A stretch of 64,000 bases of DNA from Candidatus Thorarchaeota archaeon. Lineage in GTDB: Archaea > Asgardarchaeota > Heimdallarchaeia > Hodarchaeales > Hodarchaeaceae. Under the pieces are notes generated by a model that was not told the DNA's origin, made no database searches, and saw only the letters and a list, made by a program, of their open reading frames with translations. The position numbers were made by a program, and so were the translations under genes. Where the stretch lies: contig JBHLRO010000003.1 of the NCBI GenBank assembly GCA_048882505.1, positions 15,157 through 79,156 on the forward strand, written 5' to 3'. Below are positions 1 through 64,000 of the stretch, piece after piece; positions within the stretch are counted from its first letter, which is position 1; each line of letters begins with the position of its first letter.

Positions 1-198
1 CAACATTGTAGTAATAAATGTCCATGCTTCAAGATAATTCTCTCTACCACCGATGCTCTTATCGAAACCAGTTAGGTGATCATTGGTATATATTCCCCAA
101 TAATCAAACTGTTCATCAACTCTTTTTACATATTCACGTAGTTCAGTGACCGACCAGTTTGGTTCTCGTAGATATAGTCCCCATTTATTGTCTCTCAT
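1..198 (-). CDS. hypothetical protein, 5' part only (gene continues beyond window start)
   Basis: Reverse strand reads ATG at 198..196 then MRDNKWGLYLREPNWSVTELREYVKRVDEQFDYWGIYTNDHLTGFDK... with no stop before the window edge; not in the track because incomplete. No family recognised. Confidence 0.35.
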   Translation of the reverse strand, partial: MRDNKWGLYLREPNWSVTELREYVKRVDEQFDYWGIYTNDHLTGFDKSIGGRENYLEAWTFITTML

Positions 199-278
199 GA
201 TAATTCAGACCTTATTCCTTAATTAAAGTATTTTGCTTGCCGTATAAAACGAGAGCTATCACGATAACTCAATAAAAC

Positions 279-713
279 TTGGCTTATTTTTCACGAAACT
301 TAGAAACGGGGAATCCGTTTAAAAAAGGATTTGCGACCGCTTTGATCAGTATGACAAAATTCACTCCAGCCCCGATTAAACCTTTAATCAGCTTAACCGA
401 ACTTAATAAAGTGGATATTCGTGTAGGCACAATTACCCAGGTTATAGACATTCCTCGATCTACTAATTTAGTGAAATTGGTGGTAGATTTGGGCGATCAC
501 ACCAGGTCAATTGTTGCTGGTATAAAACAAGAAAGGAAAAATCCAAAGGAGGTGGAGGGATTACAGGCCCTCTTCGTTGTCAATCTTGAACCGAAAAAGA
601 TAATGGGAGAAACCTCCGAGGGTATGTTGTTTGATATTGGATATTCCGACAAGATCACACCAGTCTTAGCTCTTCCCGAAAGGCTCGTACCTGACGGAAC
701 TAGAGCTGAATGA
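279..713 (+). CDS. tRNA-binding domain protein (CsaA/Trbp111-like OB fold)
   Basis: Motifs VDIRVGTI...LVVDLGD...LFVVNLEPKKIMGETSEGML resemble the tRNA-binding domain of CsaA/Trbp111/MetRS C-terminus. True start may be the internal Met near 351. Confidence 0.6.
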   Translation: MAYFSRNLETGNPFKKGFATALISMTKFTPAPIKPLISLTELNKVDIRVGTITQVIDIPRSTNLVKLVVDLGDHTRSIVAGIKQERKNPKEVEGLQALFVVNLEPKKIMGETSEGMLFDIGYSDKITPVLALPERLVPDGTRAE

Positions 714-741
714 TAGGAAAGCACCATTAGAGGAAACAGAG

Positions 742-1062
742 ATGATAAGTCGAGTTTGGCATGGGTGGACAACCCATGAGAATGCTAACGCATATGAAAC
801 ACTATTAAGGGAGGAAATTTTCCGGAATATAGAAGATCGCGCCATCAAGGGGTATCTGGGCATCAATCTTTTCAGAAGAGATACGGATACGGAAACCGAG
901 TTTATGACCGTGATGTGGTTCGATACATTCGACGCTGTACGGGAATTTGCAGGAGAAGATCATGAAAGGGCCGTTGTTCCTGCAAAAGCAAAAAGATTAC
1001 TTTCTCGTTATGACAAACGCTCTCAGCATTATGAAGTAATTATTGAAAGAAATAGAGGGTAG
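742..1062 (+). CDS. small alpha+beta barrel protein, ABM (antibiotic biosynthesis monooxygenase)-like
   Basis: 106 aa; pattern FMTVMWFDTFDAVREFAGEDH resembles the ABM/Dabb fold signature. Family-level guess only. Confidence 0.4.
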   Translation: MISRVWHGWTTHENANAYETLLREEIFRNIEDRAIKGYLGINLFRRDTDTETEFMTVMWFDTFDAVREFAGEDHERAVVPAKAKRLLSRYDKRSQHYEVIIERNRG

Positions 1063-1414
1063 GTTACCATCTATTCATTTCCTATTAACCATATCATCTC
1101 CTAAGGAATTATCCGGTTTACCTTAGGTTCTTGAATAATTATGTCTTCAACCTTTACTGAATCTACAGGGACAAATTTCATTCTCTAGTGCCTTGCTTAG
1201 TTGACAGTGCTCCTTGTTTCAGTCATTTTTCATTCTACGATGGTTTCATTTGAATTGTCTTGCTGCTCATGAAGGCCGCCCGCCCTTTTCGTAATCTTTA
1301 TACTAAATTTATCATTATGACAAGATTGTTTCAAAAATCGGGAAATTATTTGCCAAAATGTGACCAGCTCTAAACAGTGCCTAGAGATCATTGGTTGAAA
1401 TATTGCCGTAGAAG

Positions 1415-4036
1415 GTGAAGAGAATGCTACTAAACTCATTGATAGGGAAAAGGAAATATCTGGCCATTCTAGTTTGTATTTCCTATTATTTGTTTCTTAT
1501 GACTGTTCCTAGCTCTCTTGCTAACGGCGTAATGTCCGTAAAGCCTTCCATCAATGGTTTAGAGATTTCCAGTGACCCGATATATACTGAATCAAGCGGT
1601 TCCTCAACCGATCCCCGCTCTTCGAATGTTGAGACTCCTGAACATTACCTGATGACTCAAAAACTTCTAGGTGAAGCAGAGATATACTCAAACATCACTG
1701 TAGCGATAATATTAGACGATCTGAATTCGGTACTTGAAGGTAACCTGTCTATCGATTACTATAATCGGGATCCTATCAATATTAGTCGTATTCCCTTCCA
1801 CCTCTACCCTTCGGGAATGGCAAATGTTTCCCGAAAAGGAAGGATAGATATTCTTGGGGTAACCGACCAGACACACACGGCCCTCTTGTTTAATGTGCTA
1901 TCGGATCAACAACTTATGTGGGTGAACCTAACTGTCGATCTTTCGCCCTCTATGAGCACGAGAATAAATATAAAGTTCAATACCACCCTTCCTGACGGAT
2001 ATGACAGATCAAACTCCAATGGTTTTGATAGCAATCAATCACGCATCTTTACAGCCACGGGATTCTATCCTATCCCTTGTGTTTATGATGCTATTGATGG
2101 TTGGAACACTGATCCCTATATTAATGTTAGTGATCCGTTCTACTTTGATATGGCCAACTACGAACTCACTGCTACGGTTCCTACAGGATTTATCGTTGTA
2201 GCGACAGGCGACTTGATAGACCGAATGGCTCTGGGAAACTATGTCTCTTACGAATTTAAACCGATAGCTCCTGTAAGGGAGGTCGTATTCTCAACTTCCC
2301 GGTACTTCACCGTGGAAAGTACCATGAGCAACGGAATTAATGTTTCAAGCTTCTTTTTACCGCATAGTAGTGGATTATGGTCGGAAAGAGCCCTTGATGC
2401 TTCAATTAGGGCACTAACTCTTTTTAGTGATACATTTGGTACGTATCCTTATACTACATATAATATTGTCGAAGTGTACGGATTTTATAGCGGAATGGAG
2501 TACCCCTGTCTAGCTCAGATCTCTGAAGGAATTGCTGCACGTCATCCTGACGATACTAATTTTTGGTTTGAACTTACCCTCGCCCACGAGGCAGCTCATC
2601 AATGGTGGAGCCAAATAGTTGGAAACAATCAAATAGATTTTGGCCATCTCGATGAAGGATTGGCTAGCTGGTCAACGGATTACTATTTTGACTATTACAA
2701 TCCAAGCTGGAATTATTTTGAAGGCTATTGGGCCGTTAACGATGTTAGAACCTATTATATCACTAATAAGCAACCAGCGCGAGTCAATCAATCCGCCTAT
2801 GCCTTCATTGGAACCAATATGAGTTTTAGTTTTACAGCCTACACGAAGGCCCCCTTACTCTTCCAAAAACTTAGATCCACCCTCGGAAACACTGATTATA
2901 TTTCTGGATTAAAAAACTTCTATGACGCATATAAATTTGCAACCGCAACGCTGCCCTTACTCCAACAATCTTTTGAAGAAACAACAGGCAAGAATCTAGA
3001 TTGGTTCTTCCTTCCATGGTTTGACAATCCCTATCTCCCCAACTATTATGTTAGCAATGTAACTTATGACCCTAATCAAAATAATATGAGTTTCACGGTT
3101 ATGGACAGTAATGAAGATCTAAATAATTATTATTATTCCCAGAAACTCCCGATTTTAGTCTTGGATATTCGTTCATTCGGGATATTATATGGTGATCAAA
3201 TCTGGGTCAACGGTACAACGGATGTTGAGGTGAATCTGATTGAGGGAATGACTCCAGGGGAAATACGCCTTGTGTACGATTCTGAAGTTCTCGCGCAGAT
3301 GGTCTCGATCGAAACTCCCTTCGTATCATACAGTGACCCCAGTTGGTTCGACAGTCTGGGACGTCCTGATCCCAGTTGGCTTTCATTTGAAAAAGACGAT
3401 TGGATTGATTGGAACTATAGAGCTACTTTTACCGATATGAAGAACCAGATAGCTTCGCTTGACCAGAGTGGGATTTTTCATTGTAATATTCTGAAAATCA
3501 AACGACTCGCCAGAACAGTAGAAATAGAATCTGAATGGCTTTGGACCCCTTCTCATGGAATGTTTTCAGAGTTCACTGGTATATTTACCAGTTATCTTGA
3601 TGCTGAAAGCCATGTCACCCCCTATCATATGGCCTTGGTTTCTTTTTTTGTAGGTTCAGATTTTCAATTTACGCCAGCATGGCTGGATTCGATAAGGCCA
3701 CTTGTCGAAACGCTGAATTATGAAATACAAGATGACGGCCATAGACTTAATGCAAGGTACTTTAGTGGCGGAGATAATTTCACGGTTTTTGCAGATTATA
3801 ATTCTGATGGTATCTTGGCCAAAGTTGAAATAGCTTTCCATCCGCTTTATCCAGCTGGGAGTCAGGGCCCAGAATTACACGGGAAACTTACGCTAGTTTT
3901 ACGTAACAGCTCATTCATGGACTATAGACCCGTATTGGCCTCTCTCGTAGAATTGGCTCTTATCCCTTTCTCTGGAGCCGTCGTCATAGCATATGTGGCC
4001 TGGTACCTACAAAAACGGCGGAATAATCACTCCTAA
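1415..4036 (+). CDS. M1-family zinc aminopeptidase (gluzincin), secreted and membrane-anchored
   Basis: HEAAHQWW (HExxH) followed by LDEG glutamate about 20 residues later; N-terminal signal-peptide-like hydrophobic segment; many N-x-S/T sequons; C-terminal hydrophobic helix followed by basic tail QKRRNNHS. Confidence 0.8.
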   Translation: MKRMLLNSLIGKRKYLAILVCISYYLFLMTVPSSLANGVMSVKPSINGLEISSDPIYTESSGSSTDPRSSNVETPEHYLMTQKLLGEAEIYSNITVAIILDDLNSVLEGNLSIDYYNRDPINISRIPFHLYPSGMANVSRKGRIDILGVTDQTHTALLFNVLSDQQLMWVNLTVDLSPSMSTRINIKFNTTLPDGYDRSNSNGFDSNQSRIFTATGFYPIPCVYDAIDGWNTDPYINVSDPFYFDMANYELTATVPTGFIVVATGDLIDRMALGNYVSYEFKPIAPVREVVFSTSRYFTVESTMSNGINVSSFFLPHSSGLWSERALDASIRALTLFSDTFGTYPYTTYNIVEVYGFYSGMEYPCLAQISEGIAARHPDDTNFWFELTLAHEAAHQWWSQIVGNNQIDFGHLDEGLASWSTDYYFDYYNPSWNYFEGYWAVNDVRTYYITNKQPARVNQSAYAFIGTNMSFSFTAYTKAPLLFQKLRSTLGNTDYISGLKNFYDAYKFATATLPLLQQSFEETTGKNLDWFFLPWFDNPYLPNYYVSNVTYDPNQNNMSFTVMDSNEDLNNYYYSQKLPILVLDIRSFGILYGDQIWVNGTTDVEVNLIEGMTPGEIRLVYDSEVLAQMVSIETPFVSYSDPSWFDSLGRPDPSWLSFEKDDWIDWNYRATFTDMKNQIASLDQSGIFHCNILKIKRLARTVEIESEWLWTPSHGMFSEFTGIFTSYLDAESHVTPYHMALVSFFVGSDFQFTPAWLDSIRPLVETLNYEIQDDGHRLNARYFSGGDNFTVFADYNSDGILAKVEIAFHPLYPAGSQGPELHGKLTLVLRNSSFMDYRPVLASLVELALIPFSGAVVIAYVAWYLQKRRNNHS

Positions 4037-5309
4037 CGCCAGAGATGATAAGATGGATATGCACGCTGCAATATCAAAAGAAGTAGAAAACCCTGATCCT
4101 TCTAGGATCGCTGCCATTGACTTTGCTAGAGGTCTCGTGGTTATTTTAATGGCTCTCGATCATGCTTCGACCTATTGGAACTCAGGTCGGGTTTTCGGGG
4201 AATTCTGGTTTAGCAAACGACCCTTTCCGATGCCCGACCCATTGCAATTTCTAATACGATTGGTTTCTCATTGGTGTGCCCCAGCTTTTGTTTTTTTAGC
4301 AGGAACATCTATCATCCTTTATGAATCGTCACGAAGGAAACGAGATATCACAGAGAACGAAATCACAAACCACCTGGTAGCACGAGGATGCGTGCTCCTA
4401 ATAATCGAATGGACGCTGATCGGATGGTTATTTTCCGCTGCATCTGGTTATTTTGGAGTCCTAGCTGCGATAGGCGTTGGACTCATAATTTATGCTTTTG
4501 TCAGAAGGTTGAACACTAAAATCATTCTAGGGTTTTCTCTATTCCTTGTACTCTCCCCATTGTTTGCAGGATTTATTTGGAATCCGATATTGGAACCTGA
4601 TTCTCATCCTGTGAATTTCTCGATTTTGTACCCGGGTATTATTCTCGACCCTATTCTCTCAGTAAATCCCGAATTACAAACCTGGGTTCGTACAATTCTT
4701 CATTGGCCTCAGTTCCCATATGGTCTTTACCCTTTGGATCCATGGCTTGGCGTTATGGGACTAGGGATCGTTTTTGGCCGTTGGTTGGTAAAGCAACAAG
4801 AAGAAAAGAAAACGCCGCGCAATTTTTCAAAGCAGGTAGGACTCACGGGAGGGATAGCCTTGATTTTGTTCTTCTTTGTCCGGACACTCCTAGGGTTGCC
4901 CAGTACCTATTTCCCCATTTGGTCTACTGATGGGGTTCTCATCGAGAATGCTTTTATGATCCAGAATTATTTCTGGATGAGTAAATACCCCCCAAGCATT
5001 GTTTTTCTCCTTTGGACTTTGGGAGGAATGTGCCTCGTATTGGCAGTGGGATTTTATTTCCAGGAAAACGAAAAGTTTCAGAAGTGGGTTGGTGTAATCT
5101 TGCTATTCGGAAGCACAGCTTTGTTTTTCTATTGTACTCATTTATTAATCTACGGTGCGGTGCCTGTTGTTTTGGGATTGGTAAAATTGTTTTCTATTCA
5201 GGTCACCTTGCTTGTCTGGATCCTGGGTTTGTTAATCCTGTATCCTTTGTGTGTACAATTTAAGCAAATCAAAAGAAAATACCCCCAAACTTTGCTTAGA
5301 TACATTTAG
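3993..5309 (+). CDS. polytopic membrane protein, DUF1624/HGSNAT-like acyltransferase family (tentative)
   Basis: N-terminal motif RIAAIDFARGLVVILMALDH followed by about 10 hydrophobic helices. Overlaps the upstream gene by 44 nt, so the real start is probably the Met near 4053. Confidence 0.5.
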   Translation: MWPGTYKNGGIITPNARDDKMDMHAAISKEVENPDPSRIAAIDFARGLVVILMALDHASTYWNSGRVFGEFWFSKRPFPMPDPLQFLIRLVSHWCAPAFVFLAGTSIILYESSRRKRDITENEITNHLVARGCVLLIIEWTLIGWLFSAASGYFGVLAAIGVGLIIYAFVRRLNTKIILGFSLFLVLSPLFAGFIWNPILEPDSHPVNFSILYPGIILDPILSVNPELQTWVRTILHWPQFPYGLYPLDPWLGVMGLGIVFGRWLVKQQEEKKTPRNFSKQVGLTGGIALILFFFVRTLLGLPSTYFPIWSTDGVLIENAFMIQNYFWMSKYPPSIVFLLWTLGGMCLVLAVGFYFQENEKFQKWVGVILLFGSTALFFYCTHLLIYGAVPVVLGLVKLFSIQVTLLVWILGLLILYPLCVQFKQIKRKYPQTLLRYI

Positions 5310-5351
5310 GCGCGTTATCACATCGCTAATATGGAATTTTCTCAAAAAGAC

Positions 5352-6668
5352 CTAAAGAAAAGGAGATAGAATGATTAGATAAATCGTCCCAATTAGAAGA
5401 TGGAAAACACCTAAAACTCCACCGAGTCTAAAGAATTCAAAGAACGAGATTGGAGACCCTTCCCGATTGGATAAATTAATGGCTAGTATATTCGCTGGAC
5501 TGCCTATTGGCAAGATGTATCCACCTAGATTTACTGCAATCACTAATCCCCACCATTTTATATTATCGACAACCCCAATCACTTGTAGATCTGCAAAAAC
5601 TGGCGCCAAGGCGGCAGAAACTGGAATATTGTCCACAACTGCTGATATGGCTCCAATTCCAAATGATATGAGTGGTAAACTAAAAAACAGGTCTAGTTCA
5701 AAAAAAGGAGTCAGGATTTCGGCGAGGATTTCTAATATGCCAAGAATTTCAATCGATCCCACCAGTATGAATAATCCCATTATGAAGTAGATAGAAATCC
5801 ATTCGACATCACGAAAGATATCTTTTGGGTGCATTCCACTAAACAACAGAAGCCCGGCAGCAACTACAAGTGCTATTTCTGCTGCCTTAAGATGAAAAAT
5901 CGATCCAAAAATAAATCCTGAAACCAGAACAATCAATCCAAATATGACCGAATAAAAGGTCCTCCGATTTTCAACAAGAACTCCTGGATCCAAAAGAAAA
6001 ATCTCGGAGACAAGATCGGGAGAGGGATCTTGAAACTTCTTACGTGCATAGAAGATATAGAATGGCAACGCCGTTAGTAGTAGAATCAAACTAAGCGGCC
6101 CCATAACCAATATAAAGTCAAGAAAGGTGGCGCCGCTTTTATCTGCAAGAACTATATTTGGTATGCTTCCAACGAGGGAGGAGATCGAGGCAAAATTTGC
6201 TGTTATTGCTTCAATTGTTAGCATTGGGCGAAAATCAAAATCCAAGATTCGATAAATCTCTACGGTCAGTGGTGCTACGATCAACATCGTAGTGATTACA
6301 TCAAAGACGAAACTAATGATAAAAGTTACAAGAGTGAGCGATAATAGTAAAGTTCTTGGATTCCCTTGAGTAAATCGGACTATTATGATGCTAATATATT
6401 GAAAAAGGCCTGACCTGCTAGAGATGATGGTAATTATCATCATCGCAGTGATAAAGATTAGTGTATTCCATTCAACTCGGAAAATTATGGTTTCAAATTC
6501 GGTCGGGCGCCCTTCATATTGCCATTGGGTTATTATCAAAAGAACTGATATGGCCCCGGCACCCAATAGCGCTGAAATCGGTCGGTGGAGTTTTTCTGTT
6601 GAAATAAGTATATAGGTGCCAATAAAAATTGCGATACCTATGATCTGAACAAGTTCGAGTGCGGCCAT
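5352..6668 (-). CDS. ArsB/NhaD-superfamily ion transporter permease
   Basis: 438 aa, 10-12 predicted TM helices, internally duplicated architecture typical of the ArsB/NhaD/CitMHS ion transporter superfamily. Confidence 0.55.
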   Translation of the reverse strand: MAALELVQIIGIAIFIGTYILISTEKLHRPISALLGAGAISVLLIITQWQYEGRPTEFETIIFRVEWNTLIFITAMMIITIISSRSGLFQYISIIIVRFTQGNPRTLLLSLTLVTFIISFVFDVITTMLIVAPLTVEIYRILDFDFRPMLTIEAITANFASISSLVGSIPNIVLADKSGATFLDFILVMGPLSLILLLTALPFYIFYARKKFQDPSPDLVSEIFLLDPGVLVENRRTFYSVIFGLIVLVSGFIFGSIFHLKAAEIALVVAAGLLLFSGMHPKDIFRDVEWISIYFIMGLFILVGSIEILGILEILAEILTPFFELDLFFSLPLISFGIGAISAVVDNIPVSAALAPVFADLQVIGVVDNIKWWGLVIAVNLGGYILPIGSPANILAINLSNREGSPISFFEFFRLGGVLGVFHLLIGTIYLIILSPFL

Positions 6669-7036
6669 TAATGAAACTTCACGATCGGAGATATTGATGA
6701 ATATGATAGAATATTGGCTATTCTTTTTTCTCTAATTGCTTCACAAAGGACGTATTGAGGAGATCAAAGGCTCATAATATATCTTACTGGTGGACATCTG
6801 CATATCTGATACTCTTGCAGATCCCCTGAATCTTCAAGCTAATTCATGCGTAATCATTATACTTCTACGCAATTAAATTAATAAGATTGTTGTTGATCAA
6901 ACATAAGTGATAGATTCAAATTCAAGAGTATCAATTATTCTCAGCATATTCAAGATTAGTACTCCAAGTCAATTTTGACTCTCTAATAGGAAATTCGTAT
7001 AGCTACCACAAATTAAAAGCCAAATGGTGTCCGTGT

Positions 7037-7960
7037 TTGAAGGAACTTGATATAAAATCCAATATTGATTTGGTTATGGGAGAAATAGTAGATCTCATTC
7101 ATAATGCAGTGAAAGAAAGAAAATACGATGGGGTACTCATATGGTTTTCAGGATTTATCGATTCGACCGTAATCACCAAATTATCACTTGAGGCCCTGGA
7201 TGAGAATAAGATAAAGATCCTTCTCCGGTCAGAAAAGTTTTATGAAGATTACGACGAGATATGCAACAGTTCATTAGATTACCTAGGGATAAAGAAAGAG
7301 AATATTGAAGAGTGCGATGTGGATGAATTGTTGGATAAATTTGGCTCCGGACCCCTTGTCGAAGGATCGATTAGGCAGATTCCCCTGGTAAGCACCCGCT
7401 TGAGCTATTCCCTTCTGAAGGGTGCCTCGCTTGGTGAGATAAAGGATAAAACGTACGGATTTGTTGGCAAAGCATCCTCTGGGAGGGATGAATTGCTCAA
7501 TCGTATAATCGCACACAATAAACTTGGCTCCAGAATTCAAATGGCTTCGGCGTATTTGATTGCAGAGACAGAAAATCGACTATTGATCAGTACTCTCAAT
7601 AAAACCGAATTGATGACTGGTTTATTCACCAAATTTGGAAGGGGACAGTGCGCTGATCTAATGCCTCTTGGACATCTATATAGATCCCAAATATTGCAGT
7701 TGGCTGAATTTTTGGATGTTCCAGAAACCATCAGAAGTGCTGCTAAAGTCGACCTTCTTCCAGGGGTTGAGAACAAGTATTTGTATTTCTTTAATCTGCC
7801 AGCTTATGATGTTGACAAAGTTCTGGTATTATTAGAAGCTGGTCGATCGGTTCAGGACATTCAGAGCGAACTGAACCTTTCTATTGAAGAGATTGAGAGA
7901 ATTAGTACGTTTGTTGCCTCATCTGCGTATTCAAGAACTGCACCTTTGATGATTAAATAA
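7037..7960 (+). CDS. NAD+ synthetase (NadE)-like PP-loop protein with degenerate ATP-binding motif
   Basis: Core LMTGLFTKFGRGQCADLMPLGHLYRSQILQLAEFLDVPE matches the NadE signature (FTKYGDGG-AD-PL...K-Q), but the P-loop SGGxDS reads SGFIDS and GDGG reads GRGQ. Track start is TTG; first ATG at 7076. Confidence 0.6.
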   Translation: MKELDIKSNIDLVMGEIVDLIHNAVKERKYDGVLIWFSGFIDSTVITKLSLEALDENKIKILLRSEKFYEDYDEICNSSLDYLGIKKENIEECDVDELLDKFGSGPLVEGSIRQIPLVSTRLSYSLLKGASLGEIKDKTYGFVGKASSGRDELLNRIIAHNKLGSRIQMASAYLIAETENRLLISTLNKTELMTGLFTKFGRGQCADLMPLGHLYRSQILQLAEFLDVPETIRSAAKVDLLPGVENKYLYFFNLPAYDVDKVLVLLEAGRSVQDIQSELNLSIEEIERISTFVASSAYSRTAPLMIK

Positions 7961-8124
7961 ACAAAATCCTTACGGTAAATTTACCTCGAAATTTCAAAGA
8001 GATTCAGTTAAGGCATTTTCAAGAATAACACTTGCCATTCGGTGAATGGATATAAAAAACTCGCCCATGATAGCTTTTGAAAATAAGTAAATTCTAGAGC
8101 AACTATTGTATGTTCGTTTGAATA

Positions 8125-9084
8125 TTATATCTCGGGAATTAAGGGAACTGCTCTAGCGTACTTGGATACGTCGTAATAATACCTGATCTTCTGTATCGCA
8201 TCAAAATGGACCCCAGTCTCTTGATGGATTTCTTCCATGGAATAACCTCCGACCTCAAGTCTTAACAAAACGCGGTCTACCTCCCTATATGATAGATCAA
8301 AGAAAAATCTATAACTTGTTGGTATCTTCTCGACTCTTTCATCGAGATATTTGTTTAAGTTTAGATATTCCGCCAATTGAACGACCTGTGTTTTATAAAG
8401 CGCAGCTAAAGGGAGAAAATCGGCCGCATGATAGGTTCCGAATTTTGTAAAGAGCCCCAAGAGCCATTCTGTTTTATTGACATGACCAATATAAGATTTA
8501 TTTTCTATTTCAGCCAGAAGGAAAGAGAGAAGCATATTTAGACGTATCCGGCTTTTATAATGGGCTATTGACTGACGAATAAACTTCTCCCTTTTGGTGC
8601 CTGGCCGTTTTGAAGGAGGGCTGAATGTTTCCAACTCAAAATCATCGCGGGCCATGCTCTTAAACAAGATATAGCTTAAATTATAATTTAATATCGGAAG
8701 ACTGTCAGTAGCTGAACGAGCTACCATCATTCCGGTTTTTTCTGAGTAAACCCTGCCGATATCCCGAATTATTTTCTCTATATTGATGAAAACAAGACTT
8801 TCGTTTGGTAGGTTAAGATATTGTTTTATCAACTCTGTGTCCCTCTCCCTCGTTGGCTTTCTACTACTGAATCTGCCTTGAGTCACGATCAGACTGATAT
8901 TTTCCGCCCCTACGGCCGCAGATGCCAATTTAACGTTAACAAGAGACTCAACATCGTCTCTAAAAAGTAGAATTAGGCCTTCAATGTCTCTTTCTTCCAA
9001 GTAGGAACGGAGGAATTCGACAATTTTCTCTTCAACAGAACTTGGGTCGATTTGTAACCTTTCATCCAAATCCATTTCGTTCAT
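8125..9084 (-). CDS. NAD+ synthetase (NadE)-like PP-loop paralog, strongly degenerate motifs
   Basis: Core EWLLGLFTKFGTYHAADFLPLAALYKTQVVQLAEYLNL is paralogous to 7037..7960; the P-loop position reads LLFRDDVES instead of SGGxDS; GDGG reads GTYH. Confidence 0.55.
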   Translation of the reverse strand: MNEMDLDERLQIDPSSVEEKIVEFLRSYLEERDIEGLILLFRDDVESLVNVKLASAAVGAENISLIVTQGRFSSRKPTRERDTELIKQYLNLPNESLVFINIEKIIRDIGRVYSEKTGMMVARSATDSLPILNYNLSYILFKSMARDDFELETFSPPSKRPGTKREKFIRQSIAHYKSRIRLNMLLSFLLAEIENKSYIGHVNKTEWLLGLFTKFGTYHAADFLPLAALYKTQVVQLAEYLNLNKYLDERVEKIPTSYRFFFDLSYREVDRVLLRLEVGGYSMEEIHQETGVHFDAIQKIRYYYDVSKYARAVPLIPEI

Positions 9085-9137
9085 AGGGTAATACTAACGC
9101 GCTTATGATAATTACCCTCTTGACGCGAATTCAAGGT

Positions 9138-10217
9138 TTAGATGGGGACGAAGGTTTCGTCTTTGGAAATTGACTTAATCAGGTTCACGACCAAATTAAC
9201 GCAATTTTCCACGTCATCTAAACTGATAACCTCACTAGCAGTGTGCATATAGCGATTCGGAATACTTACTAGGGCTGTAGCTGCTCCAACTAATTGAAGA
9301 GCATTGGCATCTGTACCTGTTCCCCTATGTGCAGCTTTTCTTTGATAGGGTATATTAAGTTCTTCAGCGAGCTTAATGATCTTTTGAAATAAGTTGGGGT
9401 TTATATTCGGACCTACCGAGATAATTGGGCCCTGACCAAGCTTGGTATCGCCCACTAGCTTTTTCTTGATTTCTGGTGCATCCGCCGCATGTCCGACATC
9501 AAAAGCAATCCCTACCTCTGGTCTTATACTTCTTGCTGCCACTGTGGCACCACGCATCCCGATCTCTTCTTGTACTGAACTTACTCCATATACTCCTGCA
9601 AAGAACTGCTTATCACTGGAAAGTTCTTTCATTATTTCCATTGTGATAAAGGCACCGATCGCGTCATCAAAGCCAGCCGAGGCTGCATAGTTATGGTCTC
9701 CAAGGCGTTGGTATCCGTGATCAAAAACCGCAAAATCACCGATTTCAACCTTTGATTCTGCTTCCTCCTTATTATGACATCCAATGTCTATGAAGATCTT
9801 CTCGATGTCAGGAGATTTTTTGCGTTCTTCTGGTTTTATTATGTGAATTGGCTTCCTGCCAATAACTCCAGGTATCGCGCCAGTTTTTCCCCAAACTTTC
9901 ACTCTTTTACCTGCTAATGTGGACGGGTCAAATCCACCCAACGGTAAGAACCAAAGGAATCCATTTTTATCGATATAACTAATTTGGAACCCGATCTGGT
10001 CGATATGTCCTACAAGCATAACCTTGGTTGGTGATTCTGGATTGATCACTGCGATTAGATTCCCAACTCGATCTCCGTAAAGCTGGTCTAAATTCGCTTC
10101 CGACTGCAGATAATCCTTGATCAAGCGTTGGGCGGAAAATTCGTATCCCGTGGCCCTCGGTGTTGAGAGCAATTGTTTCAGAAACCCCTCATTTATGGTG
10201 TATGCCAATATGATCAC
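9138..10217 (-). CDS. M42-family metallo-aminopeptidase (TET/FrvX/CelM-like)
   Basis: 359 aa with VGHIDQIGF, FDDAIGA, QEEIGMRGA motifs typical of M42 glutamyl/TET aminopeptidases. Confidence 0.75.
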   Translation of the reverse strand: MIILAYTINEGFLKQLLSTPRATGYEFSAQRLIKDYLQSEANLDQLYGDRVGNLIAVINPESPTKVMLVGHIDQIGFQISYIDKNGFLWFLPLGGFDPSTLAGKRVKVWGKTGAIPGVIGRKPIHIIKPEERKKSPDIEKIFIDIGCHNKEEAESKVEIGDFAVFDHGYQRLGDHNYAASAGFDDAIGAFITMEIMKELSSDKQFFAGVYGVSSVQEEIGMRGATVAARSIRPEVGIAFDVGHAADAPEIKKKLVGDTKLGQGPIISVGPNINPNLFQKIIKLAEELNIPYQRKAAHRGTGTDANALQLVGAATALVSIPNRYMHTASEVISLDDVENCVNLVVNLIKSISKDETFVPI

Positions 10218-10283
10218 GTTTTAGGTGATCGAGTAGTGAAACAAAGCTATCTTTAAATCCAATTGTATTGGAAGTGGACGTTT

Positions 10284-10925
10284 TTACGGCAGACGAAGCG
10301 GGAGTGCATTCGATTCCCTGTTCTGAGATTGTAATTTCTGTTTATGAATCAAACTGTTAATTATTTCAGTTGAAAGTAATCTAAACGTCTCGTCGATATT
10401 GACATTCTCCTTGGAGGATGTTTCAACATAATGAATGGAAAAACCATGTGTTTCCTGAACTAATCGCGATAATCGTTTGGCGTACTCAATCCCCTGCGCT
10501 GTAGAGACCTGTCCATGATATGATATCATCCCGCGAAGATCGCACTTCGCACCCACCAGCATTAATGGGCGCTCCCCTTGGCCGTTCAGTTTCCAAAATG
10601 AGCTAATCCATTCTTCAACATTCATGAATGAATTAGGGTTTGTTATGTCAAAAAAGCATAACGCCGCGACTGCTCCTCGATAATAGAGGTTGCTTACAAC
10701 CTTAAACCGTGGTTGGCCAGCTAGGTCCCAAATCTGATATTTAATTAGATATTCTGTTTTTGTTGGCCCGTATTCGATTTTGACTTCTTTTGCGGCAAAA
10801 TCCGCTCCCAAAGTCATTAAGTATTGAGCTTGGAATGTATCACCCAACCAAACTCTTCTGAACGAACTTTTACCTACTCCACCATCTCCAACCAATACAA
10901 TTTTCGCTCGAAGAACTTTTACCAT
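10284..10925 (-). CDS. Ras/Rab-like small GTPase
   Basis: G1 GDGGVGKSS, switch I Thr (TLGADF), G3 WDLAGQ, G4 GAKCD (NKxD-type), G5 ETSSK; 213 aa. Confidence 0.8.
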   Translation of the reverse strand: MVKVLRAKIVLVGDGGVGKSSFRRVWLGDTFQAQYLMTLGADFAAKEVKIEYGPTKTEYLIKYQIWDLAGQPRFKVVSNLYYRGAVAALCFFDITNPNSFMNVEEWISSFWKLNGQGERPLMLVGAKCDLRGMISYHGQVSTAQGIEYAKRLSRLVQETHGFSIHYVETSSKENVNIDETFRLLSTEIINSLIHKQKLQSQNRESNALPLRLP

Positions 10926-11351
10926 CAGTAACCCTCATTTTAAACCAGAAAAATTGCTTTTTATTTACTCATCTTTCCGATCTTACTCAAGTTCATAGTT
11001 CCGGATCAATGGCCTATAATAGGCTTCCCATATGTACCTTAAGTGGTTTAATTCATTCACGATCGGATATTTCAGGTTTGCAAATGACTTTTTATTTCAA
11101 ATTTATCGTTCCTACTCGTTTTTTTTTCTCCTCCCGATAATTTGGAAAGAGAAAAAGGTGAAAATAAGGTAAAATCTGGCTTTTTCTCCTCACATTAGGG
11201 GGATTATGATCATTCTGATCATGAATGGAGTGTGAACTGCTGCAAGATTTGTGGGTCAAGGTCGGGCTTCCGTTCTTGAATTTTCGATCCCTAAAGTACT
11301 GAACAATCAAAAACCAGCAGAAATTGGAGACCCATTACCATTTCATGGATT

Positions 11352-12431
11352 TCAAACTTCATCTAATCCCCCCCATGAACTGACAAATTCCCACAAGGTC
11401 TTATAGAGATTTGCAAAGACAGTTAGGTAAGCTACTTCGAATCCATGACTGTTCTTCCGAATATGCCCAATACAAGCGGTTTGAGGACTAGCACCAATGC
11501 TCCCTACTTGACCTGCATCACTCCCACTTGTAGTATAGACAAGGTGTTGAAGCTCAGTACCTACATTTTTCGCCGCATCAGACAATGCCTGGTTCAACTT
11601 GGGGCTGTAGAAATATCCCCGATCACGAACCCTAATTCCAGGTCTATCATCTAGCTCCGTAGGTGATTCAGATGCGATTGGACAACCGTCCACAGCAATG
11701 AAGTAGGTCGGAGTTAGTGATTGTGCCAAGTGTTTTGCTCCAAAGCAACCGATCTCCTCTCTGGTCGTAAATGCAATTATAAGATTCACAACTGGAGTAA
11801 CGTTCTTTGTTTTTAGGGTTTTTAATATTTGGAGTAGAATAGCGACCCCTATTTTATCATCGAATGTCCACGCCCCTATCATTGGATTTGATTCTTCTCC
11901 AAAAAATATGGGCCCTCTTTCCGATTGACTCAGAGTAATCAGAGTTCCAGGTTTAACGCCATAACCTTTCAAACTTTCGGGAGGCAATCCAGTGATAACA
12001 GCAGTTTCTCTCCACTCTAATTTCTGTGTACCACCTGCGGCGTGTCCTGATCCCATCGCCGTAACACCAGAAATCGTCGCATTATCACCAAAGACGTCAA
12101 CTGGACGTTCCCCATATTTCCATGTTAATGATCCTCCTATCCTCTCAACTCCTAGTGTACCATCACCATTAATTTTTGTTACCATTAATCCGATTTCATC
12201 TGTATGTGATGCCAAACAACAAGTTTCCTCACTTTGCTTCTTGCCTGGTATTTGAACATAGACATTCCCTGCCGAATCCTTCTGGGGATTATATCCCCAC
12301 TCATTACACTTTCGGTAAATGTGATCAGCTATCTTGTCTTCCATTCCCGAAGGAGAAGGAATAGTAAGCAATTCGGTGAATTGTTGGATTATTGCGCTCT
12401 GCTTGATCTGCTCATATCTACTAGATTCCAT
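11352..12431 (-). CDS. M42-family metallo-aminopeptidase paralog
   Basis: 359 aa; SHTDEIGLMV, FDDKIGVA, TTREEIGCFGA motifs paralogous to 9138..10217. Confidence 0.7.
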   Translation of the reverse strand: MESSRYEQIKQSAIIQQFTELLTIPSPSGMEDKIADHIYRKCNEWGYNPQKDSAGNVYVQIPGKKQSEETCCLASHTDEIGLMVTKINGDGTLGVERIGGSLTWKYGERPVDVFGDNATISGVTAMGSGHAAGGTQKLEWRETAVITGLPPESLKGYGVKPGTLITLSQSERGPIFFGEESNPMIGAWTFDDKIGVAILLQILKTLKTKNVTPVVNLIIAFTTREEIGCFGAKHLAQSLTPTYFIAVDGCPIASESPTELDDRPGIRVRDRGYFYSPKLNQALSDAAKNVGTELQHLVYTTSGSDAGQVGSIGASPQTACIGHIRKNSHGFEVAYLTVFANLYKTLWEFVSSWGGLDEV

Positions 12432-12509
12432 GGTATCACATCACTAGGAAGAAAAAAAAGGATATGAATAAAAAAAACTCCCTTTAGTACCGATCCATAT
12501 TGTTAATAA

Positions 12510-13994
12510 TTGCCTATTCTCTCTACAGGTGTTAGCTGGATGAAAACCGACCAGATCGGGATAACTAAAGATTTTATTGAACGTCTTGAAGTTCTAATAA
12601 GTGACGAGATGGTACGTTATAAAGTACCTGGAGCAAGTATCGCAATTGTCAAGAAAGACGAGATTATATATCATCAGAGCTTTGGAGCAAGAGACCTAGA
12701 AAAGAATCTCCCTGTTACTCCATCTACATTATTTAATATTGCCAGTGTAACAAAATCAATTATCTGTTTAGGTATTATGAAGCTTGAGGAACTTGGAAAA
12801 TTAGAACGCCACGATCCAATTTCCAAATACATTCCCTGCAAACTGGGATTTCCAGATAATCCCATTACGATCCATCATCTTATGACCCATACCTCTGGGA
12901 TTCCCGAGATCGTCGGAGGGATAGCGCATTTGGATTTGGCGATGGAGGTAAACGTTGAAACCCCCTTTATCCCCTTTATGAATTGGAATGATTTTTTCAG
13001 ACATATCAACGGGGCCGGTGATTATGTAAGTGAGAAACCAGGGAATCGATTCTATTACCAGAATTACGGTTACACCATGCTAGGACGTATTATCGAAGTT
13101 GTTTCAGGCCAGGATTTACCTGAATTCATCAAAAAACATATTCTTGCTCCTCTCCAGATGAGTGAATCGACCTTCGAAAAGGATCAGCTGAATAAGTTAG
13201 AAAATGTCTCATCAGCATACAAAATGTCAGAACGAGAAGGCCGAATAGTGAAAACTTCCTATTATCGCGAGAATGAGATTTTCGGGTACGCACCAGGGGG
13301 ACTATTCAGTTCAGTTATTGAGCTAGCTAACCTTTTAATCATGTACTTGCATCGTGGTGAGTTTCACGGCCGTAAACTAGTCAGTAGTGACAGAATCGAT
13401 ACAATGACTTCTATGCACTGGCAAGAGAAACCAAATTCAATGTCATATAGTAGTACAATCGGTGACTTCGGGGATTCGGGGTATGGATACGGATTAGCAA
13501 TCCATGAGAATTTCTATGGTCATAAGATAGTTCATCATTCAGGTAGCTGGATTGGCGCTAGTGCTTGGCTCGCGATGCTTCCTGATTTAAAACTAGGTAT
13601 TGTATTTTTATCGAATAAACATCCTAGTCCTAGGATGATGGCTTTAAGCGCGCTGGCTATGCTCCTGGGAAGAGATCTCAATGAAGAATTCCCGCTGTTC
13701 CGTCACAGGAATCACATAGAGAAACTTGCTGGAGAATATGAACTCTATAAGGGGGTAGGTAAAATGAAATTAGCAGTTAAAGGAGGACTCTTGTATTATC
13801 AGTACGATTATTGGGGGATTAACGCACCTTTGATTCCACGAGAAAGACCCGAAAAGAATTCAGTGACCTTGAACTATTATCTGCTGACAGAGGTTGGGGC
13901 CAAAGATCCAGTGGAATTTGAGATCGATGAAAACGGAACCATATGGATGCATCATGAACGATTAAAATGGAAAAAAGTGAGGGATCTTGAATAG
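12510..13994 (+). CDS. beta-lactamase-fold serine hydrolase (S12/class C-like esterase or peptidase)
   Basis: S-x-x-K motif IASVTKSI near the N-terminus; YxN-like and HSGSW motifs; about 490 aa, typical of the family. Confidence 0.7.
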   Translation: MPILSTGVSWMKTDQIGITKDFIERLEVLISDEMVRYKVPGASIAIVKKDEIIYHQSFGARDLEKNLPVTPSTLFNIASVTKSIICLGIMKLEELGKLERHDPISKYIPCKLGFPDNPITIHHLMTHTSGIPEIVGGIAHLDLAMEVNVETPFIPFMNWNDFFRHINGAGDYVSEKPGNRFYYQNYGYTMLGRIIEVVSGQDLPEFIKKHILAPLQMSESTFEKDQLNKLENVSSAYKMSEREGRIVKTSYYRENEIFGYAPGGLFSSVIELANLLIMYLHRGEFHGRKLVSSDRIDTMTSMHWQEKPNSMSYSSTIGDFGDSGYGYGLAIHENFYGHKIVHHSGSWIGASAWLAMLPDLKLGIVFLSNKHPSPRMMALSALAMLLGRDLNEEFPLFRHRNHIEKLAGEYELYKGVGKMKLAVKGGLLYYQYDYWGINAPLIPRERPEKNSVTLNYYLLTEVGAKDPVEFEIDENGTIWMHHERLKWKKVRDLE

Positions 13995-14237
13995 ATGTTG
14001 ATTCTGAATTTGAAGGAAAGTTTTCTTCAGATAGGTTGAGAATTGGCTGGTTTTAGAGAGAAACTATATTTCATGCAGAACCAAGATCACCCTCAATGGT
14101 TTATTCAATCCACAATCGTTGCCTTGTCATTACACGTAATTTCTCATCAGCTGTTCCAAGCACTGTGAAAAGGATTTATCATTAACCGGGACATTTCAAG
14201 GAGAACCAATAAGAAAAGGTTCTGAGAGGTTCTCTAA

Positions 14238-15107
14238 ATGAAGATCCCAATTAAAGCAATCTTACAAATCCAATTAATATTAATTCTGGTTTTATTATTC
14301 AGTTTTTACAATCGGATTGAACTGGCCAAGGGAAAAACTATCTCATCCCATCATAATCCCATTCTATTTGTTCACGGATGGAATAGAGACAGTTCAGATT
14401 TCGCGCCTATGATCGATTGGTTCAAGTCCGATGGCTGGACCAGCACAGCCCTTTATGCGAATAATTTTGACGATAGGAGCAATTGTTCAGTTCAGACCAA
14501 TATTAACAATGCAAATAGGATAAAGCAATGGGTTACCGATATTTTAGCCGAAACTGGTGCTAAAAAAATCGATATAGTCGGTCATAGTATGGGGGGCTTG
14601 AATAGCAGATATTATATTAAATTTCTGGGTGGGACAGATTATGTGGATGATTATGTGAGCTTGGGAAGTCCCCAACATGGAGAAAATGTTGCGGCATGTG
14701 GTGAACAGGGAGTAAATGATCTTGCCGTGATTTTAAACGAAGGAGATGAAACCCCAGGAGGGATTTTGAGTGATATTGTTGGACCCCGTGTGGATCCATT
14801 TTCCGGAATAATTTACAACGGTACACATATTCCTGGTAATATTTCCTACACGTCTATTTTTAGCAAGGCCGATGTAATTCCATATGTTTCTCCTCCTCTT
14901 GATGGAGGGGATAATGTTGAAGTTGAAGGTTTAACTCATTTTCAGTTATATCAATCAGAGTCCGTATATACGATAGTTAAAGATGCGGTTGATGATACTC
15001 GGGAAACCACAACAAATGATACAACAAGTTGGACATTTTTACCGATTCTAATCGCTTTATTTCCCATCATATGGATAAAACGAGAATTAAGACGTTTATC
15101 CTCCTGA
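14238..15107 (+). CDS. secreted alpha/beta-hydrolase lipase/esterase (lipase class 2-like) with C-terminal membrane anchor
   Basis: N-terminal signal/TM segment, nucleophile elbow GHSMGG, Thr-rich linker then hydrophobic helix FLPILIALFPIIWI followed by KRELRRLSS. Confidence 0.6.
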   Translation: MKIPIKAILQIQLILILVLLFSFYNRIELAKGKTISSHHNPILFVHGWNRDSSDFAPMIDWFKSDGWTSTALYANNFDDRSNCSVQTNINNANRIKQWVTDILAETGAKKIDIVGHSMGGLNSRYYIKFLGGTDYVDDYVSLGSPQHGENVAACGEQGVNDLAVILNEGDETPGGILSDIVGPRVDPFSGIIYNGTHIPGNISYTSIFSKADVIPYVSPPLDGGDNVEVEGLTHFQLYQSESVYTIVKDAVDDTRETTTNDTTSWTFLPILIALFPIIWIKRELRRLSS

Positions 15108-15121
15108 AAGAATGGTAAAAC

Positions 15122-15478
15122 TCAACCAACTTTTTTGGATTCTAAGCTGACCTCAACGGCTCTATCAATCCAAACTTGTAATGTCTCCTTATCATTCATA
15201 ATTTCTTCTGGGAGTGTCCAATAGGACATGGCAATTTTTTTCCCCTTTCGTTCGTATATAAAGGGATGAGTATCATATAATTTAAAATCAGCCCTATTTT
15301 TCGATCCTACTTTGAAAAATAGTTCGCCATCAACGATAATTGCGAATATCACCTGGTTTTTGTAGATACCATATCCCCCAAACATTGCTTTGTATGTGAT
15401 ACCCTCAAAATCTTTGAAGACATCGTTAATGATGTAATCTAGATATTCCTTTGCCAATAAATCACCGATCAAGGTCAT
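15122..15478 (-). CDS. TfoX N-terminal domain protein
   Basis: 118 aa; YKAMFGGYGIYKNQVIFAIIVDGELFFKV matches the TfoX/Sxy N-terminal domain signature. Confidence 0.5.
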   Translation of the reverse strand: MTLIGDLLAKEYLDYIINDVFKDFEGITYKAMFGGYGIYKNQVIFAIIVDGELFFKVGSKNRADFKLYDTHPFIYERKGKKIAMSYWTLPEEIMNDKETLQVWIDRAVEVSLESKKVG

Positions 15479-16161
15479 GTAAAATAATTCTATAAAATGT
15501 AGATGCGAATTATCTTAGGCGCACGTAATAATCCAGGATTATTCAGGAATTGTTATCTGAAAATTCGTTTGTTCTTCAAACTACTTATCGTTGCTGGAAC
15601 GTATTAGAAAGTTTTCAAGCTTCTAGATGAATGATATGAAAAAAATTCTGCTGGATATCGGATGTCATGGCCGCTTTAAAGAGACTATTATATAGATCAT
15701 AATAATCCCTAATATGATTGGTTTTTCGATCGGCATCATAATGGGAGGAGAATCTTATATCCATAACGAATCAATAATGTTTAATCATGAAAGAAGTTAC
15801 GAGACCGAATCCTTTCCTGCTTTGGATGAAATCATAATCGCTGCAAAGCATACAAATACGGAGATTGTTAATCTCACAGTATTCACACAGCAGGCCGACA
15901 CGGTTTTTTATTAGGAATTTAAATTGAAATCAGGAGAGAGTATATCAAGTGATAATGAATATATTTTGGCCCATGTAGACAGTTCTCTGTCAGAAATTAC
16001 CATTCTTGGTTGTTCTGGGCCTCAAGGGGTAGTAATTTCCATCAAAGGTCAAAGTAAAAATGGATTTACCATACTTCAGGATTTTGAAATTCCGATGCAA
16101 AAAAATGCCATGTTTGCAGCCTATTTATCCTCGGTGATTTAATTCCATTATTACAGCCCTC

Positions 16162-16902
16162 TTATCTGACGTTTGTTTTCAATTTTTTTATATGAAATAG
16201 GCTACAAGAAATTTGGTCGTATTTTCCATCTTCTTCATCAATACTCATGCACTCTTCAAAGGAACGTAACGCACTCCCATAATCCCCCTGATAAAAATAT
16301 GTGACCCCGATCACATGCCAAGAGTAACTTTCCAGATACCGAAATCCTGCCTCCTTTGCCAGTGCAAACGCCCGAGCCAAATATGATATCGATTGATCCA
16401 GCTCACCCCGTGACCGATGCATGAGCCCCAAGGGTGAAAGAGACTCCGCAATCTGAAATTCATCCTCCACCTCCTTCGCAGCTGCTAGCGATTTACGTGA
16501 AAACACTAGAGCTTGCTTGAGATCTCCTAAGGTCCAACAAACCCTGGCTTTTACATCATATAAGAGACATTCCCATTCCTTTCCATCTTGTATCGTGCCC
16601 AGTAAATCCTGTCCCTTTTCAAGCAACTCAGCGGCTTCAGTAACCTTCCCAAGACGGTAGAAGGCATAACTCTTCATCACTACTGCCCCCAGTTCGTGGT
16701 ATCTATCCCTTACCACTTTATTCTTTTGCTGAACTACATTTGCCACGGACACTGCCTGCTCGTACTCTTCCTGCAGAATGTAAATCCGACTTTTGAGTAG
16801 TAATCCCAGTGATCCCGCTTTTGCGTCTAATCCTTCAATCTGTGCCAGGGTTTCCTCATATTTGGCCTGATAGATTAGGTCACGGATAGTCTGAATCCTC
16901 AT
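16162..16902 (-). CDS. TPR-repeat protein
   Basis: 246 aa with repeated 34-residue helical units (W/L-G-Y-A-F-P pattern); motif-level call. Confidence 0.55.
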   Translation of the reverse strand: MRIQTIRDLIYQAKYEETLAQIEGLDAKAGSLGLLLKSRIYILQEEYEQAVSVANVVQQKNKVVRDRYHELGAVVMKSYAFYRLGKVTEAAELLEKGQDLLGTIQDGKEWECLLYDVKARVCWTLGDLKQALVFSRKSLAAAKEVEDEFQIAESLSPLGLMHRSRGELDQSISYLARAFALAKEAGFRYLESYSWHVIGVTYFYQGDYGSALRSFEECMSIDEEDGKYDQISCSLFHIKKLKTNVR

Positions 16903-16947
16903 CCTTACATATCCTCAATCTTAGATGGAATAAAACCACCTCATGAT

Positions 16948-17091
16948 TTATGAGTTTCTCTTGAAATTCGTAGCTATCACCGCAAAGTCGTCTATCTCCT
17001 CACTACCAACGGCGTAACACTCGGCTACAGCTTTAAAGACCTCGATACCTAGGCCAAAAAATTGAATCTCGCCCAAAGCTAACCCTGCCAT
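16948..17091 (-). CDS. possible small ORF (47 aa) embedded in repeat copy 1
   Basis: ATG at 17091..17089, reads MAGLALGEIQFFGLGIEVFKAVAECYAVGSEEIDDFAVIATNFKRNS; a degenerate startless copy of the peptide (GIEVFKAVDECYPFGSEGID) lies in repeat copy 2. Below the track length cutoff. Confidence 0.2.
   Translation of the reverse strand: MAGLALGEIQFFGLGIEVFKAVAECYAVGSEEIDDFAVIATNFKRNS
16987..17070. repeat. direct repeat copy 1 (about 84 bp, about 85% identical to copy at 18562..18645)
   Basis: gtcgtctatctcctcactaccaacggcgtaacactcggctacagctttaaagacctcgatacctaggccaaaaaattgaatct aligns with copy 2 with a few mismatches. Confidence 0.6.
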
Positions 17092-17182
17092 TTTCCCTTT
17101 TCATTTTTCATCGATATTTTTATAAGAAAGAATGCCTGGAAAATAATACCACCGATTCCATTCGTTCTCATTATAATTCATT

Positions 17183-18448
17183 TTGAAGAGACGTAGCATG
17201 ACAGCTTTTACGGATAGAATGCGGATTAATCTCTCCACAATGATTCTAACTATGCTTACACTCATTTTTGGGGTCCGAGGAACTCAGATCTTTCCTATTA
17301 GGAATCCAGATTTAATTCCAACGATTACACTCTTTGATATCCTTTCATTCATCTTATTAGGTGTTTTCATTAGTTATTCACTAATTATCGGGTATAATCG
17401 GCTCCTTTTGGTCTTATTGACATGCTCTCCTTTGTTTGGATTCGTTATCATCCCTTTCTCACTCATTTATTTCCCCGTATACGACCCAATTCGTCCATTT
17501 CTGATCGGTTTATTTCTAATATCTGCCAGTCTAATCGCAGTTCTGGTAATTTGTTGGTATAAATTCCAGAAGGAATTATTTGCATTTTATGATTCTATAT
17601 CATCAGAGAGAGTGAAAAAGCTTTCATTAAAGCAATATTATTGGTTATTACTGCTAATTATCAGTTTATTGGGGATTTTCCCGCTTTTGATCGTTCTTGT
17701 CCCATTCATGATCATGTCTTTCTTCTTTCAGTTCCTTTCTGCCGATAAGAGTGCTCTTTCTTTTTTTTTCTTAGTCCTTACTTCAGCCGTCCTCGCTTAC
17801 CTCGTTATTTCACGCCTGAGGTCATTAGGTGAACACCGCTCGTTCTGGGATCCCATAGTTCTCCGGAAACCCTTTTTAGATGTTATTCTTGTCATGAGTC
17901 TGATCACACTTGTCGGACTGTCTTTACTCGCTCCTAGATTGCTTTATAACAGCATTCAGTATCGATATGATAGCTCCCCTGAAATAATTGAATTCTATCA
18001 AAACCTTGAAATCTCGGACTATTTTGGCGATGTCCCGGCATTCGCTAATGATTCCTGGAGGGGAATGGGACCAAATTATCTTGGATTCACAGAACGGGCA
18101 CTTCTCGTACAAAAAATCCTCACCTCCGATTATAAGATTAGCACTGAGATAATTTATAGTCTATCCATTCCTTTTTGGTTCTCTCACGAAACAATCCTTG
18201 ATTTCGCGGGGCCTTCTTTCTATTATAACTATCTTTATTGGAATCACTCATTGATTTTCCTAGAAGACACCCTTTCAACTCGCCTTGGAACCTTTACTCA
18301 ACCTGGGGAAAATATCCACGTTATTAGAGAAACCATCTATCTCAAACGGCCTTTCATGACAATAAGTTTCAATCAAGTTATTGCTTTCTTCCCAAACAAT
18401 AATTCAATTTCTTTGATCCTTTCTGGGTATCGAATTTCCGTGGTATGA
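17183..18448 (+). CDS. polytopic membrane protein with C-terminal soluble domain, unknown function
   Basis: 421 aa; about 7 N-terminal hydrophobic helices then about 180 aa soluble region; flanked by the direct repeats. Confidence 0.45.
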   Translation: MKRRSMTAFTDRMRINLSTMILTMLTLIFGVRGTQIFPIRNPDLIPTITLFDILSFILLGVFISYSLIIGYNRLLLVLLTCSPLFGFVIIPFSLIYFPVYDPIRPFLIGLFLISASLIAVLVICWYKFQKELFAFYDSISSERVKKLSLKQYYWLLLLIISLLGIFPLLIVLVPFMIMSFFFQFLSADKSALSFFFLVLTSAVLAYLVISRLRSLGEHRSFWDPIVLRKPFLDVILVMSLITLVGLSLLAPRLLYNSIQYRYDSSPEIIEFYQNLEISDYFGDVPAFANDSWRGMGPNYLGFTERALLVQKILTSDYKISTEIIYSLSIPFWFSHETILDFAGPSFYYNYLYWNHSLIFLEDTLSTRLGTFTQPGENIHVIRETIYLKRPFMTISFNQVIAFFPNNNSISLILSGYRISVV

Positions 18449-18561
18449 CTAACCTTAATGAGGAGTCAGGATACTAGCCCTCGCTTCTTATCAAAACGTC
18501 TGAAACATTTAAAACAACACGGCCTCATTTTTCGCACCCATTTCACTGAAATCCCCCCCTA

Positions 18562-18645
18562 GTTCGTCTATTCCCTCACTACCAAAGGGGTAACACTCGT
18601 CCACAGCTTTAAAGACCTCGATACCTGCGCCAAAAAGTGGAATCT
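18562..18645. repeat. direct repeat copy 2
   Basis: gttcgtctattccctcactaccaaaggggtaacactcgtccacagctttaaagacctcgatacctgcgccaaaaagtggaatct; same orientation as copy 1. Confidence 0.6.
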
Positions 18646-18754
18646 TAATCCCTCTTGATCTTCCTCTTATACCTTCCTTTTCTCCCTATTTCCCGTCAAA
18701 TTCCTTCCTTTCTTACGACCGCTAATTTTGCTCTCCGTGATTTTCGAGCAATCA

Positions 18755-18979
18755 CTACACATATGCATGTACGCCCAAACTCATTACCATGATTCTCAGG
18801 ATTACCAAACCAGTTAAAAGTTCACCAGAAGCCAATTCGGTGACTCCAATAACTAACCCTCCAATGAGAAAAAGCATCGTGAAAATATAAAACCATTTAT
18901 CTTCCCCTATTACTTCCCTTAGAGTTCGCTTCCTACTCAATTTCTCTTCACAATTATCTGGAATCATTATCCAAATCAA
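18755..18979 (-). CDS. small membrane protein (hypothetical)
   Basis: 74 aa ORF with one or two hydrophobic helices; ends in TAG; no family recognised. Confidence 0.3.
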   Translation of the reverse strand: MIWIMIPDNCEEKLSRKRTLREVIGEDKWFYIFTMLFLIGGLVIGVTELASGELLTGLVILRIMVMSLGVHAYV

Positions 18980-19079
18980 AGATATCTGAAAAACTGTAAT
19001 GAAAAGATATGATGTTGTGGCGCGGAGTCAATATTTTGTCCACGACATAGCGATTTCCCTTCTGCAAGCTACACTTTCC

Positions 19080-19352
19080 TTATCCGACCAAGGCACTCAG
19101 CTCTGCATACACTCGCTCAACCTCCTCCTTTGAGGGCATGTACTCCTCATGTGCCACCCTGTTACGCAATTGGTTAAGCCATTTGAAGAAACCTTGCTTC
19201 TCGAATAACCCATATTGGGCCACCTTCCGCTCTAGCTCCAGCATAAACTTCCCCTCTATCCCCAAAAGCTTCCTCACCGTTGCATGCGCATAGTGCACAA
19301 ATGCATGCCGATATACTAAGTTTTCTCCTTTTGCCCCTTCATAGCTTTCCAC
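19080..19352 (-). CDS. HEPN-domain protein (HepT/DUF86-like, tentative)
   Basis: C-terminal LRNRVAHEEY fits the R-x4-H-x-Y HEPN motif; about 90 aa; GTG start; lies in frame 5 codons after the TAG stop of 19368..19895. Confidence 0.4.
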   Translation of the reverse strand: MESYEGAKGENLVYRHAFVHYAHATVRKLLGIEGKFMLELERKVAQYGLFEKQGFFKWLNQLRNRVAHEEYMPSKEEVERVYAELSALVG

Positions 19353-19367
19353 AGCCAGCTCCCAGAC

Positions 19368-19895
19368 CTAGTCAACCCCTTCTTCTCTTCGCCGCGTAGC
19401 CTCATCCCCTGTTCCCGTGACGGGTTGTTTAACAGGTTTTGTCTTCTTTCTAGAGGCCCCACTCTCTTGTGGTCTCTCATGTCGTGGTACTGGACTGGAG
19501 GTCGATTCCATTCCTGGTTCCCCCTCTATCCCTGGTGGATGGTCCAATCTTACCTGTAAACGGGCTTTTAGCTGCTCCATTAGCTCCCTAAGATGAGTAT
19601 CAGAGGGGTGTATACCCTGTGCCTGTTGAAGAAAAAACGTCGCCTTGAATAGCTCATTCTCCTTTACAAACATCTCAACTAATCGCACCCACGTCCCTAC
19701 ATTTCTTGGATCCCATTGGACTGCCTCCATGAACGTTTGAAAGGCCGCCCGCTCATTTCTCTCTTCTTTCATAATGTGTGCCCGCAAGATCCAAAAATCC
19801 ACCAGAAGTGAATCGTTCCCATTACTTAACTGCCTCAGCGTAGCAATTATCGTTGAATCCACTTTCGGACTCTCTCCCGCCAACACCTTTTCCAC
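19368..19895 (-). CDS. helical (TPR-like) protein with disordered Pro/Glu/basic-rich C-terminus
   Basis: 175 aa; N-terminal helical repeats, C-terminal low-complexity tail; terminates with TAG at 19370..19368; G+C about 50%, above window background. Confidence 0.4.
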   Translation of the reverse strand: MEKVLAGESPKVDSTIIATLRQLSNGNDSLLVDFWILRAHIMKEERNERAAFQTFMEAVQWDPRNVGTWVRLVEMFVKENELFKATFFLQQAQGIHPSDTHLRELMEQLKARLQVRLDHPPGIEGEPGMESTSSPVPRHERPQESGASRKKTKPVKQPVTGTGDEATRRREEGVD

Positions 19896-20189
19896 TAGTG
19901 TGACAATTCGGCTCCATTGGGATGATCCTCCAGACTGGTAGCAAATTCTGTCACCAAATCTCCAGCTTTCTGTGTCCTTTCCATGGTTGGGTAGGCCTCC
20001 ACACGCTTACTAGGTCAAGAATGATCAGGAAGGTTCATGCAAACCCATTCACTACTTCTCCATCCTCTTTCCTCTATATATCCTCCAAGGATTTCTGTTT
20101 ACCAGTCACGGTTAGTAGAAATTTTCCCTCACGGGTTTTTCTCGAAATAACCCGAAAAATCTCAGAACCAATGACTTGACGGAGCGCAA

Positions 20190-20837
20190 TCACCCATGGC
20201 TGCGGACAATGTCTTTCATTCGCGCTACATATTCGTTCAATCGGACGGCCTTCATCCGCTCGTGGATAGATGCTCCTTTTGCAACTAATTCTTCCGATTT
20301 TTCCAAAATTTCCTTGAGTGTAGTTTGATCATCCATCACCTTTTCCGCTACCTTCTTCAAATTGTGTTCTTTTGTGATTCCCTCGGCCTGCTCCAGAAGA
20401 GTATCTGTTCGTGTTATATTTCCTCGGATCAAGGCAAATCGTGAAAGAAGAAGTAACGCCTCCACCGCCGAGGAGAACGATTTCTGTTCCTGAGCAATCC
20501 TGTGAATTTCGGCCAACAAATCCTCGGCATCAGTTAACACCTCTGGTTCTCCATAGAGCGATAATTCGTCCATTAATAATTCACACAGATTCACCATGGC
20601 GTAGATCGAGAGATCGTGCAATATTATCTCTTCTTGCATGATTTCTTCAAGTAATCGTTGCGCCGCCGTCTTATCTTTTAAGCGACAACCGTTTTTCCGC
20701 ACCAAGGCATCTGCTAGCTGCTGGCGTAAATCGATATACCTGTTGTTAGACCCCTCGCTGCTCTTCAATTCCTCCAGTTTTTTTAGATAAACCTGCGCTT
20801 CATCTCTTTTTCCCATCTCCAGACTAGTGAGAACCAT
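20190..20837 (-). CDS. helical repeat protein homologous to the C-terminal third of TPR protein 46500..48062
   Basis: NLCELLMDELSLYGEPEVL...ALLLLSRFALIRGNITRTDTLLEQAEGITKEHNLKKV aligns with NLGELLVFELKATGNEEVF...YLLQSRLALLELDIENAEKLLTQAEVLSQEKGLKKL of the 520-aa protein. Confidence 0.5.
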   Translation of the reverse strand: MVLTSLEMGKRDEAQVYLKKLEELKSSEGSNNRYIDLRQQLADALVRKNGCRLKDKTAAQRLLEEIMQEEIILHDLSIYAMVNLCELLMDELSLYGEPEVLTDAEDLLAEIHRIAQEQKSFSSAVEALLLLSRFALIRGNITRTDTLLEQAEGITKEHNLKKVAEKVMDDQTTLKEILEKSEELVAKGASIHERMKAVRLNEYVARMKDIVRSHG

Positions 20838-21224
20838 ATGAGAATTAACCGACTGTATAAAAGCCGTTCTGGTAAAAGATTACTGCGTTAAACTGGGATA
20901 CCCCTAATCTATCTTGCAAACTGGTTATTTTTGCCTATTCCTCCTTTCGACCATTGCCTCAAGGACCGTGCAGAGAAATCAAACTTGGTTGGAGGAGTTC
21001 TTAACCATAGGATTCACCTTTTCCAGCACAGCGATTCTTCTCTGTTTCTTCTTACGCCTTTGGAGCTGATAACCTGTAGTAATCAGGTAATCGTGAAACT
21101 GTTGTCAATTCTTCCGTTAGCTCTCAGTTTTCTACTCTCTGGAGTGATTACGCTTGTCCTTGGAATTTAGTATCATATTCCCCCTCGTGACGCACAGGAC
21201 ACTGTGACATAGAAAAAAGGAAAT

Positions 21225-21482
21225 TCAGGCGGTTTTCTCTTCTTGCAGCATTATCACTTTATTTAACGTCTCTAAGAACTCATCCAGCGGAACTCGATGA
21301 ACGCGAGCGGCTCGTTCCACAGTCAAGGCTTTTGTTAAAAGTCTGCGAATGGAGTACCTTCCAACACGTTTGATTCCGAATACCTCCATCACGTCAGCGA
21401 TGTCTCCGTACTTCTTCAAAATGTCTGCCACTCGAGTATCTTTAGTAATTTCCACACGAATCAATCCTTTCGTAAGAGTCAT
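21225..21482 (-). CDS. DUF1858-like small protein (ScdA N-terminal-like domain, tentative)
   Basis: 85 aa; ITKDTRVADILKKYGDIADVMEVFGIKRV...ERAARVHRVPLDEFLETLNK resembles the DUF1858 pattern, though the usual Cys pair is absent. Confidence 0.4.
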   Translation of the reverse strand: MTLTKGLIRVEITKDTRVADILKKYGDIADVMEVFGIKRVGRYSIRRLLTKALTVERAARVHRVPLDEFLETLNKVIMLQEEKTA

Positions 21483-21651
21483 TGAATACTCTGGGAGTTA
21501 TTAATTTAGTCCGCAGTTATTCGTAGTCTTCAGAAAGGAAAGGATCCACGATGAATTACTGCTTTGAATGCATTGGGACTCACTCGGATTGTTCGAAAGT
21601 GATAAAAGAATCAGAATCAGTCTGAATTAATCTGATTAATATTCCTCGTCT

Positions 21652-22761
21652 CTAATCTGAAATTGAAATGATCCTATGCTGAGGAAGAAAGGAAAAGTGT
21701 TTCCTGATGAGCGGATCTGCTTTGGCATATATGCTAATGTTGGCTGAATCTAAATCAGATCCAAACTCCCTCACAAATTGCCTGGTAAATTCCTTCAAAG
21801 CTGAGCGTAATAACAAAGATACCCTATCAGCTATCAAAAATGTCACAATCTTTTGATCAGTCTCAAAAAGAAAGATATAATTGTCAGTCTTAATGGATTG
21901 TATCTTTTCGGTTCTATCAATCACTGATTGGACAAACTGCACGTTTGCGGTCATAAGATGGGGGATTAAGATATTAACATCGGGACCCTGTTTCTTGGTG
22001 TCAAAGAGAGCATCAAATATTGAAAGCCCCATATTCATGTTCATAACCGATAATCGATATACATTGAAGGGCAAGATTCGGAGTACTCGCGCGTCAAGGA
22101 CAATAGCTAAGATAACAAACAGAACTCCCATTGCTAAGGCAAATATTTCAATCCCCCAAATAGTAAGCGAGATTTTGGTAGCTATCAGAATGGCTGGAAC
22201 CAAAATGGGAAAAATACAACCTAAAAAGAACAGTATTGAGGCTCTACTGTAATCCTGCGGAATATAAGGGATAAAACGGCTGATTTGGTAGATAACAATA
22301 AGAGTTAGTAATAACATTTCAACAACCAGGATCGTACGCGGGAAATCCGCGAAATACGGCCCTATCCCTGGATCCCAAAGAAAAGATTCTGGCTGGATAG
22401 CCAATATGATGCTCATTCCGACACCAAAAGTAACCGCTGTGATAAGAATACTATATGGTTTGTCAGCCCGTAAGAGTTCAATAAACAAAACAAGCAGAAA
22501 ACACAACAGAATAAGAATAATCACGCCAGCGCGATAGAGGATTAGGGATAGTTGGAATTCAATATTGGCGATTGTGTATAACAAGGTGTGAAGTAGAAAA
22601 TAAGGTACAAGCAAGAGGTGAATTATGGTTAGAATAATAAGCGGGCGAGATCTTGATGAACGATAAACGGAGAGGGTTAAATAAAATCCCAATAATGTAA
22701 GCAAGAGAGAAATAAACGCTAATATGGTATACTGCAGTTGATTAGCGGTTAAAGGGCTCAT
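21652..22761 (-). CDS. polytopic membrane protein with cytoplasmic C-terminal domain (possible sensor/receptor)
   Basis: 369 aa; about 7 hydrophobic helices then about 130 aa soluble domain; no family recognised. Confidence 0.45.
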   Translation of the reverse strand: MSPLTANQLQYTILAFISLLLTLLGFYLTLSVYRSSRSRPLIILTIIHLLLVPYFLLHTLLYTIANIEFQLSLILYRAGVIILILLCFLLVLFIELLRADKPYSILITAVTFGVGMSIILAIQPESFLWDPGIGPYFADFPRTILVVEMLLLTLIVIYQISRFIPYIPQDYSRASILFFLGCIFPILVPAILIATKISLTIWGIEIFALAMGVLFVILAIVLDARVLRILPFNVYRLSVMNMNMGLSIFDALFDTKKQGPDVNILIPHLMTANVQFVQSVIDRTEKIQSIKTDNYIFLFETDQKIVTFLIADRVSLLLRSALKEFTRQFVREFGSDLDSANISIYAKADPLIRKHFSFLPQHRIISISD

Positions 22762-23204
22762 ATGGTTAAGGAAAAGTTCTACTGATATTTTAACCTACTG
22801 AAATAATTTACACCCGTAATCGGTGAAATTGATGTTAAAATGGATCTAGGTTTCCCCAGCGAAAATAGATATCTCGCTCATTGATTACTCCACCAACAGG
22901 GTTACGGGCATATTGAAACCTTTGGTTTCATCTAATTGCTTGCTTCTTACTTCGGGTCAGGGACGATGACATTTCTTAAGAGGACAAGAATGAACCTATC
23001 TCTTTCTGATCAGTAATCTTAGAAAGGGCCTTTTCATCAATATTATCTCCGCTACGGGATTTGTTAAAAACCAGATCGTTCTGCCTCTGATTTGTCAGGA
23101 ACCCAACAGATAATGCTACAGCACCCTGATAGAGGATAAATTCTAAGATATCATTTTTTAATATTGGTTTAAGCTCGTATCGACGCTTAAGGAGACCAAC
23201 CAAC

Positions 23205-24509
23205 GTGAAATATGAGTCATCGTTTATTAAAAAGATAAAGGATAAGATCAAGGATCTTCAAAGCCAAGGTCAAAACAATGAAATTCCTTCTGCGGTCTCA
23301 GAGTTTTGGAATATTGTACAATCTTCGGATTACCCAATCATTGAAAAATTTGAGGATGTAGACATAGCCAGCCATAATACGGAATATAATATCGTCACCT
23401 TTTTATATCAAACAAGTAAGGATGTTGATAATGTATTTCTGTTGGCGGAGTTCAACTTTATTGATCCAAAAGATTATTTATTTGAGCACATTGATGGAAC
23501 TGACATTTTTTATAAGACGTTCGTGCTTCCAAAAGGTGTACAAGCGGAGTATAGGATCTTTGAAAATGATCCGCTCGATGGTATCTTTGCTGGGGCTAAA
23601 TATCAAAACCGTTTGGAGAGGTTTCACGAACACCCAGATAAATTAAGCAGACATGTTCGACGGATTCCTAATGGGTATATGGGAAAAAAGGACCTTTTTA
23701 TTGCCAGCTTGCGTTCTTTTCACCCCGAAATCTCCGATTTCGTGAAGAACAGTGATCACCAGAATGGCAAAATCTCGACCTCTAAGCAGGAAAGTAGAAT
23801 CCTTGGATATTCTAGAACAATAAGTCTCTATACTCCGGCTCATTATGACCCCAAGGCAGTCTACCAGTTCATATTCATACATGATGGAAGTGCTGCTTTG
23901 AGTTATGGCGAAACACACCATCTACTTGATTATTTGATTGCTTCAAGAGTAATTCCTCCCATTGTTGGAATTTTTGCTGATCCTGGAGTAAAAAATGGAA
24001 AAACAACGCGAAATGAGGAATATCCATGCAATCCGGACTATGCTCAATCAATTACTCAGGAAATTCTTCCTTGGGTCCGCAAAAACATCAGTATTAGCAG
24101 TGACCCAAACGATGGAATCATCGCGGGCTCTAGTTACGGCGGATTAGCATCCTTCTATTACAGTTTCATGTACCCCGAATGCATTGCGAATGTTCTATCT
24201 CTATCAGGATCCTTCCACTGGGGAAAGCCAAATGAGGACTACCCTTATGAGTGGCTGCCCCGAAAAATCGCCTTCTCCGAAAAGAAAGCATTAAAGGCAT
24301 ATATGGAGGTGGGGAAACTCGAGGGGGAGTATCATTGGAATAGCCCTGGATTTCCCAACCAGATCGTAAGCCATAGACATTTCGTTACCATTTTGAAAAT
24401 GAAAGGGTATTCCTACAAGTACAATGAATTCAATGGTGATCACAGTCCCTCTTCCTGGATAAAACCTTTGGAAAGGGGATTACGGTATTTTTTGGCCAAA
24501 GAACTTTGA
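23205..24509 (+). CDS. esterase, enterochelin-esterase/esterase-D-like alpha/beta hydrolase
   Basis: Nucleophile elbow AGSSYGGLAS; downstream Asp and His-containing segments; about 200 aa N-terminal domain as in enterochelin esterase-like proteins. Confidence 0.6.
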   Translation: MKYESSFIKKIKDKIKDLQSQGQNNEIPSAVSEFWNIVQSSDYPIIEKFEDVDIASHNTEYNIVTFLYQTSKDVDNVFLLAEFNFIDPKDYLFEHIDGTDIFYKTFVLPKGVQAEYRIFENDPLDGIFAGAKYQNRLERFHEHPDKLSRHVRRIPNGYMGKKDLFIASLRSFHPEISDFVKNSDHQNGKISTSKQESRILGYSRTISLYTPAHYDPKAVYQFIFIHDGSAALSYGETHHLLDYLIASRVIPPIVGIFADPGVKNGKTTRNEEYPCNPDYAQSITQEILPWVRKNISISSDPNDGIIAGSSYGGLASFYYSFMYPECIANVLSLSGSFHWGKPNEDYPYEWLPRKIAFSEKKALKAYMEVGKLEGEYHWNSPGFPNQIVSHRHFVTILKMKGYSYKYNEFNGDHSPSSWIKPLERGLRYFLAKEL

Positions 24510-24787
24510 GAATTACCCATTCCCGAAAAATCTCAATCAAATAATTGGAATTTGCCTCGATTATGCCGTAACATTGACCTTAAGTGTAGGATTTGTTGAA
24601 GAATGGAGGAATGACCTAGTAGGATTGAAAGGATAGCAAATCGTCTCCAAATCCATTCTTTTGGGAGGATTATAAGACAGGATGAGCCCAACTTCGAGAA
24701 TCCCTCTTTAGAATCCGAGAAACGATAACCGATATAGTTACCTATATATGCAGTTATAGATCGCACGCCGCATCGAGATGAAATCCC

Positions 24788-25141
24788 TTGCTAGATGATC
24801 TCCTCCTATCAAAATGGCAAACGGAGTATAAAAAAGGGTTTTCTAAACCCCTCATTCTATTCACGCTTGCCAAAATCGGGAGTAGTTATGCGTATCTTCT
24901 TACGAAGAAGATCTTGGAATTAACAAATGGAGAAATCTCAATTGCGGGTTCTAATATATATCCTATGCTTTCCAAACTTGAAGAGGACAGGTTGATTGTC
25001 AGTCAAAAAGACGAGAATGACAGAAAATACTACAAACTGAGTGATGCCGGTAGAGAATTTTTAGAACAGTTGGAACTCTCGATCAAAGAGTTCAATGAGA
25101 TAATGCTTGGATTAACCAAGAAGAATGAAGGAGATCTCTAA
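24788..25141 (+). CDS. PadR-family wHTH transcriptional regulator
   Basis: 117 aa; YAYLLTKKILELTNGEISIAGSNIYPMLSKLEEDRLIVSQK...KYYKLSDAG matches PadR winged helix. Confidence 0.65.
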   Translation: MLDDLLLSKWQTEYKKGFSKPLILFTLAKIGSSYAYLLTKKILELTNGEISIAGSNIYPMLSKLEEDRLIVSQKDENDRKYYKLSDAGREFLEQLELSIKEFNEIMLGLTKKNEGDL

Positions 25142-25817
25142 GAAAATGGCCCAACAGAAGGCATTAGATCCTATTGATGGTTATTTACAGGAGGTAAGTG
25201 CCTTACTTCCCTACTCCGAGGAAAGAAAAGCTTCAATCCTTGAAGAACTAAAAAAGGATGTGGAAGATGCAATGAGAACTGAAAAACGTCCTCCTTCTGT
25301 CGTTTTTGGATCCCCCACCGAAGTAGCTAAGAATCTGAGTATCGCAAATGATTGGGGAACTACTTCCGCGAGATGGGGGACACGGCTAGTTGCTTCATTC
25401 ATCGATTACGCCGCGACTCTAGGAGTCTTCATTCTGTTCGTTATCATTCAATGGATTCTATCGGACTTTCAAATCGATGAAATAAGATGGAATTCAATGC
25501 ACATCCCGTTCGGTTTACTCTTTATAGGTATTCCAATAATAGGTTTGCTTTTGAGTTATTTTATTATTCTCGAAAAAACATATTCCACAACCCTCGGGAA
25601 ACGGATATTGGGTCTCATAGTTGTCGATGAATCGGGAATTAAAATCACTTGGACTCAATCTCTAATTCGTAACTTCACCAAAGTTCCTTTTCTGACATCT
25701 TTTTTGCCAGCAGACATCATATTTGGAATAATATCAGAAAAAACCCGTGGTAGGAAGCAGCGAGTTTTAGATTTTGTCGCAGGAACCAAAGTAATGCAAC
25801 AAAAAGAACAGATATAA
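25125..25817 (+). CDS. RDD-family membrane protein
   Basis: RLVASFIDYAA then 3 hydrophobic helices; overlaps PadR gene end by 17 nt (operon). Confidence 0.5.
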   Translation: MKEISKKMAQQKALDPIDGYLQEVSALLPYSEERKASILEELKKDVEDAMRTEKRPPSVVFGSPTEVAKNLSIANDWGTTSARWGTRLVASFIDYAATLGVFILFVIIQWILSDFQIDEIRWNSMHIPFGLLFIGIPIIGLLLSYFIILEKTYSTTLGKRILGLIVVDESGIKITWTQSLIRNFTKVPFLTSFLPADIIFGIISEKTRGRKQRVLDFVAGTKVMQQKEQI

Positions 25818-25827
25818 GGGTGTTTTC

Positions 25828-28800
25828 ATGGGATTCCGATCGAGTTTACTTATAGCTAAAAGAGCATTAACACGAAGAAAAGCGAAGAATATCAGTGCCA
25901 TCCTTGCCATTACGTTAGGCGTAACGTTGATGGTTGGAATTCAGATAACGACAGATACTTTGGAGAACTCTTTTCTAACTGGATTACTTCTTGATGAAGG
26001 GGAAGTGGACATTCGAGTTGGAAACGGAACGGGGAATTACCTACCTATGGAATTTCAGAATAATATCTCTGAGTTAGTTCCAGACGGAAAGGTAATGCCC
26101 GAGTTGACATCGCGAGGTGCTGTAATGGCGGGTTCTCAGTTTGAAGACTCCGTTCAATTTGCAGGGATTCCCTCCGAATATCCAGAGATCTTTGGGGACT
26201 TTTATGATTGGAACACACAAGAAAAAATGAACATTAGCGATTACTTAACTGATAATACAAGTGTTTTGCTATCAAGCAACTTGGCTGAGGATTTGGATAT
26301 AGAAAAAGATAGTCAACTGCCGATAACCTTGGTTACAGAGTTTAATAACCAGACAATCATTTTACTGCCAAATGGCACGGGTCCCCCCATTCCAACCCCG
26401 ATTTTTACTGTCGAACAGGTTAATCTTTCTGTTGTTGGTCTATATGACTCTAATAGGCCAGGGATTGGAGCGCAATATACTGGTCTTTTAATGTCCCTAA
26501 AAGGCCTTCAAGATTGGCTAAGTCTTCAGGATTTTTCTCGAAATTCAAATTTGGTTAGCTCCTATCTAATATCCTTTCAATCTGATCACTTTAATACCCG
26601 TATTGACCCTGATTTCCTACAGGACCAGCTGGATTTTTTAAATGAAACTCTACCTATCGGTCTTGTTAATGGAGAGACTCAACAGTTATACGCGGCATCA
26701 TCTCCCCGTTTACTCTTTACAGAAATTATCGATCTTGTTTTCAGCTTCATGTCTACCTTTTTAAATGTTTTAGGTCTACTAATAGTACTCACTGGAGTAT
26801 TACTGATAACAAATGTTCAATTAATGAGTGTTGAAGACCGAGAGTTTCAAACTGGCGTATTACGAGCTGTGGGGGAAAAAAGGAGAGGAATTTTCGTTTC
26901 TATGCTTTCTGAAACTCTTTTTCAAGGTATTTTCGGCGGAATAATTGGATTGGTTGGAGGATTGATTTTTGGTCAAGTAGTGGCCCTTTATATTGCCAGT
27001 CTTTTTGAAACAGGACAGTTTAGCGTGCGACCAGTCATAAATCAAACCATTATCGTTTTCTCGGTCCTCATTGGGGTCGCCCTCGGTATTCTTACTGGCC
27101 TTCTCCCAGCCTTACGGGCCTCGCGTGTAAATGTCGTAGAAGCTCTTCGAGGTATTAAAATCCAATTTGAAGAGAAATCTGGTAGAAACTTGGTATTATT
27201 AAGTTTACTGCTGGTAATCGTTGGAGCACTCATTCTTTTAATAAATGGAGTTTTCGATGATAGTTTACAGTATATTTGGGAAATTAAAGGTTGGGATTCA
27301 TTGGACGAATGGAGGAATATTCTCCTTGGATCCGCAATTCTCTTTTCCGGCCTTGGCATCATTCTATCTAGCTTTATTGACCGAATCAAGGCCTTTAATT
27401 TAACAGCACTAGTGATTTGGGCAGCGCCTGTTTTTTTGTTTGTTGTGGCAATGGGAGAAGGTTGGATTGCTGAATTTTCAGGTGGTCCATTTAATATCGA
27501 TGTTTTTATCATTGCGATAATAGAGGTGGTAGTTGGATCAGTATTAATCGTCGGCCTTAATTTGTCTCCATTGATGAGATTCTTACGTAGAGTGCTTATG
27601 CGAATAAGTGGGGTCAAGGGAGTGGCGCAGGTAGCACCTGCTCTTATCTCATCACATAAGACACGTTCAACTCTAACATTCGCAATCTTTGCGGTAGTTC
27701 TCACTCTTAATGTTGTAGTTGCAGCTCTTGTAGCAACCAATCTTTCTAGCTCCATAGGGCAAGCTGAGACGGACTCTCGTGGTATAGATTTATTCGTCTC
27801 ACTTAATAAGCCTGAAGTAGTATTAAACGATACTTCATATACAAAACTACTATTTAATGTTTCCGATAGCATAACTGATGTCATAGGAATGAAAACTTTT
27901 AAAACACGAACGGATTTCACGAAATTTGTAGCCTTGAAAAAGCCTGGGTCAGTTGGGTATAATCCGTCGACCGACCATCTTCCCCTCGAATTTGTAGAAT
28001 TACGGTCAGATCAAATCAGAGGGAACGCCACTAGCGCTGAAGAGGAAAACTGGAGATACGATAGCTTCTTAGGGAGTTTTCCTGATGGTGTAGGTGAACT
28101 ATCTTCCTCCTCTGGAGGTTTCTTCGGTCCTGGCTTCGGTGGTCAGTCTGACGATGTAGAAGCATTGGAACTCTCAAAAAAAGCATTTGATGCTTTCTTT
28201 AATTCTTCTTATACCATGGCTGCATATAATGTATCGTTCTCATTGTCCTCTCTGAGCGATTTTGACATCGAAGACTTCTCATCTTTTTTTGAATCGGATT
28301 TAGAAGATGTAGAAAAATTAGAGGATGAAAATGGATCAATAATTAAAAATCCGATCATTTTTACCGATTCCCTAATCCTCCCACTAGGAATGCAGATTTT
28401 TGTGCCTATGAATATAACGTTTAATCCCTCGACTAATAGAACAGAAATTGTTTATCAACCGTTCACAATTGGTGGGAAGTTTGACCGAGAACGAACCGTG
28501 GGATTTGCTCTTTCAGGTGGTGGCTTTTCTACAAGAGCTATAGGAGATGGAGACGATCAATCAAACTTTTTAGGGAGAATCTATATTCCTGACCGGTTTT
28601 CGAACTATACGAATTTTTTTGGTGAAGCTGGAGGAGCTTCCTACTCTTCAAGAAAACCAAATCAATTTGACACCTTTCTTATTAAAACCTCCTATGCGTT
28701 TGATGATCCAAGGATAGAGGAACTTGCTATCAAAATCGAGAATTTCACAAATACTGAGGATGCCGGATATCGAAAATTGGCTAGTGATGACTTTCTAGTT

Positions 28801-29244
28801 GCAAGGACTACCTCTTTGTATTCGGAGGTAGAAGCCAGCTTGGAATCGACGGTCCAGATGACATCATTCCTAACTATCTATGTTAATTTCGGATTGATTA
28901 TCGGTGCTGTGGGAATGGCTGTGATTAGTGTTAGAAATGTTTCTGAAAGAAAACGAGAAATAGGGATGATGCGCGCAATAGGTTTTCCAAGATTTCAGGT
29001 TATGTTAGCCGCCCTCTTGGAGCTCTTGGTGTTAGGATTTATTGGTCTAATCATTGGTGTTGTGAACGGGCTTTTGATTAACGTGGGGTTTGCTAATATG
29101 ATGGAAGTGCCGGTAGTTATCCCATGGGACACCTTAGCAGCATATCTATCTTTAATTACCCTGATAGGTTTACTTGCAGGAGCTATACCCGGATTCATTG
29201 CTTCCAGAATACCTGCCGCGGAGGCATTGAGATACGTTGGATAA
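25828..29244 (+). CDS. ABC transporter permease, MacB/FtsX-type with two FtsX modules and large extracytoplasmic domains
   Basis: 1138 aa; N-terminal TM, about 270 aa extracytoplasmic region, FtsX-like 3-4 TM block, second large sequon-rich region (about 400 aa), C-terminal FtsX block ending IASRIPAAEALRYVG. Confidence 0.75.
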   Translation: MGFRSSLLIAKRALTRRKAKNISAILAITLGVTLMVGIQITTDTLENSFLTGLLLDEGEVDIRVGNGTGNYLPMEFQNNISELVPDGKVMPELTSRGAVMAGSQFEDSVQFAGIPSEYPEIFGDFYDWNTQEKMNISDYLTDNTSVLLSSNLAEDLDIEKDSQLPITLVTEFNNQTIILLPNGTGPPIPTPIFTVEQVNLSVVGLYDSNRPGIGAQYTGLLMSLKGLQDWLSLQDFSRNSNLVSSYLISFQSDHFNTRIDPDFLQDQLDFLNETLPIGLVNGETQQLYAASSPRLLFTEIIDLVFSFMSTFLNVLGLLIVLTGVLLITNVQLMSVEDREFQTGVLRAVGEKRRGIFVSMLSETLFQGIFGGIIGLVGGLIFGQVVALYIASLFETGQFSVRPVINQTIIVFSVLIGVALGILTGLLPALRASRVNVVEALRGIKIQFEEKSGRNLVLLSLLLVIVGALILLINGVFDDSLQYIWEIKGWDSLDEWRNILLGSAILFSGLGIILSSFIDRIKAFNLTALVIWAAPVFLFVVAMGEGWIAEFSGGPFNIDVFIIAIIEVVVGSVLIVGLNLSPLMRFLRRVLMRISGVKGVAQVAPALISSHKTRSTLTFAIFAVVLTLNVVVAALVATNLSSSIGQAETDSRGIDLFVSLNKPEVVLNDTSYTKLLFNVSDSITDVIGMKTFKTRTDFTKFVALKKPGSVGYNPSTDHLPLEFVELRSDQIRGNATSAEEENWRYDSFLGSFPDGVGELSSSSGGFFGPGFGGQSDDVEALELSKKAFDAFFNSSYTMAAYNVSFSLSSLSDFDIEDFSSFFESDLEDVEKLEDENGSIIKNPIIFTDSLILPLGMQIFVPMNITFNPSTNRTEIVYQPFTIGGKFDRERTVGFALSGGGFSTRAIGDGDDQSNFLGRIYIPDRFSNYTNFFGEAGGASYSSRKPNQFDTFLIKTSYAFDDPRIEELAIKIENFTNTEDAGYRKLASDDFLVARTTSLYSEVEASLESTVQMTSFLTIYVNFGLIIGAVGMAVISVRNVSERKREIGMMRAIGFPRFQVMLAALLELLVLGFIGLIIGVVNGLLINVGFANMMEVPVVIPWDTLAAYLSLITLIGLLAGAIPGFIASRIPAAEALRYVG

Positions 29245-30001
29245 TGGAGGCAAAACAATGATAGAAACAATTGTGGAAGATCCAGATTTTGTTGAGACAG
29301 AACCAATCCTCTATATCACAGATTTGCATAAACGTTATAATGAGGGAAAATCGAATGAAGTGCATGCTCTCCGTGGATTAGATCTAGAGGTAAAAAAGGG
29401 TGATATGATGGCGATAATGGGCCCTTCTGGATGCGGAAAAACGACCCTACTTAACATGATCGGGCATTTGGATGTCAGCTCAGGTGGGACCATTGTAATC
29501 AGTGGTATTGATACTGGGGAGCTTTCCGATCGTGAGATGACTGCATTTCGAAGAGATAACATCGGTTTCATATTTCAGCTCTTCAATTTATTCCCGTTCT
29601 TAACTGCGGTAGAGAATGTAGAAACTCCCTTATTATTAAAAGGCCTTAAATCAGGAGTCGCACGGGAACAGGCCAAAATGCTCCTGAGAGACTTAGGAAT
29701 GGGGGACAGACTATATCATTATCCCTTAGAGCTTTCAGGTGGACAACAACAACGAGTTGCAATCGCGCGTGCTTTGATTAATCAACCTGCAATTATTCTC
29801 GGTGACGAACCGACAGGAGATCTAGATAGTACCACAAGTGCAGTGATAATGGAACTTTTTCGCAGAATAAATATGATGAATAAACAGACATTTGTCCTGG
29901 TTACGCACAATCGGTGGATTGCTGAAAAATGTGATTACATTGTCCATATGACCGATGGGGTGATCTCCAACGTTGAATATGGACCTTTTGAGGAGGCCTA
30001 G
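29237..30001 (+). CDS. ABC transporter ATP-binding protein (MacB/LolD-type)
   Basis: Walker A GPSGCGKTT, Q-loop, signature LSGGQQQRVAIARAL, Walker B ILGDEPTGDLD, H-loop LVTHN; start overlaps permease stop by 8 nt. Confidence 0.9.
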   Translation: MDNGGKTMIETIVEDPDFVETEPILYITDLHKRYNEGKSNEVHALRGLDLEVKKGDMMAIMGPSGCGKTTLLNMIGHLDVSSGGTIVISGIDTGELSDREMTAFRRDNIGFIFQLFNLFPFLTAVENVETPLLLKGLKSGVAREQAKMLLRDLGMGDRLYHYPLELSGGQQQRVAIARALINQPAIILGDEPTGDLDSTTSAVIMELFRRINMMNKQTFVLVTHNRWIAEKCDYIVHMTDGVISNVEYGPFEEA

Positions 30002-30003
30002 CC

Positions 30004-32787
30004 ATGGTAAGAGTATACACTGCAGCCTTGATAGATAAACCTTTACGTGCCATTAATAAGAATTTACAGAAAAAGATGACTTCGGATTTGAGGAAATCTC
30101 TTAAGGTTCGGCGTGATGCAGTATCTAGTCAGGAGTTGAACACATTCCTCCTAGTTTCAGGCAAAAACGGAAAACGCGGATTCACCCCGGAAATGATAGA
30201 TAGGGTTGAAAAAGGAGCCATTCAGAAAAGACTAAAGCAATATTACAATAGAAATGAGTCACGATTTAGGAACTACATGAAAAACAATCAAGAGTTATAT
30301 GAAACCTCCCAGGTGGTAAAAGAATTCATCCGAGAGATTGATTCATCTCTTCCGAAAAAGTTCGACCAACAATTAAAGAAAATTAACACAGAATTACCGG
30401 AAATTTTCTGCCAGATTAGTATGAAGAGTTTTATTACTTTATGGGAGATTGAAGAAAGGCAGGAATATCGTTTTAACTTGTCCGGATTTGATTTTCCCAT
30501 ATTTGCCGGAACAACCAATGGAACCCCATTTAATGTAGGAAGTTTAGTAGATAAGCTTCTCATTGTAAATTTCTTTGAAACTTTCTTAAAATCAACCCTC
30601 CAGCGACTCGATGATATGAATCAGGTACTGGAACGTCTCGAATACGAACTTTCCAAGCCACACTATCAAATTAAGAACGAAAAACTACACGCCAAATTCT
30701 CTCTCTTTCTACGAATTCTGGTTGCAAAACTAAGCGCCTTACAGGAGTTAGAAAACTCGATCTTTCGGATCTTTAGTTTGTTTGATGTTCCATATATGAT
30801 CCTTACTCAATATCGTTTTAAAAGCGATTTTTTGGATTTAAATACAGAGATCGCCAGAATCTGCGAGGATATTAGTGTAGGTAAAGATAAACTCAACGAG
30901 GTAGGAAGAAAAATTGATAATTGCCAATTATCTCTTCGAGATTATCTTGATGAAAGTAGAAATGGAGTTATAAAGACTGATTCGACCCAATTATTCAAAG
31001 ATTCTCTGAAATCATTAGCAGAATTAAGTATTGATTTGTTTATAGAATCTGAAATGTTAAAACTTTGGTCGGATTATTTTGGATCAGATATTCCTTATTT
31101 TAGTTTTAATGTCCAATTAGATGAGGAAACTGAAAGCGAGGAGGATATCCACATCGATGATGATGTTATTTTGGCTGTGAGAGGGCTCTATAAGAACTAT
31201 AACCTTGGTCGTACCACCGTTTATGCAGTACGGGGAGTTAATCTCGATATTAAGGCAGGTGAATTTGTTGCAATAGTCGGCAGTTCCGGCGCAGGTAAGA
31301 CAACACTATTAAACTGTATGGCCAGTTTAGATACTCCGGATCATGGTGTCGTTTATTTTCGGGGGAGAAATCTTCACAAACTGAAAGATTCAGAGAAAGC
31401 AGACGTCCGACTTCGCGAAATGGGTTTCATTTTTCAGAGCTACGCCTTACTACCTCATTTCGACACTCGCGAAAATGTAACCCTCCCAGCAAATCTGGCA
31501 GGCGGATTAAGTAAAGGTATAAGAACCCGAATTGAGAATCTTTTGGTGGGTGTTGGAATAAGTGAACAGGCGAAACAATATCCTGCTCAGTTGAGCGGAG
31601 GTCAGATGCAACGGGTGGCAATTGCACGAGCTCTTACAAATCAACCGGCTGTCATATTTGCTGATGAACCCACAGGTGATCTGGATTCGACCACTGGTGT
31701 TCAAGTGATGGAATTGCTAAAGAAATTCCATGAGGAAACAAATACGACCATTGTAATCATAACACATGAGGAGAGTATTGCTAATTACGCTGAAAGGCGA
31801 ATTATGATGGAAGATGGAGTAATTACGCAGCGAAAAAGGCCCGTTGATCAAGCGGGACAGCCTATCCTGATGGAAAAGCCAATGATGCCGAAAGTTGAAA
31901 GGGAACTACCTCCAATATGGGAGGAAAGAGTAAACGAAATCGAAGGAAGGTTAGAGACCTTCGAGAAGAAAAACATTGAACTATTAGGCAAGGTAGTAAA
32001 AGAAGTACAAAGACAGTTGGACGAAATAAGGGGTAACATAGAAGTTCTTGGGATTGAGACCAACAAAAAATCGCTGGATCTGAGTACAAGATTTGAACAA
32101 CTAAATACTAATGCTAGCAATTGGTCATTTGCAATCAATGAACAGATGGAATCATTTCGTGCTCAATATGTTAAAGTGCTGGAAGAGCTCAGGCAATCTT
32201 CAATCAGATCGGCCGAAAAGGAAAGAATTCTTTCGCAAAAGTATACAGAACTCGTGGAACAATTAAAAGAAAAAGACCAGATAGCGGTTGAAAAAGGCAA
32301 TCTAAATCAAGTAAGGTTCAGTGCATTACAAAAGGAGATCGAAAGGAAGGAATCAGACTTAGGAATTTATAAGGATAGATTGGAGGAGCTGGAATCTGAA
32401 ATAAAGGTAAAACAGCAGCATATTGATGAATCTACTGAAATTAAAATGAAAACAGAAAACCTAGTAAATAGCTACAGAAAATTAAAGGAAGCTTATGATA
32501 ATAAGAGTCGGGAAGTGACTCATTTACAGGCTCAATTAGCATCCATGACTGAAGATACGAAGAAGATCGTTAAAAGTACCAGGGCTATAAAGGCATTCCT
32601 CGATGAGAGTGATTCAGGTCGAATCCTGTACCAACTTCTTAATTCTGAGCGTTTAAATCTAGATGAACTTGCGGTTCGGACTGGAATCGCAACATATACC
32701 GTTTACCAAATAGTTCAACACCTTCGAGATATTGGTGTAGTTGAGTTCGATAATTCCACACGCGTAGTTACATTAGTAAGCAAGTAA
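30004..32787 (+). CDS. ABC-type ATPase with about 390-aa N-terminal domain of unknown function and C-terminal coiled-coil plus wHTH-like tail
   Basis: Central Walker A GSSGAGKTT, signature LSGGQMQRVAIARAL, Walker B IFADEPTGDLD, H-loop ITHEE; C-terminal about 300 aa heptad-rich (E/K/L) ending in TGIATYTVYQIVQHLRDIGVVEF; starts 3 nt after upstream ATPase gene. Confidence 0.7.
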   Translation: MVRVYTAALIDKPLRAINKNLQKKMTSDLRKSLKVRRDAVSSQELNTFLLVSGKNGKRGFTPEMIDRVEKGAIQKRLKQYYNRNESRFRNYMKNNQELYETSQVVKEFIREIDSSLPKKFDQQLKKINTELPEIFCQISMKSFITLWEIEERQEYRFNLSGFDFPIFAGTTNGTPFNVGSLVDKLLIVNFFETFLKSTLQRLDDMNQVLERLEYELSKPHYQIKNEKLHAKFSLFLRILVAKLSALQELENSIFRIFSLFDVPYMILTQYRFKSDFLDLNTEIARICEDISVGKDKLNEVGRKIDNCQLSLRDYLDESRNGVIKTDSTQLFKDSLKSLAELSIDLFIESEMLKLWSDYFGSDIPYFSFNVQLDEETESEEDIHIDDDVILAVRGLYKNYNLGRTTVYAVRGVNLDIKAGEFVAIVGSSGAGKTTLLNCMASLDTPDHGVVYFRGRNLHKLKDSEKADVRLREMGFIFQSYALLPHFDTRENVTLPANLAGGLSKGIRTRIENLLVGVGISEQAKQYPAQLSGGQMQRVAIARALTNQPAVIFADEPTGDLDSTTGVQVMELLKKFHEETNTTIVIITHEESIANYAERRIMMEDGVITQRKRPVDQAGQPILMEKPMMPKVERELPPIWEERVNEIEGRLETFEKKNIELLGKVVKEVQRQLDEIRGNIEVLGIETNKKSLDLSTRFEQLNTNASNWSFAINEQMESFRAQYVKVLEELRQSSIRSAEKERILSQKYTELVEQLKEKDQIAVEKGNLNQVRFSALQKEIERKESDLGIYKDRLEELESEIKVKQQHIDESTEIKMKTENLVNSYRKLKEAYDNKSREVTHLQAQLASMTEDTKKIVKSTRAIKAFLDESDSGRILYQLLNSERLNLDELAVRTGIATYTVYQIVQHLRDIGVVEFDNSTRVVTLVSK

Positions 32788-33165
32788 AGGTCAAGGGTAA
32801 GACGTTACATATTGTCTGGTTAAATAATGGTTGTTTTCTTATTCTGAAAGTCAGTACAAGGTCAATCTGCTTCTTGACCAATAGATACATGATATCAAAA
32901 CGAGAAAAAGCTAGGTCTCTTATCATTCACTGTATTCTGGAAGAGTAAAAAGGAAGCAGATTAATCGTAAAGCAAGGTAATAATTCCTGGTACAAAATAG
33001 TAGAGTGGAAGGGAAGCTACAGTTATTCCTTCAATAATCCGCGATGCTTGTCCTGAGAAAATGTCGTTGATATGATGATTAGAACAAAGGAAACGACAAC
33101 GAAGACCAATGAAGAAGTGGCAAACACACTCCAATCTGGAAATGCCTATATAACTAAAGATTTTT

Positions 33166-33207
33166 TTGATCCTTTTGATTACAGAGCTATTATCAGGAGG
33201 TCTCTGA
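33166..33207 (+). promoter_or_regulatory. conserved upstream region with SD-like GGAGGT shared by duplicated acyltransferase genes (copy 1)
   Basis: aaagatttttttgatccttttgattacagagctattatcaggaggtctctgaATG is about 80% identical to 38716..38767; GGAGG 8-12 nt before ATG. Confidence 0.3.
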
Positions 33208-34026
33208 ATGACATCATCAGAAAATAATCTTGGAAATTATCATTTTACAGAATTTCCCATCAATCGACAGATCCTTAGTGACCTCTATGATGAATTTCTA
33301 AAAAAACATTATTCCATAGGTTACCTTGAAGTGACTGTTTCCAAAGCTTTGGAATTGATAAACAAATTGACAAAGAAGACTGGGGAAAAAATTTCTTTCA
33401 CGGCTTGGGTTGTTAAGTGCATCAGTGATGCTATCCTTCAGTTTCCAGAGTTTAACTCTTATCGAAAGGGGAGAAACAGGCTAGTAACGTTTGAGGACAT
33501 TGATATTATCGTTATGGTGGAACGTCAGTTAGTTGAAAAATTCATTCCAGTTCCTTATTCGATTCGAAAAACTACAAAGAAAGATTTACTAGCCATTTCA
33601 AGGGAAATTAGGACAGCACAAAATATGGAAGTAACTGAGAAAAATCAGCTTCTTGATCAAGGGATCCTTACCAGATTATATCCGCTTATTCCAGGGATTA
33701 TTAAACGACGCCTGATTAGACGTATTCTTCGAAACCCTTTTTCTATAAAAAAACAAGGAGGGTTAATCGTAGTTACCTCGGTTGGTATGTTCACTAATAC
33801 TCGTGGATGGGTAGGTGGATTCGGCGGGATAACTACCCTCAATTTTGCAATTGGTGGGATCACTCAAAAACTCGTTAAATCTGGTGATTCTATCAAGGAA
33901 GAACAATGTTTACAGATGACCATATCTCTCGACCACGATATTATTGATGGGGGTCCTGCGGCTCGTTTTTCAGCATATCTAGTCGATTTACTTGAAAAGG
34001 CTAGTGGTTTGACTGGACTGATGTAA
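33208..34026 (+). CDS. stand-alone 2-oxoacid dehydrogenase E2-type acyltransferase catalytic domain protein (CAT-like fold)
   Basis: C-terminal GGLIVVTSVGMF...ISLDHDIIDGGPAARF matches the E2 catalytic core (SNLGMFG...DHRxxDG) with catalytic His/Asp present; no lipoyl or E3-binding domains. Confidence 0.7.
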   Translation: MTSSENNLGNYHFTEFPINRQILSDLYDEFLKKHYSIGYLEVTVSKALELINKLTKKTGEKISFTAWVVKCISDAILQFPEFNSYRKGRNRLVTFEDIDIIVMVERQLVEKFIPVPYSIRKTTKKDLLAISREIRTAQNMEVTEKNQLLDQGILTRLYPLIPGIIKRRLIRRILRNPFSIKKQGGLIVVTSVGMFTNTRGWVGGFGGITTLNFAIGGITQKLVKSGDSIKEEQCLQMTISLDHDIIDGGPAARFSAYLVDLLEKASGLTGLM

Positions 34027-34199
34027 CATGAAATCCCATACCTTCATCCGCTTAACTTTATCTTGAGGTATTTGTCCAGATACCTGATTCCAGAAAAACT
34101 GTCATTGAAAAATCACAGGATTTAAACATTTCAATTAATATACGGTGACATTGATCTACCAATATAGACAATGCATAATAGGCAAAAAGAGGTGGCACC

Positions 34200-34565
34200 A
34201 TGGTTGAAGTAGAAATAATGCTTAGTTTCTTATGGGTCTCCATAATGTTTTGTTATTTATATGGGGATGTGTTTTCCATACTGGCTGGGGATTTTAAACC
34301 TGGCGAAATAGATGGAAAACCATTAACTGAGTACATGGTTCTAGGAATGGCCGTGATAATAACAATTCCAATTACTATGATCGTCCTAACTTTAATATTG
34401 GATTACTCAATCAGTCGCTGGGCAAACATTATCGTTTCTCTTGGGTATATTATTTTTAATGTATTATCCCTTAGGAGTTATCCAATCTATGAAAAATTTA
34501 CTTTAGTTGTTTCGATGGTATTTAATGTAATAGTAGTCTATCTTGCATTCACTTGGGCAATCTAA
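34200..34565 (+). CDS. small 3-4 TM membrane protein, paralog of 45755..46063
   Basis: Shared motif YLYGDVFSILAGDFKPGEIDGKPL...LDYSISRWANIIV with 45755..46063 (YLFGDVMRLYAGDFTPGEIDGKPL...LDYAVNRWANIII). Confidence 0.45.
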   Translation: MVEVEIMLSFLWVSIMFCYLYGDVFSILAGDFKPGEIDGKPLTEYMVLGMAVIITIPITMIVLTLILDYSISRWANIIVSLGYIIFNVLSLRSYPIYEKFTLVVSMVFNVIVVYLAFTWAI

Positions 34566-34570
34566 GGATT

Positions 34571-35242
34571 TCAGAAGAATTCAGATAATGTTGTTTTAGG
34601 GTTCTTCTTTTTTGCGGGTTTTATTGTGGTCGGCCCATTATCCCCCTTGCTCGGCAGCGTATCAACAATCCAACTATTCATTTCTCCCTCATACGGTTTA
34701 AGGATCGCTAATAACTGCTCTTGAGTTTTCTCATAATTAAGCCAAAAATCGACTTGTTTTTTATTGAAAATGACTGGCATCCTATGAAAAACCTTTTCAA
34801 CAACGGGATGAGGATCAGTTGTTAAAACTGCACATTTATACCTCATCCTGCTCTCCTCTTCATCGAAATAAGAATTATAAATCCCAGCAATTCCGAATAA
34901 AGGCTCGTTTTTTAACGAAAAGTAGTATGGGATTCTTTCTTTACCGACGCGTTCCCATTCAAAAAAACCGTTTGCAAGAATAACACAACGTTTTTCCACA
35001 AAGGCTTTCCTGAAAAGCTTTTTTTCATGAACCGTTTCACTTCGAGCTTTATATGATTGAAAACCTTTTGTATAACCCCAATACATTCGAACTAGTTTGT
35101 AACCTTCCTCATTTACAATTGCAGTTGCTCTGTTTGTTGGTTTAAGATTGTAATAAGGAAAAACCTCAAGATTCCCTGGAGAAACGCCAAATGTAGACTC
35201 AATTTCATCTTTTGACGAAAAAAAGGCGAATCTTGAAGGCAT
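34571..35242 (-). CDS. SRAP (SOS-response associated peptidase, YedK/HMCES-like) homolog with Pro at position 2
   Basis: MPSRFA...YNLKP...WGY...KARSET...ILANGFFEWE...PYYF...HHRMPVIF parallels YedK MCGRFA...YNVAP...WGY...NARVET...FADGWFEWK...HDRRPLVL; start codon ATG confirmed, codon 2 is CCT (Pro), in-frame stop 6 codons upstream. Confidence 0.65.
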   Translation of the reverse strand: MPSRFAFFSSKDEIESTFGVSPGNLEVFPYYNLKPTNRATAIVNEEGYKLVRMYWGYTKGFQSYKARSETVHEKKLFRKAFVEKRCVILANGFFEWERVGKERIPYYFSLKNEPLFGIAGIYNSYFDEEESRMRYKCAVLTTDPHPVVEKVFHRMPVIFNKKQVDFWLNYEKTQEQLLAILKPYEGEMNSWIVDTLPSKGDNGPTTIKPAKKKNPKTTLSEFF

Positions 35243-35425
35243 AAGATTCGATTTGGTACCTGTTTTAAAAAAAATGTTTTACGAAGCTTAAAATGGGGAA
35301 CTCGTTGAGGATGCCTGAATTTTAACTGGAGAGGATAAGTCATCTGCCCAAAGAACATTGATGGAGATACAATTACTTTTCGGAAAGCGGGATCTGGAGA
35401 TATTCCGTCCCTCATAAATGTTTAC

Positions 35426-36244
35426 ATGGAGTCGCTAACCGATTTGGAAACAAGAATGAATGTTTCTCCTTCTCTACCGTCTAAATCAGAGACGGAGCAA
35501 TTTTATCAGCATGCTATGTCAAGTGGCGACTTTTTTGTAGCAATTGCTGATAAAAAGATTATCGGATTCAGCGGGGCTATTATCCGAGACAGATTATGGT
35601 TTTTATCGGCCTTTTGGGTTCTCCCTTCTTTTCAAAAAAGCGGTATTGGCCTTTCTCTTCTTGAACGCGTTTTTGAAAAAGGTATCAGTCGTGGTGCATC
35701 AGTTTTCTGTGTTTATTCTTCTAGTGATTTTCCAGCATTAGCATCTTACATGAAAATGGGTATGTTTCCTGGCTACCCAGTTTTTTATTTTGAGGGAATT
35801 CCGAAAATAGCATCCTTTTCGAGAGCTAATTCACATCGATCTGAGGAATTACAGGAGGAAGTAGCAACAGAACTAGATTTAGAAATTCGAGGGGTTAATA
35901 GATTGACGGATCATAGATATTGGAAATTGTTGGGATCAAGGGCGGTTCAAATTGAAATAGAAGGTAAAATCGGAGGATACTACTATGTTAGAAAAGGATT
36001 CATTGGTCCGCTGGTAAGTAAACAGTCCAAAGACATTGAATTATTACTTAATTTAGCTATGAAAGATGCTTTGGATTTAACTCCGAATAAGATAATCAAA
36101 TTGAGGGTTCCAGGTATCAATCATCATGCCCTAAAATGGATTCTGAAAACTGGACTAAAAATCAGGTCGACATCGCACTTTTTGACATCAAAAGAGTTTG
36201 GAAAACTTGCTTGTTATCTTCCTTCAGATCCTGGCCTATATTGA
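35426..36244 (+). CDS. GNAT-family N-acetyltransferase
   Basis: Motif A-like FQKSGIGLSLLERVF; 272 aa with C-terminal extension. Confidence 0.5.
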   Translation: MESLTDLETRMNVSPSLPSKSETEQFYQHAMSSGDFFVAIADKKIIGFSGAIIRDRLWFLSAFWVLPSFQKSGIGLSLLERVFEKGISRGASVFCVYSSSDFPALASYMKMGMFPGYPVFYFEGIPKIASFSRANSHRSEELQEEVATELDLEIRGVNRLTDHRYWKLLGSRAVQIEIEGKIGGYYYVRKGFIGPLVSKQSKDIELLLNLAMKDALDLTPNKIIKLRVPGINHHALKWILKTGLKIRSTSHFLTSKEFGKLACYLPSDPGLY

Positions 36245-36261
36245 TTGATTGATTAGGTGGT

Positions 36262-37128
36262 TTGATAGATATGAAGTTGAAGGGATTTGAAAAGTTACAG
36301 CAGAAATTGCCGGGATATAGCGGCAAGAGGTTTGTCATTATACCACTCATCGGGTTTGTCTCTTTTATTTCCAGCTTTTTCATTTTGCTACTGAGCTATT
36401 GGATGCCCACCCTTCTTCCCGATAATGAACTACTTGGTCTGGCTGAACCAATATTACCTATTGCTGGTCAGGTGATCATATTAACCATTGGGTTTTTCCT
36501 AATCGCGCGAGTATGGAATAGAAGACGGTTACTACTCAAAAAACATAAGGAATTAGCATATGAGCGAGGAGTCATTTCAGGATTCATTGGCGTACCTTTG
36601 GTACTTGCAACGGCATTCCACAGTTTGTTCCCGATAGCTTTTTCGTGGGAACCAATAAATCCAACTACTGCTCAAATGTTCTTTTCACCATTCAGATCTA
36701 ACTTGATTTTATCGATTATTTTATTACTTATTGGGTCCATCCTAGTTCTAATTGGATTATTGACCTTTCGGAGAGCAATTTTGACTTTTGGAATCGATTA
36801 TATGGCGGTTATATACGTTTATTACCCAGAAGAGTCAGAACTTCAGGATCATCAAATTTACTCTATCCTGAGGCATCCAACGTATTTTGCTATCATTTTG
36901 ACTGCCGTAGGTGGATGGCTGGTAAACTTCTCGGTGTATTCATTCATTGCGATGTTGCTCGTTATCCTCGGTATACTCATCCATCTTCGGTTTGTTGAAG
37001 AAAAGGAGCTTTTAGAACGGTTTGAATCATTTCGAGAATATAGACAACAGGTTCCAGCATTTATCATCAAACCTAGTCAAATTGTACCTTTTTTCAGATT
37101 TATCTTAGGCCAGGAAAACGCTCAATAG
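36262..37128 (+). CDS. ICMT/PEMT-like membrane methyltransferase (isoprenylcysteine carboxyl methyltransferase family)
   Basis: C-terminal RHPTYFA...VEEKELLERFESFREYRQQVP matches the ICMT signature (RHPxY...EE..L...FG..Y..Y); several N-terminal TM helices. Confidence 0.55.
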   Translation: MIDMKLKGFEKLQQKLPGYSGKRFVIIPLIGFVSFISSFFILLLSYWMPTLLPDNELLGLAEPILPIAGQVIILTIGFFLIARVWNRRRLLLKKHKELAYERGVISGFIGVPLVLATAFHSLFPIAFSWEPINPTTAQMFFSPFRSNLILSIILLLIGSILVLIGLLTFRRAILTFGIDYMAVIYVYYPEESELQDHQIYSILRHPTYFAIILTAVGGWLVNFSVYSFIAMLLVILGILIHLRFVEEKELLERFESFREYRQQVPAFIIKPSQIVPFFRFILGQENAQ

Positions 37129-37195
37129 GAGTAACTATAACCTCTTTCTCATTTAATTCTAAAATTTCTACTAATTCAAATGGAAAGCGAGGAAC

Positions 37196-37471
37196 TTGTC
37201 AAACTATCCACAAAATAAGGAAGAATGGCAAGTAGCAATATACGCTGGAGTAGGTTTAACTAAATTGGAGGGGGAGAGGAAATACCAAACTCAGAATTTC
37301 CCTTATTTGAAGGTGGAAGAATGGATTCAGAAATCGTTTAGTGAAGGATTTCACCCTGATTTTGTTCCAGCATTACTTAGAAACATACAGGGATTGGTCG
37401 CATGGGTTTATGGGGGAAAGGAAGAACCAAATTGGTCGCAATCTGATGAAGAGATCGATTATCAAGAATAA
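37196..37471 (+). CDS. hypothetical small protein
   Basis: 91 aa ORF in the gap between methyltransferase and aminotransferase genes; no motif recognised. Confidence 0.25.
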   Translation: MSNYPQNKEEWQVAIYAGVGLTKLEGERKYQTQNFPYLKVEEWIQKSFSEGFHPDFVPALLRNIQGLVAWVYGGKEEPNWSQSDEEIDYQE

Positions 37472-37498
37472 ATACAAAAAAACTCCAATCAGATATTA

Positions 37499-38701
37499 TC
37501 AGTCCAGAAGCGAGTCTTCAAGGGCATTCGTAATACGCTGAAGTCCACCTTCGAGTTCTGTGTAACTGGGATATCCGAAGCCCAACCGCAGAAATCTTTT
37601 CCCTACTTCAAACCAATAACCTGGGGCAACGAATGTCCTGTATTTTTCTTTCAAAACCATATAAAACTTGTCAATATCTATGTTAACGGTCTCTCTAATC
37701 CTCGGAATACAAACACACCCCCCTTGAGGTTCAACCCATTCTAAAAGTTCATTCTTTTCAAGCCAGCCCTTTAAAAGTTTATAATTGGTATTGACATGAG
37801 ACTGAATATCCTCCAAAAACTGGGTTTTCTTGTTAATATAGAAATGAGCGGCGATGGCTTCATCAATGATAGAATTACATATATAAATCAATTCCTTGGC
37901 TGCCAAGAATCTTTCCATCAATGCGGGATCTTGATTGACCAACCACCCGGATCTGATTCCAGGTAATCCATAGGCCTTAGAAAAAGAAGACACACTAATA
38001 GCTTGGGGACTTAATGACGCTGCCATTGGAGGAGGATCATTGGTCATATCCCTGTAGGTTTCATCTAAGAGTAAATGACACCCTTTGGATTCTACCAGTA
38101 CAATAATTTCATCTAATTCAGATTTCGTTAAAACAGTACCAGTAGGGTTTTGTGGGTAAGTGAGACTGACAAGTCGAGTATTTGGTTTAATCAGCTGAGA
38201 AAGTTTTTCTAGGTCTAATTTGAATTGTTCTTCAAATGATAAGGCCAAGTAGTCAACCTGACATCCGATTGCCCGAGGTGTTTCTACATTAGCTGTATAA
38301 TTAGGGTGTAGAAGTACTACATGGTCACTTGGTTTCAGTAAAGAAGTGTAGATGATAAAGAGGGCTCCAGCAGCCCCTGTGCCAATTAGAACATCATCAG
38401 GTTTAATTCCCTCTCCTTCGCTGGATATTGAAAGACGTAATTCTGGATTTCCAAGATGATCACCGTACCTAAGTAAAATGTTATTTAGATCGATATCTAG
38501 GTCTCCAAATACTGCGTCAGGTACAGAACTTTCTGCCAAATTATACTGAATCCTTTCATAACCATACTCTTCCGGAGATTCCTTTTCAATAGGGGTTCTT
38601 CGGTAAGCTAGGTGTCCTTGACTGATTTCTTTACCTGATATATCAGTACTTACCATATCATTCACAAACCAACCTAATTTACGAATGGAATATTTAGGCA
38701 A
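37499..38701 (-). CDS. PLP-dependent aminotransferase, class I/II fold
   Basis: 400 aa; PLP-lysine context SFSKAYGLPGIRSGW, upstream Asp/Tyr and Asn motifs typical of fold-type I aminotransferases. Confidence 0.8.
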   Translation of the reverse strand: MPKYSIRKLGWFVNDMVSTDISGKEISQGHLAYRRTPIEKESPEEYGYERIQYNLAESSVPDAVFGDLDIDLNNILLRYGDHLGNPELRLSISSEGEGIKPDDVLIGTGAAGALFIIYTSLLKPSDHVVLLHPNYTANVETPRAIGCQVDYLALSFEEQFKLDLEKLSQLIKPNTRLVSLTYPQNPTGTVLTKSELDEIIVLVESKGCHLLLDETYRDMTNDPPPMAASLSPQAISVSSFSKAYGLPGIRSGWLVNQDPALMERFLAAKELIYICNSIIDEAIAAHFYINKKTQFLEDIQSHVNTNYKLLKGWLEKNELLEWVEPQGGCVCIPRIRETVNIDIDKFYMVLKEKYRTFVAPGYWFEVGKRFLRLGFGYPSYTELEGGLQRITNALEDSLLD

Positions 38702-38715
38702 ATGTCTATTTAATT

Positions 38716-38767
38716 AAAGATCTTTTCGATCCTTTTGAGTCCAGAGTAATCATCTGGAGGTTACTGA
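38716..38767 (+). promoter_or_regulatory. conserved upstream region with SD-like GGAGGT (copy 2)
   Basis: taaagatcttttcgatccttttgagtccagagtaatcatctggaggttactgaATG; paralogous to 33166..33207. Confidence 0.3.
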
Positions 38768-39586
38768 ATGTCACCATCAAAAGACAATCTTGGAAATTAC
38801 CATCTAACCGAGTTTCCCACCAATCGCCAAATCCTTAGTGACCTTTATGATGAATTTCTAAAGAAGCATTATTCCATTGGTTACATTGAGGTGACTGTTT
38901 CCAAGGCTAACGAATTGATAAACAAGTTCCTAGAGAAGACAGGAGAAAAAATTTCTTTCACCGCTTGGATCGTTAAGTGTATCAGTGATGCCGTCGTTCA
39001 GTTCCCAGAATTTAATTCTTATCGAAAGGAGAGAAACAAGCTTGTCACGTTTGAGGATATTGATATTATTGTTATGGTGGAACAGCAGTTACCTGACAAA
39101 GTTGTTCCGATCCCTTATTCTATTCGAAAAACTACAAATAAAAATCTATTAACCATTTCTAAAGAAATTAGGACAACACAAAGTATGGAAGTAACTGAGG
39201 AACATCAGCTACTTGATCAGGGAATCCTTATCAAATTATATCCATTAATTCCAGCATTTATTCGACAACGACTGATAAGACGTAAGATTCGAGATCCTTT
39301 TACCATTAAAAAACAGGGAGGATTAATTGTGGTCACCTCCGTTGGTATGTTTATCAATACTCGGGGGTGGGTGGGAGGATTTGGCGGGATAACTACCCTA
39401 AATTTTGTAATTGGTGGAATCACGAAAAAATTCGTTAAATCTGGTGATTCGATCAAGGAAGAACAACTTCTACAGATGAGCATTTATCTTGACCATGATA
39501 TTATTGATGGGGCTCCAACGGCTCGTTTTTCGGCGTATCTAGTCGATTTACTGGAGAATGCAAATGGTTTAACTGAACTGATCTAG
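38768..39586 (+). CDS. stand-alone E2-type acyltransferase catalytic domain protein, paralog of 33208..34026
   Basis: 272 aa, collinear with 33208..34026 over its full length (GGLIVVTSVGMF...YLDHDIIDGAPTARF). Confidence 0.7.
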   Translation: MSPSKDNLGNYHLTEFPTNRQILSDLYDEFLKKHYSIGYIEVTVSKANELINKFLEKTGEKISFTAWIVKCISDAVVQFPEFNSYRKERNKLVTFEDIDIIVMVEQQLPDKVVPIPYSIRKTTNKNLLTISKEIRTTQSMEVTEEHQLLDQGILIKLYPLIPAFIRQRLIRRKIRDPFTIKKQGGLIVVTSVGMFINTRGWVGGFGGITTLNFVIGGITKKFVKSGDSIKEEQLLQMSIYLDHDIIDGAPTARFSAYLVDLLENANGLTELI

Positions 39587-39863
39587 CGAATTCAAATTTC
39601 TTTAAACAAACGTATCAAGTATGGTTTTAGTAAATGGAGAATCCGATATCTCTCCTACATCTGCGAATCCTGAAAAAAAACGTAATGTATCCGAATTTGC
39701 CAGTAGAATTATCATTAATTCCATTTTTGGAATCTTAATATACATAAAGAAATAGAATTATCACCAAACCCAAATTAACGTTTGTTATCACACATCCATA
39801 ATATTAGATATGAATTTGAATCGATTAATAATTGCTCTCTGCACATTAGAGGTTTCGTTGCTT

Positions 39864-40547
39864 TTATTTCTGTGTCTTAATGCCAAATGGTACCAATAAT
39901 GGTGTGTGTATCTTATATTCAAGGTAGTTCTCACCAAAGCGAATTTCCAGCTCTTTTTCTTCATAAACTTTTAGAAAAAATATCCAGACCGGTACCACAA
40001 GAGTAAGAACCCACAATAGAAACCCCGCAGATTGGAAAAATAACGCTAAGGAGACTAAAAATAGGAGAATGGCTAAGACCATGGGATTGCGCGTTCGAGC
40101 ATACAACCAATCGCTTACAAGATATCTACTATTAGCAATCAAAGCGAATGGAGCCCCTAATCCTCTTAGTGCCAAATAAACCACTGTAAGCAAAGTGAAA
40201 ACACCGCTTATACTAAGAAGAATAAAACTTATCTCCTTAGGAAATGGTATAATAACTCCCTTCCAACTTTCAGCAGACAAAATAGCTCGTATAATGCCTG
40301 CTCCAAGACAAATCATGATAGAAAAATGAATTGTCATATTTAACCAGAAAGTGTGTTTAGCTGTTGGATATTTATTGAGGATGAATCGCCCTACAGAAGA
40401 AATTGGAGCAACAGCAACCACACCCCCTATTATTATGAATGCGTCAGTCATAAGATCAAATTGCTGGTCGAAAAACCATCTCCAAATTATGAAGACAAGT
40501 ATCAGGCTTAGAAATCGAATTATAGACGAGATTATAGGAGATCTCAT
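39864..40547 (-). CDS. ICMT/PEMT-like membrane methyltransferase paralog
   Basis: RTRNPMVLAILLF...VYEEKELEIRFGENYLEYKIHTP matches the ICMT C-terminal signature; 5-6 TM helices. Confidence 0.55.
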   Translation of the reverse strand: MRSPIISSIIRFLSLILVFIIWRWFFDQQFDLMTDAFIIIGGVVAVAPISSVGRFILNKYPTAKHTFWLNMTIHFSIMICLGAGIIRAILSAESWKGVIIPFPKEISFILLSISGVFTLLTVVYLALRGLGAPFALIANSRYLVSDWLYARTRNPMVLAILLFLVSLALFFQSAGFLLWVLTLVVPVWIFFLKVYEEKELEIRFGENYLEYKIHTPLLVPFGIKTQK

Positions 40548-40613
40548 AATATTTTCCTGAATCTGTCGTTAACCATTTGTTATATCAATACAATGCCGTA
40601 ATTTAGAAAGATA

Positions 40614-41597
40614 TTGGATAGGATCATTATAGTGGGAAAAGATAAGTACTCAAATGTTCGCTATATCAGTTTGTTGTGGCTAAGTTTGGAACAGTCTTAT
40701 GTTTGTGAAGTTTGTGGCGAAAAAAACAGTACTAACTTCTCGTACTGTCGGACCTGTGGGGCTGAACTACTCTTAATGGAGAAGACACTCCAACAATCAC
40801 GGATGCCTAGTACACTAGATATATCAAATTTTGATTCCACTGAAGAGGATTTGATCTTCCCAGATCAAAAGTGCTGGAAATGTGAGAAGACTGTGAATCC
40901 AGATTCCCCGTTTCTGAATTTTTGCTCTGAAACTTGTAGCAACATTTATTCTCCATCTGAACTACAGCCTGAACACGTATATCGAATATACAGAAAGACA
41001 AAGGGCAAACGAGAATATAGGATTAATGATATGGACAATCGAGAATTCATGAGGGCGATAAGTGAAAAGAGAGGACTTACTACCTTTAAAATACAAGATC
41101 AAAATGGATTACCATTAGGAGAGATTAGAAGAGGTGGGACTTCTTCCTCCCGACATAATTACTCCTCGGATTGGCCTTTCGATTTGGATGTTTTAGGACG
41201 GTCAGAGGAGTTTCAGGTACGGGTGAAACGTGATAACACTCTTCCCAGTTGGGGCGAGATAAAAACTCCGTTGAAAACTTACACTGCTAAATTTAATAGA
41301 AAATTAATTGGGGTTAATTATGTTATTGGGCCTTTTAACCAGTCTGTTAGAACAGAAGGAAATATCAATGATTTGGATGGTAATCGTTACCTTACAATTG
41401 TCTGGGAGGATTGGGAAGATTCCCAAACAAAATCTCTATCAGAATTTAAGAATTTAAAATGGTATACTTATCGACTTGATTGCTATAAATTTTCAAGTAA
41501 ATTCCTTACTTTCGCTGTATCAGTGTGTCTTATTGAAAGGTTCATAAGCAACTTTGGAGATTTAGCTGCCGAACGGAAACCCATTCAAGATTTTTGA
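40614..41597 (+). CDS. zinc-ribbon-containing protein, unknown function
   Basis: N-terminal CEVCGEK...CRTCGAEL (C-x2-C...C-x2-C) and second CWKCEK...CSETCS cluster; rest without recognised motif. Confidence 0.4.
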   Translation: MDRIIIVGKDKYSNVRYISLLWLSLEQSYVCEVCGEKNSTNFSYCRTCGAELLLMEKTLQQSRMPSTLDISNFDSTEEDLIFPDQKCWKCEKTVNPDSPFLNFCSETCSNIYSPSELQPEHVYRIYRKTKGKREYRINDMDNREFMRAISEKRGLTTFKIQDQNGLPLGEIRRGGTSSSRHNYSSDWPFDLDVLGRSEEFQVRVKRDNTLPSWGEIKTPLKTYTAKFNRKLIGVNYVIGPFNQSVRTEGNINDLDGNRYLTIVWEDWEDSQTKSLSEFKNLKWYTYRLDCYKFSSKFLTFAVSVCLIERFISNFGDLAAERKPIQDF

Positions 41598-41904
41598 CTT
41601 TATTCCTTCTGCAAATCCCAGATTAACTTTAGAGATTTATCTTCCGATTGGAAATTCCCCTTAGTGTAAACAAGTTTTAAGATAGATAATCGCAAACATA
41701 GTAATGGATAGATGATTTAGCATTAAGGTCTTCAAACGTGGATTATAATTGTTAAAGCTGGCTTTTATGATTTTTAACTAAGCTCATTCATGATACGTAA
41801 AAAAGATAAGATATCTTGAATTTTTCTGTGCAAGTTGGATTTACATTATGGAATCATATCAATTCTTTCTGAATAATATCTTTGGGAACACCTTCCAAGC
41901 CATG

Positions 41905-42474
41905 CTAGACTTCCCAGATTGCAGATAAATTACACTTCAATTCAGAATATCTGTCTCTTAACCGTTCATTCAATGTTTCCATCTCCTCCTTAACAATTAC
42001 AATCCATTTGAGTAATGATTCTAAAATGATCAAATCACGTTTAGCTTTGTCTAATTTTTTGGATTCTGAACTTAAGGTGCTTTTCCAGTGATCCCTAATA
42101 TTGATTAGCATATCATGTCTGTCAGGTAGGTTTTTGCTAAAATTAGTTAATTGATTGGTGAGTAATTCTAAAAATGTAGTTGGTTCGACATTATACTCCC
42201 ATTCTAAAGAGCCAGGTTGGCGTTTTCTTCTGATTAAACCTAGATTTTCCAATTCTTTTACAATTCTACTGATAGTAGAGGGGTTAACTTTAAATTTCTT
42301 AATAAGACTTCTTTGGGTGATAATCTTTTTAGAGGTGTTAATAACACACAATCCATAGATACGACCTAGTAGAGGAGAATTACCACTGTCATACATGACA
42401 TCTTCGAAGAAATTCATCATTTCTTCCTCAATATTTAAAATTTCATCAAAATTACCCTTACTTCGTGCATTCAA
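41905..42474 (-). CDS. wHTH transcriptional regulator (MarR/GbsR-like, tentative)
   Basis: IYGLCVINTSKKIITQRSLIKKFKVNPSTISRIVKELENLGLIRRKR resembles a winged HTH; C-terminal coiled segment. Confidence 0.4.
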   Translation of the reverse strand: MNARSKGNFDEILNIEEEMMNFFEDVMYDSGNSPLLGRIYGLCVINTSKKIITQRSLIKKFKVNPSTISRIVKELENLGLIRRKRQPGSLEWEYNVEPTTFLELLTNQLTNFSKNLPDRHDMLINIRDHWKSTLSSESKKLDKAKRDLIILESLLKWIVIVKEEMETLNERLRDRYSELKCNLSAIWEV

Positions 42475-42599
42475 GGCATTTCACACGTTGAAAAATTTCT
42501 TTCCAATAGAAATATAAATTTATTGCAATTACTGGGAATTGAGGTTCTTGCAAGAATCTTGCAAAAACAAGGAATTGCAAAAAAATTTCTTGGTGATAA

Positions 42600-42869
42600 A
42601 TGATGGAAAATGTGCTGTTAAAATCTGAAGATAAAAGATCCCGTTCTGAAATTGTTACATTCCTGAACGAAATCGCAATGAAAATTGATAGTGGTATGGT
42701 TAAGTTAGTACAGGGAGAACAGAGCTTAGAACTAGAAATTCCAGAGAATCTGACCCTTGAAATCAAAGTTGAAGAAAAAATAAAACCTAACCATCCTAAA
42801 AAGATGCAATTAGAAATTGAATTAGAATGGTATGAAGGAGACAAGCGCGAATCTATACAACTTGGATGA
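42600..42869 (+). CDS. small acidic protein, amphi-Trp-like (tentative)
   Basis: 89 aa; alternating EIxLEI pattern ending LEIELEWYEGD; divergent from HTH gene 41905..42474. Confidence 0.3.
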   Translation: MMENVLLKSEDKRSRSEIVTFLNEIAMKIDSGMVKLVQGEQSLELEIPENLTLEIKVEEKIKPNHPKKMQLEIELEWYEGDKRESIQLG

Positions 42870-43401
42870 ATTTATTTTATGCGTATCAGCATTCTAATTG
42901 AAGAATTAAGGCAGGACATAAACAATCGGTCTAGACTCACAAAAAGTATAACCGATGTTTCAATTTTCCTCCCTTTAATCTTTTTTTAATACCTCAAGTA
43001 AGGTTTTTTTCACATATTATGTTACTTCCAAACGTCTTCAAACAGTAATTTTACGACATGATGCATTAAAAACTGAGACTATATTATTGGTCTTCTTCAA
43101 TTCTATTTGATAATGCATTTTTTAGCATGGAAACTGGTTAATCTCGAGGGATAAGTAAAATATTACCTAAAAACTCGAAATTTTATTAGGAGACAAGATA
43201 ACGTTCCTGCTAGGAGATTTCACGAAAAAATTTTAGGTTAATTAGATTTTCTTATTCATTAATATCGCTTGGATGTGATTTGAGCTGAAAGAAGTAACAA
43301 AAAGTGAAGAAAAGACGGTAGAAGCGAATAATATAAACATCACTTACGATACATTCGGAAATCCAAGTAATCCAGCATTATTACTCATAGGGGGGTTAGG
43401 G

Positions 43402-44187
43402 ATGCAAATGATTGGCTGGAGTGAAGATTTTTGCAAAGGGATCGCTGCAAAAGGTTTTTGGGTAATTCGATTCGATAATCGAGATGTTGGTTTATCGACA
43501 AAGTTTGATGAAGCGGGAATTCCAGATCTAAATCTAGTAATGCAGCAAGTAATGCAGGGTGAAGTACCAGAAGTTCCTTATACCCTTCTTGATATGGCTA
43601 AAGACGCAATAGGCCTATTAGATACTCTAAAGATCGACTCAGCACATCTTGTTGGAGCATCGATGGGAGGAGCGATTGCTCAAACACTCGCCATACACTT
43701 TCCTGAACGGGTTAAAACACTAACCTCAATTATGTCCACGACTGGGAATTCCGAGCTACCTCAACCTGATCCTGAAGCATTTGCGATCCTGTCAACTACT
43801 CCTCCATCTAATCGGGAAGAATATATTGAATATGGTGTGAAAATTTGGGATTTGCTCAATGGACCTGTCTATCCGTTGGATCATGATATGGTTCGAAAGA
43901 GAATGGCGACTACATTCGACAGATCTTACCATCCTTGGGGGAGCGGCAGACAGGCAGCGGCAAGATTCGCTATGGGGAGTTGGAAAGAAGAATTGAAGAA
44001 AGTAGACACACCTTCGCTTATTATTCACGGGGATATCGATCCACTAGTCCCCGTTGAAGGTGGAAAGGAAACTGCAGCAATGATCCCGAATTCGAAATTA
44101 CTAATCATTGAAGGAATGGGTCACAACATTCCACCTCAAGTTGCACCGCGGATAATTGAAGCAATTTCGAATCATGCATCAAATTGA
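43402..44187 (+). CDS. alpha/beta-fold hydrolase
   Basis: Nucleophile elbow GASMGG, downstream Asp and His (GMGHNIPPQ). Homologous N-terminal sequence (NITYDTFGNPSNPALLLIGGLG) continues in frame upstream to about 43279 without ATG/GTG/TTG, so the true N-terminus is uncertain. Confidence 0.65.
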   Translation: MQMIGWSEDFCKGIAAKGFWVIRFDNRDVGLSTKFDEAGIPDLNLVMQQVMQGEVPEVPYTLLDMAKDAIGLLDTLKIDSAHLVGASMGGAIAQTLAIHFPERVKTLTSIMSTTGNSELPQPDPEAFAILSTTPPSNREEYIEYGVKIWDLLNGPVYPLDHDMVRKRMATTFDRSYHPWGSGRQAAARFAMGSWKEELKKVDTPSLIIHGDIDPLVPVEGGKETAAMIPNSKLLIIEGMGHNIPPQVAPRIIEAISNHASN

Positions 44188-44410
44188 TTTTCGCATCCTC
44201 CAGCTGACTAAAAAGAAGGAAGTTAGTTTAATGCCGAGCTGGTGAAGGTTACTAGGTCAGTTCGTAGTTTAGCTAGGGAGAGTTAATGGATATTCATCAT
44301 ATGCCCAGCATGATAATACGTTAAGGAAATATTTCCACGTAGGCTAGAATCTAGTCCCAAATGATTTAATGTATATTCAGTTCTGAAAAACGGAGTTGCC
44401 AAATCAAAAA

Positions 44411-45289
44411 CTATGAACCGCTTAATCTTTTTATTCTTTCTATTCGTTCAGGTTCATTATTCACAAACCATTTATCTCGAGAAAGTAGTTCATACGCTAG
44501 TTTGAAATGCTCTTGAGCCAGTTTGTCTTCCTTTTTCAATAAATACAGCTCTCCAAGTTCCTCATGGTTATATCCACCCTTCCCAAGTCCGTTTTCCTCA
44601 CGATGTCTGTCAACCTCCAATTGAACTTCTAATGCCCTATCTATGTTTTTAAGTGATCTATAAACCCTGGCAACACACCACATAGCTATTGCAATTGTAC
44701 CTGGATTCCCTTGGATTCTTCGGAATTCCAAAGCTTTTTGGAACAGTTCAAGGGCTTTTTCGTACTCCTTTAGATCATGAAAACTCCATCCAGTATTATT
44801 TAATAATGATCCAAGCCAATTTCTAGTGCCCTCGTCTTTACTCTCCTCTGCAACCTTTATGGCCTTCTCATTCCATTCTATTTGCTTGATTGGATCTTTT
44901 TCAACTATTGCCATCATATGGAGGGCGTCTACTTCCAAAAATTCCTCTTTAAAATTCCTTGCCAAGTGTACAGCCTTTTCAAAACAGTTTTTGGCTTTTT
45001 CAAAGTCTTTACTAGAATTATATGTTCTCCCCCTCTCTAAGTAATATCGTACTCTAACTTTGGCGGAAATATCATGGTTTAAAACCTCTTCCACTTCATC
45101 AAGTATCCCATGTGCTTCATCGAAGTTATATTCCAAACCAAATGTTCGTGCGATTTGAGTCTGAATTTCATATACGATATTAAAGGCCTGGGAATCCCGA
45201 GCATGTTCTAGATGGACAAGAAATTTCTGTCGGGTTTGACCTGGTTCAGAGAAATTCCAATCCTTGATAAAATCATGATAGGGGCTCAT
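44411..45289 (-). CDS. TPR-repeat protein
   Basis: 292 aa; repeated A-x3-F-x2-A and W-x2-LG-x2-Y helical hairpin units. Confidence 0.6.
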   Translation of the reverse strand: MSPYHDFIKDWNFSEPGQTRQKFLVHLEHARDSQAFNIVYEIQTQIARTFGLEYNFDEAHGILDEVEEVLNHDISAKVRVRYYLERGRTYNSSKDFEKAKNCFEKAVHLARNFKEEFLEVDALHMMAIVEKDPIKQIEWNEKAIKVAEESKDEGTRNWLGSLLNNTGWSFHDLKEYEKALELFQKALEFRRIQGNPGTIAIAMWCVARVYRSLKNIDRALEVQLEVDRHREENGLGKGGYNHEELGELYLLKKEDKLAQEHFKLAYELLSRDKWFVNNEPERIERIKRLSGS

Positions 45290-45754
45290 TTCGTATCAAA
45301 AAAGCTATTTCATCAGGAGGAGTAAAGACCATTGAAACGAAGAAATTAGATGCGATTCAAGTAGTCCTTGGTGAGGGTATTTTTCACTTGAAGGATTGGC
45401 CAGAAATATCGGAAATTATCAGTTTTACAGCTGTTTAAATACAAAATGAATCGCAACCAACCATTCATCCAGATTCCTCTACCTTTTGATTTCCTTGGAA
45501 AACGTCAGCAAAGGATTAATCCAATGAAGTTGATTAAAGTGGAAAGCCAGAATATGGAAGCAAACAAGGTAAAAGCGGTCGTTTACTCTGAATATGGGAT
45601 TCCGGAGGTCCTTAGCTTGACGTAGGTAGAAAAATTCATAAACGTTTTAGAGTTGAAGAGATAGTGAATGCCCATAGGAATCGAGGAAGGACATAAAAGG
45701 GGGCATATCGTAATCCAAGGCTTCTATGGGTAATAATATGAAGGTCTTTGGAAA

Positions 45755-46063
45755 ATGGAAGATGCAAGAATAATACTGTCGGGATTATGGATCTCGGTTA
45801 TGTTGGTCTATCTGTTTGGAGATGTAATGCGACTATATGCTGGCGATTTCACCCCTGGAGAAATTGATGGCAAACCTTTGAGCCGAGGAATGTTGATAGC
45901 AATGGCAATAATCATGTTACCCCCAATTTTTATGGTTTTCCTATCCTTGACCTTGGATTATGCTGTGAATCGATGGGCAAATATCATTATAGCCGCGTTC
46001 TATTTTTCTTCAATCTTGTGGGTCTTCGTACATATCCAGGTGCTTATGATAGATTTTTGTTGA
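45755..46063 (+). CDS. small membrane protein, paralog of 34200..34565
   Basis: See 34200..34565; shared GDxxxxxAGDFxPGEIDGKPL and LDYxxxRWANII motifs. Confidence 0.45.
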   Translation: MEDARIILSGLWISVMLVYLFGDVMRLYAGDFTPGEIDGKPLSRGMLIAMAIIMLPPIFMVFLSLTLDYAVNRWANIIIAAFYFSSILWVFVHIQVLMIDFC

Positions 46064-46499
46064 TTATTTCTCTGGGATTTAACATAATAACTGTTTGGTG
46101 TGCATGGAGCTGGGTTTAATGTCCTCAAAGTTCTGTAAAATCTAGATACAATTGAGTCCGACATGACTCCATAGCCTTTTTTGCCAATTTACTCATTTAG
46201 GCTCACGAAATTGGGAAAAAAGATTAAACTAGCAAAGCGGACACTTCAATCGGAAGCTAATAGATAAAATCGTGCCCAGTTGAGCCCGTTGAGCGTAGAT
46301 AATACAGTTGTCCAAATTTCTGACCCTATAAGAGACTTCTATAAAAGGAAAAAGGAGAATAGCAGAGAGGGGTTGATTTCTGGTTTGCGTCAAGCTTTCG
46401 CTCCAAAGACCGAAAAATTGTGCGCGTTGAATTCTGTCGACCTTTATCTGGCATAGGGGGAATTCCTGGGATAAACCTGCTCAACTAACCGAAAAGCGA

Positions 46500-48062
46500 T
46501 CATTTCTTTTCCCAGCCCTCCACTATCTGCTGGGCCGAACTAACATATTTTTCCAGTTCCTCCTCAGTTCTATAAAGTTTCTTTAGAATCATTCTTTCAA
46601 ACATGGTACTAAACTGTGTAAGCTCAATTCGATCACTTAACGAGGGTTCCATGTCTGAGATTTTGTTCCATTTGTCAAGATTCCGACTTAATGCCTTTTT
46701 TTCCAGCGAAATTGCGTAAGTAAGCTTTTTCAAGCCTTTTTCCTGAGAGAGGACTTCAGCCTGTGTTAAAAGTTTCTCTGCATTCTCAATATCCAATTCA
46801 AGTAATGCTAGACGTGATTGAAGTAAATAAATTTCCGCTAATAGCCAGTACGACGATTGTGACTTTGCCACCGTTAATAAACGCGTGATTACCTGTTTTA
46901 ATTCTTTGAAAACTTCTTCATTCCCTGTTGCCTTTAATTCAAAAACCAATAGCTCTCCTAGGTTTAAGAGAGCGTCTATAGTTAATTCATACCAGATTAT
47001 CGATTCTTCAGCAACCTGTCGAAAAATAATTTGAGCTTCCGTCTTATCCGTAAGTCTCCCACTCGTCTTGAAGATCATTGCCCTAGCAAGACGCACCTTT
47101 TGTTCACTAACAGCAATAAACCTTTTTTTCAACGATTCTTGCATTTCCTTGTGTATTTCCTCCCTCTCGTCGGAAGTTAGGTCTTTTACGTAGTACTTGA
47201 TGGTGTTATACAAAATTTCGACTCTCATTGCATATTCTTGGATGTTTCTAGATACCTGAAGGGCTTCTTCCAGGTATTTTCTTCCCGAATCAAAATCTCC
47301 CTTCATACTATAGGCCTGGCCTATATTGTTGAGCAATCGGCTTACGTTGAATTGAGAACCTATGGATTCAAATGCTCTTAAGCTCCTGGTAAAAAATTCC
47401 AACGCTGCATTCAATTCCCCTCTTGCGACATTAGTTGCTCCGATTCCATTTAGAATATCCGCTGGAATCTGCTGGTTGTCAACCGCATCTAGGAGAGGTA
47501 GACTATGTCTAAAGTAGTTAAGGGCTTGATCAAGCTCGCCCTTACTCAAATATAAATAACCTAAGCTACCGAGACATCTAACCTTCTGTTCTACGTCGTT
47601 GATTTGTTTGCTAAGACCAAAGGCCTTCTCATAATATTTAAGTGCAGAATCAGGGTTACTGGCCAAATAGTATAATCTTCCGATCTGGTAATAGAAACTG
47701 GCCTTCATTCGAAGAGTTTCAAGTTTCTGTCCTTCCAATAGACAACTAATAATCTTCTCCTCCTCACTCGCTAGATTTAGCGCCTCTGAAACGTTACCAT
47801 CTAAACGATGGGCGAGAATGAGATTGTTAAGTGCATCAAATTCCCTTGCTTTATTACTGACCCTCCTACTTTTTTCTAGTAGCTCAGTTGCGAGTTTTTT
47901 TCCTATCCCAGTTTCTCCTAAACGAAGATAAAGGGTACTTCGGAGAAATAGGGCCAAAAGTTTATCGTTTTCCCCTAAGATATTATCCAGTTGGCTGAGA
48001 GCGGTATCAAACTTTTCAAGGAGGCTGATTTCCTCTTTCTGATGAAAATAATGCTCAAACAA
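46500..48062 (-). CDS. large TPR-repeat protein
   Basis: 520 aa; at least 6 TPR-like units (for example GSLGYLYLSKGELDQALNYF, NGIGATNVARGELNAALEFF, NNIGQAYSMKGDFDSGRKYL). Confidence 0.65.
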   Translation of the reverse strand: MFEHYFHQKEEISLLEKFDTALSQLDNILGENDKLLALFLRSTLYLRLGETGIGKKLATELLEKSRRVSNKAREFDALNNLILAHRLDGNVSEALNLASEEEKIISCLLEGQKLETLRMKASFYYQIGRLYYLASNPDSALKYYEKAFGLSKQINDVEQKVRCLGSLGYLYLSKGELDQALNYFRHSLPLLDAVDNQQIPADILNGIGATNVARGELNAALEFFTRSLRAFESIGSQFNVSRLLNNIGQAYSMKGDFDSGRKYLEEALQVSRNIQEYAMRVEILYNTIKYYVKDLTSDEREEIHKEMQESLKKRFIAVSEQKVRLARAMIFKTSGRLTDKTEAQIIFRQVAEESIIWYELTIDALLNLGELLVFELKATGNEEVFKELKQVITRLLTVAKSQSSYWLLAEIYLLQSRLALLELDIENAEKLLTQAEVLSQEKGLKKLTYAISLEKKALSRNLDKWNKISDMEPSLSDRIELTQFSTMFERMILKKLYRTEEELEKYVSSAQQIVEGWEKK

Positions 48063-48283
48063 GGCTTCAATCCTCTCTTTACGGTGTTTTAAGTTTCCAA
48101 GCCTTCACGGTAACGAACGAGAGATTTCCTAAAACTTCAAGTTTACATTTGAATATTAGCCTGAGGATATGATATAAACTATTCACGTAGGGGAATCAGG
48201 ATTTTTGGGTCCATATGAGTTTCGATTAATCTTCCCAATCCCAACATCTACTATCATCTTTTATCCATTTTTCGCTTAAGATA

Positions 48284-49099
48284 TTACGATTTGTTGAACA
48301 CACGATTTAAACACTTGATTTTGTTAAGTAATGACTCAGGAATGTTTGGATTCGAAAAACTGAGGTTTAACAAGTCTTTAAGCGCGCATCGAAACTGCTC
48401 AACAAAGTCTTCAGAACTGGAATCCACGGAAGCGAATTCCTCAAGAGCTGAAGGGAGTAACCTGCAATTGGTCTCATTTAAAAACGCCATCGTTTGATTG
48501 AGATTTGCCTCTAGGGCCTGGTACTCAGTTGGATAAAAATTTCCCATATAATCGGTATCACAATAGTAGAGGAACCCGATCTCCGACTTCAACCAGTGAT
48601 TATGGTTGTAGTCAAGAAGAATCCTGGACTTCGAAGCGAGATTTACAATATCCAAAAGATTTACAATATCCACTTTTTCAGAGAATTCACAAACAGGATA
48701 AAATAGAAATTGTTGAAGAGTAATAAAGTATTTCTCGGTATTAATGAATAGAGTGGGAGGATAATGATCGCCTAGGGTGGTGATAAGTTGTTCTATCCTT
48801 TGTTTTTGATATGCGGGGAGATTTAGGCCAAGGGTTTGGGACGGGTCCGGCTGAAGACTGCAACGCATTGCATAATGAGCGCACATATCATGGAACGGGG
48901 CCTCAAGGACAGTAACAGCCTTTACCAATCCATAATCGGGACGTGTGACCCTATAAAAGGAGTAGATTCTATGAAGCACATTTAGCGGCGAAAAAAAATC
49001 ATCTAGTAAGGCAATTACTTCTTTTTGGTCTATATCGGCATTGAAGGGCCATTGGTGCTTGGTAATCTCAACAGGAAAACCAAACATCTCTGGGTGCAT
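48284..49099 (-). CDS. hypothetical protein
   Basis: 271 aa, no family recognised; contains an in-frame 18-bp tandem duplication (VDIVNLLDIVNL). Confidence 0.4.
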   Translation of the reverse strand: MHPEMFGFPVEITKHQWPFNADIDQKEVIALLDDFFSPLNVLHRIYSFYRVTRPDYGLVKAVTVLEAPFHDMCAHYAMRCSLQPDPSQTLGLNLPAYQKQRIEQLITTLGDHYPPTLFINTEKYFITLQQFLFYPVCEFSEKVDIVNLLDIVNLASKSRILLDYNHNHWLKSEIGFLYYCDTDYMGNFYPTEYQALEANLNQTMAFLNETNCRLLPSALEEFASVDSSSEDFVEQFRCALKDLLNLSFSNPNIPESLLNKIKCLNRVFNKS

Positions 49100-49526
49100 T
49101 TACAAGACCGGATTATAATAGTATTTAAGAAAGTACTCGATTATACTGTTATATCTTGAGTCTTTTTTTCTTTGATTAATATTCGACCCAGAAAATTGGG
49201 GATGAATTATTAAGAAATTGTCCCCGTGGGAATTTAATTCTCATACTGAGGAAGGAGCCGTCAGTTATCATCATTACTTGTTCCATTACATTGGACATAA
49301 CTTGCATCGTTAAATACATTGAAATGATTAACATATTGCGTTAAATTCTAATTTCTACCGACCATGGATAGCCTTGGCTATTCAAGATGGCATCTTGTTA
49401 AATATATGTCGAAGAAAACTGATTCCTGTATCACATGTTTTATTCATGATGGTTGGTAAGGTTCATAAGTGAAATATTCCTCATTGAATTTTTTAAAGTG
49501 GACCAAATACACTTGTTCGGTTCTTA

Positions 49527-50429
49527 TTGGAAAGGGTACCAATCAACTTAGGTGACGGAAATTTAGTTTTAAAGGAAGTCGATTCCCTGAAAAGTCTCGC
49601 TATCCTGTCTCATAAGGGCGGTGTTGGAAAAACAAGTATTGCTGTTAACTTAGGTTGCCATCTCGCCAAAATTGGAAAAAATGTCATCATTCTTGATAAC
49701 GATTTTTCTGGGCCATCGCTAGTAACTTTTTTTCAAAAGAATACCTCCGTAAATTGGTTAAACGATTATTTAATGACAGGAGAAAATCTAGATCTTTGTC
49801 TTCAAGATGTATCACCCTCATTGGACTTATCAGGTAGGCTGTATGTCGGTTTTGCTGATCCAACTCCCGAACGGATTCAAACCATTATTCGAATTGATCA
49901 AAAAACCTCCATTGCAATGTTAAGACATCTAATCACCCTAAAAAAGGCCGTCCGATCTCCGCCATACGATATTGACTACTTAATTGTAGATTGTTCTCCA
50001 GGGACAGGGTATAGCACAGTAAATGTCATATTGACCACAGATTCAAGCTTATTTATTGTCAAATTAAGTAATGCTGACCTTTATGGCACATCTCAAATGA
50101 TTTCGGGGCTTTACACACAATTGAAGAACCGGACCCTGGTTCTTGCCAATCTAATACCAAGTAACGTGCTAGTTTCAGGAAACTTATCCCTTATTGAACA
50201 ACTGATTGAGAAACGATTTACTCAAGAGGTTGGTGACAAAGTTGTGGAGTTTTTAGGTTGGATTCCGACAGATCTAGAACTTCAAACAGTTGAATTTAAT
50301 GAAGCGGTGAAGAGCCTTAAGGAACAACCTTCTCAAAGAAATATTTTCACGTTGCATAATCCTTCACACATCTTTTCAAGAATTCTGATTGATTTAATTC
50401 CGACACTATTTGGAGAGGAAGGCTACTGA
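49527..50429 (+). CDS. ParA/MinD-family P-loop ATPase
   Basis: Deviant Walker A SHKGGVGKTS, Walker B-like LIVDCSP; 300 aa; start codon non-ATG in track. Confidence 0.7.
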   Translation: MERVPINLGDGNLVLKEVDSLKSLAILSHKGGVGKTSIAVNLGCHLAKIGKNVIILDNDFSGPSLVTFFQKNTSVNWLNDYLMTGENLDLCLQDVSPSLDLSGRLYVGFADPTPERIQTIIRIDQKTSIAMLRHLITLKKAVRSPPYDIDYLIVDCSPGTGYSTVNVILTTDSSLFIVKLSNADLYGTSQMISGLYTQLKNRTLVLANLIPSNVLVSGNLSLIEQLIEKRFTQEVGDKVVEFLGWIPTDLELQTVEFNEAVKSLKEQPSQRNIFTLHNPSHIFSRILIDLIPTLFGEEGY

Positions 50430-50515
50430 TCGTTTATGCAGTCTATTTTATTCTGGAAGACGGTAGAACCATCCTTTCCGAAACTTACCAGAATCCTGAT
50501 AATATACCGAATGAG

Positions 50516-51064
50516 GTGTTATTTGGAGGCTTGATTACGGCACTACAGCACGTGGCAGCGGCCATGACACAAAATAAATCTGAAATGCGGACGATAGAAA
50601 TTGAAGGATTAAGTTACCACATCAGGTCATTTGGTCTTGTTAGGGTAATTCTAGTTACTGATTTTTCTCAATCCCCTGAGACAATCATCCAAACGCTCGG
50701 GATGAGGTTCTTGAAGATTTATGGAGAACGCTTGTTATCAGATGAGATCTTGCTTGATCTTAACATCTTCCTACCATTCAAGAAAGTGATTTCTGAAATT
50801 CTAGGAGAGGAAATCGTCGACGGATCGAAATCCATAGTTCCTAGTAAGGCCTTAACAACGGGCGAGATTTACAGTCTTCCTCATGAACTTCAGGACGCTG
50901 CTCTAGCCTTGATTTCTCTCGGAGAGGCTGATGTCGCAACGATTGCTACAGAATGTCAAGCTACCCCTGATTTAGCTTTTAAAAAGTTAAAAAGACTCCA
51001 AGAGCTAGGTTATATTGGGAAAAAGGATATTGGTGGCCAAATGGTGTTCTTTTGCTCGATCTGA
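50516..51064 (+). CDS. hypothetical protein with C-terminal HTH-like segment; N-terminal motif shared with 61313..62593
   Basis: LFGGLITALQHVAA...TIEIEGLSYHIRSFGLVRVILVTD parallels LLGGLVHAISTFSD...TLNVIEREGKKIMFERGQEVEAILVAD in 61313..62593; C-terminal ATIATECQATPDLAFKKLKRLQELGYI. Confidence 0.35.
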   Translation: MLFGGLITALQHVAAAMTQNKSEMRTIEIEGLSYHIRSFGLVRVILVTDFSQSPETIIQTLGMRFLKIYGERLLSDEILLDLNIFLPFKKVISEILGEEIVDGSKSIVPSKALTTGEIYSLPHELQDAALALISLGEADVATIATECQATPDLAFKKLKRLQELGYIGKKDIGGQMVFFCSI

Positions 51065-51162
51065 ACTCTAAGCTTCCAAAAAAGATGCTTTTTACTATAT
51101 ACGGCAATTTTCTTCGTATATAGAATGCCATTTGGAAAACGATGTAAGAGCATCCTAAGGAT

Positions 51163-52131
51163 TTAGTGCAGCTTTGGACGTTGACGTTTGCTCCCCGTCC
51201 GTTCATGAACCAAATCATCTCTGAATCCTTCTTTTCCAATGTACATAGATTCAGAAAAAAGCTCACATGGATAGATATCCATCGTTCGATCTTTCAAAAA
51301 CCCACGAAGGTGATGGGGCAAATAGCCCACGATATTGGTAATTATTTCTTCAACATCCACTCGCAGACGATAATTTCTACGGAAAAAGCTGGTTATATTT
51401 ATGAGATCCGTCCTAAGAAACCTTACAGCCCTATCTATGCGTATTCGGATTGGAGTTTCAACAAAGGTTTTGCTGTTGTATTGAACAGACTGACTTACAT
51501 CCATTGTAACTAATTTTCCCTCTGAATTCACCATTAAGTTGTGTTCGCTGTAGTCTCCATGGATATATTTTCCATTGATAAATAAACGAGCTAGGATATC
51601 AATTGCTTCATCTAAGAAATCTCCAGGATCACCAAATGTTCGTAAATCGTAATCTTTGAGAAGAGGGGCAGGATTATACGATCCTCTCTTTTCTGGAATG
51701 AACTCCATCACGATAATATTGTCATTTAGAAAGTGAGGTTTGGGTGCAAGAACGTGTTTTGCCATTTCGGACAGGTTCCAAAACTCTTGCTTGGCTGCCA
51801 GGCAGGCCATATCGTTAGGTCGCACATGCTTGGTTCCCCGAATTCGCTTCTTAATTGTGCTAGTAAAATACCGAAAAACCTTACCACACGATAACTGACC
51901 ATTCTGGTTCTCTGCTAAAAGGACAGTTGCTTCCTTTCCTCCTCCGATGACCGAGAGTACCTTCTTTATTTTTCCTGTTGCGAGCAGCTGCGCTTTAGCG
52001 TCCGCGATGCGGACTTCCTGCAACTGCGTCCTTTGTATAGAAGAATGCCGGTATTCTTGCCGAAACGGCCCCGTTTTCTGATAACGCGTATAACCTAATC
52101 TTTGATTATGATCAGAGGATATTAGAACCAC
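51163..52131 (-). CDS. RIO-type serine/threonine protein kinase
   Basis: Gly-rich loop GGGKEATV, Lys in GKVFRY, hinge IVMEFI, catalytic loop IHGDYSEHNLMV, metal-binding MDVSQSV. Confidence 0.75.
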   Translation of the reverse strand: MVLISSDHNQRLGYTRYQKTGPFRQEYRHSSIQRTQLQEVRIADAKAQLLATGKIKKVLSVIGGGKEATVLLAENQNGQLSCGKVFRYFTSTIKKRIRGTKHVRPNDMACLAAKQEFWNLSEMAKHVLAPKPHFLNDNIIVMEFIPEKRGSYNPAPLLKDYDLRTFGDPGDFLDEAIDILARLFINGKYIHGDYSEHNLMVNSEGKLVTMDVSQSVQYNSKTFVETPIRIRIDRAVRFLRTDLINITSFFRRNYRLRVDVEEIITNIVGYLPHHLRGFLKDRTMDIYPCELFSESMYIGKEGFRDDLVHERTGSKRQRPKLH

Positions 52132-52760
52132 CTGAAATTTAGATAACTCTTTTTAAGTTCACCTGCAAACCATTCACCTATAAAGAATGGTGAGGTTATT
52201 TCACAAGATGTTGTATTGTGCTAGATTTAAAAATATTACTCTTTTATATAATCTATGATTCTGAAACGGGAGGCCCTCTTATTATACCGAAAAACAACAA
52301 ATTAGGCATCAATTCCAGTCTTTTATAAGCAGTCGTACCATCGAATGATACCCTAAGACCCCAGAAGGGCGTCTCCATCGGTGTTGGAATCTTGTTTCGT
52401 GCGACTCTAGGAATCCTGATCGGATCCTATTGCGAAGAGAGCAAACCCTCATTCCGTAGACTGCGCTAAGGCAAAATTAATTTACTAAAGCGATCCAATC
52501 ACGGTGTCTGACAACCCTTACGCACACAAATTCGTTCCCAATTATCTTCAATACACTCATTGGTACTCAGGCACCTCCATTTAGTTGGATCAAAGCTACT
52601 TCTCAATGGGAGATAGGTTTCATTGAGATTACGCCAGCCTCCCTTTAATTCCATAAATAGCTTTCTATAATGGCGAGAAAGTATTGAATAAACAGGCATT
52701 TTGGGGATTAATTCTCGAAACGCTCAATCCGGGGAATATGTTCTTTTCTCTTCCCCCTAT

Positions 52761-53867
52761 TTATCCCATAGCACAACGATTTGGACCAATTTCTAATTCT
52801 TGGATCTGATCAGGAGCTAAGAATAGTCGTCCGCAATTTATTTGAACTATGGTTCTGTAAGACGGCGGTTTCTGGATTTTTTTAATACTTTCAACCGCAC
52901 TCGTTACGAAAATATCCTTTTCAGTTTTATGAACAGGATCCTGAGTAAAATCTTCTATGGTAGTAATAATCGGTTTATGGAAGTGATCCATGGCGAACTT
53001 GCCATGATGGGCCGCAGCGATAAATTCGTTTGCCGGTAGTCTTGCGATTGTCGTAGTTAATGTGTGGAAAAGATCGCTAGCAAACTCTTCGACCTTGTCC
53101 GCGAGATCTGGTCTTCCGATACCGTCAGCAAAGACTGTATCACCAGTAAATATACCCTGATGCTTTATTCGAATTGTTGTTGATCCTTTAGTATGGCCAG
53201 GTGTATGCATTGCTATAATAGAGTAATTTCCAACTTGGATGGAATCATTATTTTGCATTGGGGTAAATTCGAAATCGAAAGGATCATACGTGGAGAGACG
53301 GAGTTCTGCATCCATTTTGCTAGACAGCTCACGAGCTCCGGAAACATGATCTGCATGGCAATGAGTATCGAGAACGTGCGTAACCGTTAAGCCTTCATTG
53401 TCAATATAAGCCAGGTATGGTTGGATGTCATAGACCGGGTCAATAACCACTGCTTCATCCTCATGCGAAACTATATAGGAAAGGCATCCCTTGGCGATTC
53501 TTCGAAATTGCGTAACGCGAAGATTGGGCTCCTTCGTTGGAATTTGAACCGGGTCAAGAACACTACTCCATTTTTTCAGACCACCACGTAGAGACCGGGC
53601 ATTTATCCCTTGGGAGCGAAGAATTTTTGCCGCCATGGCGGAATCGTTACCACGTGTGCAGATAGTGACGATGTTTCTGTTTTTGAATTCGGTTCCAAGT
53701 TCTCGCTTCTCGAATAGCTCCCGGAGTGGCATGTTTTGGCTATCTAATAGGTTCCAGTCATAAAAGGCCTGGGGAGATCTAACATCGATAAGAGCCAGAT
53801 CTTCCTGCGCTTGGAGCTTATCGTGTAGTTCCTTGGCCGAGATTTCCAGAGCTGGATCAAGGTTCAT
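52761..53867 (-). CDS. rhodanese-domain / metallo-beta-lactamase-fold fusion protein (persulfide dioxygenase-like)
   Basis: N-terminal rhodanese domain with active-site Cys (IVTICTRGNDS); C-terminal MBL fold with H-x-H-x-D-H (THCHADHVSG) and downstream His/Asp ligands. Confidence 0.7.
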   Translation of the reverse strand: MNLDPALEISAKELHDKLQAQEDLALIDVRSPQAFYDWNLLDSQNMPLRELFEKRELGTEFKNRNIVTICTRGNDSAMAAKILRSQGINARSLRGGLKKWSSVLDPVQIPTKEPNLRVTQFRRIAKGCLSYIVSHEDEAVVIDPVYDIQPYLAYIDNEGLTVTHVLDTHCHADHVSGARELSSKMDAELRLSTYDPFDFEFTPMQNNDSIQVGNYSIIAMHTPGHTKGSTTIRIKHQGIFTGDTVFADGIGRPDLADKVEEFASDLFHTLTTTIARLPANEFIAAAHHGKFAMDHFHKPIITTIEDFTQDPVHKTEKDIFVTSAVESIKKIQKPPSYRTIVQINCGRLFLAPDQIQELEIGPNRCAMG

Positions 53868-54454
53868 ATGCTAAGCTCCGATTTTTTTTTGTTAAAAGTT
53901 TGCTTTGCTTTATCCAAAATAGGTCATCAAAAGAAGCCATTATGGTGTTATTAACCGTCATTGCATCCGTTTTGTCCGCCATTACCTCCTTCAATATCGC
54001 CTTCAATTCCACCTTTTCCCAATATGTTTTTTATCTTGTTAACTCCTTTTCCCAGATAATCAGTATTATTATCCACATATAGCAGAACAGCAGCGCCTCC
54101 TCGGAGAACTGTTGCGGGTGTTATCAAAACCAAAAGGGGATGTGGGGGAGACACGGGAACTGAGGTAGTAAAAGGGGGTACAGTTTGCTGTGTATACAGT
54201 AATTCGACTGATCCCACGGCTACATTCAGATTGTATGAAGTAATCAGTCCTATATCCATTGAAACCCGAAAATGCAAATTGAAGGTTTTTTACTCGCCTA
54301 TATTTTCGCAAACAACCGTATATTCTCCTGAAGAAATGAACCAATTTGGTTCTTTTATTTCAAAAATAATTGTATTTGACAACGTCAAAAATCTAGTCTC
54401 TGGCGAAAAAGAAAATTAACCTGACCTTTTCTGATATCAATTGAGGTAGCTGGT

Positions 54455-55900
54455 TTGCTGAACACCGTTGAAGAATGGTTGGAAACCCATTCCCAGAAAT
54501 TTATTGCCATAAGTGACAGAATATGGGAATATGCCGAAATTGGATTATTAGAAGGGAAATCCGCAAGTTTACTGATTTCAATTTTGAAAGAAGCTGGATT
54601 TCAAGTCAAAAAGGGGCTTGCAAATATGCCGACGGCCTTTATTGCAACATACGGGACAGAAAAACCTGTTATTGCAATCTTGGGGGAATTTGACGCATTA
54701 CCTGGTCTTAGTCAAGAAAGAATACCGAGAAAAAAACCCGTAAGAGAGGGAAACCCAGGACATGGATGTGGTCACAACCTCTTGGGAGTCGCAGGCTTGG
54801 CAGCCGCCTTGGCGATTAAGGAAGTAATCCAGACGAAGAATATCAAAGGAACGATTAGTTATTATGGATGTCCTGCCGAGGAGAACGCTGATGCTAAAGG
54901 AGGCCTTGTTAAAGAAGGATACTTTAAAGATGTGGACATATCCTTAACCTGGCACCCCTCTGATCTTAATCATATCTATTCAACAAATTTCCAGGCTATA
55001 TATTCTGCGGTTTTCAAATTCCAAGGCCGATCTGCTCACGCGGCTGCTGATCCATTCAGCGGTCGATCCGCACTCGATGCGGTCGAGTTGATGAATATAG
55101 GCTGTAATTATCTTCGTGAACATATAATTCCAGGAGGCCAAGTCCATTACACAATCACAAAAGGAGGAGAGGCCCCCAATATCGTCCCAGACCAAGCGGA
55201 GGTATGGTATTTCGTTAGAGCACCCAACCTAAATCAAGTACGAGAAATTTATGATCGCGTGGTAAAAGTTGCAGAAGGAGCCGCATTAATGACAGAAACC
55301 GAGGTAGAGGTAGAATTCCACGGCGGATCAGCTAATCTCTTGCCCAATATTGCTCTCGAAAACTTGCTGTACGGGAAAATGAGAGAAATCGGCGCACCAT
55401 CCTATGATCCAGACGACTATCAATTTGCGGCAGAAATTCAGAGTACTTTAGAAGCCAATTATTTCGATAACTACCTAACAACAATGCCTCAAGACATGAA
55501 GAAAGAAGTGGAGCAGTTACGTGAACTTAAGCTTTGTGATAGAGTTCTTCCAATTGTAGGTCGGGGAATTACCATGCCAGGATCTACCGATGTCGGTGAT
55601 GTCAGTTGGGTAACTCCATTGGCACAATTTGGAACTGCATGTTCCGTTATTGGTACACCGGGCCATTCTTGGCAATTTGTTGCGCAAGCAGGTATGAGTA
55701 TTGGCCATAAAGGGATGTTATTTGCTTCAAAAGTTTTGGTTCTATCGGCGTTGGAGCTAATGCAAAACCCAGATTTGGTTGAAGAAGCTCGTCGAGAGTT
55801 TAACAAGAAAATAAAGAAAACACCTTATATTAGTCCCCTAGCGGATGATTGGAAACCTCCATTGGAACATATTCGGAAGACTTTTGGCAAAAAAATCTGA
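54455..55900 (+). CDS. M20-family amidohydrolase (AbgB/aminoacylase-like)
   Basis: 481 aa; GHGCGHNLLG metal-binding region, DAKGG, QGRSAHAA and later His/Glu ligands consistent with M20D-type amidohydrolases. Confidence 0.6.
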   Translation: MLNTVEEWLETHSQKFIAISDRIWEYAEIGLLEGKSASLLISILKEAGFQVKKGLANMPTAFIATYGTEKPVIAILGEFDALPGLSQERIPRKKPVREGNPGHGCGHNLLGVAGLAAALAIKEVIQTKNIKGTISYYGCPAEENADAKGGLVKEGYFKDVDISLTWHPSDLNHIYSTNFQAIYSAVFKFQGRSAHAAADPFSGRSALDAVELMNIGCNYLREHIIPGGQVHYTITKGGEAPNIVPDQAEVWYFVRAPNLNQVREIYDRVVKVAEGAALMTETEVEVEFHGGSANLLPNIALENLLYGKMREIGAPSYDPDDYQFAAEIQSTLEANYFDNYLTTMPQDMKKEVEQLRELKLCDRVLPIVGRGITMPGSTDVGDVSWVTPLAQFGTACSVIGTPGHSWQFVAQAGMSIGHKGMLFASKVLVLSALELMQNPDLVEEARREFNKKIKKTPYISPLADDWKPPLEHIRKTFGKKI

Positions 55901-55969
55901 TGCTTGATTACGAAAAAGTAGAATAAAAGAAGGAGATTGAAAGGTATGCTTCACAAATCATTATGAAGG

Positions 55970-56941
55970 CTACCTTTCTTTGATAGGACAATACAGATCC
56001 AGAATGAGATTTTCAGGCGAAGCTCGAGGGTTAAGTGCCCTTTCTAAGCAGGGAAATTCACCAAAATCATATTCCTTTGATTCTTTGACCCACTCACCCA
56101 ATTGTTTCCAAGCGGGAATTATATTGTCGTCGTTTACTATCAATCTTGTCGTAGTTACGGCATATAATCCTCCTGAAAACTCTTTTACCTCAATTTCCCC
56201 TTCAGGTTCGATTTCAGGTTCAACTCTTACCCAGAATTCATACCCGTATTCTTCCTTACCTGGCGAGGGATCCGGATTATTGAATCCAAAAACCGGATGT
56301 TTTTCAAGATCATCAAACAGCCCTAGTTTTTCGGCCCAAGGTTGAATTTTCTTCCAGGCATCATTTTCCGGACTCTTACTTATCGCTTGTACACTTGCTA
56401 CCCGCATAGGATCGAGCTCAACAATTCGAACGTCCAGATTGCTTACATCAATGGATTTCATGGTATCATCTCCATACGTTGTATAGCGCCCAATCAAGCG
56501 CTGGATTTTTTCCAACCTTTCTTGTTCACGAAGTTTAATTTCCAAGAAACTTCGAGCGTAATACTCTAGGATGCTTTCACCGTCAAATGATAATCTGTAC
56601 ACGCCTCTTTCTAGTTTTTGAACCAGATTCTTGGAGATCAGGACGTTGAGATGATTTCCAAGGGCACTTTTTTGGAGTTCAGTCTTTTCCTGTAAATCAG
56701 CGAATGTTTTAGGTTCGGATGCCATCAGTGTAAGGATCTGTAATCTTTGAGGATGATCAATCGCCTTGAGAAGGGAAACCATCTCGTCAAGTGATTCTAG
56801 AACAAACCGTTGCATCGCAACACGTGACTCGAAAGGTGGATCACCCATACGTATTTCTCCTCCGTTTATATCAATGGTTTCTGGAATTATTAAACTTTTG
56901 GAAAGTTTAACAACGGGAAGACGTGAATATAAGCATTTCAT
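55970..56941 (-). CDS. transcriptional regulator: ArsR-like wHTH with C-terminal GyrI-like effector-binding domain (tentative)
   Basis: HPQRLQILTLMASEPKTFADLQEKTELQKSALGNHLNVLISKNLV is an ArsR-type HTH; C-terminal about 170 aa beta-rich domain; divergent to DMT transporter gene. Confidence 0.5.
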   Translation of the reverse strand: MKCLYSRLPVVKLSKSLIIPETIDINGGEIRMGDPPFESRVAMQRFVLESLDEMVSLLKAIDHPQRLQILTLMASEPKTFADLQEKTELQKSALGNHLNVLISKNLVQKLERGVYRLSFDGESILEYYARSFLEIKLREQERLEKIQRLIGRYTTYGDDTMKSIDVSNLDVRIVELDPMRVASVQAISKSPENDAWKKIQPWAEKLGLFDDLEKHPVFGFNNPDPSPGKEEYGYEFWVRVEPEIEPEGEIEVKEFSGGLYAVTTTRLIVNDDNIIPAWKQLGEWVKESKEYDFGEFPCLERALNPRASPENLILDLYCPIKER

Positions 56942-57030
56942 GAATACTTGAATACTTGAATATTATACCAAAAAAGGATCTCTTTTAAACACGCAGAAGT
57001 TTCGTAAGGTACACAAATTACGGAGGAGTA

Positions 57031-57966
57031 ATGTCGCAGAATCTTACAAGAGCGTATTTAGGAGTGAGTTTTGCAATATTTGGGTGGGGACTTTCCACTA
57101 CATTTGTAGAGTTTGGATTAGAATTTATAGCACCTCTACCGTTTTTGACGCTTAGATTTTTTACGGCCACAGCAATTATTACCCCTATTGTCATCACGAC
57201 GCGATGGTCAGAGGTTAAGGAATTGTTACTTAATGGGGGCGTCTGGTTGATTGCGATTTTCGAAGTTACGGGATTGATTTTCCAGTATATCGGTCAACAG
57301 AGCGTTCCAGCAGGATTGTCATCCCTGCTAACCATGATGAATATCCTTCTTGTTCCGTTTTTGGCACGAATGGTTCTTCGGGAAAACCTGCAGATTTTCA
57401 ATATTACTGCGGTTTTGTTGGGAATGTTAGGAGTTTTTTTCATTGTTAGTGAAACATATCCCAGCAATGGTATGTCTTCTGGTCCCAATTTTATTTATGG
57501 GGTACTTTTCCTCCTTGGATCGGCATCGAGTTATGCGTTTTATCAAATTGTAACTAAGCGTACCACATCGGTTACAAACCCCGACGTCGATACATTGTCA
57601 TTATTCTTTGTTGTTATGTTGTTAATCTCTTTGATGAGTTTAAGTGTTACCATCGTCTTATCAAACTTCGTGGTAACGCGCCTAGTTAACTTTCAGACGC
57701 CTGCGTGGCTTTGGATCTTCCTACTCGCAATATTTTCTACTATTATCGCCTTTATAGGGCATTTTGAATCTACCAAGGGGATACAGGCCAACGTTCTTTC
57801 CATATTGCTTCTATTCCAATTCGTGATTCCTGTTATCATTGATATAGCCTTTCTCGAAATCTCTTATGGTATATCGACGATCATTGGAGGAGGCTTAATC
57901 GTTTTTGCGATGTTCATAGTTGTGTATTTCCCGTATCGAAAAAGGAGTCGTGTTATGCCCTATTAG
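57031..57966 (+). CDS. DMT-superfamily (EamA-like) transporter
   Basis: 311 aa, 10 hydrophobic helices in two 5-TM halves. Confidence 0.6.
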   Translation: MSQNLTRAYLGVSFAIFGWGLSTTFVEFGLEFIAPLPFLTLRFFTATAIITPIVITTRWSEVKELLLNGGVWLIAIFEVTGLIFQYIGQQSVPAGLSSLLTMMNILLVPFLARMVLRENLQIFNITAVLLGMLGVFFIVSETYPSNGMSSGPNFIYGVLFLLGSASSYAFYQIVTKRTTSVTNPDVDTLSLFFVVMLLISLMSLSVTIVLSNFVVTRLVNFQTPAWLWIFLLAIFSTIIAFIGHFESTKGIQANVLSILLLFQFVIPVIIDIAFLEISYGISTIIGGGLIVFAMFIVVYFPYRKRSRVMPY

Positions 57967-58908
57967 CGCCATATTGCGAACAATCTCCTTCAAACGCTCT
58001 CCTGCTTTGGCAAGTTCCTTTTTCAATCATGGGCGCAGAGGGTGCCTCATCAAAGGGGATCTCTTAGCCACTATGAGACTTATTCACGCCATATAAGTCC
58101 ATCTTTGAAGTCTTGCTGGTGGCGTAGTTGTACCGAATATTGACAGTCTCTCCAATTTCCCCTGAGCTGGGTACCCTATACATCACCCTGTATCTAAAAA
58201 GGCGATGTTTACTCCTATAAAAAACCTCGTATTCTATCAGATTCAATTGCCAAGATTGAGTCTTAAATGTAAGAGTCGTATTATATTATATTCGTCGTCT
58301 TTTGATTTCCGCCGTCTCTTGGTTGATGAATTTTGAGGAAGCATTTTATTGAAGATTTTCTCTTCTTCAACAGTATTCTTTTTATGACCCATTGGTCTCC
58401 GCTCTTTCTGGATTTATATTGAACTCCGCATGTAATAAACATTTCCATCACCGAAACTCAGCGCTCAAAATGGAATTCAAACGGGGATTCAAGGGATATG
58501 GGAGGAGGAAAGAGACTGATCCAGATGTTCCTGCGGATATTAGGTACATTGTGTAACCTTCTTGCGAGGTAGGGCAATATTTGGCAATATTGAGAAATAC
58601 TCGAAGAATCTATTCAAAGGGAATTTCAGACCCCTTGTTGATTAAACATCCTCACATTTACAGCATGTTTTTCTTTCATTGGGAGTAGAATCAATCTACA
58701 GGACTTATACCGTGATAGTGATACCAAGTAGATTATTACTGAAAGAATCACTCATCCTTTGATATCTGACGAGGTTCGATGGCTTTTCACTATATTTAAA
58801 TGATTCTTGACATGAGTCTCATTAATCAACCATTGGAGGTTTTTAACTCTGAAAGAAGGGCTTGTTAAGCGGATTGACACGAATTATACCCAAAGAATAC
58901 TAAAAGAC

Positions 58909-60045
58909 ATGATCCGAATTAATTCGATCGTTGGATTAGAACTGGAATTAGCGAACTACCTCCAAAACGAACTAGATGCACTCGGATTAACGTGTAGGAT
59001 GGAAGAGATTGAGCCCAAGCGTCCAAATGTGTATGCTTTTCTGGGGGGTTCAAAGCCAGGAAAAAAACTGAATTTCAATGGCCATATGGACACCGTCCCG
59101 GTTGTGGAAGATTGGGATACTGATCCATTTAATCCAGTAATTTCAGATGGAAAATTATATGGATTGGGTTCTTGTGATATGAAGGCGGGAATCGCCTGTA
59201 TCCTTACAATGATAAAAGCATTTGTCGAAGAGGAGCATCAATTTCAAGGGCAATTATCCTTTTCGGCCGTAATCGACGAGGAAGCATATGGAAAGGGGGC
59301 CAAAGCGATGCTTAAATCGGAATTAGCTAATGTTGATGCGATTGTATTGGCAGAACCATTCCCTGGGAATGAATCGAAACCCATTCCACTGGGAATAACT
59401 GGCAAGGTTCTATACGACGTTCATGTTCACGGAAAGGCTGCCCATGGATTTCAGCCTGAACTTGGAGTCAATGCAATTGAGGAACTTAGTAAAATACTGG
59501 TAAATTTAGATCGACTAAGTTTCGAAGTCCATTCGGAATTTGGTAAAGGAAACTACTCCACCTTAAAAATCGAAGGAGGTTACCGAGAAATCTATTCAGT
59601 TGTTGTTCCTGCTATCGCACGAGCGGAAATTAATCGTTTGCTCGTTCCCGGAGAAACGGTTCGAACGGCCATAACCGATATGAAGAATCTAGTGAACTCC
59701 CTTGATTTATCTGCGAAGGTGGAAGTCAAAACAAAGCCTCCTCGTTATGAATCCTTTGTTTTAGATAAAGAGGAGTTGATTTTCCAGATTTTAAACCCAA
59801 TATATGCCGAAATTATGGGAAAAGCCCCCCGATATGGATATACATCGGGGATTACTGATGCAAACATATTCGCAGGAGAGGGAGGTATCCCTTGTCTCCA
59901 TTTAGGACCGCCCCAAGTTGTAGCGCATCAAAAAAACGAATTTGTATCATTAGAATGGCTACCGGCGCTTTCCAAAATGTATACATTAATTGCAGCACGA
60001 TTTCTGTCAGGAGAAAGATTACTAGGAACTGAAATTCGAACTTGA
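58909..60045 (+). CDS. M20A-family metallopeptidase/deacylase (ArgE/DapE-like)
   Basis: HMDTVPV, GSCDMKAGIA, EEAYGKG, and HGKAAHG motifs typical of ArgE/DapE/carboxypeptidase G2 family. Confidence 0.7.
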   Translation: MIRINSIVGLELELANYLQNELDALGLTCRMEEIEPKRPNVYAFLGGSKPGKKLNFNGHMDTVPVVEDWDTDPFNPVISDGKLYGLGSCDMKAGIACILTMIKAFVEEEHQFQGQLSFSAVIDEEAYGKGAKAMLKSELANVDAIVLAEPFPGNESKPIPLGITGKVLYDVHVHGKAAHGFQPELGVNAIEELSKILVNLDRLSFEVHSEFGKGNYSTLKIEGGYREIYSVVVPAIARAEINRLLVPGETVRTAITDMKNLVNSLDLSAKVEVKTKPPRYESFVLDKEELIFQILNPIYAEIMGKAPRYGYTSGITDANIFAGEGGIPCLHLGPPQVVAHQKNEFVSLEWLPALSKMYTLIAARFLSGERLLGTEIRT

Positions 60046-60061
60046 TGAAATTTGTCACATT

Positions 60062-60733
60062 ATGATAAGCGTGGACTATTCAATGACCTTGGAAATAAGG
60101 TACCTACCTATAACAGCAGATCAATGGTTTCCGGATCGGTGTTTAAGTATAAAACAACCTCTTAGCGTTTATAGGATCAAACCTGAGACGGGATGTCCAA
60201 GTTTATCATTGTTTTATACTCAGGGAGATCGCAAAATTCTTGAAGATCTGTATCAAGGTGCTCTGGAACGGTATGGATGTTGTGGTCACCTAGCCTGGCA
60301 AGGTGACCAAGTAATAGGATTTAACACATTTTTTCCGTGGGAATTATCGCGTCGTATCAAGTTTTATGGGTGGGGTAGCGATCAGATAAAGGCCCCAGGA
60401 GAAACATTAATTCATAACTGCATTTCTTTGATCAATCATTCTAAATATCGTAGAAAGCAGATCGGATCCAATCTGATTAAGTACTCATTGAATTGGGGAA
60501 GGAACAATGGTTGGAAAAGATTTGAGGTTTATAATGTCCTACCCAACAATAACGAGGCGTTTACAAGTGAACAAAAATCCTGCGTATCATTTTGGGAAAA
60601 GTTAGGATTCTCTGTATTTCATACCGAAAAAGCCTCAGATGAGCTAAACAAACTCTACAACATACATAGAGTGTTTTACATGTATATTGGCCTTCAAGAT
60701 AATCCGAAATTGGACAAAATCTTGGCCCTTTAA
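60062..60733 (+). CDS. GNAT-like acetyltransferase (tentative)
   Basis: RRKQIGSNLIKYSLNWGRNNGWKRFEV...FWEKLGF resembles GNAT motif A and the C-terminal beta strand. Confidence 0.4.
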   Translation: MISVDYSMTLEIRYLPITADQWFPDRCLSIKQPLSVYRIKPETGCPSLSLFYTQGDRKILEDLYQGALERYGCCGHLAWQGDQVIGFNTFFPWELSRRIKFYGWGSDQIKAPGETLIHNCISLINHSKYRRKQIGSNLIKYSLNWGRNNGWKRFEVYNVLPNNNEAFTSEQKSCVSFWEKLGFSVFHTEKASDELNKLYNIHRVFYMYIGLQDNPKLDKILAL

Positions 60734-60943
60734 TAACGGACTCTTCATGAGGGATCTATTGCACAAGCGAAGACACTTGCGTGTTAACGGGTTTAACAGG
60801 TAAATCGCCATTTTTATCAGGATTTGGATAACCTATTTACATCCCTTTTTATAGGAAATTGACTGAATTTAATAATTGAGAGAGATACCTTCTCTCGGAT
60901 TTACCGTTTCACGACATAATGATTTCTTAGGGTTGATGAATCA

Positions 60944-61279
60944 ATGGACGAGTTTGATCTAATCCGAATTGCTCTATTTGGCATTTGCATGATGATTAGT
61001 ATTGTCACCATCTTGAAACAAACAAGACTGTCCGGTGTGTTTGGAACGAGTAATAAATTGATCAGTACAGGCGTTCTAATGCTATCCATAACTTTTCTTA
61101 CTCAAACCATTTATGCATTCATAGGGATTCAGGATCCCATTTGGCATCCTATAATTCAGCTCGTTTTACTCATGAGTACCTCTTTGGGATTAGGTCTTAT
61201 CTTTTTTGGATTATGGAAAGTTACCTTATTCTTCGACGAGCTACACAATCAGGCAGTAGGATCTCCTAGTTCGACTTAG
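60944..61279 (+). CDS. small membrane protein (hypothetical)
   Basis: 111 aa, 3 hydrophobic helices; no family recognised. Confidence 0.3.
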   Translation: MDEFDLIRIALFGICMMISIVTILKQTRLSGVFGTSNKLISTGVLMLSITFLTQTIYAFIGIQDPIWHPIIQLVLLMSTSLGLGLIFFGLWKVTLFFDELHNQAVGSPSST

Positions 61280-61312
61280 GCCTAAGAATTGTCAAGTTAA
61301 GAGGTTTAATCA

Positions 61313-62593
61313 GTGGTAAGCGCTGGATCAAGACCGATATACTTCTTGTTAAGCCTGCATGGACTTACGATTCTTGATGTCAAATTCAGCAGTTTTGCCC
61401 CAAAAACAGATTCTGTGCTTTTGGGAGGTTTAGTCCATGCTATATCGACCTTTTCCGATACTATTACCGACAATATTTCATCAGAGACTGGTACATTGAA
61501 CGTAATAGAACGAGAGGGGAAGAAGATTATGTTTGAAAGGGGCCAAGAGGTGGAGGCTATTCTAGTTGCAGACCAAGAAAGTATGATCCTGATGGAAAAG
61601 ATTCGTTCAATAATTGATATTTTTGAAGAAAATTATCTGGATAGACTTAGGAAAAGCCCTCACATTGTTCACGAGGACTATATCGATTTTATGAACATAA
61701 CGCAGAAATATTTCCTCGCAGTATTGGACGAAAACGTAATATTCAAGTCAACAAAGCAACCACATGCCTTGGGGTCAAAGTTACGAATACCAAATAAGTG
61801 GGTACAACTTTCCGAGTTCTATAATGGTAAGAAGTCGGTCAATGAGGTTACTCGAGAAATTCGCTGGCCAAAACCTTATGTACTAACTAGAACAGCAATG
61901 TTTCAACTTCTGGGAACCATCAAACCAGTGGATATATCAATCCGCGATACGGACCTTTTTATAATCGATGAAGCATATTTGTCCGGAATCCTGCTTGAAC
62001 AGGGTACCGCTTACCAAACAATAAAAAAAACATGGGATGAGTGGGGAGTGAGACTTACACAATCCCTAGATGGCAGGAACACCATTTCTACTCTTGCAAC
62101 CAGATTTGGTGATACGTTAGAACATGAAAGGAGGGTTCCCCATTTTCTGAGATGGCTATCGTTACAGGGTTACATTTCCCCTCTGTCGGATTCCGACTTA
62201 ATAATAATAATATTTGAGGGGTTTTTAAACAACTTCCATCGTAGAATACATGCGGCAGTAGGGGATATGGTATGCTATGACATCTTTGAGGCGATTTTTA
62301 AACAAGATGCATCACAAGCAAGAAGTAAAGGTCGAACATTGTCTGTTGCCAAATTGGTTGATTATGATGTCGTTTCTTTTCATTTTGAGAAACTTCAATC
62401 TATTATGAAGGGCCGTTCTGAGATCATTACTCCGCTATTTCAACAAGCATTCCTTACCTTCCTTGACAATATTATTCGAATCATAAGTAAGGTGCTAGGA
62501 AAGAAGAGTGCACTCCAACTTATTCAACTTTCGATTCTAGAGACGGAAAAGAAATATGGCCCTCTAATCTATGATCTACTGTTTACTGCGTGA
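61313..62593 (+). CDS. hypothetical protein with N-terminal roadblock/longin-like motif (tentative)
   Basis: 426 aa; N-terminal motif shared with 50516..51064 (see that feature); 3' end overlaps convergent ThrC-like gene by 25 nt. Confidence 0.4.
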   Translation: MVSAGSRPIYFLLSLHGLTILDVKFSSFAPKTDSVLLGGLVHAISTFSDTITDNISSETGTLNVIEREGKKIMFERGQEVEAILVADQESMILMEKIRSIIDIFEENYLDRLRKSPHIVHEDYIDFMNITQKYFLAVLDENVIFKSTKQPHALGSKLRIPNKWVQLSEFYNGKKSVNEVTREIRWPKPYVLTRTAMFQLLGTIKPVDISIRDTDLFIIDEAYLSGILLEQGTAYQTIKKTWDEWGVRLTQSLDGRNTISTLATRFGDTLEHERRVPHFLRWLSLQGYISPLSDSDLIIIIFEGFLNNFHRRIHAAVGDMVCYDIFEAIFKQDASQARSKGRTLSVAKLVDYDVVSFHFEKLQSIMKGRSEIITPLFQQAFLTFLDNIIRIISKVLGKKSALQLIQLSILETEKKYGPLIYDLLFTA

Positions 62594-63798
62594 TTTTTAT
62601 TGTGGTTCATTATGATATTCCAGATATCAGGGTAGATAAACCCTGATCCTGTACCCAAACATACTATTGTTTCTGATTTATCCAAAAAATCCCTTTGTAA
62701 CAGTTCCTCTAACGCTGCAAATGTGGCAGCACCTTCAGGTGACAGAAATATACCCTCTTCCTTTGCCAAGGTTTTCATAGCCGTAAGAGCTGATGCATCG
62801 TTGATTGCTATGGCTGTCCCATTGGATTCGTATAGCACAGAGAGAACTAGGTAGTCCGCAAATGCCTTGGGTACACGTAACCCCGGAATTATCGTTTTAG
62901 GATCTTTCCAGTACTCGGAAGTTGGATTTCCCCGTTCAAACGCTTTTACAATAGGAGCACATCCCTTAACCTGAACTGCAACCATACGAGGGTAATTCTC
63001 GATATATCCTAATTCTCGAAATTCCTTTATGGCCTTCCAAATGCCCACGATTCCCGTACCTCCCCCGACGGGATAAATAATCGTGTCGGGAACGTTCCAC
63101 TCTAACTGTTCTAAGATTTCCATTCCCATCGTCTTTTTTCCTTCCACTCGGTATGGTTCCCTAAACGTAGCTATATTGAACCATCCAAATTGGTTCACCG
63201 CACTCTGAACTGCGACTCCAGCCTCATCAATCAGTCCTTCCACCAGATTAACGGAACCCCCTAAATATTTGGCTACATTTTGAATGAAATGAGGTGTGGT
63301 TTTTGGCATAAAAATGTGAGCTTCTGTTCCTGAACAAGCCGTGTACGCTGCAAGCGCTGCGCCAGCGTTCCCCGCGGTTGGTATAGTATATACTGAAACT
63401 CCAAGTTCACACCCTTTTGAAATTGCTGACGCCAAGCCACGAGCTTTGAATGTTCCAGTGGGATTTTGACCTTCGTCTTTTATTAAAATGTGTTTAAAAC
63501 CTGAATTCTTGGACAAGGGAATCAAGGGCGTCCATCCTTCCCCAAGCGTGAATCTGAAGGAAGGATCCACTACGGGCATCACTTCAGGATAACGCCAGAT
63601 GTTATAGCTTCGCTGGAGAGCCTTGTCGTTTTGAAGCGAATTTTTTACTTTTTCCAAATCATATTGGGCGAAGAAAATGCCCCCACATCGAGGACAAATA
63701 GTTCTAGGTCTAGTAGGTTCAGTTATATATGAACATTTCGTACATGCCAGCTTTTCTAAGAAGCTGGGAGCTGTTTCACTAAAATTAGCTGGAGACAT
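62569..63798 (-). CDS. threonine synthase-like PLP-dependent enzyme (ThrC family) with N-terminal zinc ribbon
   Basis: PLP-lysine context PTGTFKARG, Gly-rich PLP phosphate loop YPVGGGTGIVG, N-terminal C-x2-C...C-x2-C (CTKCSY...CPRCGG). Confidence 0.75.
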   Translation of the reverse strand: MSPANFSETAPSFLEKLACTKCSYITEPTRPRTICPRCGGIFFAQYDLEKVKNSLQNDKALQRSYNIWRYPEVMPVVDPSFRFTLGEGWTPLIPLSKNSGFKHILIKDEGQNPTGTFKARGLASAISKGCELGVSVYTIPTAGNAGAALAAYTACSGTEAHIFMPKTTPHFIQNVAKYLGGSVNLVEGLIDEAGVAVQSAVNQFGWFNIATFREPYRVEGKKTMGMEILEQLEWNVPDTIIYPVGGGTGIVGIWKAIKEFRELGYIENYPRMVAVQVKGCAPIVKAFERGNPTSEYWKDPKTIIPGLRVPKAFADYLVLSVLYESNGTAIAINDASALTAMKTLAKEEGIFLSPEGAATFAALEELLQRDFLDKSETIVCLGTGSGFIYPDIWNIIMNHNKNHAVNSRS

Positions 63799-64000
63799 GG
63801 TACGAAGTGACGAAATCCCCGCTCTATATAACCAATATCCATCTCAAAGGTCTTTCTATAATCTCAAACATCTCAGTATATTTCCCTTATAACCTATCTT
63901 CTTTAGTGGAATAAACTATTGAAGACTTAATAAGGTGCGTAAAGGAAATGTTATTAAGAAAGGGGAGAGGAGGGCGCTTCAAACTCATTATAAACTAAAG

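Follow-up and report, generated by a model that had tools for sequence, protein, structure and literature searches.

The small-GTPase gene described here, from a 64,000-nucleotide stretch of an archaeal contig (the window, meaning the whole of the DNA analyzed), is very probably a stand-alone Asgard RasL GTPase of a Heimdallarchaeia/Hodarchaeales-type genome, and its product most likely works as a GTP/GDP switch. The protein is Rab-like in sequence and fold and is a Rab by resemblance, not by membership. It is an ordinary, already annotated member of a well-described class that has dozens of representatives per Asgard genome, and it belongs to an orthologue clade in which the first residue of the G4 motif is Ala, Ser, or Thr instead of Asn.

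The GTPase gene and the origin of the window

The 213-residue reading frame that an initial annotation had placed at 10284-10925 is present on the minus strand (Table 1). It starts with ATG, an SD-like GAGGG lies 6 nt upstream, and the predicted N-terminus, MVKVLRAKIVLVGDGG, agrees with the N-termini of homologues. The protein is identical to GenBank MFW9854254.1, "MAG: Rab family GTPase [Candidatus Thorarchaeota archaeon]," from a 276,957-bp contig, and a 94%-identical copy, MFW9777736.1, comes from a "Candidatus Heimdallarchaeota archaeon" MAG. Homologues at 50-68% identity are almost all from Hodarchaeales, Heimdallarchaeota, and Promethearchaeota MAGs. Two further window proteins have the same Asgard pattern of homologues. 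The window also encodes a RIO kinase along with further genes of archaeal type, and it contains no tRNA or rRNA taxonomic markers. The suggestion that the GTPase marks an Asgard archaeon is thus borne out, the close homologues of three window proteins being all in Asgard MAGs. From these sequence relationships the contig is Asgard, its affiliation being most probably with the Heimdallarchaeia/Hodarchaeales, and the "Thorarchaeota" label of the source MAG looks doubtful.

Table 1. Features of the GTPase locus and of two longin-domain genes in the window (positions count from the first nucleotide of the window)
Feature	Position	Strand	Description
Small-GTPase gene	10284..10925	-	213 aa; single-domain Ras superfamily (Asgard RasL / Rab-like)
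G1 / P-loop	10866..10889	-	GDGGVGKS, residues 13-20; read from sequence and alignment
Switch I / G2	10797..10823	-	YLMTLGADF, residues 35-43; Thr38 is the Mg2+ ligand; RabF1-like LGADF
G3 / switch II	10713..10727	-	DLAGQ, residues 67-71; catalytic Gln71, then Pro72
G4	10539..10550	-	AKCD, residues 126-129; reverse complement of atcgcacttcgc
G5	10410..10424	-	ETSSK, residues 168-172; reverse complement of cttggaggatgtttc
C-terminal helix alpha5 and short Cys-free tail	10284..10391	-	Coordinates cover residues 179-213 and the stop codon
Upstream intergenic region (promoter/5' region) of the GTPase	10926..11351	-	426 bp
Downstream M42 (TET-type) aminopeptidase	9138..10217	-	Pfam Peptidase_M42, E 1e-84; 66 bp from the GTPase
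Upstream M42-family peptidase	11352..12431	-	Pfam Peptidase_M42, E 7e-51; 426 bp from the GTPase
Longin and winged-helix protein	61313-62593		426 aa; AF2 and Foldseek
Paralogous longin and winged-helix protein	50426-51064		Listed as the ORF at 50516

G motifs and conserved residues

The initial annotation described a complete set of G1-G5 motifs. All five are present, but the Asn of the canonical NKxD form of G4 is Ala, with the Lys and Asp kept. Measured against the Ras superfamily, G1 has the form GxxxxGK[S/T], switch I carries its Thr, and G3 consists of DxxG followed by Gln; G4 and G5 were counted under [N/T]KxD and SA[K/L], the first G4 residue departing from the canonical N. An alignment of 109 sequences shows no variation at G13, G18, K19, T38, G40, Q71, K127, D129, E168, and S170, and conservation of at least 90% at P72. 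The segment WDLAGQPRF occurs in 99 of 120 homologues, so that the Pro after the catalytic Gln is common to most Asgard relatives, while G5 reads ETSAK in 90 of the 120 and ETSSK in 7.

Switch I aligns to the IGVDF/IGVEF of Rabs. This switch has no Arg, and there is none in residues 28-40; the protein is thus without an intrinsic arginine finger of the MglA or Thor-Rab type. Its only cysteines are C90 and C128. In the secondary structure of the AF2 model, helix alpha5 is extended (residues 177-206), and the tail that follows reads ...HKQKLQSQNRESNALPLRLP, ending in ALPLRLP.

Family assignment from sequence and fold

Against Pfam the protein matches Ras (E 6e-39) and Roc (E 4e-27), and against NCBIfam only the generic TIGR00231 small_GTP (E 9e-19); its scores to Arf (20.5 bits against a cutoff of 22.3) and Gtr1_RagA (17.8 bits) are both below the curated cutoffs. 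The 60 best sequence matches in the PDB are eukaryotic Rabs (Rab11, Rab1, Rab10, Rab8, Sec4, Rab7, Rab3, and Rab35) and the Thorarchaeota Rab 7EZB (E 7e-26). The same ranking appears with phmmer against a set of reference sequences, three of which were cross-checked only indirectly, through near-identical bit scores in the PDB search: Rab11A (95 bits), Rab1A (94), Rab7A (89), Rab6A (74), and Rab5A (70) precede Ran (61), HRas (55), RhoA (42), and Rac1 (36), and there is no match to the Arf1, Sar1, or MglA references.

The fold agrees. An AF2 model built with 109 homologues (pLDDT 88.4, pTM 0.85) has the six-stranded G-domain fold with the canonical order of strands and helices. Foldseek gives a probability of 1.00 to about 1,900 PDB GTPase chains with Rabs on top, and the best 50 matches are all Rabs, at target-normalized TM scores of 0.72-0.87. 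The description of the gene as a eukaryote-like GTPase of Ras/Rab type therefore stands, on the Pfam match and on the best matches in both sequence and fold.

Placement among the Rab, Ras, Arf, and MglA families had been proposed as a check on that description. A rough neighbor-joining tree, computed with our own script and including these reference sequences, puts the query clade (100% bootstrap) together with Asgard paralogues, with eukaryotic Rab, Ras, Rho, and Ran beyond a 73% split. The relatives are numerous: a search of 50%-representative sequences returned 42,454 matches at E<=1e-3 and 83 at E<=1e-30, among which the orthologue clade amounts to one or two representatives.

A bacterial GTPase of the MglA/Rup type on a bacterial contig, the outcome that the initial annotation had named as contrary to its reading, is rejected as extremely improbable. 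We found nothing in its favor. Against it are the missing phmmer match to MglA; a G3 of DLAGQ, with Asp, where MglA has TxxGQ without it; a switch I without the MglA Arg; the lack of an adjoining MglB or roadblock gene, none being present within 39 kb; the Asgard MAGs that supply both the identical contig and the close homologues of three window proteins; and the RIO kinase and other archaeal-type genes. Nor does the protein have the N-terminal amphipathic helix or the WDVGGQ of Arf and ArfR GTPases, its N-terminus, MVKVLRAK, running straight into beta1.

Closer to the evidence is the view that the protein is a bona fide Rab, that is, the orthologue of a eukaryotic subfamily that marks internal membranes via a lipid anchor. 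The best sequence and fold matches to Rab11, Rab1, Rab8, Rab7, and Sec4 are in line with this, as is the GenBank name. So are the RabF1-F5 motifs (Pereira-Leal & Seabra; as used by Tran et al.), of which three to four of the five are recognizable: LGADF for the Rab IGVDF, KYQIW for KLQIW, a weak RFKVVS for RFRSIT, an exact YYRGA, and LCFFDIT for LVYDIT, the last including the FFDIT counted as RabF-like. We nevertheless judge a true Rab very unlikely. The C-terminal Cys motifs used for prenylation (CC, CXC, CCXX, or CAAX) are absent from the protein, and its clade has no C-terminal Cys either: among 120 homologues a Cys within the last 6 residues occurs in only 2, one of them a truncated fragment that ends in the internal G4 motif, and neither has an ending of the prenylation type. 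No REP/GDI or Rab geranylgeranyltransferase is encoded among the approximately 60 ORFs of the window, and in Asgard archaea neither REP nor RabGGTase homologues turned up in the study of Tran et al. 2024 (PMC10933270), which likewise concluded that Thor-Rab is without the C-terminal cysteines. The tree places the clade outside the eukaryotic families, and Vargova et al. (doi 10.1101/2024.02.28.582541) report that no Asgard sequence is specifically sister to Rabs and file such proteins as RasL.

Because it lacks the C-terminal Cys, is not nested in the eukaryotic Rabs in the rough tree, and belongs by published phylogenies with RasL, we do not file the protein as a true Rab. It is an Asgard RasL of Rab-like character, clustering with Asgard Ras-like proteins and lying nearer to Rab, Ras, Rho, and Ran than to Arf, Rag, or MglA. 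With the Asgard RasL proteins as described (Klinger et al. 2016; Vargova et al. 2024/2025) it shares a single G domain, homologues confined to Asgard archaea, the absence of a lipidation motif, a position closest to Rab, Ras, Ran, and Rho and far from Arf and MglA, and the occurrence of many paralogues per genome.

A further point of comparison is Thor-Rab (Thorarchaeota SMTZ1-45 KXH73347.1; PDB 7EZB/7EZD/7EZE), likewise a single-domain Asgard Rab-like protein with RabF-like motifs and no C-terminal cysteines. Thor-Rab has been crystallized, binds GDP and GTPgammaS, and has a slow intrinsic GTPase activity that resembles that of Rab11B (Tran et al. 2024, PMC10933270). Unlike the GTPase studied here, it has an arginine in switch I, Arg37, where MglA has its arginine finger, and the match between the two spans only residues 5-168 of our GTPase, which has a longer C-terminal helix and tail. 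With the eukaryotic Rabs (Rab11, Rab1, Rab8, Rab7, and Sec4) the GTPase has in common its switch regions, WD.AGQ.RF, the YYRGA of RabF4, and the hydrophobic triad, but it has no CC, CXC, or CAAX ending, reads DLAGQP for DTAGQE and AKCD for NKxD, and is longer by about 15 residues from G4 to G5.

A clade marked by a noncanonical G4

The departure at G4 is a property of the orthologue group. Among the 97 best-scoring homologues, a single one departs from Ala, Ser, or Thr at the first G4 residue (97 sequences have one of these three overall in the 120-sequence alignment), and more distant Asgard paralogues have Asn there. Two insertions accompany it. The beta2-beta3 segment is 6 residues longer in the orthologue clade (21 versus 15), and the spacing from G4 to G5 is 39 residues in the clade, 34 in the N-type paralogues, and 24 in Rab and Ras; in the AF2 model the extra G4-G5 residues go into a longer alpha4 (H142-160) and a longer loop ahead of it. 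Together, [A/S/T]KxD and the two insertions mark the clade with 100% bootstrap in the neighbor-joining tree, and W26, C90, F91, N96, L113, and E187 are its signature residues. The variant G4, the longer beta2-beta3 hairpin, the longer alpha4 region, and the signature residues set the clade apart from other Asgard RasL proteins. We found no paper naming an [A/S/T]KxD subclade.

An AKCD in place of NKxD, along with two insertions relative to Rabs, might be taken for the mark of a degenerate or pseudo-GTPase that has lost its G4 Asn, a reading that we hold to be highly improbable. The [A/S/T] state is clade-wide (97 homologues) with the Lys and Asp invariant, as are all the other catalytic and binding residues, and dN/dS is 0.078 between the GTPase and the 94%-identical orthologue of a sister MAG (locus L001). 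Because [A/S/T]KxD extends across the clade and dN/dS is this low, which shows purifying selection, AKCD is a conserved clade state of a functional gene, not decay. Rac1 and Cdc42 are functional GTPases with a natural Thr at the first G4 position.

Rac and Cdc42 resemble the GTPase both in the small non-Asn residue that opens G4 (TKLD / TQID) and in the spacing from G4 to G5 (37 versus 39 residues). Their overall similarity to it is much weaker (36-42 bits), and the Rho-insert helix is absent from the AF2 model. A Rho insert was considered as the source of the long G4-G5 spacing and rejected, given the lack of a separate insert helix in the model and the weak Rho similarity. As for function, the presence of Ala, Ser, or Thr instead of Asn in G4 would probably weaken nucleotide retention and speed intrinsic exchange; Ras N116 mutants and the TKxD of Rac and Cdc42 are the basis for expecting looser nucleotide binding at G4.

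Genomic neighborhood

The GTPase gene does lie between two M42 paralogs on the same strand, as first described, both recognized as Peptidase_M42. The two peptidases share 24% identity (BLASTP), and because this is so low we regard them as old paralogues and not as the product of a recent duplication. Neighborhoods were compared across 10 orthologue loci (the window and nine more) by all-against-all BLASTP of their ORFs, and the only gene common to all 10 is the GTPase itself; a conserved operon or partner was rejected on this ground. M42 genes accompany the GTPase at two of these loci alone, those of the window and of the 94%-identical sister MAG, and in the sister MAG two unrelated genes of unassigned function come between the GTPase and the upstream M42 gene. 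Neighbors at the other eight loci are MFS transporters; thiolase, acyl-CoA dehydrogenase, and ETF genes; a rhomboid and a CPBP (Rce1-like) protease; M14 and S9 peptidases; and toxin-antitoxin genes.

These comparisons bear on whether the GTPase is coupled to the flanking M42 aminopeptidases, in an operon or a nutrient-sensing module such as a Rag-like switch for peptides or amino acids. Such coupling would fit the common strand of the three genes, the short distance to the downstream M42 gene, the order GTPase-M42-NAD-synthase kept in the sister MAG, the M14 and S9 peptidases that come after the orthologue at another locus (L005), and the richness of the window in peptidases (M1, M20, M42, and a Pab87-type enzyme). 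We consider it quite unlikely, as the eight loci beyond the window and its sister have unrelated neighbors, the sister locus itself has the two intervening genes, and the GTPase is Rab/Ras-like and not Rag-like, with its subcutoff score to Gtr1_RagA. The long upstream gap and a TATA-like ATTTAAAGATA, read by eye in the 66-bp spacer, further suggest separate transcription. The M42 flanking is lineage specific and without demonstrable functional meaning, and the GTPase is not functionally tied to the peptidases.

The 426-bp intergenic region upstream of the gene contains a 72-aa ORF that has no Pfam match and is probably spurious. When six upstream regions were aligned, the only one with which this intergenic region has conserved sequence in common was that of the 94%-identical sister MAG. 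The corresponding regions of the orthologue loci measure about 240-600 bp, most of them more than 350 bp, and have no common sequence. An Rfam search of the whole window, this gap included, found no match; with conservation limited to the sister MAG, a regulatory RNA or other conserved element in the gap was rejected. The GTPase gene is best read as monocistronic, with its regulators encoded elsewhere.

Longin-domain proteins in the window

The initial annotation saw no roadblock or longin gene next to the GTPase, and indeed none adjoins it. The GAP- or GEF-like partners that it suggested looking for did not emerge from domain searches, in which none of the approximately 60 window ORFs matched the Pfam roadblock, longin, TBC, DENN, or Sec7 domains. 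It also pointed to roadblock-like motifs at 50516 and 61313. Both sites are real, but they are of the longin type and not Roadblock_LC7, and neither ORF has a Pfam match.

The hypothetical 426-aa protein at 61313-62593 has 28 homologues and is specific to Heimdall/Hodarchaeales genomes. Its AF2 model (pLDDT 77.5) begins with a beta-beta-alpha-beta-beta-beta-alpha arrangement, a longin domain, and Foldseek lists four NPRL2 chains first (E 3e-6), which rank there because the winged-helix-rich C-terminal part aligns as well. A link to NPRL2 at the sequence level was rejected, with an hhalign probability of 0.2% and an empty PDB profile search. The ORF at 50516 is paralogous to the N-terminal half of this protein (hhalign E 6.7e-6). 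Its homologues are 209-214 aa long and start with MIVYAVY, placing its true start at about 50426, at a CTG codon that overlaps the stop of a ParA/MinD-type ATPase gene; the GenBank product is truncated, at 166 aa. NPRL2-like and FLCN/SMCR8-type longins have already been reported in Asgard archaea (Liu et al. preprint; Traffic 2025). It is possible that these two longin and winged-helix proteins, 40-50 kb away and unlinked, are regulators of the GTPase.

Proposed mechanism and significance

From its conserved residues, the GTPase would operate as a GTP/GDP molecular switch. The P-loop GDGGVGKS, with Thr38 and Asp67, would hold the nucleotide phosphates and Mg2+, Gln71 would position the attacking water, and Lys127 and Asp129 would provide guanine specificity. 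Switch I and switch II, with the Rab-type hydrophobic triad (F43, W66, and Y81/82), would form the surface that partners recognize in a GTP-dependent manner. Since switch I has no Arg, fast hydrolysis is expected to depend on a GAP supplied in trans; the most plausible candidates are the numerous Asgard proteins with longin or roadblock domains. Since there is no C-terminal Cys, we infer that the GTPase is not prenylated and is either cytosolic or peripherally attached to membranes.

A bolder proposal would make the [A/S/T]KxD clade a Heimdallarchaeia-wide orthologue with altered nucleotide handling, either fast cycling and GEF independent or of low affinity in the manner of IFT27/RabL-type proteins. 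Its lineage-specific inserts, in the beta2-beta3 hairpin and alpha4, would serve as a dedicated interface for Heimdall-specific longin and winged-helix proteins such as the two of the window, and the pairing would be an archaeal forerunner of the longin-GAP/GTPase modules of GATOR1/folliculin type. Taken as a whole, we think this proposal unlikely, and we prefer the reading of a stand-alone RasL switch.

Small-GTPase genes of this kind make up as much as ~2% of Asgard genomes (Eme et al. 2023). The absence of a conserved genomic partner means that the regulators of this GTPase are not to be found through gene neighborhoods. The GTPase confirms the Asgard (Heimdall-group) source of the window and adds no new principle. 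Small GTPases of Rab/Ras type are among the eukaryotic signature proteins through which Asgard archaea are linked to the beginnings of the eukaryotic endomembrane system, and the gene is one more example of them. The well-conserved Heimdallarchaeia/Hodarchaeales orthologue group to which it belongs is definable by its noncanonical G4, which makes it a sensible target for nucleotide-exchange biochemistry.

Neighborhood of the GTPase gene and comparison with orthologous loci

Gene order around the Asgard RasL (Rab-like) small GTPase was compared with that in a sister metagenome-assembled genome (MAG), locus L001, whose GTPase ortholog is 94% identical. Between the upstream M42 peptidase gene and the GTPase gene, L001 carries two genes without a Pfam hit. 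Both are missing from the window, a difference that suggests a recent insertion or deletion here. The other M42 neighbor adjoins a divergently oriented pair of NAD-synthase-like genes, and the same pair is kept in L001.

Members of two families that recall eukaryotic CAAX processing, PEMT/ICMT-like (isoprenylcysteine carboxyl methyltransferase family) and Rce1-like (CPBP), are encoded in the window and near GTPase orthologs at loci L004 and L010, respectively. Yet the GTPase and its orthologs have no CAAX Cys, and because of this the proximity of these genes to the GTPases is probably coincidence.

Features of the window and of orthologous loci
Feature	Locus	Position	Strand	Remark
NAD-synthase-like (PF02540)	window	7037-7960	+	divergently oriented paralog of 8125-9084
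NAD-synthase-like (PF02540)	window	8125-9084	-	divergently oriented paralog of 7037-7960
TPR-repeat protein	window	16162-16902	-
TPR-repeat protein	window	20190-20837	-
272-aa ORF	window	33208-34026	+
272-aa ORF	window	35426-36244	+
PEMT/ICMT-like	window	36262-37128	+
272-aa ORF	window	38768-39586	+
PEMT/ICMT-like	window	39864-40547	-
TPR-repeat protein	window	44411-45289	-
TPR-repeat protein	window	46500-48062	-
ParA/MinD-like	window	49527-50429		stop codon overlapped by 50426-51064 (+)
Longin paralog, 212 aa	window	50426-51064	+	overlaps stop of ParA/MinD-like gene
No Pfam hit, ~457 aa	L001	6499-7869		between upstream M42 and GTPase
No Pfam hit, ~457 aa	L001	8055-9431		between upstream M42 and GTPase
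Rce1-like (CPBP) protease	L004	1940-2146		few kb upstream of GTPase ortholog
Rce1-like (CPBP) protease	L010	3652-4737		few kb upstream of GTPase ortholog

A second longin protein and other gene families

In the 426-aa longin protein, the N-terminal half is paralogous to the 212-aa product (hhalign E 6.7e-6). Every homolog of that product with a length of 209 to 214 aa begins with MIVYAVY, and the equivalent codon in the window is CTG at 50426, preceded by GGAGAGGAAGG; this CTG could serve as a noncanonical start, or it could reflect either a point mutation or an error in sequencing. The only product annotated in GenBank is truncated to 166 aa, and its domain lacks beta1-beta2 and helix alpha1.

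Four TPR-repeat proteins are encoded within the 64 kb, one of them with a weak match to ChAPs (Chs5p-Arf1p-binding) at 19368-19895, exactly on the Pfam cutoff. Three ORFs of exactly 272 aa each lie inside 6.4 kb, two 2-oxoacid_dh acyltransferase-like and one GNAT. DUF6326, SRAP, PEMT-like and aminotransferase genes are interspersed among them, and the region appears to be a cluster for small-molecule modification that arose by local duplication.

Taxonomic assignment

The source MAG is named "Candidatus Thorarchaeota archaeon" in GenBank. Three window proteins have their nearest relatives (94%, 87% and 91% identity) in a "Heimdallarchaeota" MAG, and their more distant homologs are mostly from Hodarchaeales. 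Judged from these sequence relationships, the Thorarchaeota label is probably wrong.

Follow-up and report, generated by a model that had tools for sequence, protein, structure and literature searches.

A 64,000-nt stretch of an Asgard archaeon MAG (the window) carries a discrete piece of acquired DNA, 4646 bp long, which a close relative lacks at the corresponding site. Its contents are a rearranged and circularly permuted copy of a chromosomal locus of which the same genome keeps its own intact version elsewhere. We consider it likely that a 4646-bp circle bearing this locus, donated by a third Asgard lineage, recombined once into a membrane-protein gene already in decay. The features on which this reading rests are listed in Table 1.

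Table 1. Features of the insert and of the gene that it interrupts (window coordinates)
Feature	Position	Strand	Basis and remarks
Inserted DNA	16196..20841	-	4646 bp; blastn against the relative
5' remnant of target gene	15627..16189	+	tblastn, residues 1-166, 68% identity; two in-frame stops
3' remnant of target gene	20842..21206	+	tblastn, residues 169-326, 38% identity; stops, frameshifts and gaps
Right-junction copy of TCATAT	16190..16195	-	coordinates checked
Left-junction copy of TCATAT (6-nt overlap, minus-strand reading)	20836..20841	-	coordinates checked
TPR246, N-terminal half of the 452-aa TPR gene	16162..16902	-	codons 1-237 plus 9 flank codons; blastn, Pfam
TPR215, C-terminal half of the same gene	20190..20837	-	codons 238-452; blastn; the "TPR fragment" of the preliminary description
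Broken 301-codon TPR-linker-HEPN gene	19080..19984	-	spans ORFs earlier called TPR (19368-19895) and HEPN (19080-19352)
Longer HxlR pseudogene fragment	18455..18655	+	residues 66-132; one in-frame stop; tblastn, 73% aa identity to HxlR of L004, E=3e-27
Shorter HxlR pseudogene fragment	16984..17079	+	residues 101-132; one in-frame stop; blastn/tblastn; adjoins TPR452 upstream region
mem421, 421-aa multi-pass membrane protein	17183..18448	+	rare family, no Pfam match; between the two HxlR fragments
mem74, predicted 74-aa membrane ORF	18755..18979	-	in the 386-nt stretch 18690-19075

The limits of the insert were set by blastn against the relative, which is ~85% identical in nucleotide sequence and syntenic on both flanks. 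Window positions 11373-16193 match 16800-11968 of the relative's contig L001, window positions 20838-26000 match 11969-6763, and the two blocks are contiguous in the relative. The same empty site was found by blastn in two further contigs of the relative lineage (L002 and L003), all three coming from different runs. In the relative the insertion point falls within an uninterrupted ORF for a 327-aa membrane protein. The two remnants of this gene in the window carry at least four lesions and show a dN/dS of 0.74, compared with 0.03-0.21 in flanking orthologues, and the target was therefore probably already a dead gene when the insert arrived. Over window positions 12996-21303, both junctions included, an independent Logan assembly (L006) agrees at 100% identity; this assembly and the NCBI one probably come from the same reads. 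That possible sharing of reads, and the MAG origin of both genomes compared, leave a trace of room for a chimeric contig or for a precise deletion in the relative, an explanation that we find barely conceivable. Two assemblers produced identical sequence over both junctions, which have only 6 nt in common, an overlap too short to give a k-mer chimera; between the insert and the native copy of the locus, identity is just 78%. Reversed polarity runs against the intact ORF across the site in all three relative contigs, and the ancestral state cannot have been a permuted duplicate of another locus.

The two ends of the insert are the halves of one gene, TPR452. Using L004 as the source-type locus for mapping insert segments by blastn, window positions 16973-16190 correspond to L004 6602-7387 at 78% identity and window positions 20841-20189 to L004 7382-8034, the two matches overlapping by 6 nt (L004 7382-7387). 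Homology at the N-terminal half includes 73 nt upstream of the ORF (16903-16973), and this half has a Pfam match to TPR_12 (E=3e-18). Joined at the shared TCATAT, the halves reconstitute in frame a protein of exactly 452 aa, with 0 lesions in 452 codons. It aligns over its full length (100%) with the intact 452-aa homologues P0015 and P0035, at 78-80% identity. Across the join the intact homologues read ...QISCSLFHMVLTSLE..., and the native, relative and L005 genes all read SCSLFHMVLTSLE. On the coding strand the C-terminal half comes first, which rules out a simple split-gene model, in which the N-terminal half would lie upstream. Beyond TPR452, the gene order is that of the source locus wrapped around, with the 301-aa gene followed by the 3' end of HxlR. 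In L004 coordinates the segments run 7382-8034, 8269-9290, a unique stretch of 386 nt, 5314-5499, mem421, 5325-5411 and 6602-7387. This is the circular permutation expected of circle-mediated (eccDNA-type) insertion, and both insert ends map to the same source position, as expected of a single unit length. The TPR homology that the preliminary description had read into the 215-aa ORF was confirmed, the ORF matching residues 314-491 of a 520-aa TPR protein (32% identity, E=6e-24). TPR paralogues are abundant in Asgard genomes, and TPR520, at 46500-48062 of the window, is one example.

Both ends of the insert carry TCATAT as a direct repeat. With the next base, G, the left-junction copy supplies the ATG of the 215-aa ORF; the 246-aa ORF runs past the right-junction copy into nine flank codons (IKKLKTNVR*). 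From the permutation we infer a circular intermediate, of which the 4646 bp would be one unit with the shared TCATAT counted once. A single crossover between circle and chromosome, at an overlap of at most the 6 nt TCATAT in a CATATG palindrome, would have opened the circle inside TPR452. With the break lying within that gene, integration would yield a permuted copy that has the C-terminal half of TPR452 at its left junction and the N-terminal half at its right junction. The ancestral overlap may have been only 2-3 nt, because at the empty site the relative has TCTTATGT in place of TCATAT. As the insert has no recombinase or transposase gene, integration would have been illegitimate, at the level of microhomology, rather than a self-mobilisation. 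A model of target-site duplication alone was considered and rejected: with both TCATAT copies supplied by the target, two codons would be missing from the donor gene, and the intact homologues have them. A short target-site duplication accompanying the insertion keeps a slim chance.

The origin of the copy can be judged from its distance to the other copies of the locus. The window genome has an intact locus of its own elsewhere, HxlR-DoxX-TPR452-301aa (L009, where P0035 is TPR452 and P0031 the 301-aa gene), and the source-type locus is an ordinary chromosomal one, beside a ribosomal-protein operon in two genomes. The insert is 78% identical in nucleotide sequence to both the native and the relative copies, whereas these are 87% identical to each other. 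For TPR452, dS is 1.30 between insert and native, 1.15 between insert and relative and 0.50 between native and relative, distances that are rough where dS exceeds 1 and nears saturation; the corresponding values of omega are 0.08, 0.10 and 0.07. By these measures the insert sequence is an outgroup to the native and relative copies of the same locus. Together with its absence from the relative's site, this makes horizontal origin the best reading, and its equidistance from the two favours transfer from a third, related Asgard lineage, the most likely source. The cargo would have evolved as a functional gene set over a synonymous distance more than twice that between the genome and its relative, and would have been disrupted only recently.

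An intragenomic source would dispense with horizontal transfer: an old, selected paralogous copy of HxlR-TPR452-301aa would have been excised as a circle and reinserted by one crossover. We regard this as unlikely, since a copy that lies equally far from the native and the relative's locus, at over twice the dS between those two, requires a paralogue that predates their split. Neither a search of the relative's genome by exact peptide patterns, a weak test, nor the protein matches revealed a second copy. In favor of such a source, TPR paralogues such as TPR520 are plentiful in Asgard genomes, the MAGs are incomplete, so that a paralogous locus could have been lost or left unassembled, and no donor lineage was found in public data. 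Neither a circular form nor a donor genome was found in the JGI metagenome contigs, IMG/VR or the protein database. The fused TPR452 protein gave nothing in the JGI metagenome contigs, where an alignment gave only generic TPR matches of 23-38% identity, and TPR452 or 301-aa alignments found no match in IMG/VR. A scan of GTDB genomes with P0015, again the weak test of exact peptide patterns, returned only the relative itself and one 33% match. The protein database contained no relative of the rejoined TPR452 above 80% identity, in a search that was not exhaustive, as the window's own fragments (P0002 and P0006) were absent among its matches.

The cargo of the circle would have comprised an HxlR fragment, mem421, a second HxlR fragment, TPR452, the 301-aa TPR-HEPN gene and a small ORF. 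The 301-codon gene is broken by a 1-nt deletion at ~19895-19897 and by a nonsense codon (AAG>TAG, 19368-19370); a 90-aa HEPN ORF is its tail, severed by that TAG. The insert copy is 61-62% identical to the native and relative proteins, which are 87% identical to each other. Its HEPN domain shows the up-down bundle of four to five helices and the R-x4-6-H motif of the superfamily, present in the family as LRN[RKA]V.H, with R and N invariant in 6/6 sequences and H in 5/6. The Pfam score for HEPN_RiboL-PSP is 15.0 bits, under the cut-off of 28.4, and P0031 has no Pfam HEPN match at E<0.01. The toxin-like content proposed by the preliminary description is not supported: the ORF belongs to a disrupted copy of a TPR-HEPN fusion gene that is conserved on the chromosome, PADLOC gave no match for it, and no MNT gene adjoins the 301-aa gene, whose neighbours are TPR452 and TYW2, or mem74. 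Compared with AF0298 (2hsb) and with the HEPN toxins of HEPN-MNT pairs (5yep, 7ae2, 8xdj), the protein has an N-terminal TPR domain fused through a disordered linker, and unlike those toxins it is encoded without an MNT neighbour. It also differs from known HEPN proteins in its motif, RNxVxHExY (H-x2-Y), with Leu replacing His in one homologue (P0032), in its sub-threshold Pfam score, and in being a pseudogene in the window copy.

Relative to the native locus, the insert lacks DoxX and the remainder of HxlR. The longer HxlR fragment matches L004 5314-5499 and L009 722-902 by blastn, and ~31 nt downstream of it remain homologous to the native locus. Like the other gene fragments in the insert, both HxlR fragments are presumably without function. 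An 82-nt repeat pair (16988-17069 and 18564-18645, 88% identity) corresponds to these two HxlR fragments, copy 1 lying inside the shorter and copy 2 inside the longer. The preliminary description was right about the repeat and mistaken in taking copy 2 for the upstream boundary of the island, since that copy is internal to the insert. The gene mem421 fills the low-G+C centre of the insert. A word-indexed search for its homologues returned only itself, and HMMER found six distant ones (31-48% identity) among 1.84 billion representatives; the context of one of these, P0038 (L010), has no HxlR or TPR linkage. Neither mem421 nor mem74 has a Pfam or PADLOC match. The 386-nt stretch that contains mem74 has no counterpart in the native or relative loci (blastn against L004 and L009), and the joint that closed the putative circle would lie somewhere within it. 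To explain the HxlR-mem421-HxlR arrangement and the missing DoxX, further events are needed.

Could the insert instead be a genuine mini-plasmid or small mobile Asgard element, integrated by an integrase acting in trans at an AT-rich att core (TCATAT) in TPR452, with an SSV-like gene split? Direct repeats at the ends and a gene split in frame resemble att-core recombination. Elements already described from Asgard archaea include integrated ones whose AT-rich att motif is 11 nt long and a 2.6-kb circularisable mini-element without an annotated integrase (PMC11529989). Nonetheless, we hold such an element to be very improbable. The content and order of the insert are those of the ordinary chromosomal locus beside the ribosomal-protein operon, the cargo is mostly pseudogenised, a single insertion is known, and IMG/VR has no match. 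There are no replication, partition or recombination genes in the insert (Pfam, PADLOC), and no insert ORF has a transposase or integrase Pfam domain. Across all insert ORFs, PADLOC and Pfam gave only TPR and weak HEPN matches, and for defence systems PADLOC returned nothing but a weak generic TPR match. No tRNA genes, tRNA fragments or Rfam families occur across the window, and it holds no inverted-repeat pairs of at least 30 nt. The preliminary description advised a search of the flanks for att-like repeats and tRNA fragments; no long att-like repeat was found, the only repeat pair near the region being the internal 82-nt one.

Both TPR halves, their frames intact, could still be under selection. 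It is a speculative and quite unlikely extension that the circle represents a recombinase-less, trans-mobilised circular Asgard element carrying the TPR452/TPR-HEPN pair with a short AT-rich core in TPR452, and/or that the lesion-free TPR halves have been selected as new, separately expressed genes by gene fission through circular permutation.

Composition had first drawn attention to the region, described as a G+C-rich island at 18450-21500 of ~50% G+C against ~38% elsewhere. The elevation is real, and this interval is the G+C maximum among all 3051-nt windows. The elevation was overstated: the interval has 44.7% G+C against 39.4% elsewhere, and values of 0.49-0.51 occur only at ~19000-19600. 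The insert as a whole has 43.0% G+C. Besides this peak it contains another G+C-rich stretch, at 16200-16700 (0.48-0.49), and in its centre, at 17100-18400, G+C falls to 0.33-0.40. Its tetranucleotide distance, 0.208 against a mean of 0.1375 (sd 0.0185), makes it the most deviant of 201 size-matched windows. However, the native TPR452 has 43.6% G+C and a tetranucleotide distance of 0.194, and the relative's 301-aa gene has 47.0% G+C in its own chromosomal locus. Because the host's native locus deviates equally, the bias is intrinsic to the genes, and composition is not diagnostic of foreignness.

The proposal of horizontally acquired DNA stands on other grounds than those first offered, namely absence from the relative's site and outgroup sequence rather than G+C and toxin content. 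A classical G+C-rich island at 18450-21500 that carries HEPN, DUF1858 and TPR genes and has the 82-nt repeat as its upstream boundary is hardly credible; the comparison with the relative refutes its boundaries and the membership of DUF1858. The compositional deviation and the HEPN fold are real; against it, the comparison with the relative sets the limits at 16196-20841, the repeat is a pair of internal HxlR pseudogene fragments, the native orthologous locus has the same composition, and the HEPN ORF forms the end of a disrupted 301-aa gene without an MNT partner. The small protein does have a DUF1858 domain (Pfam PF08984, E=6e-13, 49 bits against a cut-off of 32.2), but its gene is syntenic core rather than island DNA, lying outside the insert and occupying the corresponding place in L001-L003 (90% aa identity, dS 0.27). 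The statement that all island genes lie on the minus strand is accurate for 18450-21500, whereas the insert also contains the plus-strand mem421.

The insertion may be relevant in several respects. First, the uptake and fixation of foreign DNA in Asgard archaea bear on how gene flow around eukaryogenesis is modelled. Very few such events have been resolved to the nucleotide; the insert is a clean and datable case. Second, it suggests that eccDNA-like circles can be vehicles of gene transfer and duplication in Asgard archaea. Finally, it carries a caution for annotation: five called "genes" are pieces of just two, and anyone relying on G+C deviation alone would have arrived at wrong boundaries and a wrong rationale.

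It is useful to contrast the insert with known systems. SSV-type integration partitions the integrase gene into Int(N) and Int(C) at the provirus ends. Here too the recombining site lies inside a gene of the presumed circular element, leaving its C-terminal part at one end and its N-terminal part at the other, rejoinable in frame. Unlike the SSV case, the split gene encodes a TPR protein rather than a recombinase, there is no integrase, and the target is not a tRNA gene. Among Asgard iMGEs, the Atabeyarchaeia elements such as Yucahu-i and mini-Yucahu-i (PMC11529989) and the aloposons (PMC8813620) share with the insert an Asgard host, short AT-rich end repeats expected once in the circle, and a size within the reported 1.3-40 kb. 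Yucahu-i, however, encodes a tyrosine integrase and the ICE class carries integration machinery (PMC11529989), whereas the insert has no mobility gene and no tRNA target, and its content, unlike that of these iMGEs, is copied from a housekeeping neighbourhood. Aloposons were also considered as an explanation and rejected; their giant genes next to tRNA targets and their ParA-like gene have no parallel in the insert.

Closer likenesses are found among circles of ordinary genes. In wine yeast, "region B" of Zygosaccharomyces bailii is a 17-kb foreign chromosomal segment with circularly permuted gene order (Galeote et al. 2011, PMC3053389). As here, the permuted foreign segment has repeat-free or microhomology junctions and no element-encoded recombinase, and the circle was deduced from permutation. 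Region B differs in being eukaryotic, 17 kb long and inserted several times, with an ARS on the circle, as against one 4.6-kb insertion in an archaeon whose breakpoint splits a gene in frame and whose cargo is largely pseudogenised. In archaea, eccDNA-like circles have so far been observed directly only in Methanobrevibacter smithii, where a 2.9-kb circle is excised from the chromosome and enriched in extracellular vesicles (bioRxiv 10.1101/2024.06.22.600173). That circle, like the one proposed here, is small, consists of ordinary archaeal chromosomal genes and has its borders inside protein-coding genes. The M. smithii circle itself was observed and its reintegration elsewhere not reported, whereas ours is deduced from the integrated footprint alone. 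By analogy with M. smithii, vesicle packaging is a plausible route by which such circles might pass from cell to cell.

Alignment with a related MAG, GCA_048881705.1, which shares about 85% nucleotide identity with the window and is syntenic on either side of the insert described here (loci L001-L003 of the relative), reveals where extra DNA entered. Window 11373-16193 aligned with 16800-11968 of L001, and window 20838-26000 with 11969-6763 (blastn). These flanks adjoin each other in the relative, and therefore the window holds about 4.6 kb of extra DNA, placed inside a gene for a 327-aa membrane protein that is unbroken in the relative. There, the gene order at the empty site is esterase, mem369, DUF1858, 327-aa membrane protein (other strand), TfoX, and lipase. 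An 8308-bp Logan contig from run SRR30758835 (L006), assembled independently of the window, matched window 12996-21303 at 100% identity and covered both junctions. At the left junction, AATTCTCATAT is followed by GGTTCTC; TPR215, one of the two ORFs at the ends of the insert, gains its ATG in this way. At the right junction, CTATTTCATAT is followed by AAAAAAATTG, and the other end ORF, TPR246, continues nine codons into the flank. The hexamer TCATAT stands at each insert end (20836-20841 and 16190-16195). The ancestral overlap at the crossover may have been shorter than 6 nt, since the relative's empty site reads TCTTATGT. The insert contains no integrase, no transposase, and no inverted repeats. 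The window holds no tRNA genes or fragments, which the preliminary description suggested looking for in the flanks, and no Rfam families.

Features discussed in the text, with matches of the insert to L004, the TPR452 locus of the relative (order and match direction follow the minus strand)
Feature	Window position	Strand	Order in insert	L004 position	Part of L004 matched
TPR215	20837-20190	-	first		
L004 match	20841-20189			7382-8034	TPR452 C-terminal half
'TPR175' and 'HEPN90' ORFs	19895-19080	-	second		
L004 match	20095-19618			8269-8748	301-aa gene
L004 match	19376-19076			8990-9290	301-aa gene
74-aa membrane ORF	within 18690-19075	-	third		
Repeat copy 2			fourth		
L004 match	18656-18471			5314-5499	HxlR 3' end
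mem421 gene (421-aa membrane protein)	17183-18448	+	fifth		
Repeat copy 1			sixth		
L004 match	17069-16983			5325-5411	HxlR 3' end, second time
TPR246	16902-16162	-	seventh, last		
L004 match	16973-16190			6602-7387	TPR452 upstream region and N-terminal half
Target-gene remnants	15627-16189, 20842-21206	+			
DUF1858-like gene	21225-21482				
300-nt direct repeats	33140-33439, 38700-38999				
272-aa paralogues	33208-34026, 38768-39586	+			
GNAT acetyltransferase gene	35426-36244				
TPR520	46500-48062	-			

The two end ORFs resemble different parts of TPR520, a 520-aa TPR protein encoded elsewhere in the window. TPR246 is similar to its N-terminal half (residues 17-247) and TPR215, as the preliminary description had recognized, to its C-terminal third (residues 314-491, 32% identity, E=6e-24). 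Thus, the C-terminal piece lies upstream of the N-terminal piece. Fused at TCATAT, the two are in frame and give 452 aa. A database search with this fusion returned a protein of exactly 452 aa from the relative (P0015; 78% identity over 100% of the query) and also P0016 (488 aa, 70% identity). The intact genes in loci L004, L009, and L005 all carry ...QISCSLFHMVLTSLE... over the join, the DNA reading CTATTTCA(C/T)ATGGTTCTC. Because these genes are continuous there, TPR246 and TPR215 are two halves of a single gene, TPR452, and the hexamer was already present in the donor sequence. TPR520 and the TPR452 family are distant paralogues at 24-32% identity; both have a MalT-like TPR region and a distinctive non-TPR C-terminal helical region. 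Among the matches seen, the TPR452 family appears confined to Asgard MAGs; more distant TPR homologues are labeled Hodarchaeota or Hodarchaeales.

P0015 is encoded on a different contig of the relative, where L004 has the order Kelch protein, HxlR (-), DoxX (+), TPR452 (+), 301-aa protein (+), TYW2 (-), and ribosomal-protein operon. The first and last matches of the insert share 6 nt of this locus (7382-7387), and the insert is therefore one unit length of an L004-type locus, circularly permuted and reopened inside TPR452. Nothing in the native or relative loci corresponds to the 386-nt stretch 18690-19075, which contains the 74-aa ORF, and the joint that closed the circle must lie inside this stretch. 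The native locus is intact in this genome, on a 21-kb contig encoding P0035 (452 aa) and P0031 (301 aa, ACFFFG_17350), and L009, a Logan contig from the same run, has the order HxlR-DoxX-TPR452-301-aa gene. The TPR452 and 301-aa genes adjoin in both genomes (L004 6675-9286; L009 2090-4114), in the relative beside TYW2 and the ribosomal-protein operon. This gene pair is absent from PADLOC.

Compared with the native locus, the insert has the mem421 gene (ACFFFG_04350) in place of DoxX and the 5' part of HxlR. Its multi-pass product belongs to a very rare family, with only six homologues (31-48% identity) among 1.84 billion representatives; it has no Pfam domain, and the context of the homologues was uninformative. 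The 82-nt repeats (88% identity), one of which had been taken as the island's boundary, are a real pair, but both copies lie inside the insert and are fragments of HxlR pseudogenes (residues 66-132 and 101-132, with one in-frame stop apiece). The position of mem421 between them suggests a separate, older insertion via recombination within HxlR. Since the two fragments differ by 12%, the HxlR-mem421-HxlR arrangement probably predates the insertion at 16196-20841.

The 175-aa and 90-aa ORFs share one frame and are parted by a single TAG (19368-19370) at a conserved Lys position; an ATG at 19984, upstream of the 175-aa ORF, opens a 29-codon piece in a different frame. Repairing a 1-nt deletion (~19895-19897) and reading through the TAG yields exactly 301 residues, and P0030, P0031, and P0032, each 301 aa long, align with them without a gap. 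In the AlphaFold model of P0031 (mean pLDDT 72.8), residues 1-147 form a TPR-like helical domain and 202-300 a helical bundle, joined by a disordered linker (149-197). The LRNxVxHExY motif is conserved, with Leu for His in one homologue. At the level of fold, the HEPN assignment of the preliminary description is thus correct, but the ORF is the C-terminal end of a TPR-HEPN fusion gene that has become a pseudogene, with no MNT partner and no match to known defence systems.

At the TPR452 locus, the native and relative copies share 87% nucleotide identity (dS 0.50, dN/dS 0.07), whereas the insert shares 78% with the native copy (dS 1.30, dN/dS 0.08) and 78% with the relative's (dS 1.15, dN/dS 0.10). 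The insert's 301-aa copy is 61-62% identical to the native and relative proteins, versus 87% between those two, and 68% identical to P0032, a JGI sequence. Orthologues flanking the insert have dS mostly of 0.27-0.63, with PadR at 1.05. The TPR452 and 301-aa distances and dN/dS ratios thus place the origin of the insert copy before the divergence of the two genomes, with purifying selection acting on it over almost the whole interval. Although the copy branched earlier, the insertion is missing in the relative. Neither TPR half carries a lesion. The dN excess over expectation is ~0.012; if the halves are non-functional, neutral divergence since disruption would amount to only ~1-2%. Most simply, the copy was acquired recently from a related third lineage, and the main alternative is an old paralogue retained elsewhere in this genome. 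No closer relative of the insert copy was found in JGI metagenomes, IMG/VR, or GTDB genomes. The target gene was probably dead well before the DNA arrived, because its remnants have a dN/dS of 0.74 versus the relative and their stops or frameshifts number at least four. In the NCBI and Logan annotations, it is broken up into small ORFs of 66 and 72 aa.

The preliminary description is thus borne out in part: acquired DNA is present, but with other limits, another content, and another rationale than proposed. The DUF1858-like gene was correctly named, with a Pfam score above threshold, but it is not part of the extra DNA and stands at the same position in the relative (90% aa identity, dS 0.27). 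The proposed G+C-rich island, 18450-21500, is indeed the highest of all 3051-nt windows, but at 44.7%, with 49-51% reached only at ~19000-19600 (whole window, 39.6%; outside the region of interest, 39.4%). G+C is also high in a patch at 16200-16700 and is low (33-40%) at 17100-18400. The insert's copies of TPR452 and the 301-aa gene have 45.3% and 49% G+C; native TPR452 has 43.6%, the relative's TPR452 43.5%, and its 301-aa gene 47.0%. In these genes, G+C is raised also at first and second codon positions. Measured against the window background, the insert has a tetranucleotide distance of 0.208, the native locus 0.194, and the relative's locus 0.212 (ordinary windows: mean 0.1375, sd 0.0185). 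Because the native and relative loci are equally G+C-rich and tetranucleotide-deviant, the bias goes with these genes at any location, and composition is not diagnostic of foreignness.

The window belongs to a 277-kb contig of an Asgard archaeon MAG (proteins MFW98542xx, locus tags ACFFFG_) labeled Candidatus Thorarchaeota, and the relative is labeled Candidatus Heimdallarchaeota. At least one label must be wrong, because the two MAGs are 85-87% identical and syntenic. A second indel lies between the M42 peptidase and Ras/Roc GTPase genes (window 11230-11373 versus L001 16800-20117): the window has only ~140 nt of unaligned DNA, and the relative's 3.3 kb holds a pair of ORFan genes, for 456 and 444 aa, neither with a Pfam match. 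Elsewhere in the window, direct repeats of 300 nt, 83% identical and 5.56 kb apart, stem from two paralogous 272-aa genes, whose products both have the catalytic domain of a 2-oxoacid dehydrogenase acyltransferase (Pfam E ~1e-18 to 1e-19); a GNAT acetyltransferase gene of equal length lies between them.

An insert of exactly one unit length, with both ends at one gene position, is what one crossover between circle and chromosome leaves behind. A linear fragment with two crossovers would give no permutation, whereas the insert is permuted. We favor integration of a 4.6-kb eccDNA-like circle by illegitimate, microhomology-level recombination because of the permuted unit length, the overlap of at most 6 nt, and the lack of integrase, transposase, and inverted repeats. 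The crossover falls within a CATATG palindrome of TPR452 (window 20835-20840 and donor-type sequence); conceivably, a restriction-type nuclease opened the circle there. Together with insert-specific SNPs, CTATTTCATATGGTTCTCACTAG would mark either a circle that persists beside the insert or a donor gene that is still whole.

The insert does not represent a new molecular system. It is best read as a well-resolved instance of an event type already described, the illegitimate, circle-mediated insertion of chromosomal DNA; for Asgard archaea, we are aware of none resolved to a similar degree. Three precedents bear on it. Integrated elements with an 11-nt AT-rich att motif are on record in Asgard archaea, and the best-described ones encode an integrase (PMC11529989), whereas the insert encodes none; aloposons are unrelated to it. 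In M. smithii, a 2.9-kb chromosomal eccDNA has its borders within genes and is packed into vesicles (bioRxiv 10.1101/2024.06.22.600173), and in wine yeast a Z. bailii segment is circularly permuted (PMC3053389).

Follow-up and report, generated by a model that had tools for sequence, protein, structure and literature searches.

The five plus-strand genes at positions 24788-32787 of the window (the whole stretch of 64,000 nucleotides that was analysed) constitute an operon of an Asgard archaeon that encodes a PadR-regulated ABC machine of the MacB/FtsX class (type VII), a known kind of system in a new form. The fuller explanation, in which PadR control and the type VII architecture are combined with a heterodimeric motor, an N-domain module on one ATPase and a tail acquired by fusion, is regarded as probable. 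The genes are tightly joined (according to the ORF coordinates, in order: 17-nt overlap, 10-nt gap, 8-nt overlap and 2-nt spacer), and Pfam assigned PadR, RDD, two FtsX plus MacB_PCD, ABC_tran and ABC_tran along the operon (see Table 1). ORFs, junctions and domain calls thus agree with the single transcription unit of PadR, RDD, double-FtsX permease and two ABC genes that had been proposed in the initial annotation.

Table 1. Coordinates of the operon features in the window (ECD, extracytoplasmic domain; NBD, ABC ATPase).
Feature	Position	Strand	Basis
Upstream element, ~40 bp	24722..24761	.	ACGATAACCGATATAGTTACCTATATATGCAGTTATAGAT; alignment of five Asgard upstream regions
PadR-family winged-helix regulator, 117 aa, TTG start	24788..25141	+	Pfam PadR 5.9e-15
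Membrane protein, HAAS-like helical domain + RDD, 230 aa	25125..25817	+	Pfam RDD 5.2e-16
Single-chain double-FtsX permease, 1138 aa	25828..29244	+	Pfam FtsX x2 + MacB_PCD
Permease ECD1, residues ~41-309	25948-26754	+	hydropathy
Permease ECD2, residues ~637-1016	27736-28875	+	hydropathy
NBD1, plain MacB/LolD/FtsE-type ABC ATPase, 254 aa	29237..30001	+	ABC_tran 1.4e-32
NBD2, whole gene, 927 aa	30004..32787	+	ABC_tran 7.1e-32
NBD2 N-domain, residues 1-366	30004..31101	+	orphan fold
NBD2 acidic low-confidence linker N-domain/NBD, residues 367-387	31102..31164	+	pLDDT; variable alignment columns
NBD2 ATPase core, residues ~388-612, MacB/LolD type	31165..31839	+	Pfam, NCBIfam, Foldseek
NBD2 tail, helical, coiled-coil-like segment, residues ~637-868	31912..32607	+	AlphaFold2; homology to free-standing proteins
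NBD2 putative C-terminal winged helix-turn-helix (wHTH), residues 870-927 + stop codon	32611..32787	+	sub-threshold Pfam; AlphaFold2

As judged from its sequence, the permease is a single-chain pseudo-dimer of two FtsX modules. Pfam detected FtsX twice (6e-31, 107 bits) and MacB_PCD slightly above its cut-off (28 versus 27 bits); hydropathy analysis predicted 12 TM segments in a 4+4+4 pattern, which places both ECDs outside, and the density of N-X-S/T sequons in both ECDs (29-30 per 1000) was about threefold higher than elsewhere (~10). The closest PDB sequences were those of MacB, the S. pneumoniae permease 5xu1, YtrF and LolC. Pfam, hydropathy and PDB matches accordingly bear out the earlier description as a MacB/Bce-like permease with two large extracytoplasmic domains, and they revealed the hallmark of type VII systems, namely 4-TM modules of FtsX type in which TM1 and TM2 are separated by a large extracytoplasmic domain. 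The operon shares with these systems (MacB, LolCDE, FtsEX, YbbAP, HrtBA) the modules, the MacB_PCD match and NBDs of the MacB/LolD/FtsE clade; it differs in the fusion of both modules into a single chain of 1138 aa, where they are separated by four additional TM helices and the two ECDs are unlike each other, in the presence of two distinct NBD genes instead of one (one of them bearing a 366-aa orphan N-domain), and in its archaeal host. A duplicated FtsX permease combined with PadR is also found in the ADOP systems of Acidobacteria (TIGR03434, TIGR03433), which were the top NCBIfam matches for genes 3 and 1, with scores far below the NCBIfam membership cut-offs (TIGR03434: 75 versus 622.3 bits; TIGR03433: 38 versus 102 bits). 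By their TIGRFAMs definition, ADOP permeases lack ATPases next to them (“orphans”), in contrast to the operon family with its two adjacent ATPases in all cases.

Both ATPases belong to the MacB/LolD/FtsE clade (best NCBIfam matches: LolD, MacB, YbbA, DevA and FtsE), although they scored below the equivalog cut-offs of LolD (224 and 216 versus 307.75 bits), MacB (198 and 208 versus 966) and FtsE (183 and 187 versus 264.85). The NBD2 core is 43% identical to NBD1 and matched MacB, YbbA, BceA, LolD and MJ0796 in Foldseek searches (1e-20 to 1e-18); the catalytic motifs of both NBDs were canonical across ~45 loci. Profile searches and AlphaFold2 agree with the build initially noted for the 927-aa protein, i.e. 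an unrecognizable N-domain, a complete ABC core and a helical tail with a wHTH-like segment at its end. The N-domain and NBD core are, however, no one-off of the window: residues 1 to ~607 represent a conserved archaeal family of Asgard lineages and Bathyarchaeia that comprises hundreds of database clusters, most members of which contain neither tail nor wHTH.

An assignment of the 927-aa protein to SMC/Rad50-like, ABC-F-like soluble or anti-phage defence ATPases is highly improbable. Such an affiliation was hinted at by weak SMC_N, SMC and Rad50 matches and by generic ABC matches to defence models; however, SMC_N scored 15.8 bits versus a cut-off of 40, and the NCBIfam SMC/Rad50 profiles reached 18-23 bits versus cut-offs above 560, in coiled-coil regions. 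In the AlphaFold2 model the NBD is uninterrupted, its head lacking an inserted coiled coil, and the helical region lies C-terminally; a single ABC_tran domain was detected (residues 410-557) in place of the two tandem NBDs per chain of ABC-F proteins. Profile searches and AlphaFold2 thereby exclude SMC/Rad50 and ABC-F, the known families whose recovery the initial annotation had named as grounds for its rejection. PADLOC yielded only generic ABC/P-loop and FtsX/RDD-segment matches, and the gene is situated in a membrane permease operon with ordinary chromosomal surroundings.

The order double-FtsX permease, plain ATPase (NBD1) and N-domain ATPase (NBD2) was constant across the Asgard and Bathyarchaeia loci compared. 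The trio was kept in all five homologue contigs and in 39 of 39 genome loci with enough flanking sequence, and was retained even in the most divergent family members (N-domain identity of 25-32%); since it recurs in every related locus with sufficient flank, the arrangement is not due to chance. The conservation of gene neighbourhood that had been put forward for examination is thus present in both groups. Among the neighbourhoods compared, no conserved accessory gene hinted at the substrate. In homologue contig L001, a paralogous double-FtsX gene is followed by two ABC genes.

A single-chain permease of two FtsX modules needs two ATPase subunits, which is the simplest reason for the presence of two ATPase genes; the second ATPase alone is thus no indication of the signalling that the initial view favoured over plain transport. 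As the two NBD genes are distinct and all catalytic motifs are intact, we infer a heterodimeric motor, in which NBD1 and NBD2 would each serve one half of the pseudo-dimeric permease. In analogy to MacB, LolCDE, FtsEX and BceAB, the ECDs would be moved by ATP binding and hydrolysis, relayed across the membrane, and may expel or extract an envelope or membrane-associated substrate or act on a surface partner. Alternatively, an NBD1 homodimer alone might drive the permease, with the N-domain ATPase being a separate homodimer that acts as an ABC-type regulator or switch, either soluble or peripheral; the coiled coil would perhaps add dimerization, and ATP would control e.g. DNA binding of the wHTH in the cytoplasm. 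The BceA homodimer employed by the fused permeases of BceAB type (structures among the Foldseek matches), the large cytoplasmic additions unrelated to transport (N-domain and tail) and the flexible acidic linker between N-domain and NBD are compatible with such a separation. It is nevertheless considered unlikely: the NBD2 gene was never found apart from the permease-NBD1 pair in the loci examined, its junction with the NBD1 gene (2 nt or overlapping) suggests stoichiometric co-production, NBD2 and NBD1 are members of one MacB/LolD transporter clade, with the above-mentioned identity, and the tail with its wHTH is missing from most family members.

In the preferred heterodimeric arrangement, the N-domain would render the motor asymmetric and may serve regulation or docking in the cytoplasm. 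It was modeled with confidence (pLDDT 91.5), with an alpha/beta core and long helical bundles, and closes with the invariant motif LKxWxDxFxxDxPxF; the adjoining linker had pLDDT values below 50 (residues 364-380 in the full-length AlphaFold2 model, 374-385 in another model). Residues 1-385 of the 927-aa protein gave zero Pfam/NCBIfam matches, and the N-domain was without match in Pfam, NCBIfam and the PDB, in the latter by both sequence and fold. Among the matches inspected, it was seen only in some archaea and in no architecture other than NBD2.

The regulatory part of the operon varies with the host lineage. The upstream element, which stops 27 nt 5' of the PadR start, was nearly invariant among five Asgard upstream regions, the other intergenic DNA there being unconserved; it contains the overlapping palindromes ATATAG-N4-CTATAT and CTATA-N9-TATAG plus a TATA-like box and, to judge from this alignment, likely comprises the promoter and the PadR operator. 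PadR (Pfam, 55.5 bits versus a cut-off of 27) is encoded directly upstream in 32 loci (short form: 11 Asgard; long form: 21 Bathyarchaeia/Odin), and no PadR accompanied the two most divergent trios. The following gene specifies a putative membrane sensor partner of PadR, with a HAAS-like region in the expected N-terminal position (residues ~20-69; 19.8-22.4 bits, below the Pfam cut-off of 27) and at least two hydrophobic TM segments according to hydropathy. The PadR gene adjoins the gene of a HAAS-like protein in 11 loci; this putative HAAS-RDD partner is limited to the Asgard versions, whereas those of Bathyarchaeia and Odin possess the long PadR without RDD. PadR-HAAS signalling dyads have been described and proposed to replace two-component systems in envelope-stress contexts, and fusions of HAAS to FtsX/MacB-PCD proteins are known (PMC11237479). 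The operon resembles the dyad in that a stand-alone PadR wHTH gene immediately precedes the gene of a membrane protein whose N-terminal part is a HAAS-like three-helix domain, but differs in that its HAAS is below the Pfam cut-off, fused to RDD and confined to Asgard. PadR, together with the HAAS-RDD protein in Asgard, would autoregulate the operon via the palindromic element over the TATA-like box.

In functional terms, the operon might also encode a Bce-like detoxification system that senses antimicrobial peptides or membrane-active compounds, with PadR/HAAS-RDD replacing BceRS and sensing transporter activity. We deem such a function possible though on the unlikely side. Like the BceAB-type systems of Firmicutes, the operon encodes a single-chain permease of two FtsX modules, a cytoplasmic NBD pair (MacB/BceA-like) and a dedicated regulator that may sense transporter activity; the PadR-HAAS dyad as two-component substitute and the aforementioned HAAS-FtsX/MacB-PCD fusions (PMC11237479) would fit, and some JGI annotations label homologues “antimicrobial peptide transport system”. 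On the other hand, BceB has 10 TM helices with one ECD (between TM7 and TM8), is energized by a BceA homodimer and is linked to signalling by the adjacent BceRS, whereas hydropathy and the neighbourhoods compared revealed a permease with two ECDs and 12 predicted TM helices, a pair of distinct NBDs and PadR with or without HAAS-RDD. No conserved histidine kinase or response regulator was located near the trio in these neighbourhoods, PadR occupying that position, and RDD is missing in Bathyarchaeia. Furthermore, the core is highly conserved and single-copy-looking in two archaeal phyla (NBD1 is ~80% identical between Asgard and Bathyarchaeia), which resembles a housekeeping envelope function more than a variable resistance module.

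The tail of NBD2 has a different history from the core. AlphaFold2 modeled three long helices (637-681, 693-804 and 811-868) in a region with one Pro in 232 residues and 37% charged residues; the pLDDT was low at 676-747 and 78-88 at 770-850, and the full-length model of the 927-aa protein had a pTM of 0.47. The putative C-terminal wHTH gave sub-threshold Pfam matches to TrmB (21.3-23 versus 25.6 bits), HTH_24 (17-19 versus 21.9), MarR_2 and HVO_A0114 (a stand-alone tail homologue: MarR_2, 26.3 bits versus a cut-off of 27), but was modeled with a pLDDT of ~85 and the topology H870-881, E883-885, H886-893, H897-909, E913-916, E921-924; DELxxxTGIATxxV is an invariant motif of the tail family. 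By our own count the segment is not basic (about 6 K/R versus 7 D/E), so that DNA binding is not assured. Over its ~290 residues the tail aligns end to end with a free-standing protein of ~315-360 aa (40-54% identity), which in other Heimdall/Hodarchaeales genomes is encoded elsewhere, beside a Macro-domain gene (four of four loci). This homology points to a gene fusion instead of a frameshift artefact. That the 927-aa frame merely merges two or three genes by frameshift or misassembly, as the separate tail gene of other genomes might suggest, is exceedingly improbable: the uninterrupted fused frame is shared by 10 or more database proteins that are 65-87% identical to the query and come from several assemblies and sources, an identical 927-aa protein is encoded on an independent Logan assembly contig, and a neighbour-joining tree grouped the fused tails with one another. 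The concern that the protein is a frameshift merger is thus settled in favour of a genuine reading frame, although its three parts do not form one ancestral gene. The fusion is restricted to one Heimdall/Hodarchaeales subclade, and the tail was probably joined to NBD2 by one ancestral, lineage-specific event.

The fusion suggests that the free-standing coiled-coil/wHTH protein works with the transporter; it may be, e.g., a membrane-tethered or transporter-gated DNA-binding factor. Small C-terminal regulatory domains of known folds are present in MalK and MetN, and MalK-MalT exemplifies how a transporter ATPase can control a transcription factor, with MalT being unfused. By analogy, the operon would share with these systems an extra cytoplasmic domain on the NBD and an ATPase linked to a transcription-factor-like module; it differs in that the extra domain is N-terminal, 366 residues in length and devoid of a fold match, and in that the wHTH is covalently fused via a helical region of ~230 residues. 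A more far-reaching proposal, which we hold to be rather doubtful, is that the trio constitutes a distinct archaeal type VII class, with an obligately heterodimeric motor whose new cytoplasmic fold links what happens at the cell surface to signalling in the cytoplasm, and with the conserved Heimdall/Hodarchaeales coiled-coil/wHTH protein (normally paired with the Macro-domain gene) as its downstream effector on DNA; if true, it would provide a route of signalling from transporter to chromosome without kinases.

Nearly all that is understood about type VII ABC systems stems from bacteria, and we know of no comparable system that has been characterized in archaea; one with two different ATPase subunits is, as far as we are aware, unusual. 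The trio family shows strong conservation in two major groups of sediment archaea, and the nearest known relatives of eukaryotes belong to one of these groups; the N-domain of the family is a large module, confidently folded in the model, without Pfam or PDB match. The fusion offers a concrete functional link between the transporter and an otherwise anonymous coiled-coil/winged-helix family. If this link were confirmed, it would represent a new way of wiring ABC machines to regulation; otherwise the operon would encode an ordinary, though unannotated, envelope transporter.

The ORF list reproduced, coordinate for coordinate, the five co-directional and tightly joined genes of the initial annotation (see table), the first and third junctions being overlaps of 17 and 8 nt, the second a gap of 10 nt and the fourth a spacer of 2 nt. 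The neighbors of the operon are ordinary chromosomal metabolism genes, and Rfam gave no match over the window. A gene for a SOS-response-associated peptidase (SRAP), located 1.8 kb downstream, appears unrelated to the operon; the two antisense ORFs within the permease gene are most likely spurious.

Features of the operon in the window and of related loci (loci prefixed with L are fetched homologue loci with their own coordinates)
Feature	Location	Strand	Remarks
Conserved block upstream of PadR	24722-24761		
PadR gene	24788-25141	+	Pfam PadR 5.9e-15
RDD membrane-protein gene	25125-25817	+	Pfam RDD 5.2e-16; weak HAAS match at N-terminus
Double-FtsX permease gene	25828-29244	+	Pfam FtsX x2 6e-31; MacB_PCD barely over cut-off
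NBD1 gene	29237-30001	+	Pfam ABC_tran 1.4e-32
NBD2 gene	30004-32787	+	Pfam ABC_tran 7.1e-32
Antisense ORF in permease gene	27042-27920	-	292 aa
Antisense ORF in permease gene	28995-29306	-	103 aa
SRAP gene	34571-35242	-	Pfam 6.7e-46
GT2 gene pair	L005:11839-14051; L029:9857-12052		examples from 9 loci
Paralogous system	L001:1-4288	-	
Paralogous system	L004:12396-17506		
P0044 gene	L004:10001-11992		Odinarchaeota
Tail homologue + Macro-domain gene pair	L046:10001-11591; L047:10001-11517; L048:10001-11519; L051:5009-6497		Heimdall/Hodarchaeales

The genes of permease, NBD1 and NBD2 (the latter bearing the N-domain) form the conserved trio of this operon. Five homologue contigs presented PadR, (RDD), a double-FtsX protein of ~1100-1140 aa, an NBD of ~253 aa and the N-domain-bearing NBD in this order, and a genome scan detected the N-domain in 39 species representatives, i.e. 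Heimdall, Hod and "Promethearchaeota" MAGs and about 25 Bathyarchaeia. Ca. Bathyarchaeum tardum is one of the organisms with the trio (L029). The neighborhood check across archaeal genomes that had been proposed at the outset gave a uniform picture: wherever the flank was present, tblastn located permease and NBD1 immediately 5' of the N-domain NBD. The two most divergent members examined (N-domain identity of 25-32%) likewise kept the trio; PadR was absent from both. According to the neighbor clustering, 11 Asgard loci have a short PadR together with RDD and 21 Bathyarchaeia/Odin loci a long PadR of ~188 aa without RDD; besides PadR and RDD, no conserved accessory gene that would suggest a substrate was present among the loci. 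Between Asgard and Bathyarchaeia (loci L020-L045 versus the window), identity amounted to ~80% for NBD1, ~77% for NBD2, ~55% for the permease and ~50% for the N-domain. The two NBD values are unusually high for two distinct archaeal phyla and could be the result of strong constraint or of horizontal transfer among sediment archaea. In 9 loci, two divergently oriented GT2 glycosyltransferase genes directly follow the trio at its 3' side, which might point to a function in the envelope that involves glycans; however, the pair is common only to closely related Bathyarchaeia and, as the Asgard loci do not share it, probably reflects synteny by descent.

With regard to regulation, a block of ~40 bp ending 27 nt 5' of the PadR start hardly varies among five Asgard genomes, in contrast to the intergenic DNA on either side, which lacks conservation. 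Palindromes that overlap one another surround a TATA-like box in this block, which would comprise the promoter and a candidate PadR operator. The PadR-HAAS dyad has been proposed as a membrane-linked substitute for two-component systems, and fusions of its helical HAAS domain to FtsX/MacB-PCD proteins have been noted (PMC11237479); the N-terminus of the RDD protein is HAAS-like with a score under the Pfam cut-off.

Hydropathy analysis of the permease revealed a 4+4+4 pattern of transmembrane helices with large loops at residues 41-309 (ECD1) and 637-1016 (ECD2), both of which are placed outside the cell because the linker helices are even in number. N-X-S/T sequons are ~3 times denser in both loops than in the remaining permease, and neither loop, searched singly, matched Pfam or NCBIfam. 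NBD1 and NBD2 share 43% identity and have their closest NCBIfam relatives in LolD, MacB, YbbA, DevA and FtsE, with equivalog cut-offs never reached; neither is a LolD, MacB or FtsE equivalog. Walker A, Q-loop, signature, Walker B-Glu and H-loop are retained by both in ~45 loci; in the window, the glutamate belongs to a DEP motif at residues ~190-192 in NBD1 and is E555 in NBD2. Since a single-chain pseudo-dimer permease needs two NBDs and two intact ones are encoded, NBD1 and NBD2 presumably constitute a heterodimeric motor. In some genomes a paralogous system adjoins the operon, comprising a double-FtsX permease of 920-981 aa followed by an ABC ATPase (312-347 aa) with a C-terminal extension of ~100 aa. 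In L001 this ATPase gene is succeeded by another ABC gene, a plain one of 245 aa, so the pairing of a fused permease with two ATPase genes may be a design that archaea have used repeatedly.

The N-terminal domain of NBD2, in which no motif had been recognized initially, remained without a match in Pfam, NCBIfam, the PDB sequences and, at E<=1e-3, in the Foldseek comparison of its fold (the full-length 927-aa model returned NBD matches only, as expected). Its structure model, calculated with 36 sequences, is confident (pLDDT 91.5, pTM 0.88) and displays an alpha/beta core (strands 2-9, 40-55, 144-170) with long helices (72-140, 178-258, 279-360); the domain ends with an invariant LKxWxDxFxxDxPxF motif, followed by a disordered acidic linker. 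A phmmer search of 1.84 billion representative proteins yielded 49 clusters and the profile search 295 proteins, of which the best 120 had the N-domain-plus-NBD architecture or were fragments thereof. Judged by these sequence matches, the family is small and, among the matches inspected, of one architecture. As the N-domain is retained where RDD, PadR or tail are absent, its role would be bound to the trio itself rather than to those partners. Several of its invariant residues are basic (K12, R156, R237, K242, R255, R312) and might serve an anionic ligand or an interface. Within N-domain residues ~305-385, the Odinarchaeota homologue P0044 carries an insertion of ~55 residues that repeats the preceding helix (copies EVSAKIHHCQLCLRDYLDKQ versus EISAKIHSSQVRLQDYLEKQ) and is a tandem duplication within the helical bundle.

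Database searches returned about ten full-length relatives of the 927-aa protein (904-941 aa, 65-87% identity), and the exact protein figures in NCBI, without a name of its own, as "ATP-binding cassette domain-containing protein" of an Asgard MAG. A second, independently assembled contig also encodes the identical protein; on this ground and on that of at least 10 independent fused homologues, a mis-joining of its parts by frameshift or misassembly was rejected. Architecture and scores likewise argue against an SMC/Rad50 or ABC-F protein, the other reading under which the initial annotation would have fallen. Hundreds of proteins of ~604-610 aa match only the first two thirds (58-70% identity); consequently, N-domain and NBD represent a conserved ~607-aa protein to which the tail is an add-on, and NBD2 is a composite of an old N-domain-NBD unit and a recent tail addition. 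The tail alone aligned end to end with free-standing proteins of 315-362 aa (40-54% identity), an NWxFxxNEQ...FR..YV block and a DELxxxTGIATxxV helix-turn-helix being invariant in both. In the neighbor-joining tree the fused tails cluster together beside one stand-alone subgroup, consistent with a single fusion event; among the fetched loci the fusion is restricted to one Heimdall/Hodarchaeales subclade (L001, L007-L010 and the window). The complete genome CP070760.1 carries the fusion as well. For the heptad-rich tail of the initial annotation, AF2 helices, composition and weak matches to SMC/Rad50 coils argue for a coiled coil; by a home-made heptad score, the tail could not be told apart from other helical regions. 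Away from the operon, the free-standing coiled-coil/wHTH homologue lies directly upstream of a Macro-domain gene in all four Heimdall/Hodarchaeales loci examined; this conserved pair is possibly linked to ADP-ribose signaling.

A defense system was rejected, the PADLOC matches being generic only. In line with the initial annotation, which knew of no such system, no description of a system with this architecture was found in the literature searched, which does not prove its absence. The operon differs from ADOP and BceAB, to neither of which it belongs, and shares the structural features of the type VII ABC superfamily; by analogy, it is predicted to work like a type VII mechanotransmitter. It is a real, conserved archaeal version of a known class with three unusual features: the distinct paired ATPases, the orphan N-domain and the lineage-specific fusion to a coiled-coil/wHTH protein.

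Follow-up and report, generated by a model that had tools for sequence, protein, structure and literature searches.

Two closely similar genes for an E2-like acyltransferase lie near each other on a contig of an Asgard archaeon, which raises the question of how the pair arose, what kind of enzyme it encodes and whether the genes around it serve the same function. The window, meaning the whole stretch of 64,000 nt that we analysed, had been interpreted in a sequence-only reading as carrying a segmental duplication within a putative cluster for small-molecule modification. The two genes are:

33208..34026, + strand: copy A, E2-like acyltransferase of 272 aa (ORF of 272 codons), the derived copy
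38768..39586, + strand: copy B, E2-like acyltransferase of 272 aa (PF00198, E 4e-18), the parental locus

Alignment of both copies defined a repeat unit of 889 nt with 83.0 % identity and without a single gap (33138..34026 versus 38698..39586), and a repeat search of the window also recovered this pair, 5560 nt apart. The proposal of collinear paralogs at roughly 80 % nucleotide identity was therefore confirmed. The gene-sized duplication is real, but the unit is slightly longer than the assumed 860 bp, and instead of about 40 bp upstream of the ATG the copies share exactly 70 nt (80 % identity). Beyond position -70 and directly past the stop codon the likeness falls to chance level (1-3 matches per 10 nt). 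The ORFs are free of indels and reach 83.3 % nucleotide identity in the coding sequence and 81 % identity (219/272) in the protein. Most of the substitutions are located at third codon positions (34/23/80), and the estimates of dS (0.58), dN (0.10) and dN/dS (0.18) characterize the pair as an old duplication under purifying selection. Because the divergence is even along the unit (73-90 % identity per 60 nt) and no exact run of at least 25 nt occurs, nothing points to recent gene conversion. The copies are separated by 4.7 kb of unique genes, and neither flanking repeats nor genes of mobile elements were detected around the pair.

The upstream part of the unit contains the following elements:

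33138..33207, + strand: upstream region of copy A, common to copy B, 70 nt (80 % identity to 38698-38767)
33146-33153, + strand: TATA-like element CTATATAA of copy A (motif and position)
33168-33177, + strand: fully conserved GATCCTTTTG in the upstream region of copy A (alignment)
33196-33201, + strand: Shine-Dalgarno motif GGAGGT of copy A (motif and position)
38698..38767, + strand: upstream region of copy B, 70 nt, in the divergent intergenic region shared with an aminotransferase gene
38706-38713, + strand: TATA-like element CTATTTAA of copy B (motif and position)
38756-38761, + strand: GGAGGT of copy B (motif and position)

As the host is an Asgard archaeon, the co-duplicated piece reads as a putative TATA-like box followed by a Shine-Dalgarno motif, in line with the earlier suggestion that promoter and ribosome-binding site were duplicated together. 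In both copies, CTATATAA or CTATTTAA is placed at -62 and GGAGGT at -12, while two other genes of the window with a Shine-Dalgarno motif have TATA-like boxes at -49. An Rfam search of the upstream region of copy A matched no family. Given the purifying selection on both copies, they are probably expressed from equivalent promoters and functional.

Between and beside the copies, Pfam agrees with the neighbours that had been named from the sequence, i.e. a GNAT protein, two ICMT-like methyltransferases, an aminotransferase and a small membrane protein family with a paralogue:

34200..34565, + strand: small membrane protein DUF6326, downstream of copy A (PF19851, E 1e-10)
34571..35242, - strand: SRAP (SOS-response-associated peptidase) family gene (PF02586, E 7e-46)
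35426..36244, + strand: GNAT-family N-acetyltransferase, 272 aa (PF00583, E 2e-11)
36262..37128, + strand: PEMT/ICMT-like membrane methyltransferase, 288 aa (PF04191, E 6e-10)
37499..38701, - strand: class I/II PLP aminotransferase, divergent from copy B (PF00155, E 1e-40)
38575..38697, no strand given: 5' coding end of the aminotransferase plus intergenic DNA, part of the original unit, in the window only at the parent locus (match in L001)
39864..40547, - strand: second PEMT/ICMT-like membrane methyltransferase, 227 aa, convergent with copy B (PF04191, E 2e-5)
45755..46119, + strand: DUF6326 paralogue, frameshifted near 46000 (54 % identical over 83 aa)
36708..41790, no strand given: segment of 5.1 kb, present here and absent from the sister genome L001 (blastn synteny and junction alignment)

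The interval also holds the SRAP gene, a 91-aa ORF and a Zn-ribbon protein, all of which had been left out of the earlier description. The two PEMT/ICMT-like proteins are only distantly related (32 % over 74 aa), and the C-terminal 38 aa of the DUF6326 paralogue resume in the +2 frame (46003-46119). The aminotransferase is PRK07324/GntC/VioD-like, but stays below all curated cut-offs (NCBIfam, 220 bits versus 415-476); comparison of its N-terminus with L086 places the true start probably at a conserved Met at about 38656.

To trace the history of the pair, we turned to related assemblies. An orthologue of copy A with the same flanks is present in two independent assemblies (L001, L002), and an orthologue of copy B lies beside the same divergent aminotransferase in a third one (L086); copy B is in addition 100 % identical to a public protein (P0005). 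The best homologues come from Heimdall, Hod and Loki MAGs, which identifies the host as a Heimdall/Hodarchaeales-like Asgard archaeon. Collinear copies, similarity beyond the ORF, coding-type divergence and the independent confirmation of each copy demonstrate an intragenomic duplication of a gene together with its promoter.

The direction of the event is recorded in the sister genome. Upstream of the copy-A orthologue, positions 9810-9933 of L001 align to 38575-38698 of the window, which identifies them as a degenerate 5' end of the aminotransferase. The translation of this relic, KEISQGSLT*RTIPIEQES, contains a stop and corresponds to KEISQGHLAYRRTPIEKES, whereas the aminotransferase start is intact in L086 at the orthologue of copy B. 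This relic marks copy B as the parent locus and sets the size of the original unit to at least 1.0 kb. We propose that copy A originated from the copy-B locus, at which the E2-like gene and the aminotransferase gene stand head-to-head: a piece of at least 1.0 kb was duplicated from there and inserted between an ABC-exporter operon and the DUF6326 gene. It would have run from the aminotransferase, with the first ~27-42 codons included, through the divergent intergenic region carrying TATA-like box and Shine-Dalgarno motif and across the whole E2-like ORF. In the genome studied here, the upstream part at copy A has remained recognisable over the proximal 70 nt only; the sister genome has kept the aminotransferase relic, but later lost copy B together with 5 kb around it. 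Indeed, synteny with L001 breaks at 36707/41791 with a TGAT(A) microhomology at the junction. The 3' half of one PEMT-like gene (reducing the 288-aa protein to 153 aa), the aminotransferase, copy B, the second PEMT-like gene and the Zn-ribbon gene were lost, and copy A was retained.

These data establish the duplication, its direction and its age relative to speciation, with the order of duplication and lineage splits being only partly settled by the tree. In a neighbour-joining tree, copy A (winA) groups with P0001 at 94 % bootstrap and copy B (winB) with P0002 from L086 at 82 %, but the sister relation of both clades reaches only 46 %, and P0002 is as close to A as it is to B (85 % each). 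The pairwise dS between A and B (0.58) is similar to that between A and L001 (0.49) and falls into the range of the flanking orthologues (0.26-0.77).

Could the pair have arisen in another way? The window stems from a metagenome-assembled genome, so that strain variants might have been stitched into one contig by assembly or binning. Such an artefact can practically be dismissed, as each copy has its own orthologue with its own flanks in independent assemblies; moreover, the copies are 17 % divergent with coding-type substitutions at a dN/dS of 0.18 and enclose 4.7 kb of unique genes. Alternatively, recombination with a related Asgard strain that had the aminotransferase-E2 arrangement might have brought in copy A, which would then not be a product of duplication in this lineage. 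DNA exchange between these lineages is evident from the mosaic of dS values against L001 (0.02 in a MarR block, 0.26-0.77 in its neighbours), and the low bootstrap of the A/B grouping would also fit. Nevertheless, we consider an import unlikely: A and B share the 70-nt upstream region, have equal length without indels and fall together into one tight clade whose sequences are 80-87 % identical, and an aminotransferase-linked copy is most simply derived from the locus 5.5 kb away. A duplication within this lineage followed by differential loss matches the known pattern in its collinear copies with control region, in the purifying selection on both, in the relic of a neighbouring gene at the daughter locus and in the microhomology deletion in the sister genome. 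It is ordinary gene-family turnover and nothing unusual.

To learn about the function of the protein, we analysed its domain composition and fold. PF00198 scored above the cut-off and was the sole Pfam domain, a profile search against solved E2 cores gave an E-value of 6e-21, and the predicted structure is a single domain. The E2/CAT fold, which a negative HMM result would have called into question, was thereby upheld, as was the description as a catalytic domain with an intact DHDIIDG motif and no lipoyl or E3-binding domain. Among 36 diverse family members, D242, H243, D247 and G248 are invariant and T190 is nearly so; the alignment to 3mae and 4n72 agrees with the catalytic motif DHxxxDG and the F-T-I-[ST]-[NS]-x-G strand. 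From what is known of E2 enzymes, we take H243 and the Asp and Ser/Thr positions to be the catalytic residues. Fold, conserved catalytic motif and the absence of accessory domains are thus established. One part of the protein has no counterpart of similar size in solved cores: opposite profile positions ~141-181, 3mae has 7 residues. Within this insertion, P162 is invariant and residues 165-184 have a hydrophobic moment of 0.63-0.75 and a net charge of +6 to +8; it was modelled with lower confidence (pLDDT 77-88).

Each protein is a complete E2-fold catalytic domain and, as is the case for other E2/CAT enzymes, most likely assembles as a trimer. Its predicted reaction is the transfer of an acyl group from a thioester of CoA (the presumed donor) or phosphopantetheine to a nucleophile, with His243 as general base, Asp247 holding the loop and Thr190/Ser191 stabilising the tetrahedral intermediate. 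The acceptor is most likely a free small molecule or lipid and not a lipoyl arm of the protein's own, since lipoyl and E3-binding domains are missing, no E1 or E3 is encoded nearby and the family is equally short in changing contexts. The family-specific helical insertion of ~30-35 residues, in which an amphipathic helix of strongly basic character is predicted, probably either alters the shape of the entrance for the acceptor or attaches the protein to a membrane or polyanion.

The comparison with characterized systems points in the same direction. With the E2 core of 2-oxoacid dehydrogenases (PF00198; PDB 7b9k, 3mae, 1dpc, 3rqc) the protein shares catalytic domain and fold, but at only 15-20 % identity; it lacks lipoyl and E3/E1-binding domains, carries the extra helical and basic insertion, and its gene stands alone in variable contexts without E1/E3 genes nearby. 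The E2 domain of OdhA and the reduced AceF trimer (PDB 8p5t, 6zzi-6zzn) are likewise lipoyl-less, but in OdhA this domain is fused to E1o and needs the lipoyl domains of AceF, whereas here it is free-standing with no partner in the window or related loci. Type A CAT (PDB 6x7q, 2i9d) is a member of the same superfamily and also a small, free-standing, acyl-CoA-dependent transferase with a free small-molecule acceptor, encoded by a lone gene in variable contexts, and therefore serves as our working analogy. Neither CAT family models nor the nearest structural neighbour assigned the protein to CAT itself.

By analogy to OdhA, which borrows the lipoyl domains of AceF, the proteins might still be true E2 components whose lipoyl carrier and E1/E3 are encoded by separate genes at other places in the genome. 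This is improbable in our view. Pfam and the single-domain model revealed no lipoyl domain (PF00364) in the 272-aa protein and Pfam no peripheral-subunit (E1/E3) binding domain (PF02817); E1, E3, lipoyl and PSBD domains were absent from the 40 window ORFs scanned, and in 80 related loci E1/E3/lipoyl were not found among the genes that recur nearby or lie next to the E2-like gene. The scores are far below every curated NCBIfam equivalog for the E2 of PDH, OGDH or BCKDH (at best 52.4 bits versus a cut-off of 445 for TIGR01349, others lower), and the insertion is missing from solved E2 cores. Besides, many hosts of the family (Syntrophomonas, Anaerolineales, Thermoplasmatota and Asgard MAGs) are anaerobes that would be expected to rely on ferredoxin-dependent oxoacid oxidoreductases, as is usual for organisms of their kinds.

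A further reading unites the E2-like pair, the GNAT protein, both ICMT/PEMT-like proteins, the aminotransferase and DUF6326 in one locus for acylation and methylation of a membrane-associated or secreted small molecule or lipid. Every named domain is present, and the divergent aminotransferase/E2 pair is common to the window and L086. An ICMT/PEMT-like gene is located at most 2 kb from an E2-like gene in four distant lineages (L005, L071, L018 and, weakly, L054; distances for L018 and L054 were read by hand from gene coordinates), two more are 5 kb off in L029 (one encoding a 38 % identical homologue of the 288-aa protein), and L005 has an Acyl_transf_3 gene, a class-I methyltransferase and an aminotransferase within 6 kb. 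Class-I SAM methyltransferases are also the commonest immediately adjacent family (5 of 115 genes). Still, the genes in the window have mixed orientation and separate intergenic regions, with an SRAP gene among them that is a DNA repair gene unrelated to small-molecule modification. The deletion in L001 spared copy A, although it took away the aminotransferase, copy B and the functional domains of both methyltransferases. Relatives at 80-85 % identity adjoin WD40/PIN, gelsolin/radical-SAM or luciferase-like genes. Outside the window, an E2-like gene has DUF6326, GNAT and SRAP as neighbours only in L001 and L002, near-identical relatives that alone preserve DUF6326 downstream of copy A, and the aminotransferase only in L086; next to the 80 other loci, DUF6326, GNAT and aminotransferase are never found. 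ICMT/PEMT recurs in 6 of ~75 loci, numbers too small for significance, with 4 ICMT genes in 251 kb (up to 2 kb away) versus 3 in 633 kb further out and no genome-wide background. The recurrence of methyltransferases near E2-like genes is thus a weak echo and suggestive only; in 80 further loci the E2-like gene has no regular, conserved partner, and a cluster in the sense of a conserved unit finds no support. We therefore regard a single functional locus as unlikely. Instead, the evidence favours, with good though not full confidence, two paralogues from one old gene-sized duplication that encode stand-alone E2-fold acyltransferases with a probably free acceptor.

The pair belongs to a large family with more than 544 loci in one-genome-per-species contigs and at least 628 clusters at 50 % identity (E<=1e-10), almost all of 255-290 aa. 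Its members are spread over Asgard archaea, Thermoplasmatota, Bacillota, Chloroflexota, Spirochaetota and others. It is conceivable, but tentative, that these ~270-aa proteins represent distinct, uncharacterised, free-standing acyl-thioester transferases outside the 2-oxoacid dehydrogenase complex, with the basic insertion serving a membrane or small-molecule acceptor often in company with SAM-dependent (including ICMT/PEMT-like) methyltransferases and occasionally fused to surface-protein-like domains or placed behind a PKS. If so, Asgard archaea would possess a new acyl-modification chemistry, and the two paralogues would represent two specificities within it.

Taken together, the locus provides a clean and datable duplication in an Asgard genome, in which the parent locus is distinguishable from the daughter, the promoter travelled with the gene and the sister lineage lost the parent copy. 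It also draws attention to a phylogenetically scattered group of E2 catalytic domains without any feature tying them to 2-oxoacid dehydrogenase complexes. The public label "2-oxo acid dehydrogenase subunit E2" is likely to lead metabolic reconstructions of Asgard archaea and other anaerobes astray, for instance by suggesting that a pyruvate dehydrogenase complex is present, and the substrate of the family, once found, would give the CAT/E2 acyltransferase superfamily a new branch.

The two E2-like acyltransferase genes in the window are 272-codon ORFs in the ORF listing and align at the DNA level without a single indel within the ORFs. Identity amounts to 83.3% for the coding sequence and 81% (219/272) for the protein.

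The duplicated pair and the TATA-like octamers of its leaders (window coordinates)
33146-33153, TATA-like octamer of copy A, at -62: CTATATAA, by motif only
33208..34026 (+), E2-like copy A
38706-38713, TATA-like octamer of copy B, at -62: CTATTTAA, by motif only
38768..39586 (+), E2-like copy B

Upstream of the start codon, the copies match at 8, 7, 7, 10, 8, 8 and 8 positions per 10 nt in ungapped comparison back to -70; past this point similarity drops to 1-3 matches per 10 nt, and 3' of the stop codon it is at chance level at once. The repeat unit in the window spans 33138..34026 versus 38698..39586, which is 889 nt at 83.0% identity with a spacing of 5560 nt. This alignment bears out the coordinates and the identity of about 80% proposed in a sequence-only reading of this DNA, but extends the shared upstream region from its roughly 40 nt to 70 nt. 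Substitutions are distributed as 34/23/80 over codon positions 1/2/3, with a dS of 0.58, a dN of 0.10 and a dN/dS of 0.18 (Nei-Gojobori). Recent gene conversion between the copies was ruled out, because the divergence is even (73% to 90% identity per 60-nt window) and exact runs of 25 nt or more are absent. A repeat search found no direct or inverted repeats or mobile-element signatures flanking the copies. The ORF at 35426..36244, considered as a third E2-like paralogue for its equal length (272 aa), is a GNAT according to Pfam.

The source of the window is clearly an Asgard archaeon of the Heimdall/Hodarchaeales neighbourhood. All best homologues belong to Asgard MAGs that carry Heimdall-, Hod-, Thor-, Promethe- or Lokiarchaeota labels, Lokiarchaeum ossiferum among them. 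Window 23154..44405 is collinear, at a nucleotide identity of 77-98%, with the sister genome L001, whose MAG is labelled "Heimdallarchaeota". The submitters' taxon labels clash among sequences that are 80-100% identical (P0005, L001, P0008: Thorarchaeota, Heimdallarchaeota and Hodarchaeota). Given this host, the earlier proposal of a co-duplicated promoter and RBS has to be read in archaeal terms: the shared upstream region with its GGAGGT (at -12 in both copies) stands, while its extent is 70 nt and the promoter part becomes a putative archaeal TATA-like box. Between the two, GATCCTTTTG at -40 is fully conserved in both copies. These assignments are by motif only; two further window genes that carry an SD-like motif have TATA-like boxes at -49. 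No Rfam family matched the 70-nt leader, and the only two matches over 32700-41700 were weak and outside of it. The window contains no tRNAs.

That the duplication is real, and not the assembly artefact it might have been, follows from the divergence pattern and from counterparts of each copy in independent assemblies. The copy-A orthologue P0001 (87% identical to A, 79% to B) was found in the near relatives L001 and L002, flanked by ABC-transporter and DUF6326 genes as at copy A. P0002, 85% identical to copy B, is located in L086, where the divergent aminotransferase start matches that of copy B. In addition, copy B is matched at 100% identity by the public protein P0005.

Traces of the history of the pair are preserved in the sister genome. 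The A orthologue of L001 is preceded, ahead of the shared 70 nt, by 124 nt (9810-9933) that match window 38575-38698, the flank of copy B, and not the window's copy-A flank. The minus strand of this stretch translates as KEISQGSLT*RTIPIEQES versus KEISQGHLAYRRTPIEKES at the aminotransferase N-terminus, of which L086 carries an intact version. With its internal stop, the stretch is a relic of the aminotransferase. From this relic it follows that the duplicated segment originally extended into the aminotransferase, at least 193 nt upstream of the ATG, giving a unit of at least 1.0 kb; that copy B occupies the parent locus and copy A is its daughter; and that the lineage of the window later replaced or lost the far end of the upstream region of the daughter. 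Pairwise dS is 0.58 for A-B and 0.49 for A-L001; these similar values lie within the spread of flanking orthologues (0.26-0.77), which would probably place the duplication not long before these lineages split. In a neighbor-joining tree with 200 bootstraps, copy A groups with P0001 (94%) and copy B with P0002 (82%). The sister grouping of A and B receives a support of only 46% and P0002 is equidistant from both copies. We consider it improbable that copy A was imported from a close relative instead of arising by duplication in this lineage. Duplication recurs in the E2-like family, as tandem pairs in L061, L066 and L046 demonstrate. Gene-family duplication is also common in this stretch of the genome, with paralogous NAD-synthase-domain proteins at 7037-7960(+) and 8125-9084(-) and M42 aminopeptidases at 9138-10217(-) and 11352-12431(-).

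Copy B itself is missing from L001. Collinearity ends at window 36707 and resumes at 41791, with a TGAT(A) microhomology at the junction and the 288-aa PEMT-like gene reduced to a stump of 153 aa. Since the distant genome L029 encodes a full-length homologue of this protein (38% identity), the 5.1-kb difference is a deletion in L001 and not an insertion in the window. It removed the methyltransferase domain of this first PEMT-like gene, a 91-aa ORF, the aminotransferase, copy B, the second PEMT-like gene and a Zn-ribbon gene. Starting exactly at the deletion junction, a 1.27-kb block (window 41791-43059, L001 13560-14827) with a MarR-like gene (41905-42474, -) and an Amphi-Trp gene (42600-42869, +) is 98.3% identical. 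The MarR dS between window and L001 is 0.02, compared to 0.26-0.77 for neighbouring orthologues. The block looks like the product of a recent DNA exchange between both lineages, and this exchange may also have been what deleted copy B from L001.

At the protein level, the view of an E2/CAT-like catalytic domain without lipoyl or E3-binding domains is confirmed: PF00198 is the sole Pfam domain in both copies (70 and 66 bits, cut-off 23), and Pfam detected no lipoyl or peripheral-subunit-binding domain. Matches to NCBIfam E2 equivalogs are far under their cut-offs (e.g. 52 versus 445 bits), and none of the 40 window ORFs scanned contains an E1, E3 or lipoyl domain. With an AlphaFold2 model built from a 36-sequence alignment (pLDDT 88, pTM 0.86), each of the top 50 Foldseek hits is an E2 catalytic core (E about 1e-17, TM 0.7-0.8). 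D242, H243, D247, G248, P250 and R253 are invariant in 36 diverse members and T190 is nearly so, which corresponds to the E2 DHxxxDG motif and the Ser/Thr of the preceding strand; which of these positions is catalytic is presumed by analogy with E2 enzymes. Searching the PDB with a profile gave two aligned blocks (E 6e-21 to 3mae), between which about 40 profile positions (141-181) oppose 7 residues of this solved E2. In the predicted model, they correspond to a helical insertion, about 30-35 residues long and specific to the family, with helices at 153-160, 163-175 and 177-183 (pLDDT 77-88). P162 in this insertion is invariant, and the insertion also includes an amphipathic, strongly basic stretch (hydrophobic moment 0.63-0.75, net charge +6 to +8). 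Like the E2 component of 2-oxoacid dehydrogenases, both copies are predicted E2/CAT-type acyltransferases, but the accessory domains and the E1/E3 linkage are absent here. Of the six testable features that define an E2 component, both copies lack four: the lipoyl domain, the peripheral-subunit-binding domain, a score at equivalog level and a linkage to E1/E3.

The family is widespread. A one-genome-per-species scan yielded more than 544 confirmed loci among the matches listed, with hosts from Asgard archaea, Thermoplasmatota, Bathyarchaeia, Bacillota, Chloroflexota, Spirochaetota, Bacteroidota, Actinomycetota and others. When 1.84 billion representatives were searched exhaustively with HMMER, 628 clusters were recovered at E<=1e-10, nearly all of 255-290 aa. 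For conserved partners, ORFs were called in 82 loci and analyzed by three approaches, none of which revealed a conserved operon partner. A BLAST search with the window neighbours in 80 loci recovered DUF6326, SRAP and GNAT in L001/L002 only, a single 24% match to the aminotransferase 5 kb off, and the 288-aa PEMT-like protein in L029 only. De novo clustering of 1139 neighbouring ORFs showed no recurrence except for generic ABC ATPases, class-I methyltransferases, SDRs, Zn-ADHs and enoyl-CoA hydratases, each cluster in at most 13 of about 72 loci. Among 115 adjacent genes, the top Pfam families were class-I methyltransferases (5), DSHCT helicase (4, which is synteny among Thermoplasmatales), GNAT (3) and ICMT (2). 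A linkage to MacB-type ABC exporters (L001, L002, L029, L062, L064, L084) was judged to be the background frequency of a common family. Relatives at 80-85% identity adjoin WD40/PIN (L083), gelsolin and radical-SAM (L084) or luciferase-like oxidoreductase (L086) genes; these unrelated contexts indicate that the E2-like gene behaves as a lone, relocatable gene.

These results bear on the earlier idea that the two copies, the GNAT, both PEMT/ICMT-like genes, the aminotransferase and DUF6326 form one acyl/methyl modification cluster. A PEMT/ICMT HMM detected seven genes in six of about 75 unrelated loci, four of them less than 2 kb from the E2-like gene (in 251 kb) and three farther out (in 633 kb), although these counts are small and compare near with far within loci, not genome-wide.

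PEMT/ICMT genes near E2-like genes (distances in L018 and L054 read by hand from gene coordinates)
L071, 33 nt, divergent
L005, 261 nt, divergent
L018, about 1.5 kb
L054, about 0.85 kb, weak match

The closest functional echo is suggestive: in L005 (7812-16281), a distant Heimdall MAG, a 41% identical E2-like gene has the ICMT-like gene as divergent neighbour and, within 6 kb, an Acyl_transf_3 membrane acyltransferase, a class-I SAM methyltransferase and a class I/II aminotransferase; the region also includes an asparaginase. On the other hand, the 5.1-kb deletion leaves L001 with copy A but without its proposed aminotransferase and methyltransferase partners, and the co-occurrence check over 80 loci gave no conserved partner. 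We therefore regard a single modification cluster as unlikely and favour the lone, relocatable gene. The two PEMT/ICMT-like genes are not a second duplicated pair (identity only 32% over 74 aa), and PADLOC identified no anti-phage defence system among the interval genes, apart from a trivial PLP-fold similarity of the aminotransferase.

Regarding individual neighbours, the aminotransferase (37499-38701, -) has PRK07324, GntC (guanitoxin cyclodehydratase) and VioD (capreomycidine synthase) as best NCBIfam matches, all at about half of the curated cut-off. The listed TTG start at 38701 probably lies upstream of the true one; a Met at about 38656 is conserved in L086. The reading frame of the DUF6326 paralogue (45755-46119) shifts near 46000, where there is a T-rich run: the called ORF, 45755..46063, terminates in unrelated residues, and the +2 frame of 46003-46119 encodes the missing C-terminus FFFNLVGLRTYPGAYDRFLLIISLGFNIITVWCAWSWV, in agreement with the other paralogue. 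Either the gene is a pseudogene or the shift stems from a sequencing error.

Two rare contexts elsewhere concern possible substrates. In L023, a Bacillota MAG (3481-10792), the gene of a polyketide-type synthase of 2153 aa, FAAL(AMP-binding)-KS-DH-KR-ACP, ends 26 nt before the E2-like gene, and the enzyme of this genome may off-load or tailor a carrier-bound acyl chain. In the Thermoplasmatales loci L031 (1065-5154), L064 (6691-10795) and L051 (6716-10813), a protein of about 1085 aa with carboxypeptidase-regulatory-like (CarboxypepD_reg) or prealbumin-like domains precedes the E2-like gene by 26-35 nt. In L051 and in P0146 (1348 aa) both share a single reading frame, which may be a fusion to a surface-protein-like partner.

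We propose that each paralogue would act as a free-standing, probably trimeric acyltransferase that, by the His-Asp mechanism of E2/CAT enzymes, takes an acyl group from the thioester of CoA or phosphopantetheine and passes it on to a free nucleophile. The insertion could be part of the acceptor entrance or a docking surface for membranes or polyanions. The L023 and Thermoplasmatales contexts are consistent with a thioester donor and varied acceptors. The duplication is a known kind of event, and the family is already annotated, yet uncharacterised: public records name its members generically only, and we found no description of the stand-alone proteins in the searchable full-text literature. 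Stand-alone E2-like proteins should not be counted as evidence for a 2-oxoacid dehydrogenase complex, and the family itself merits biochemical attention.
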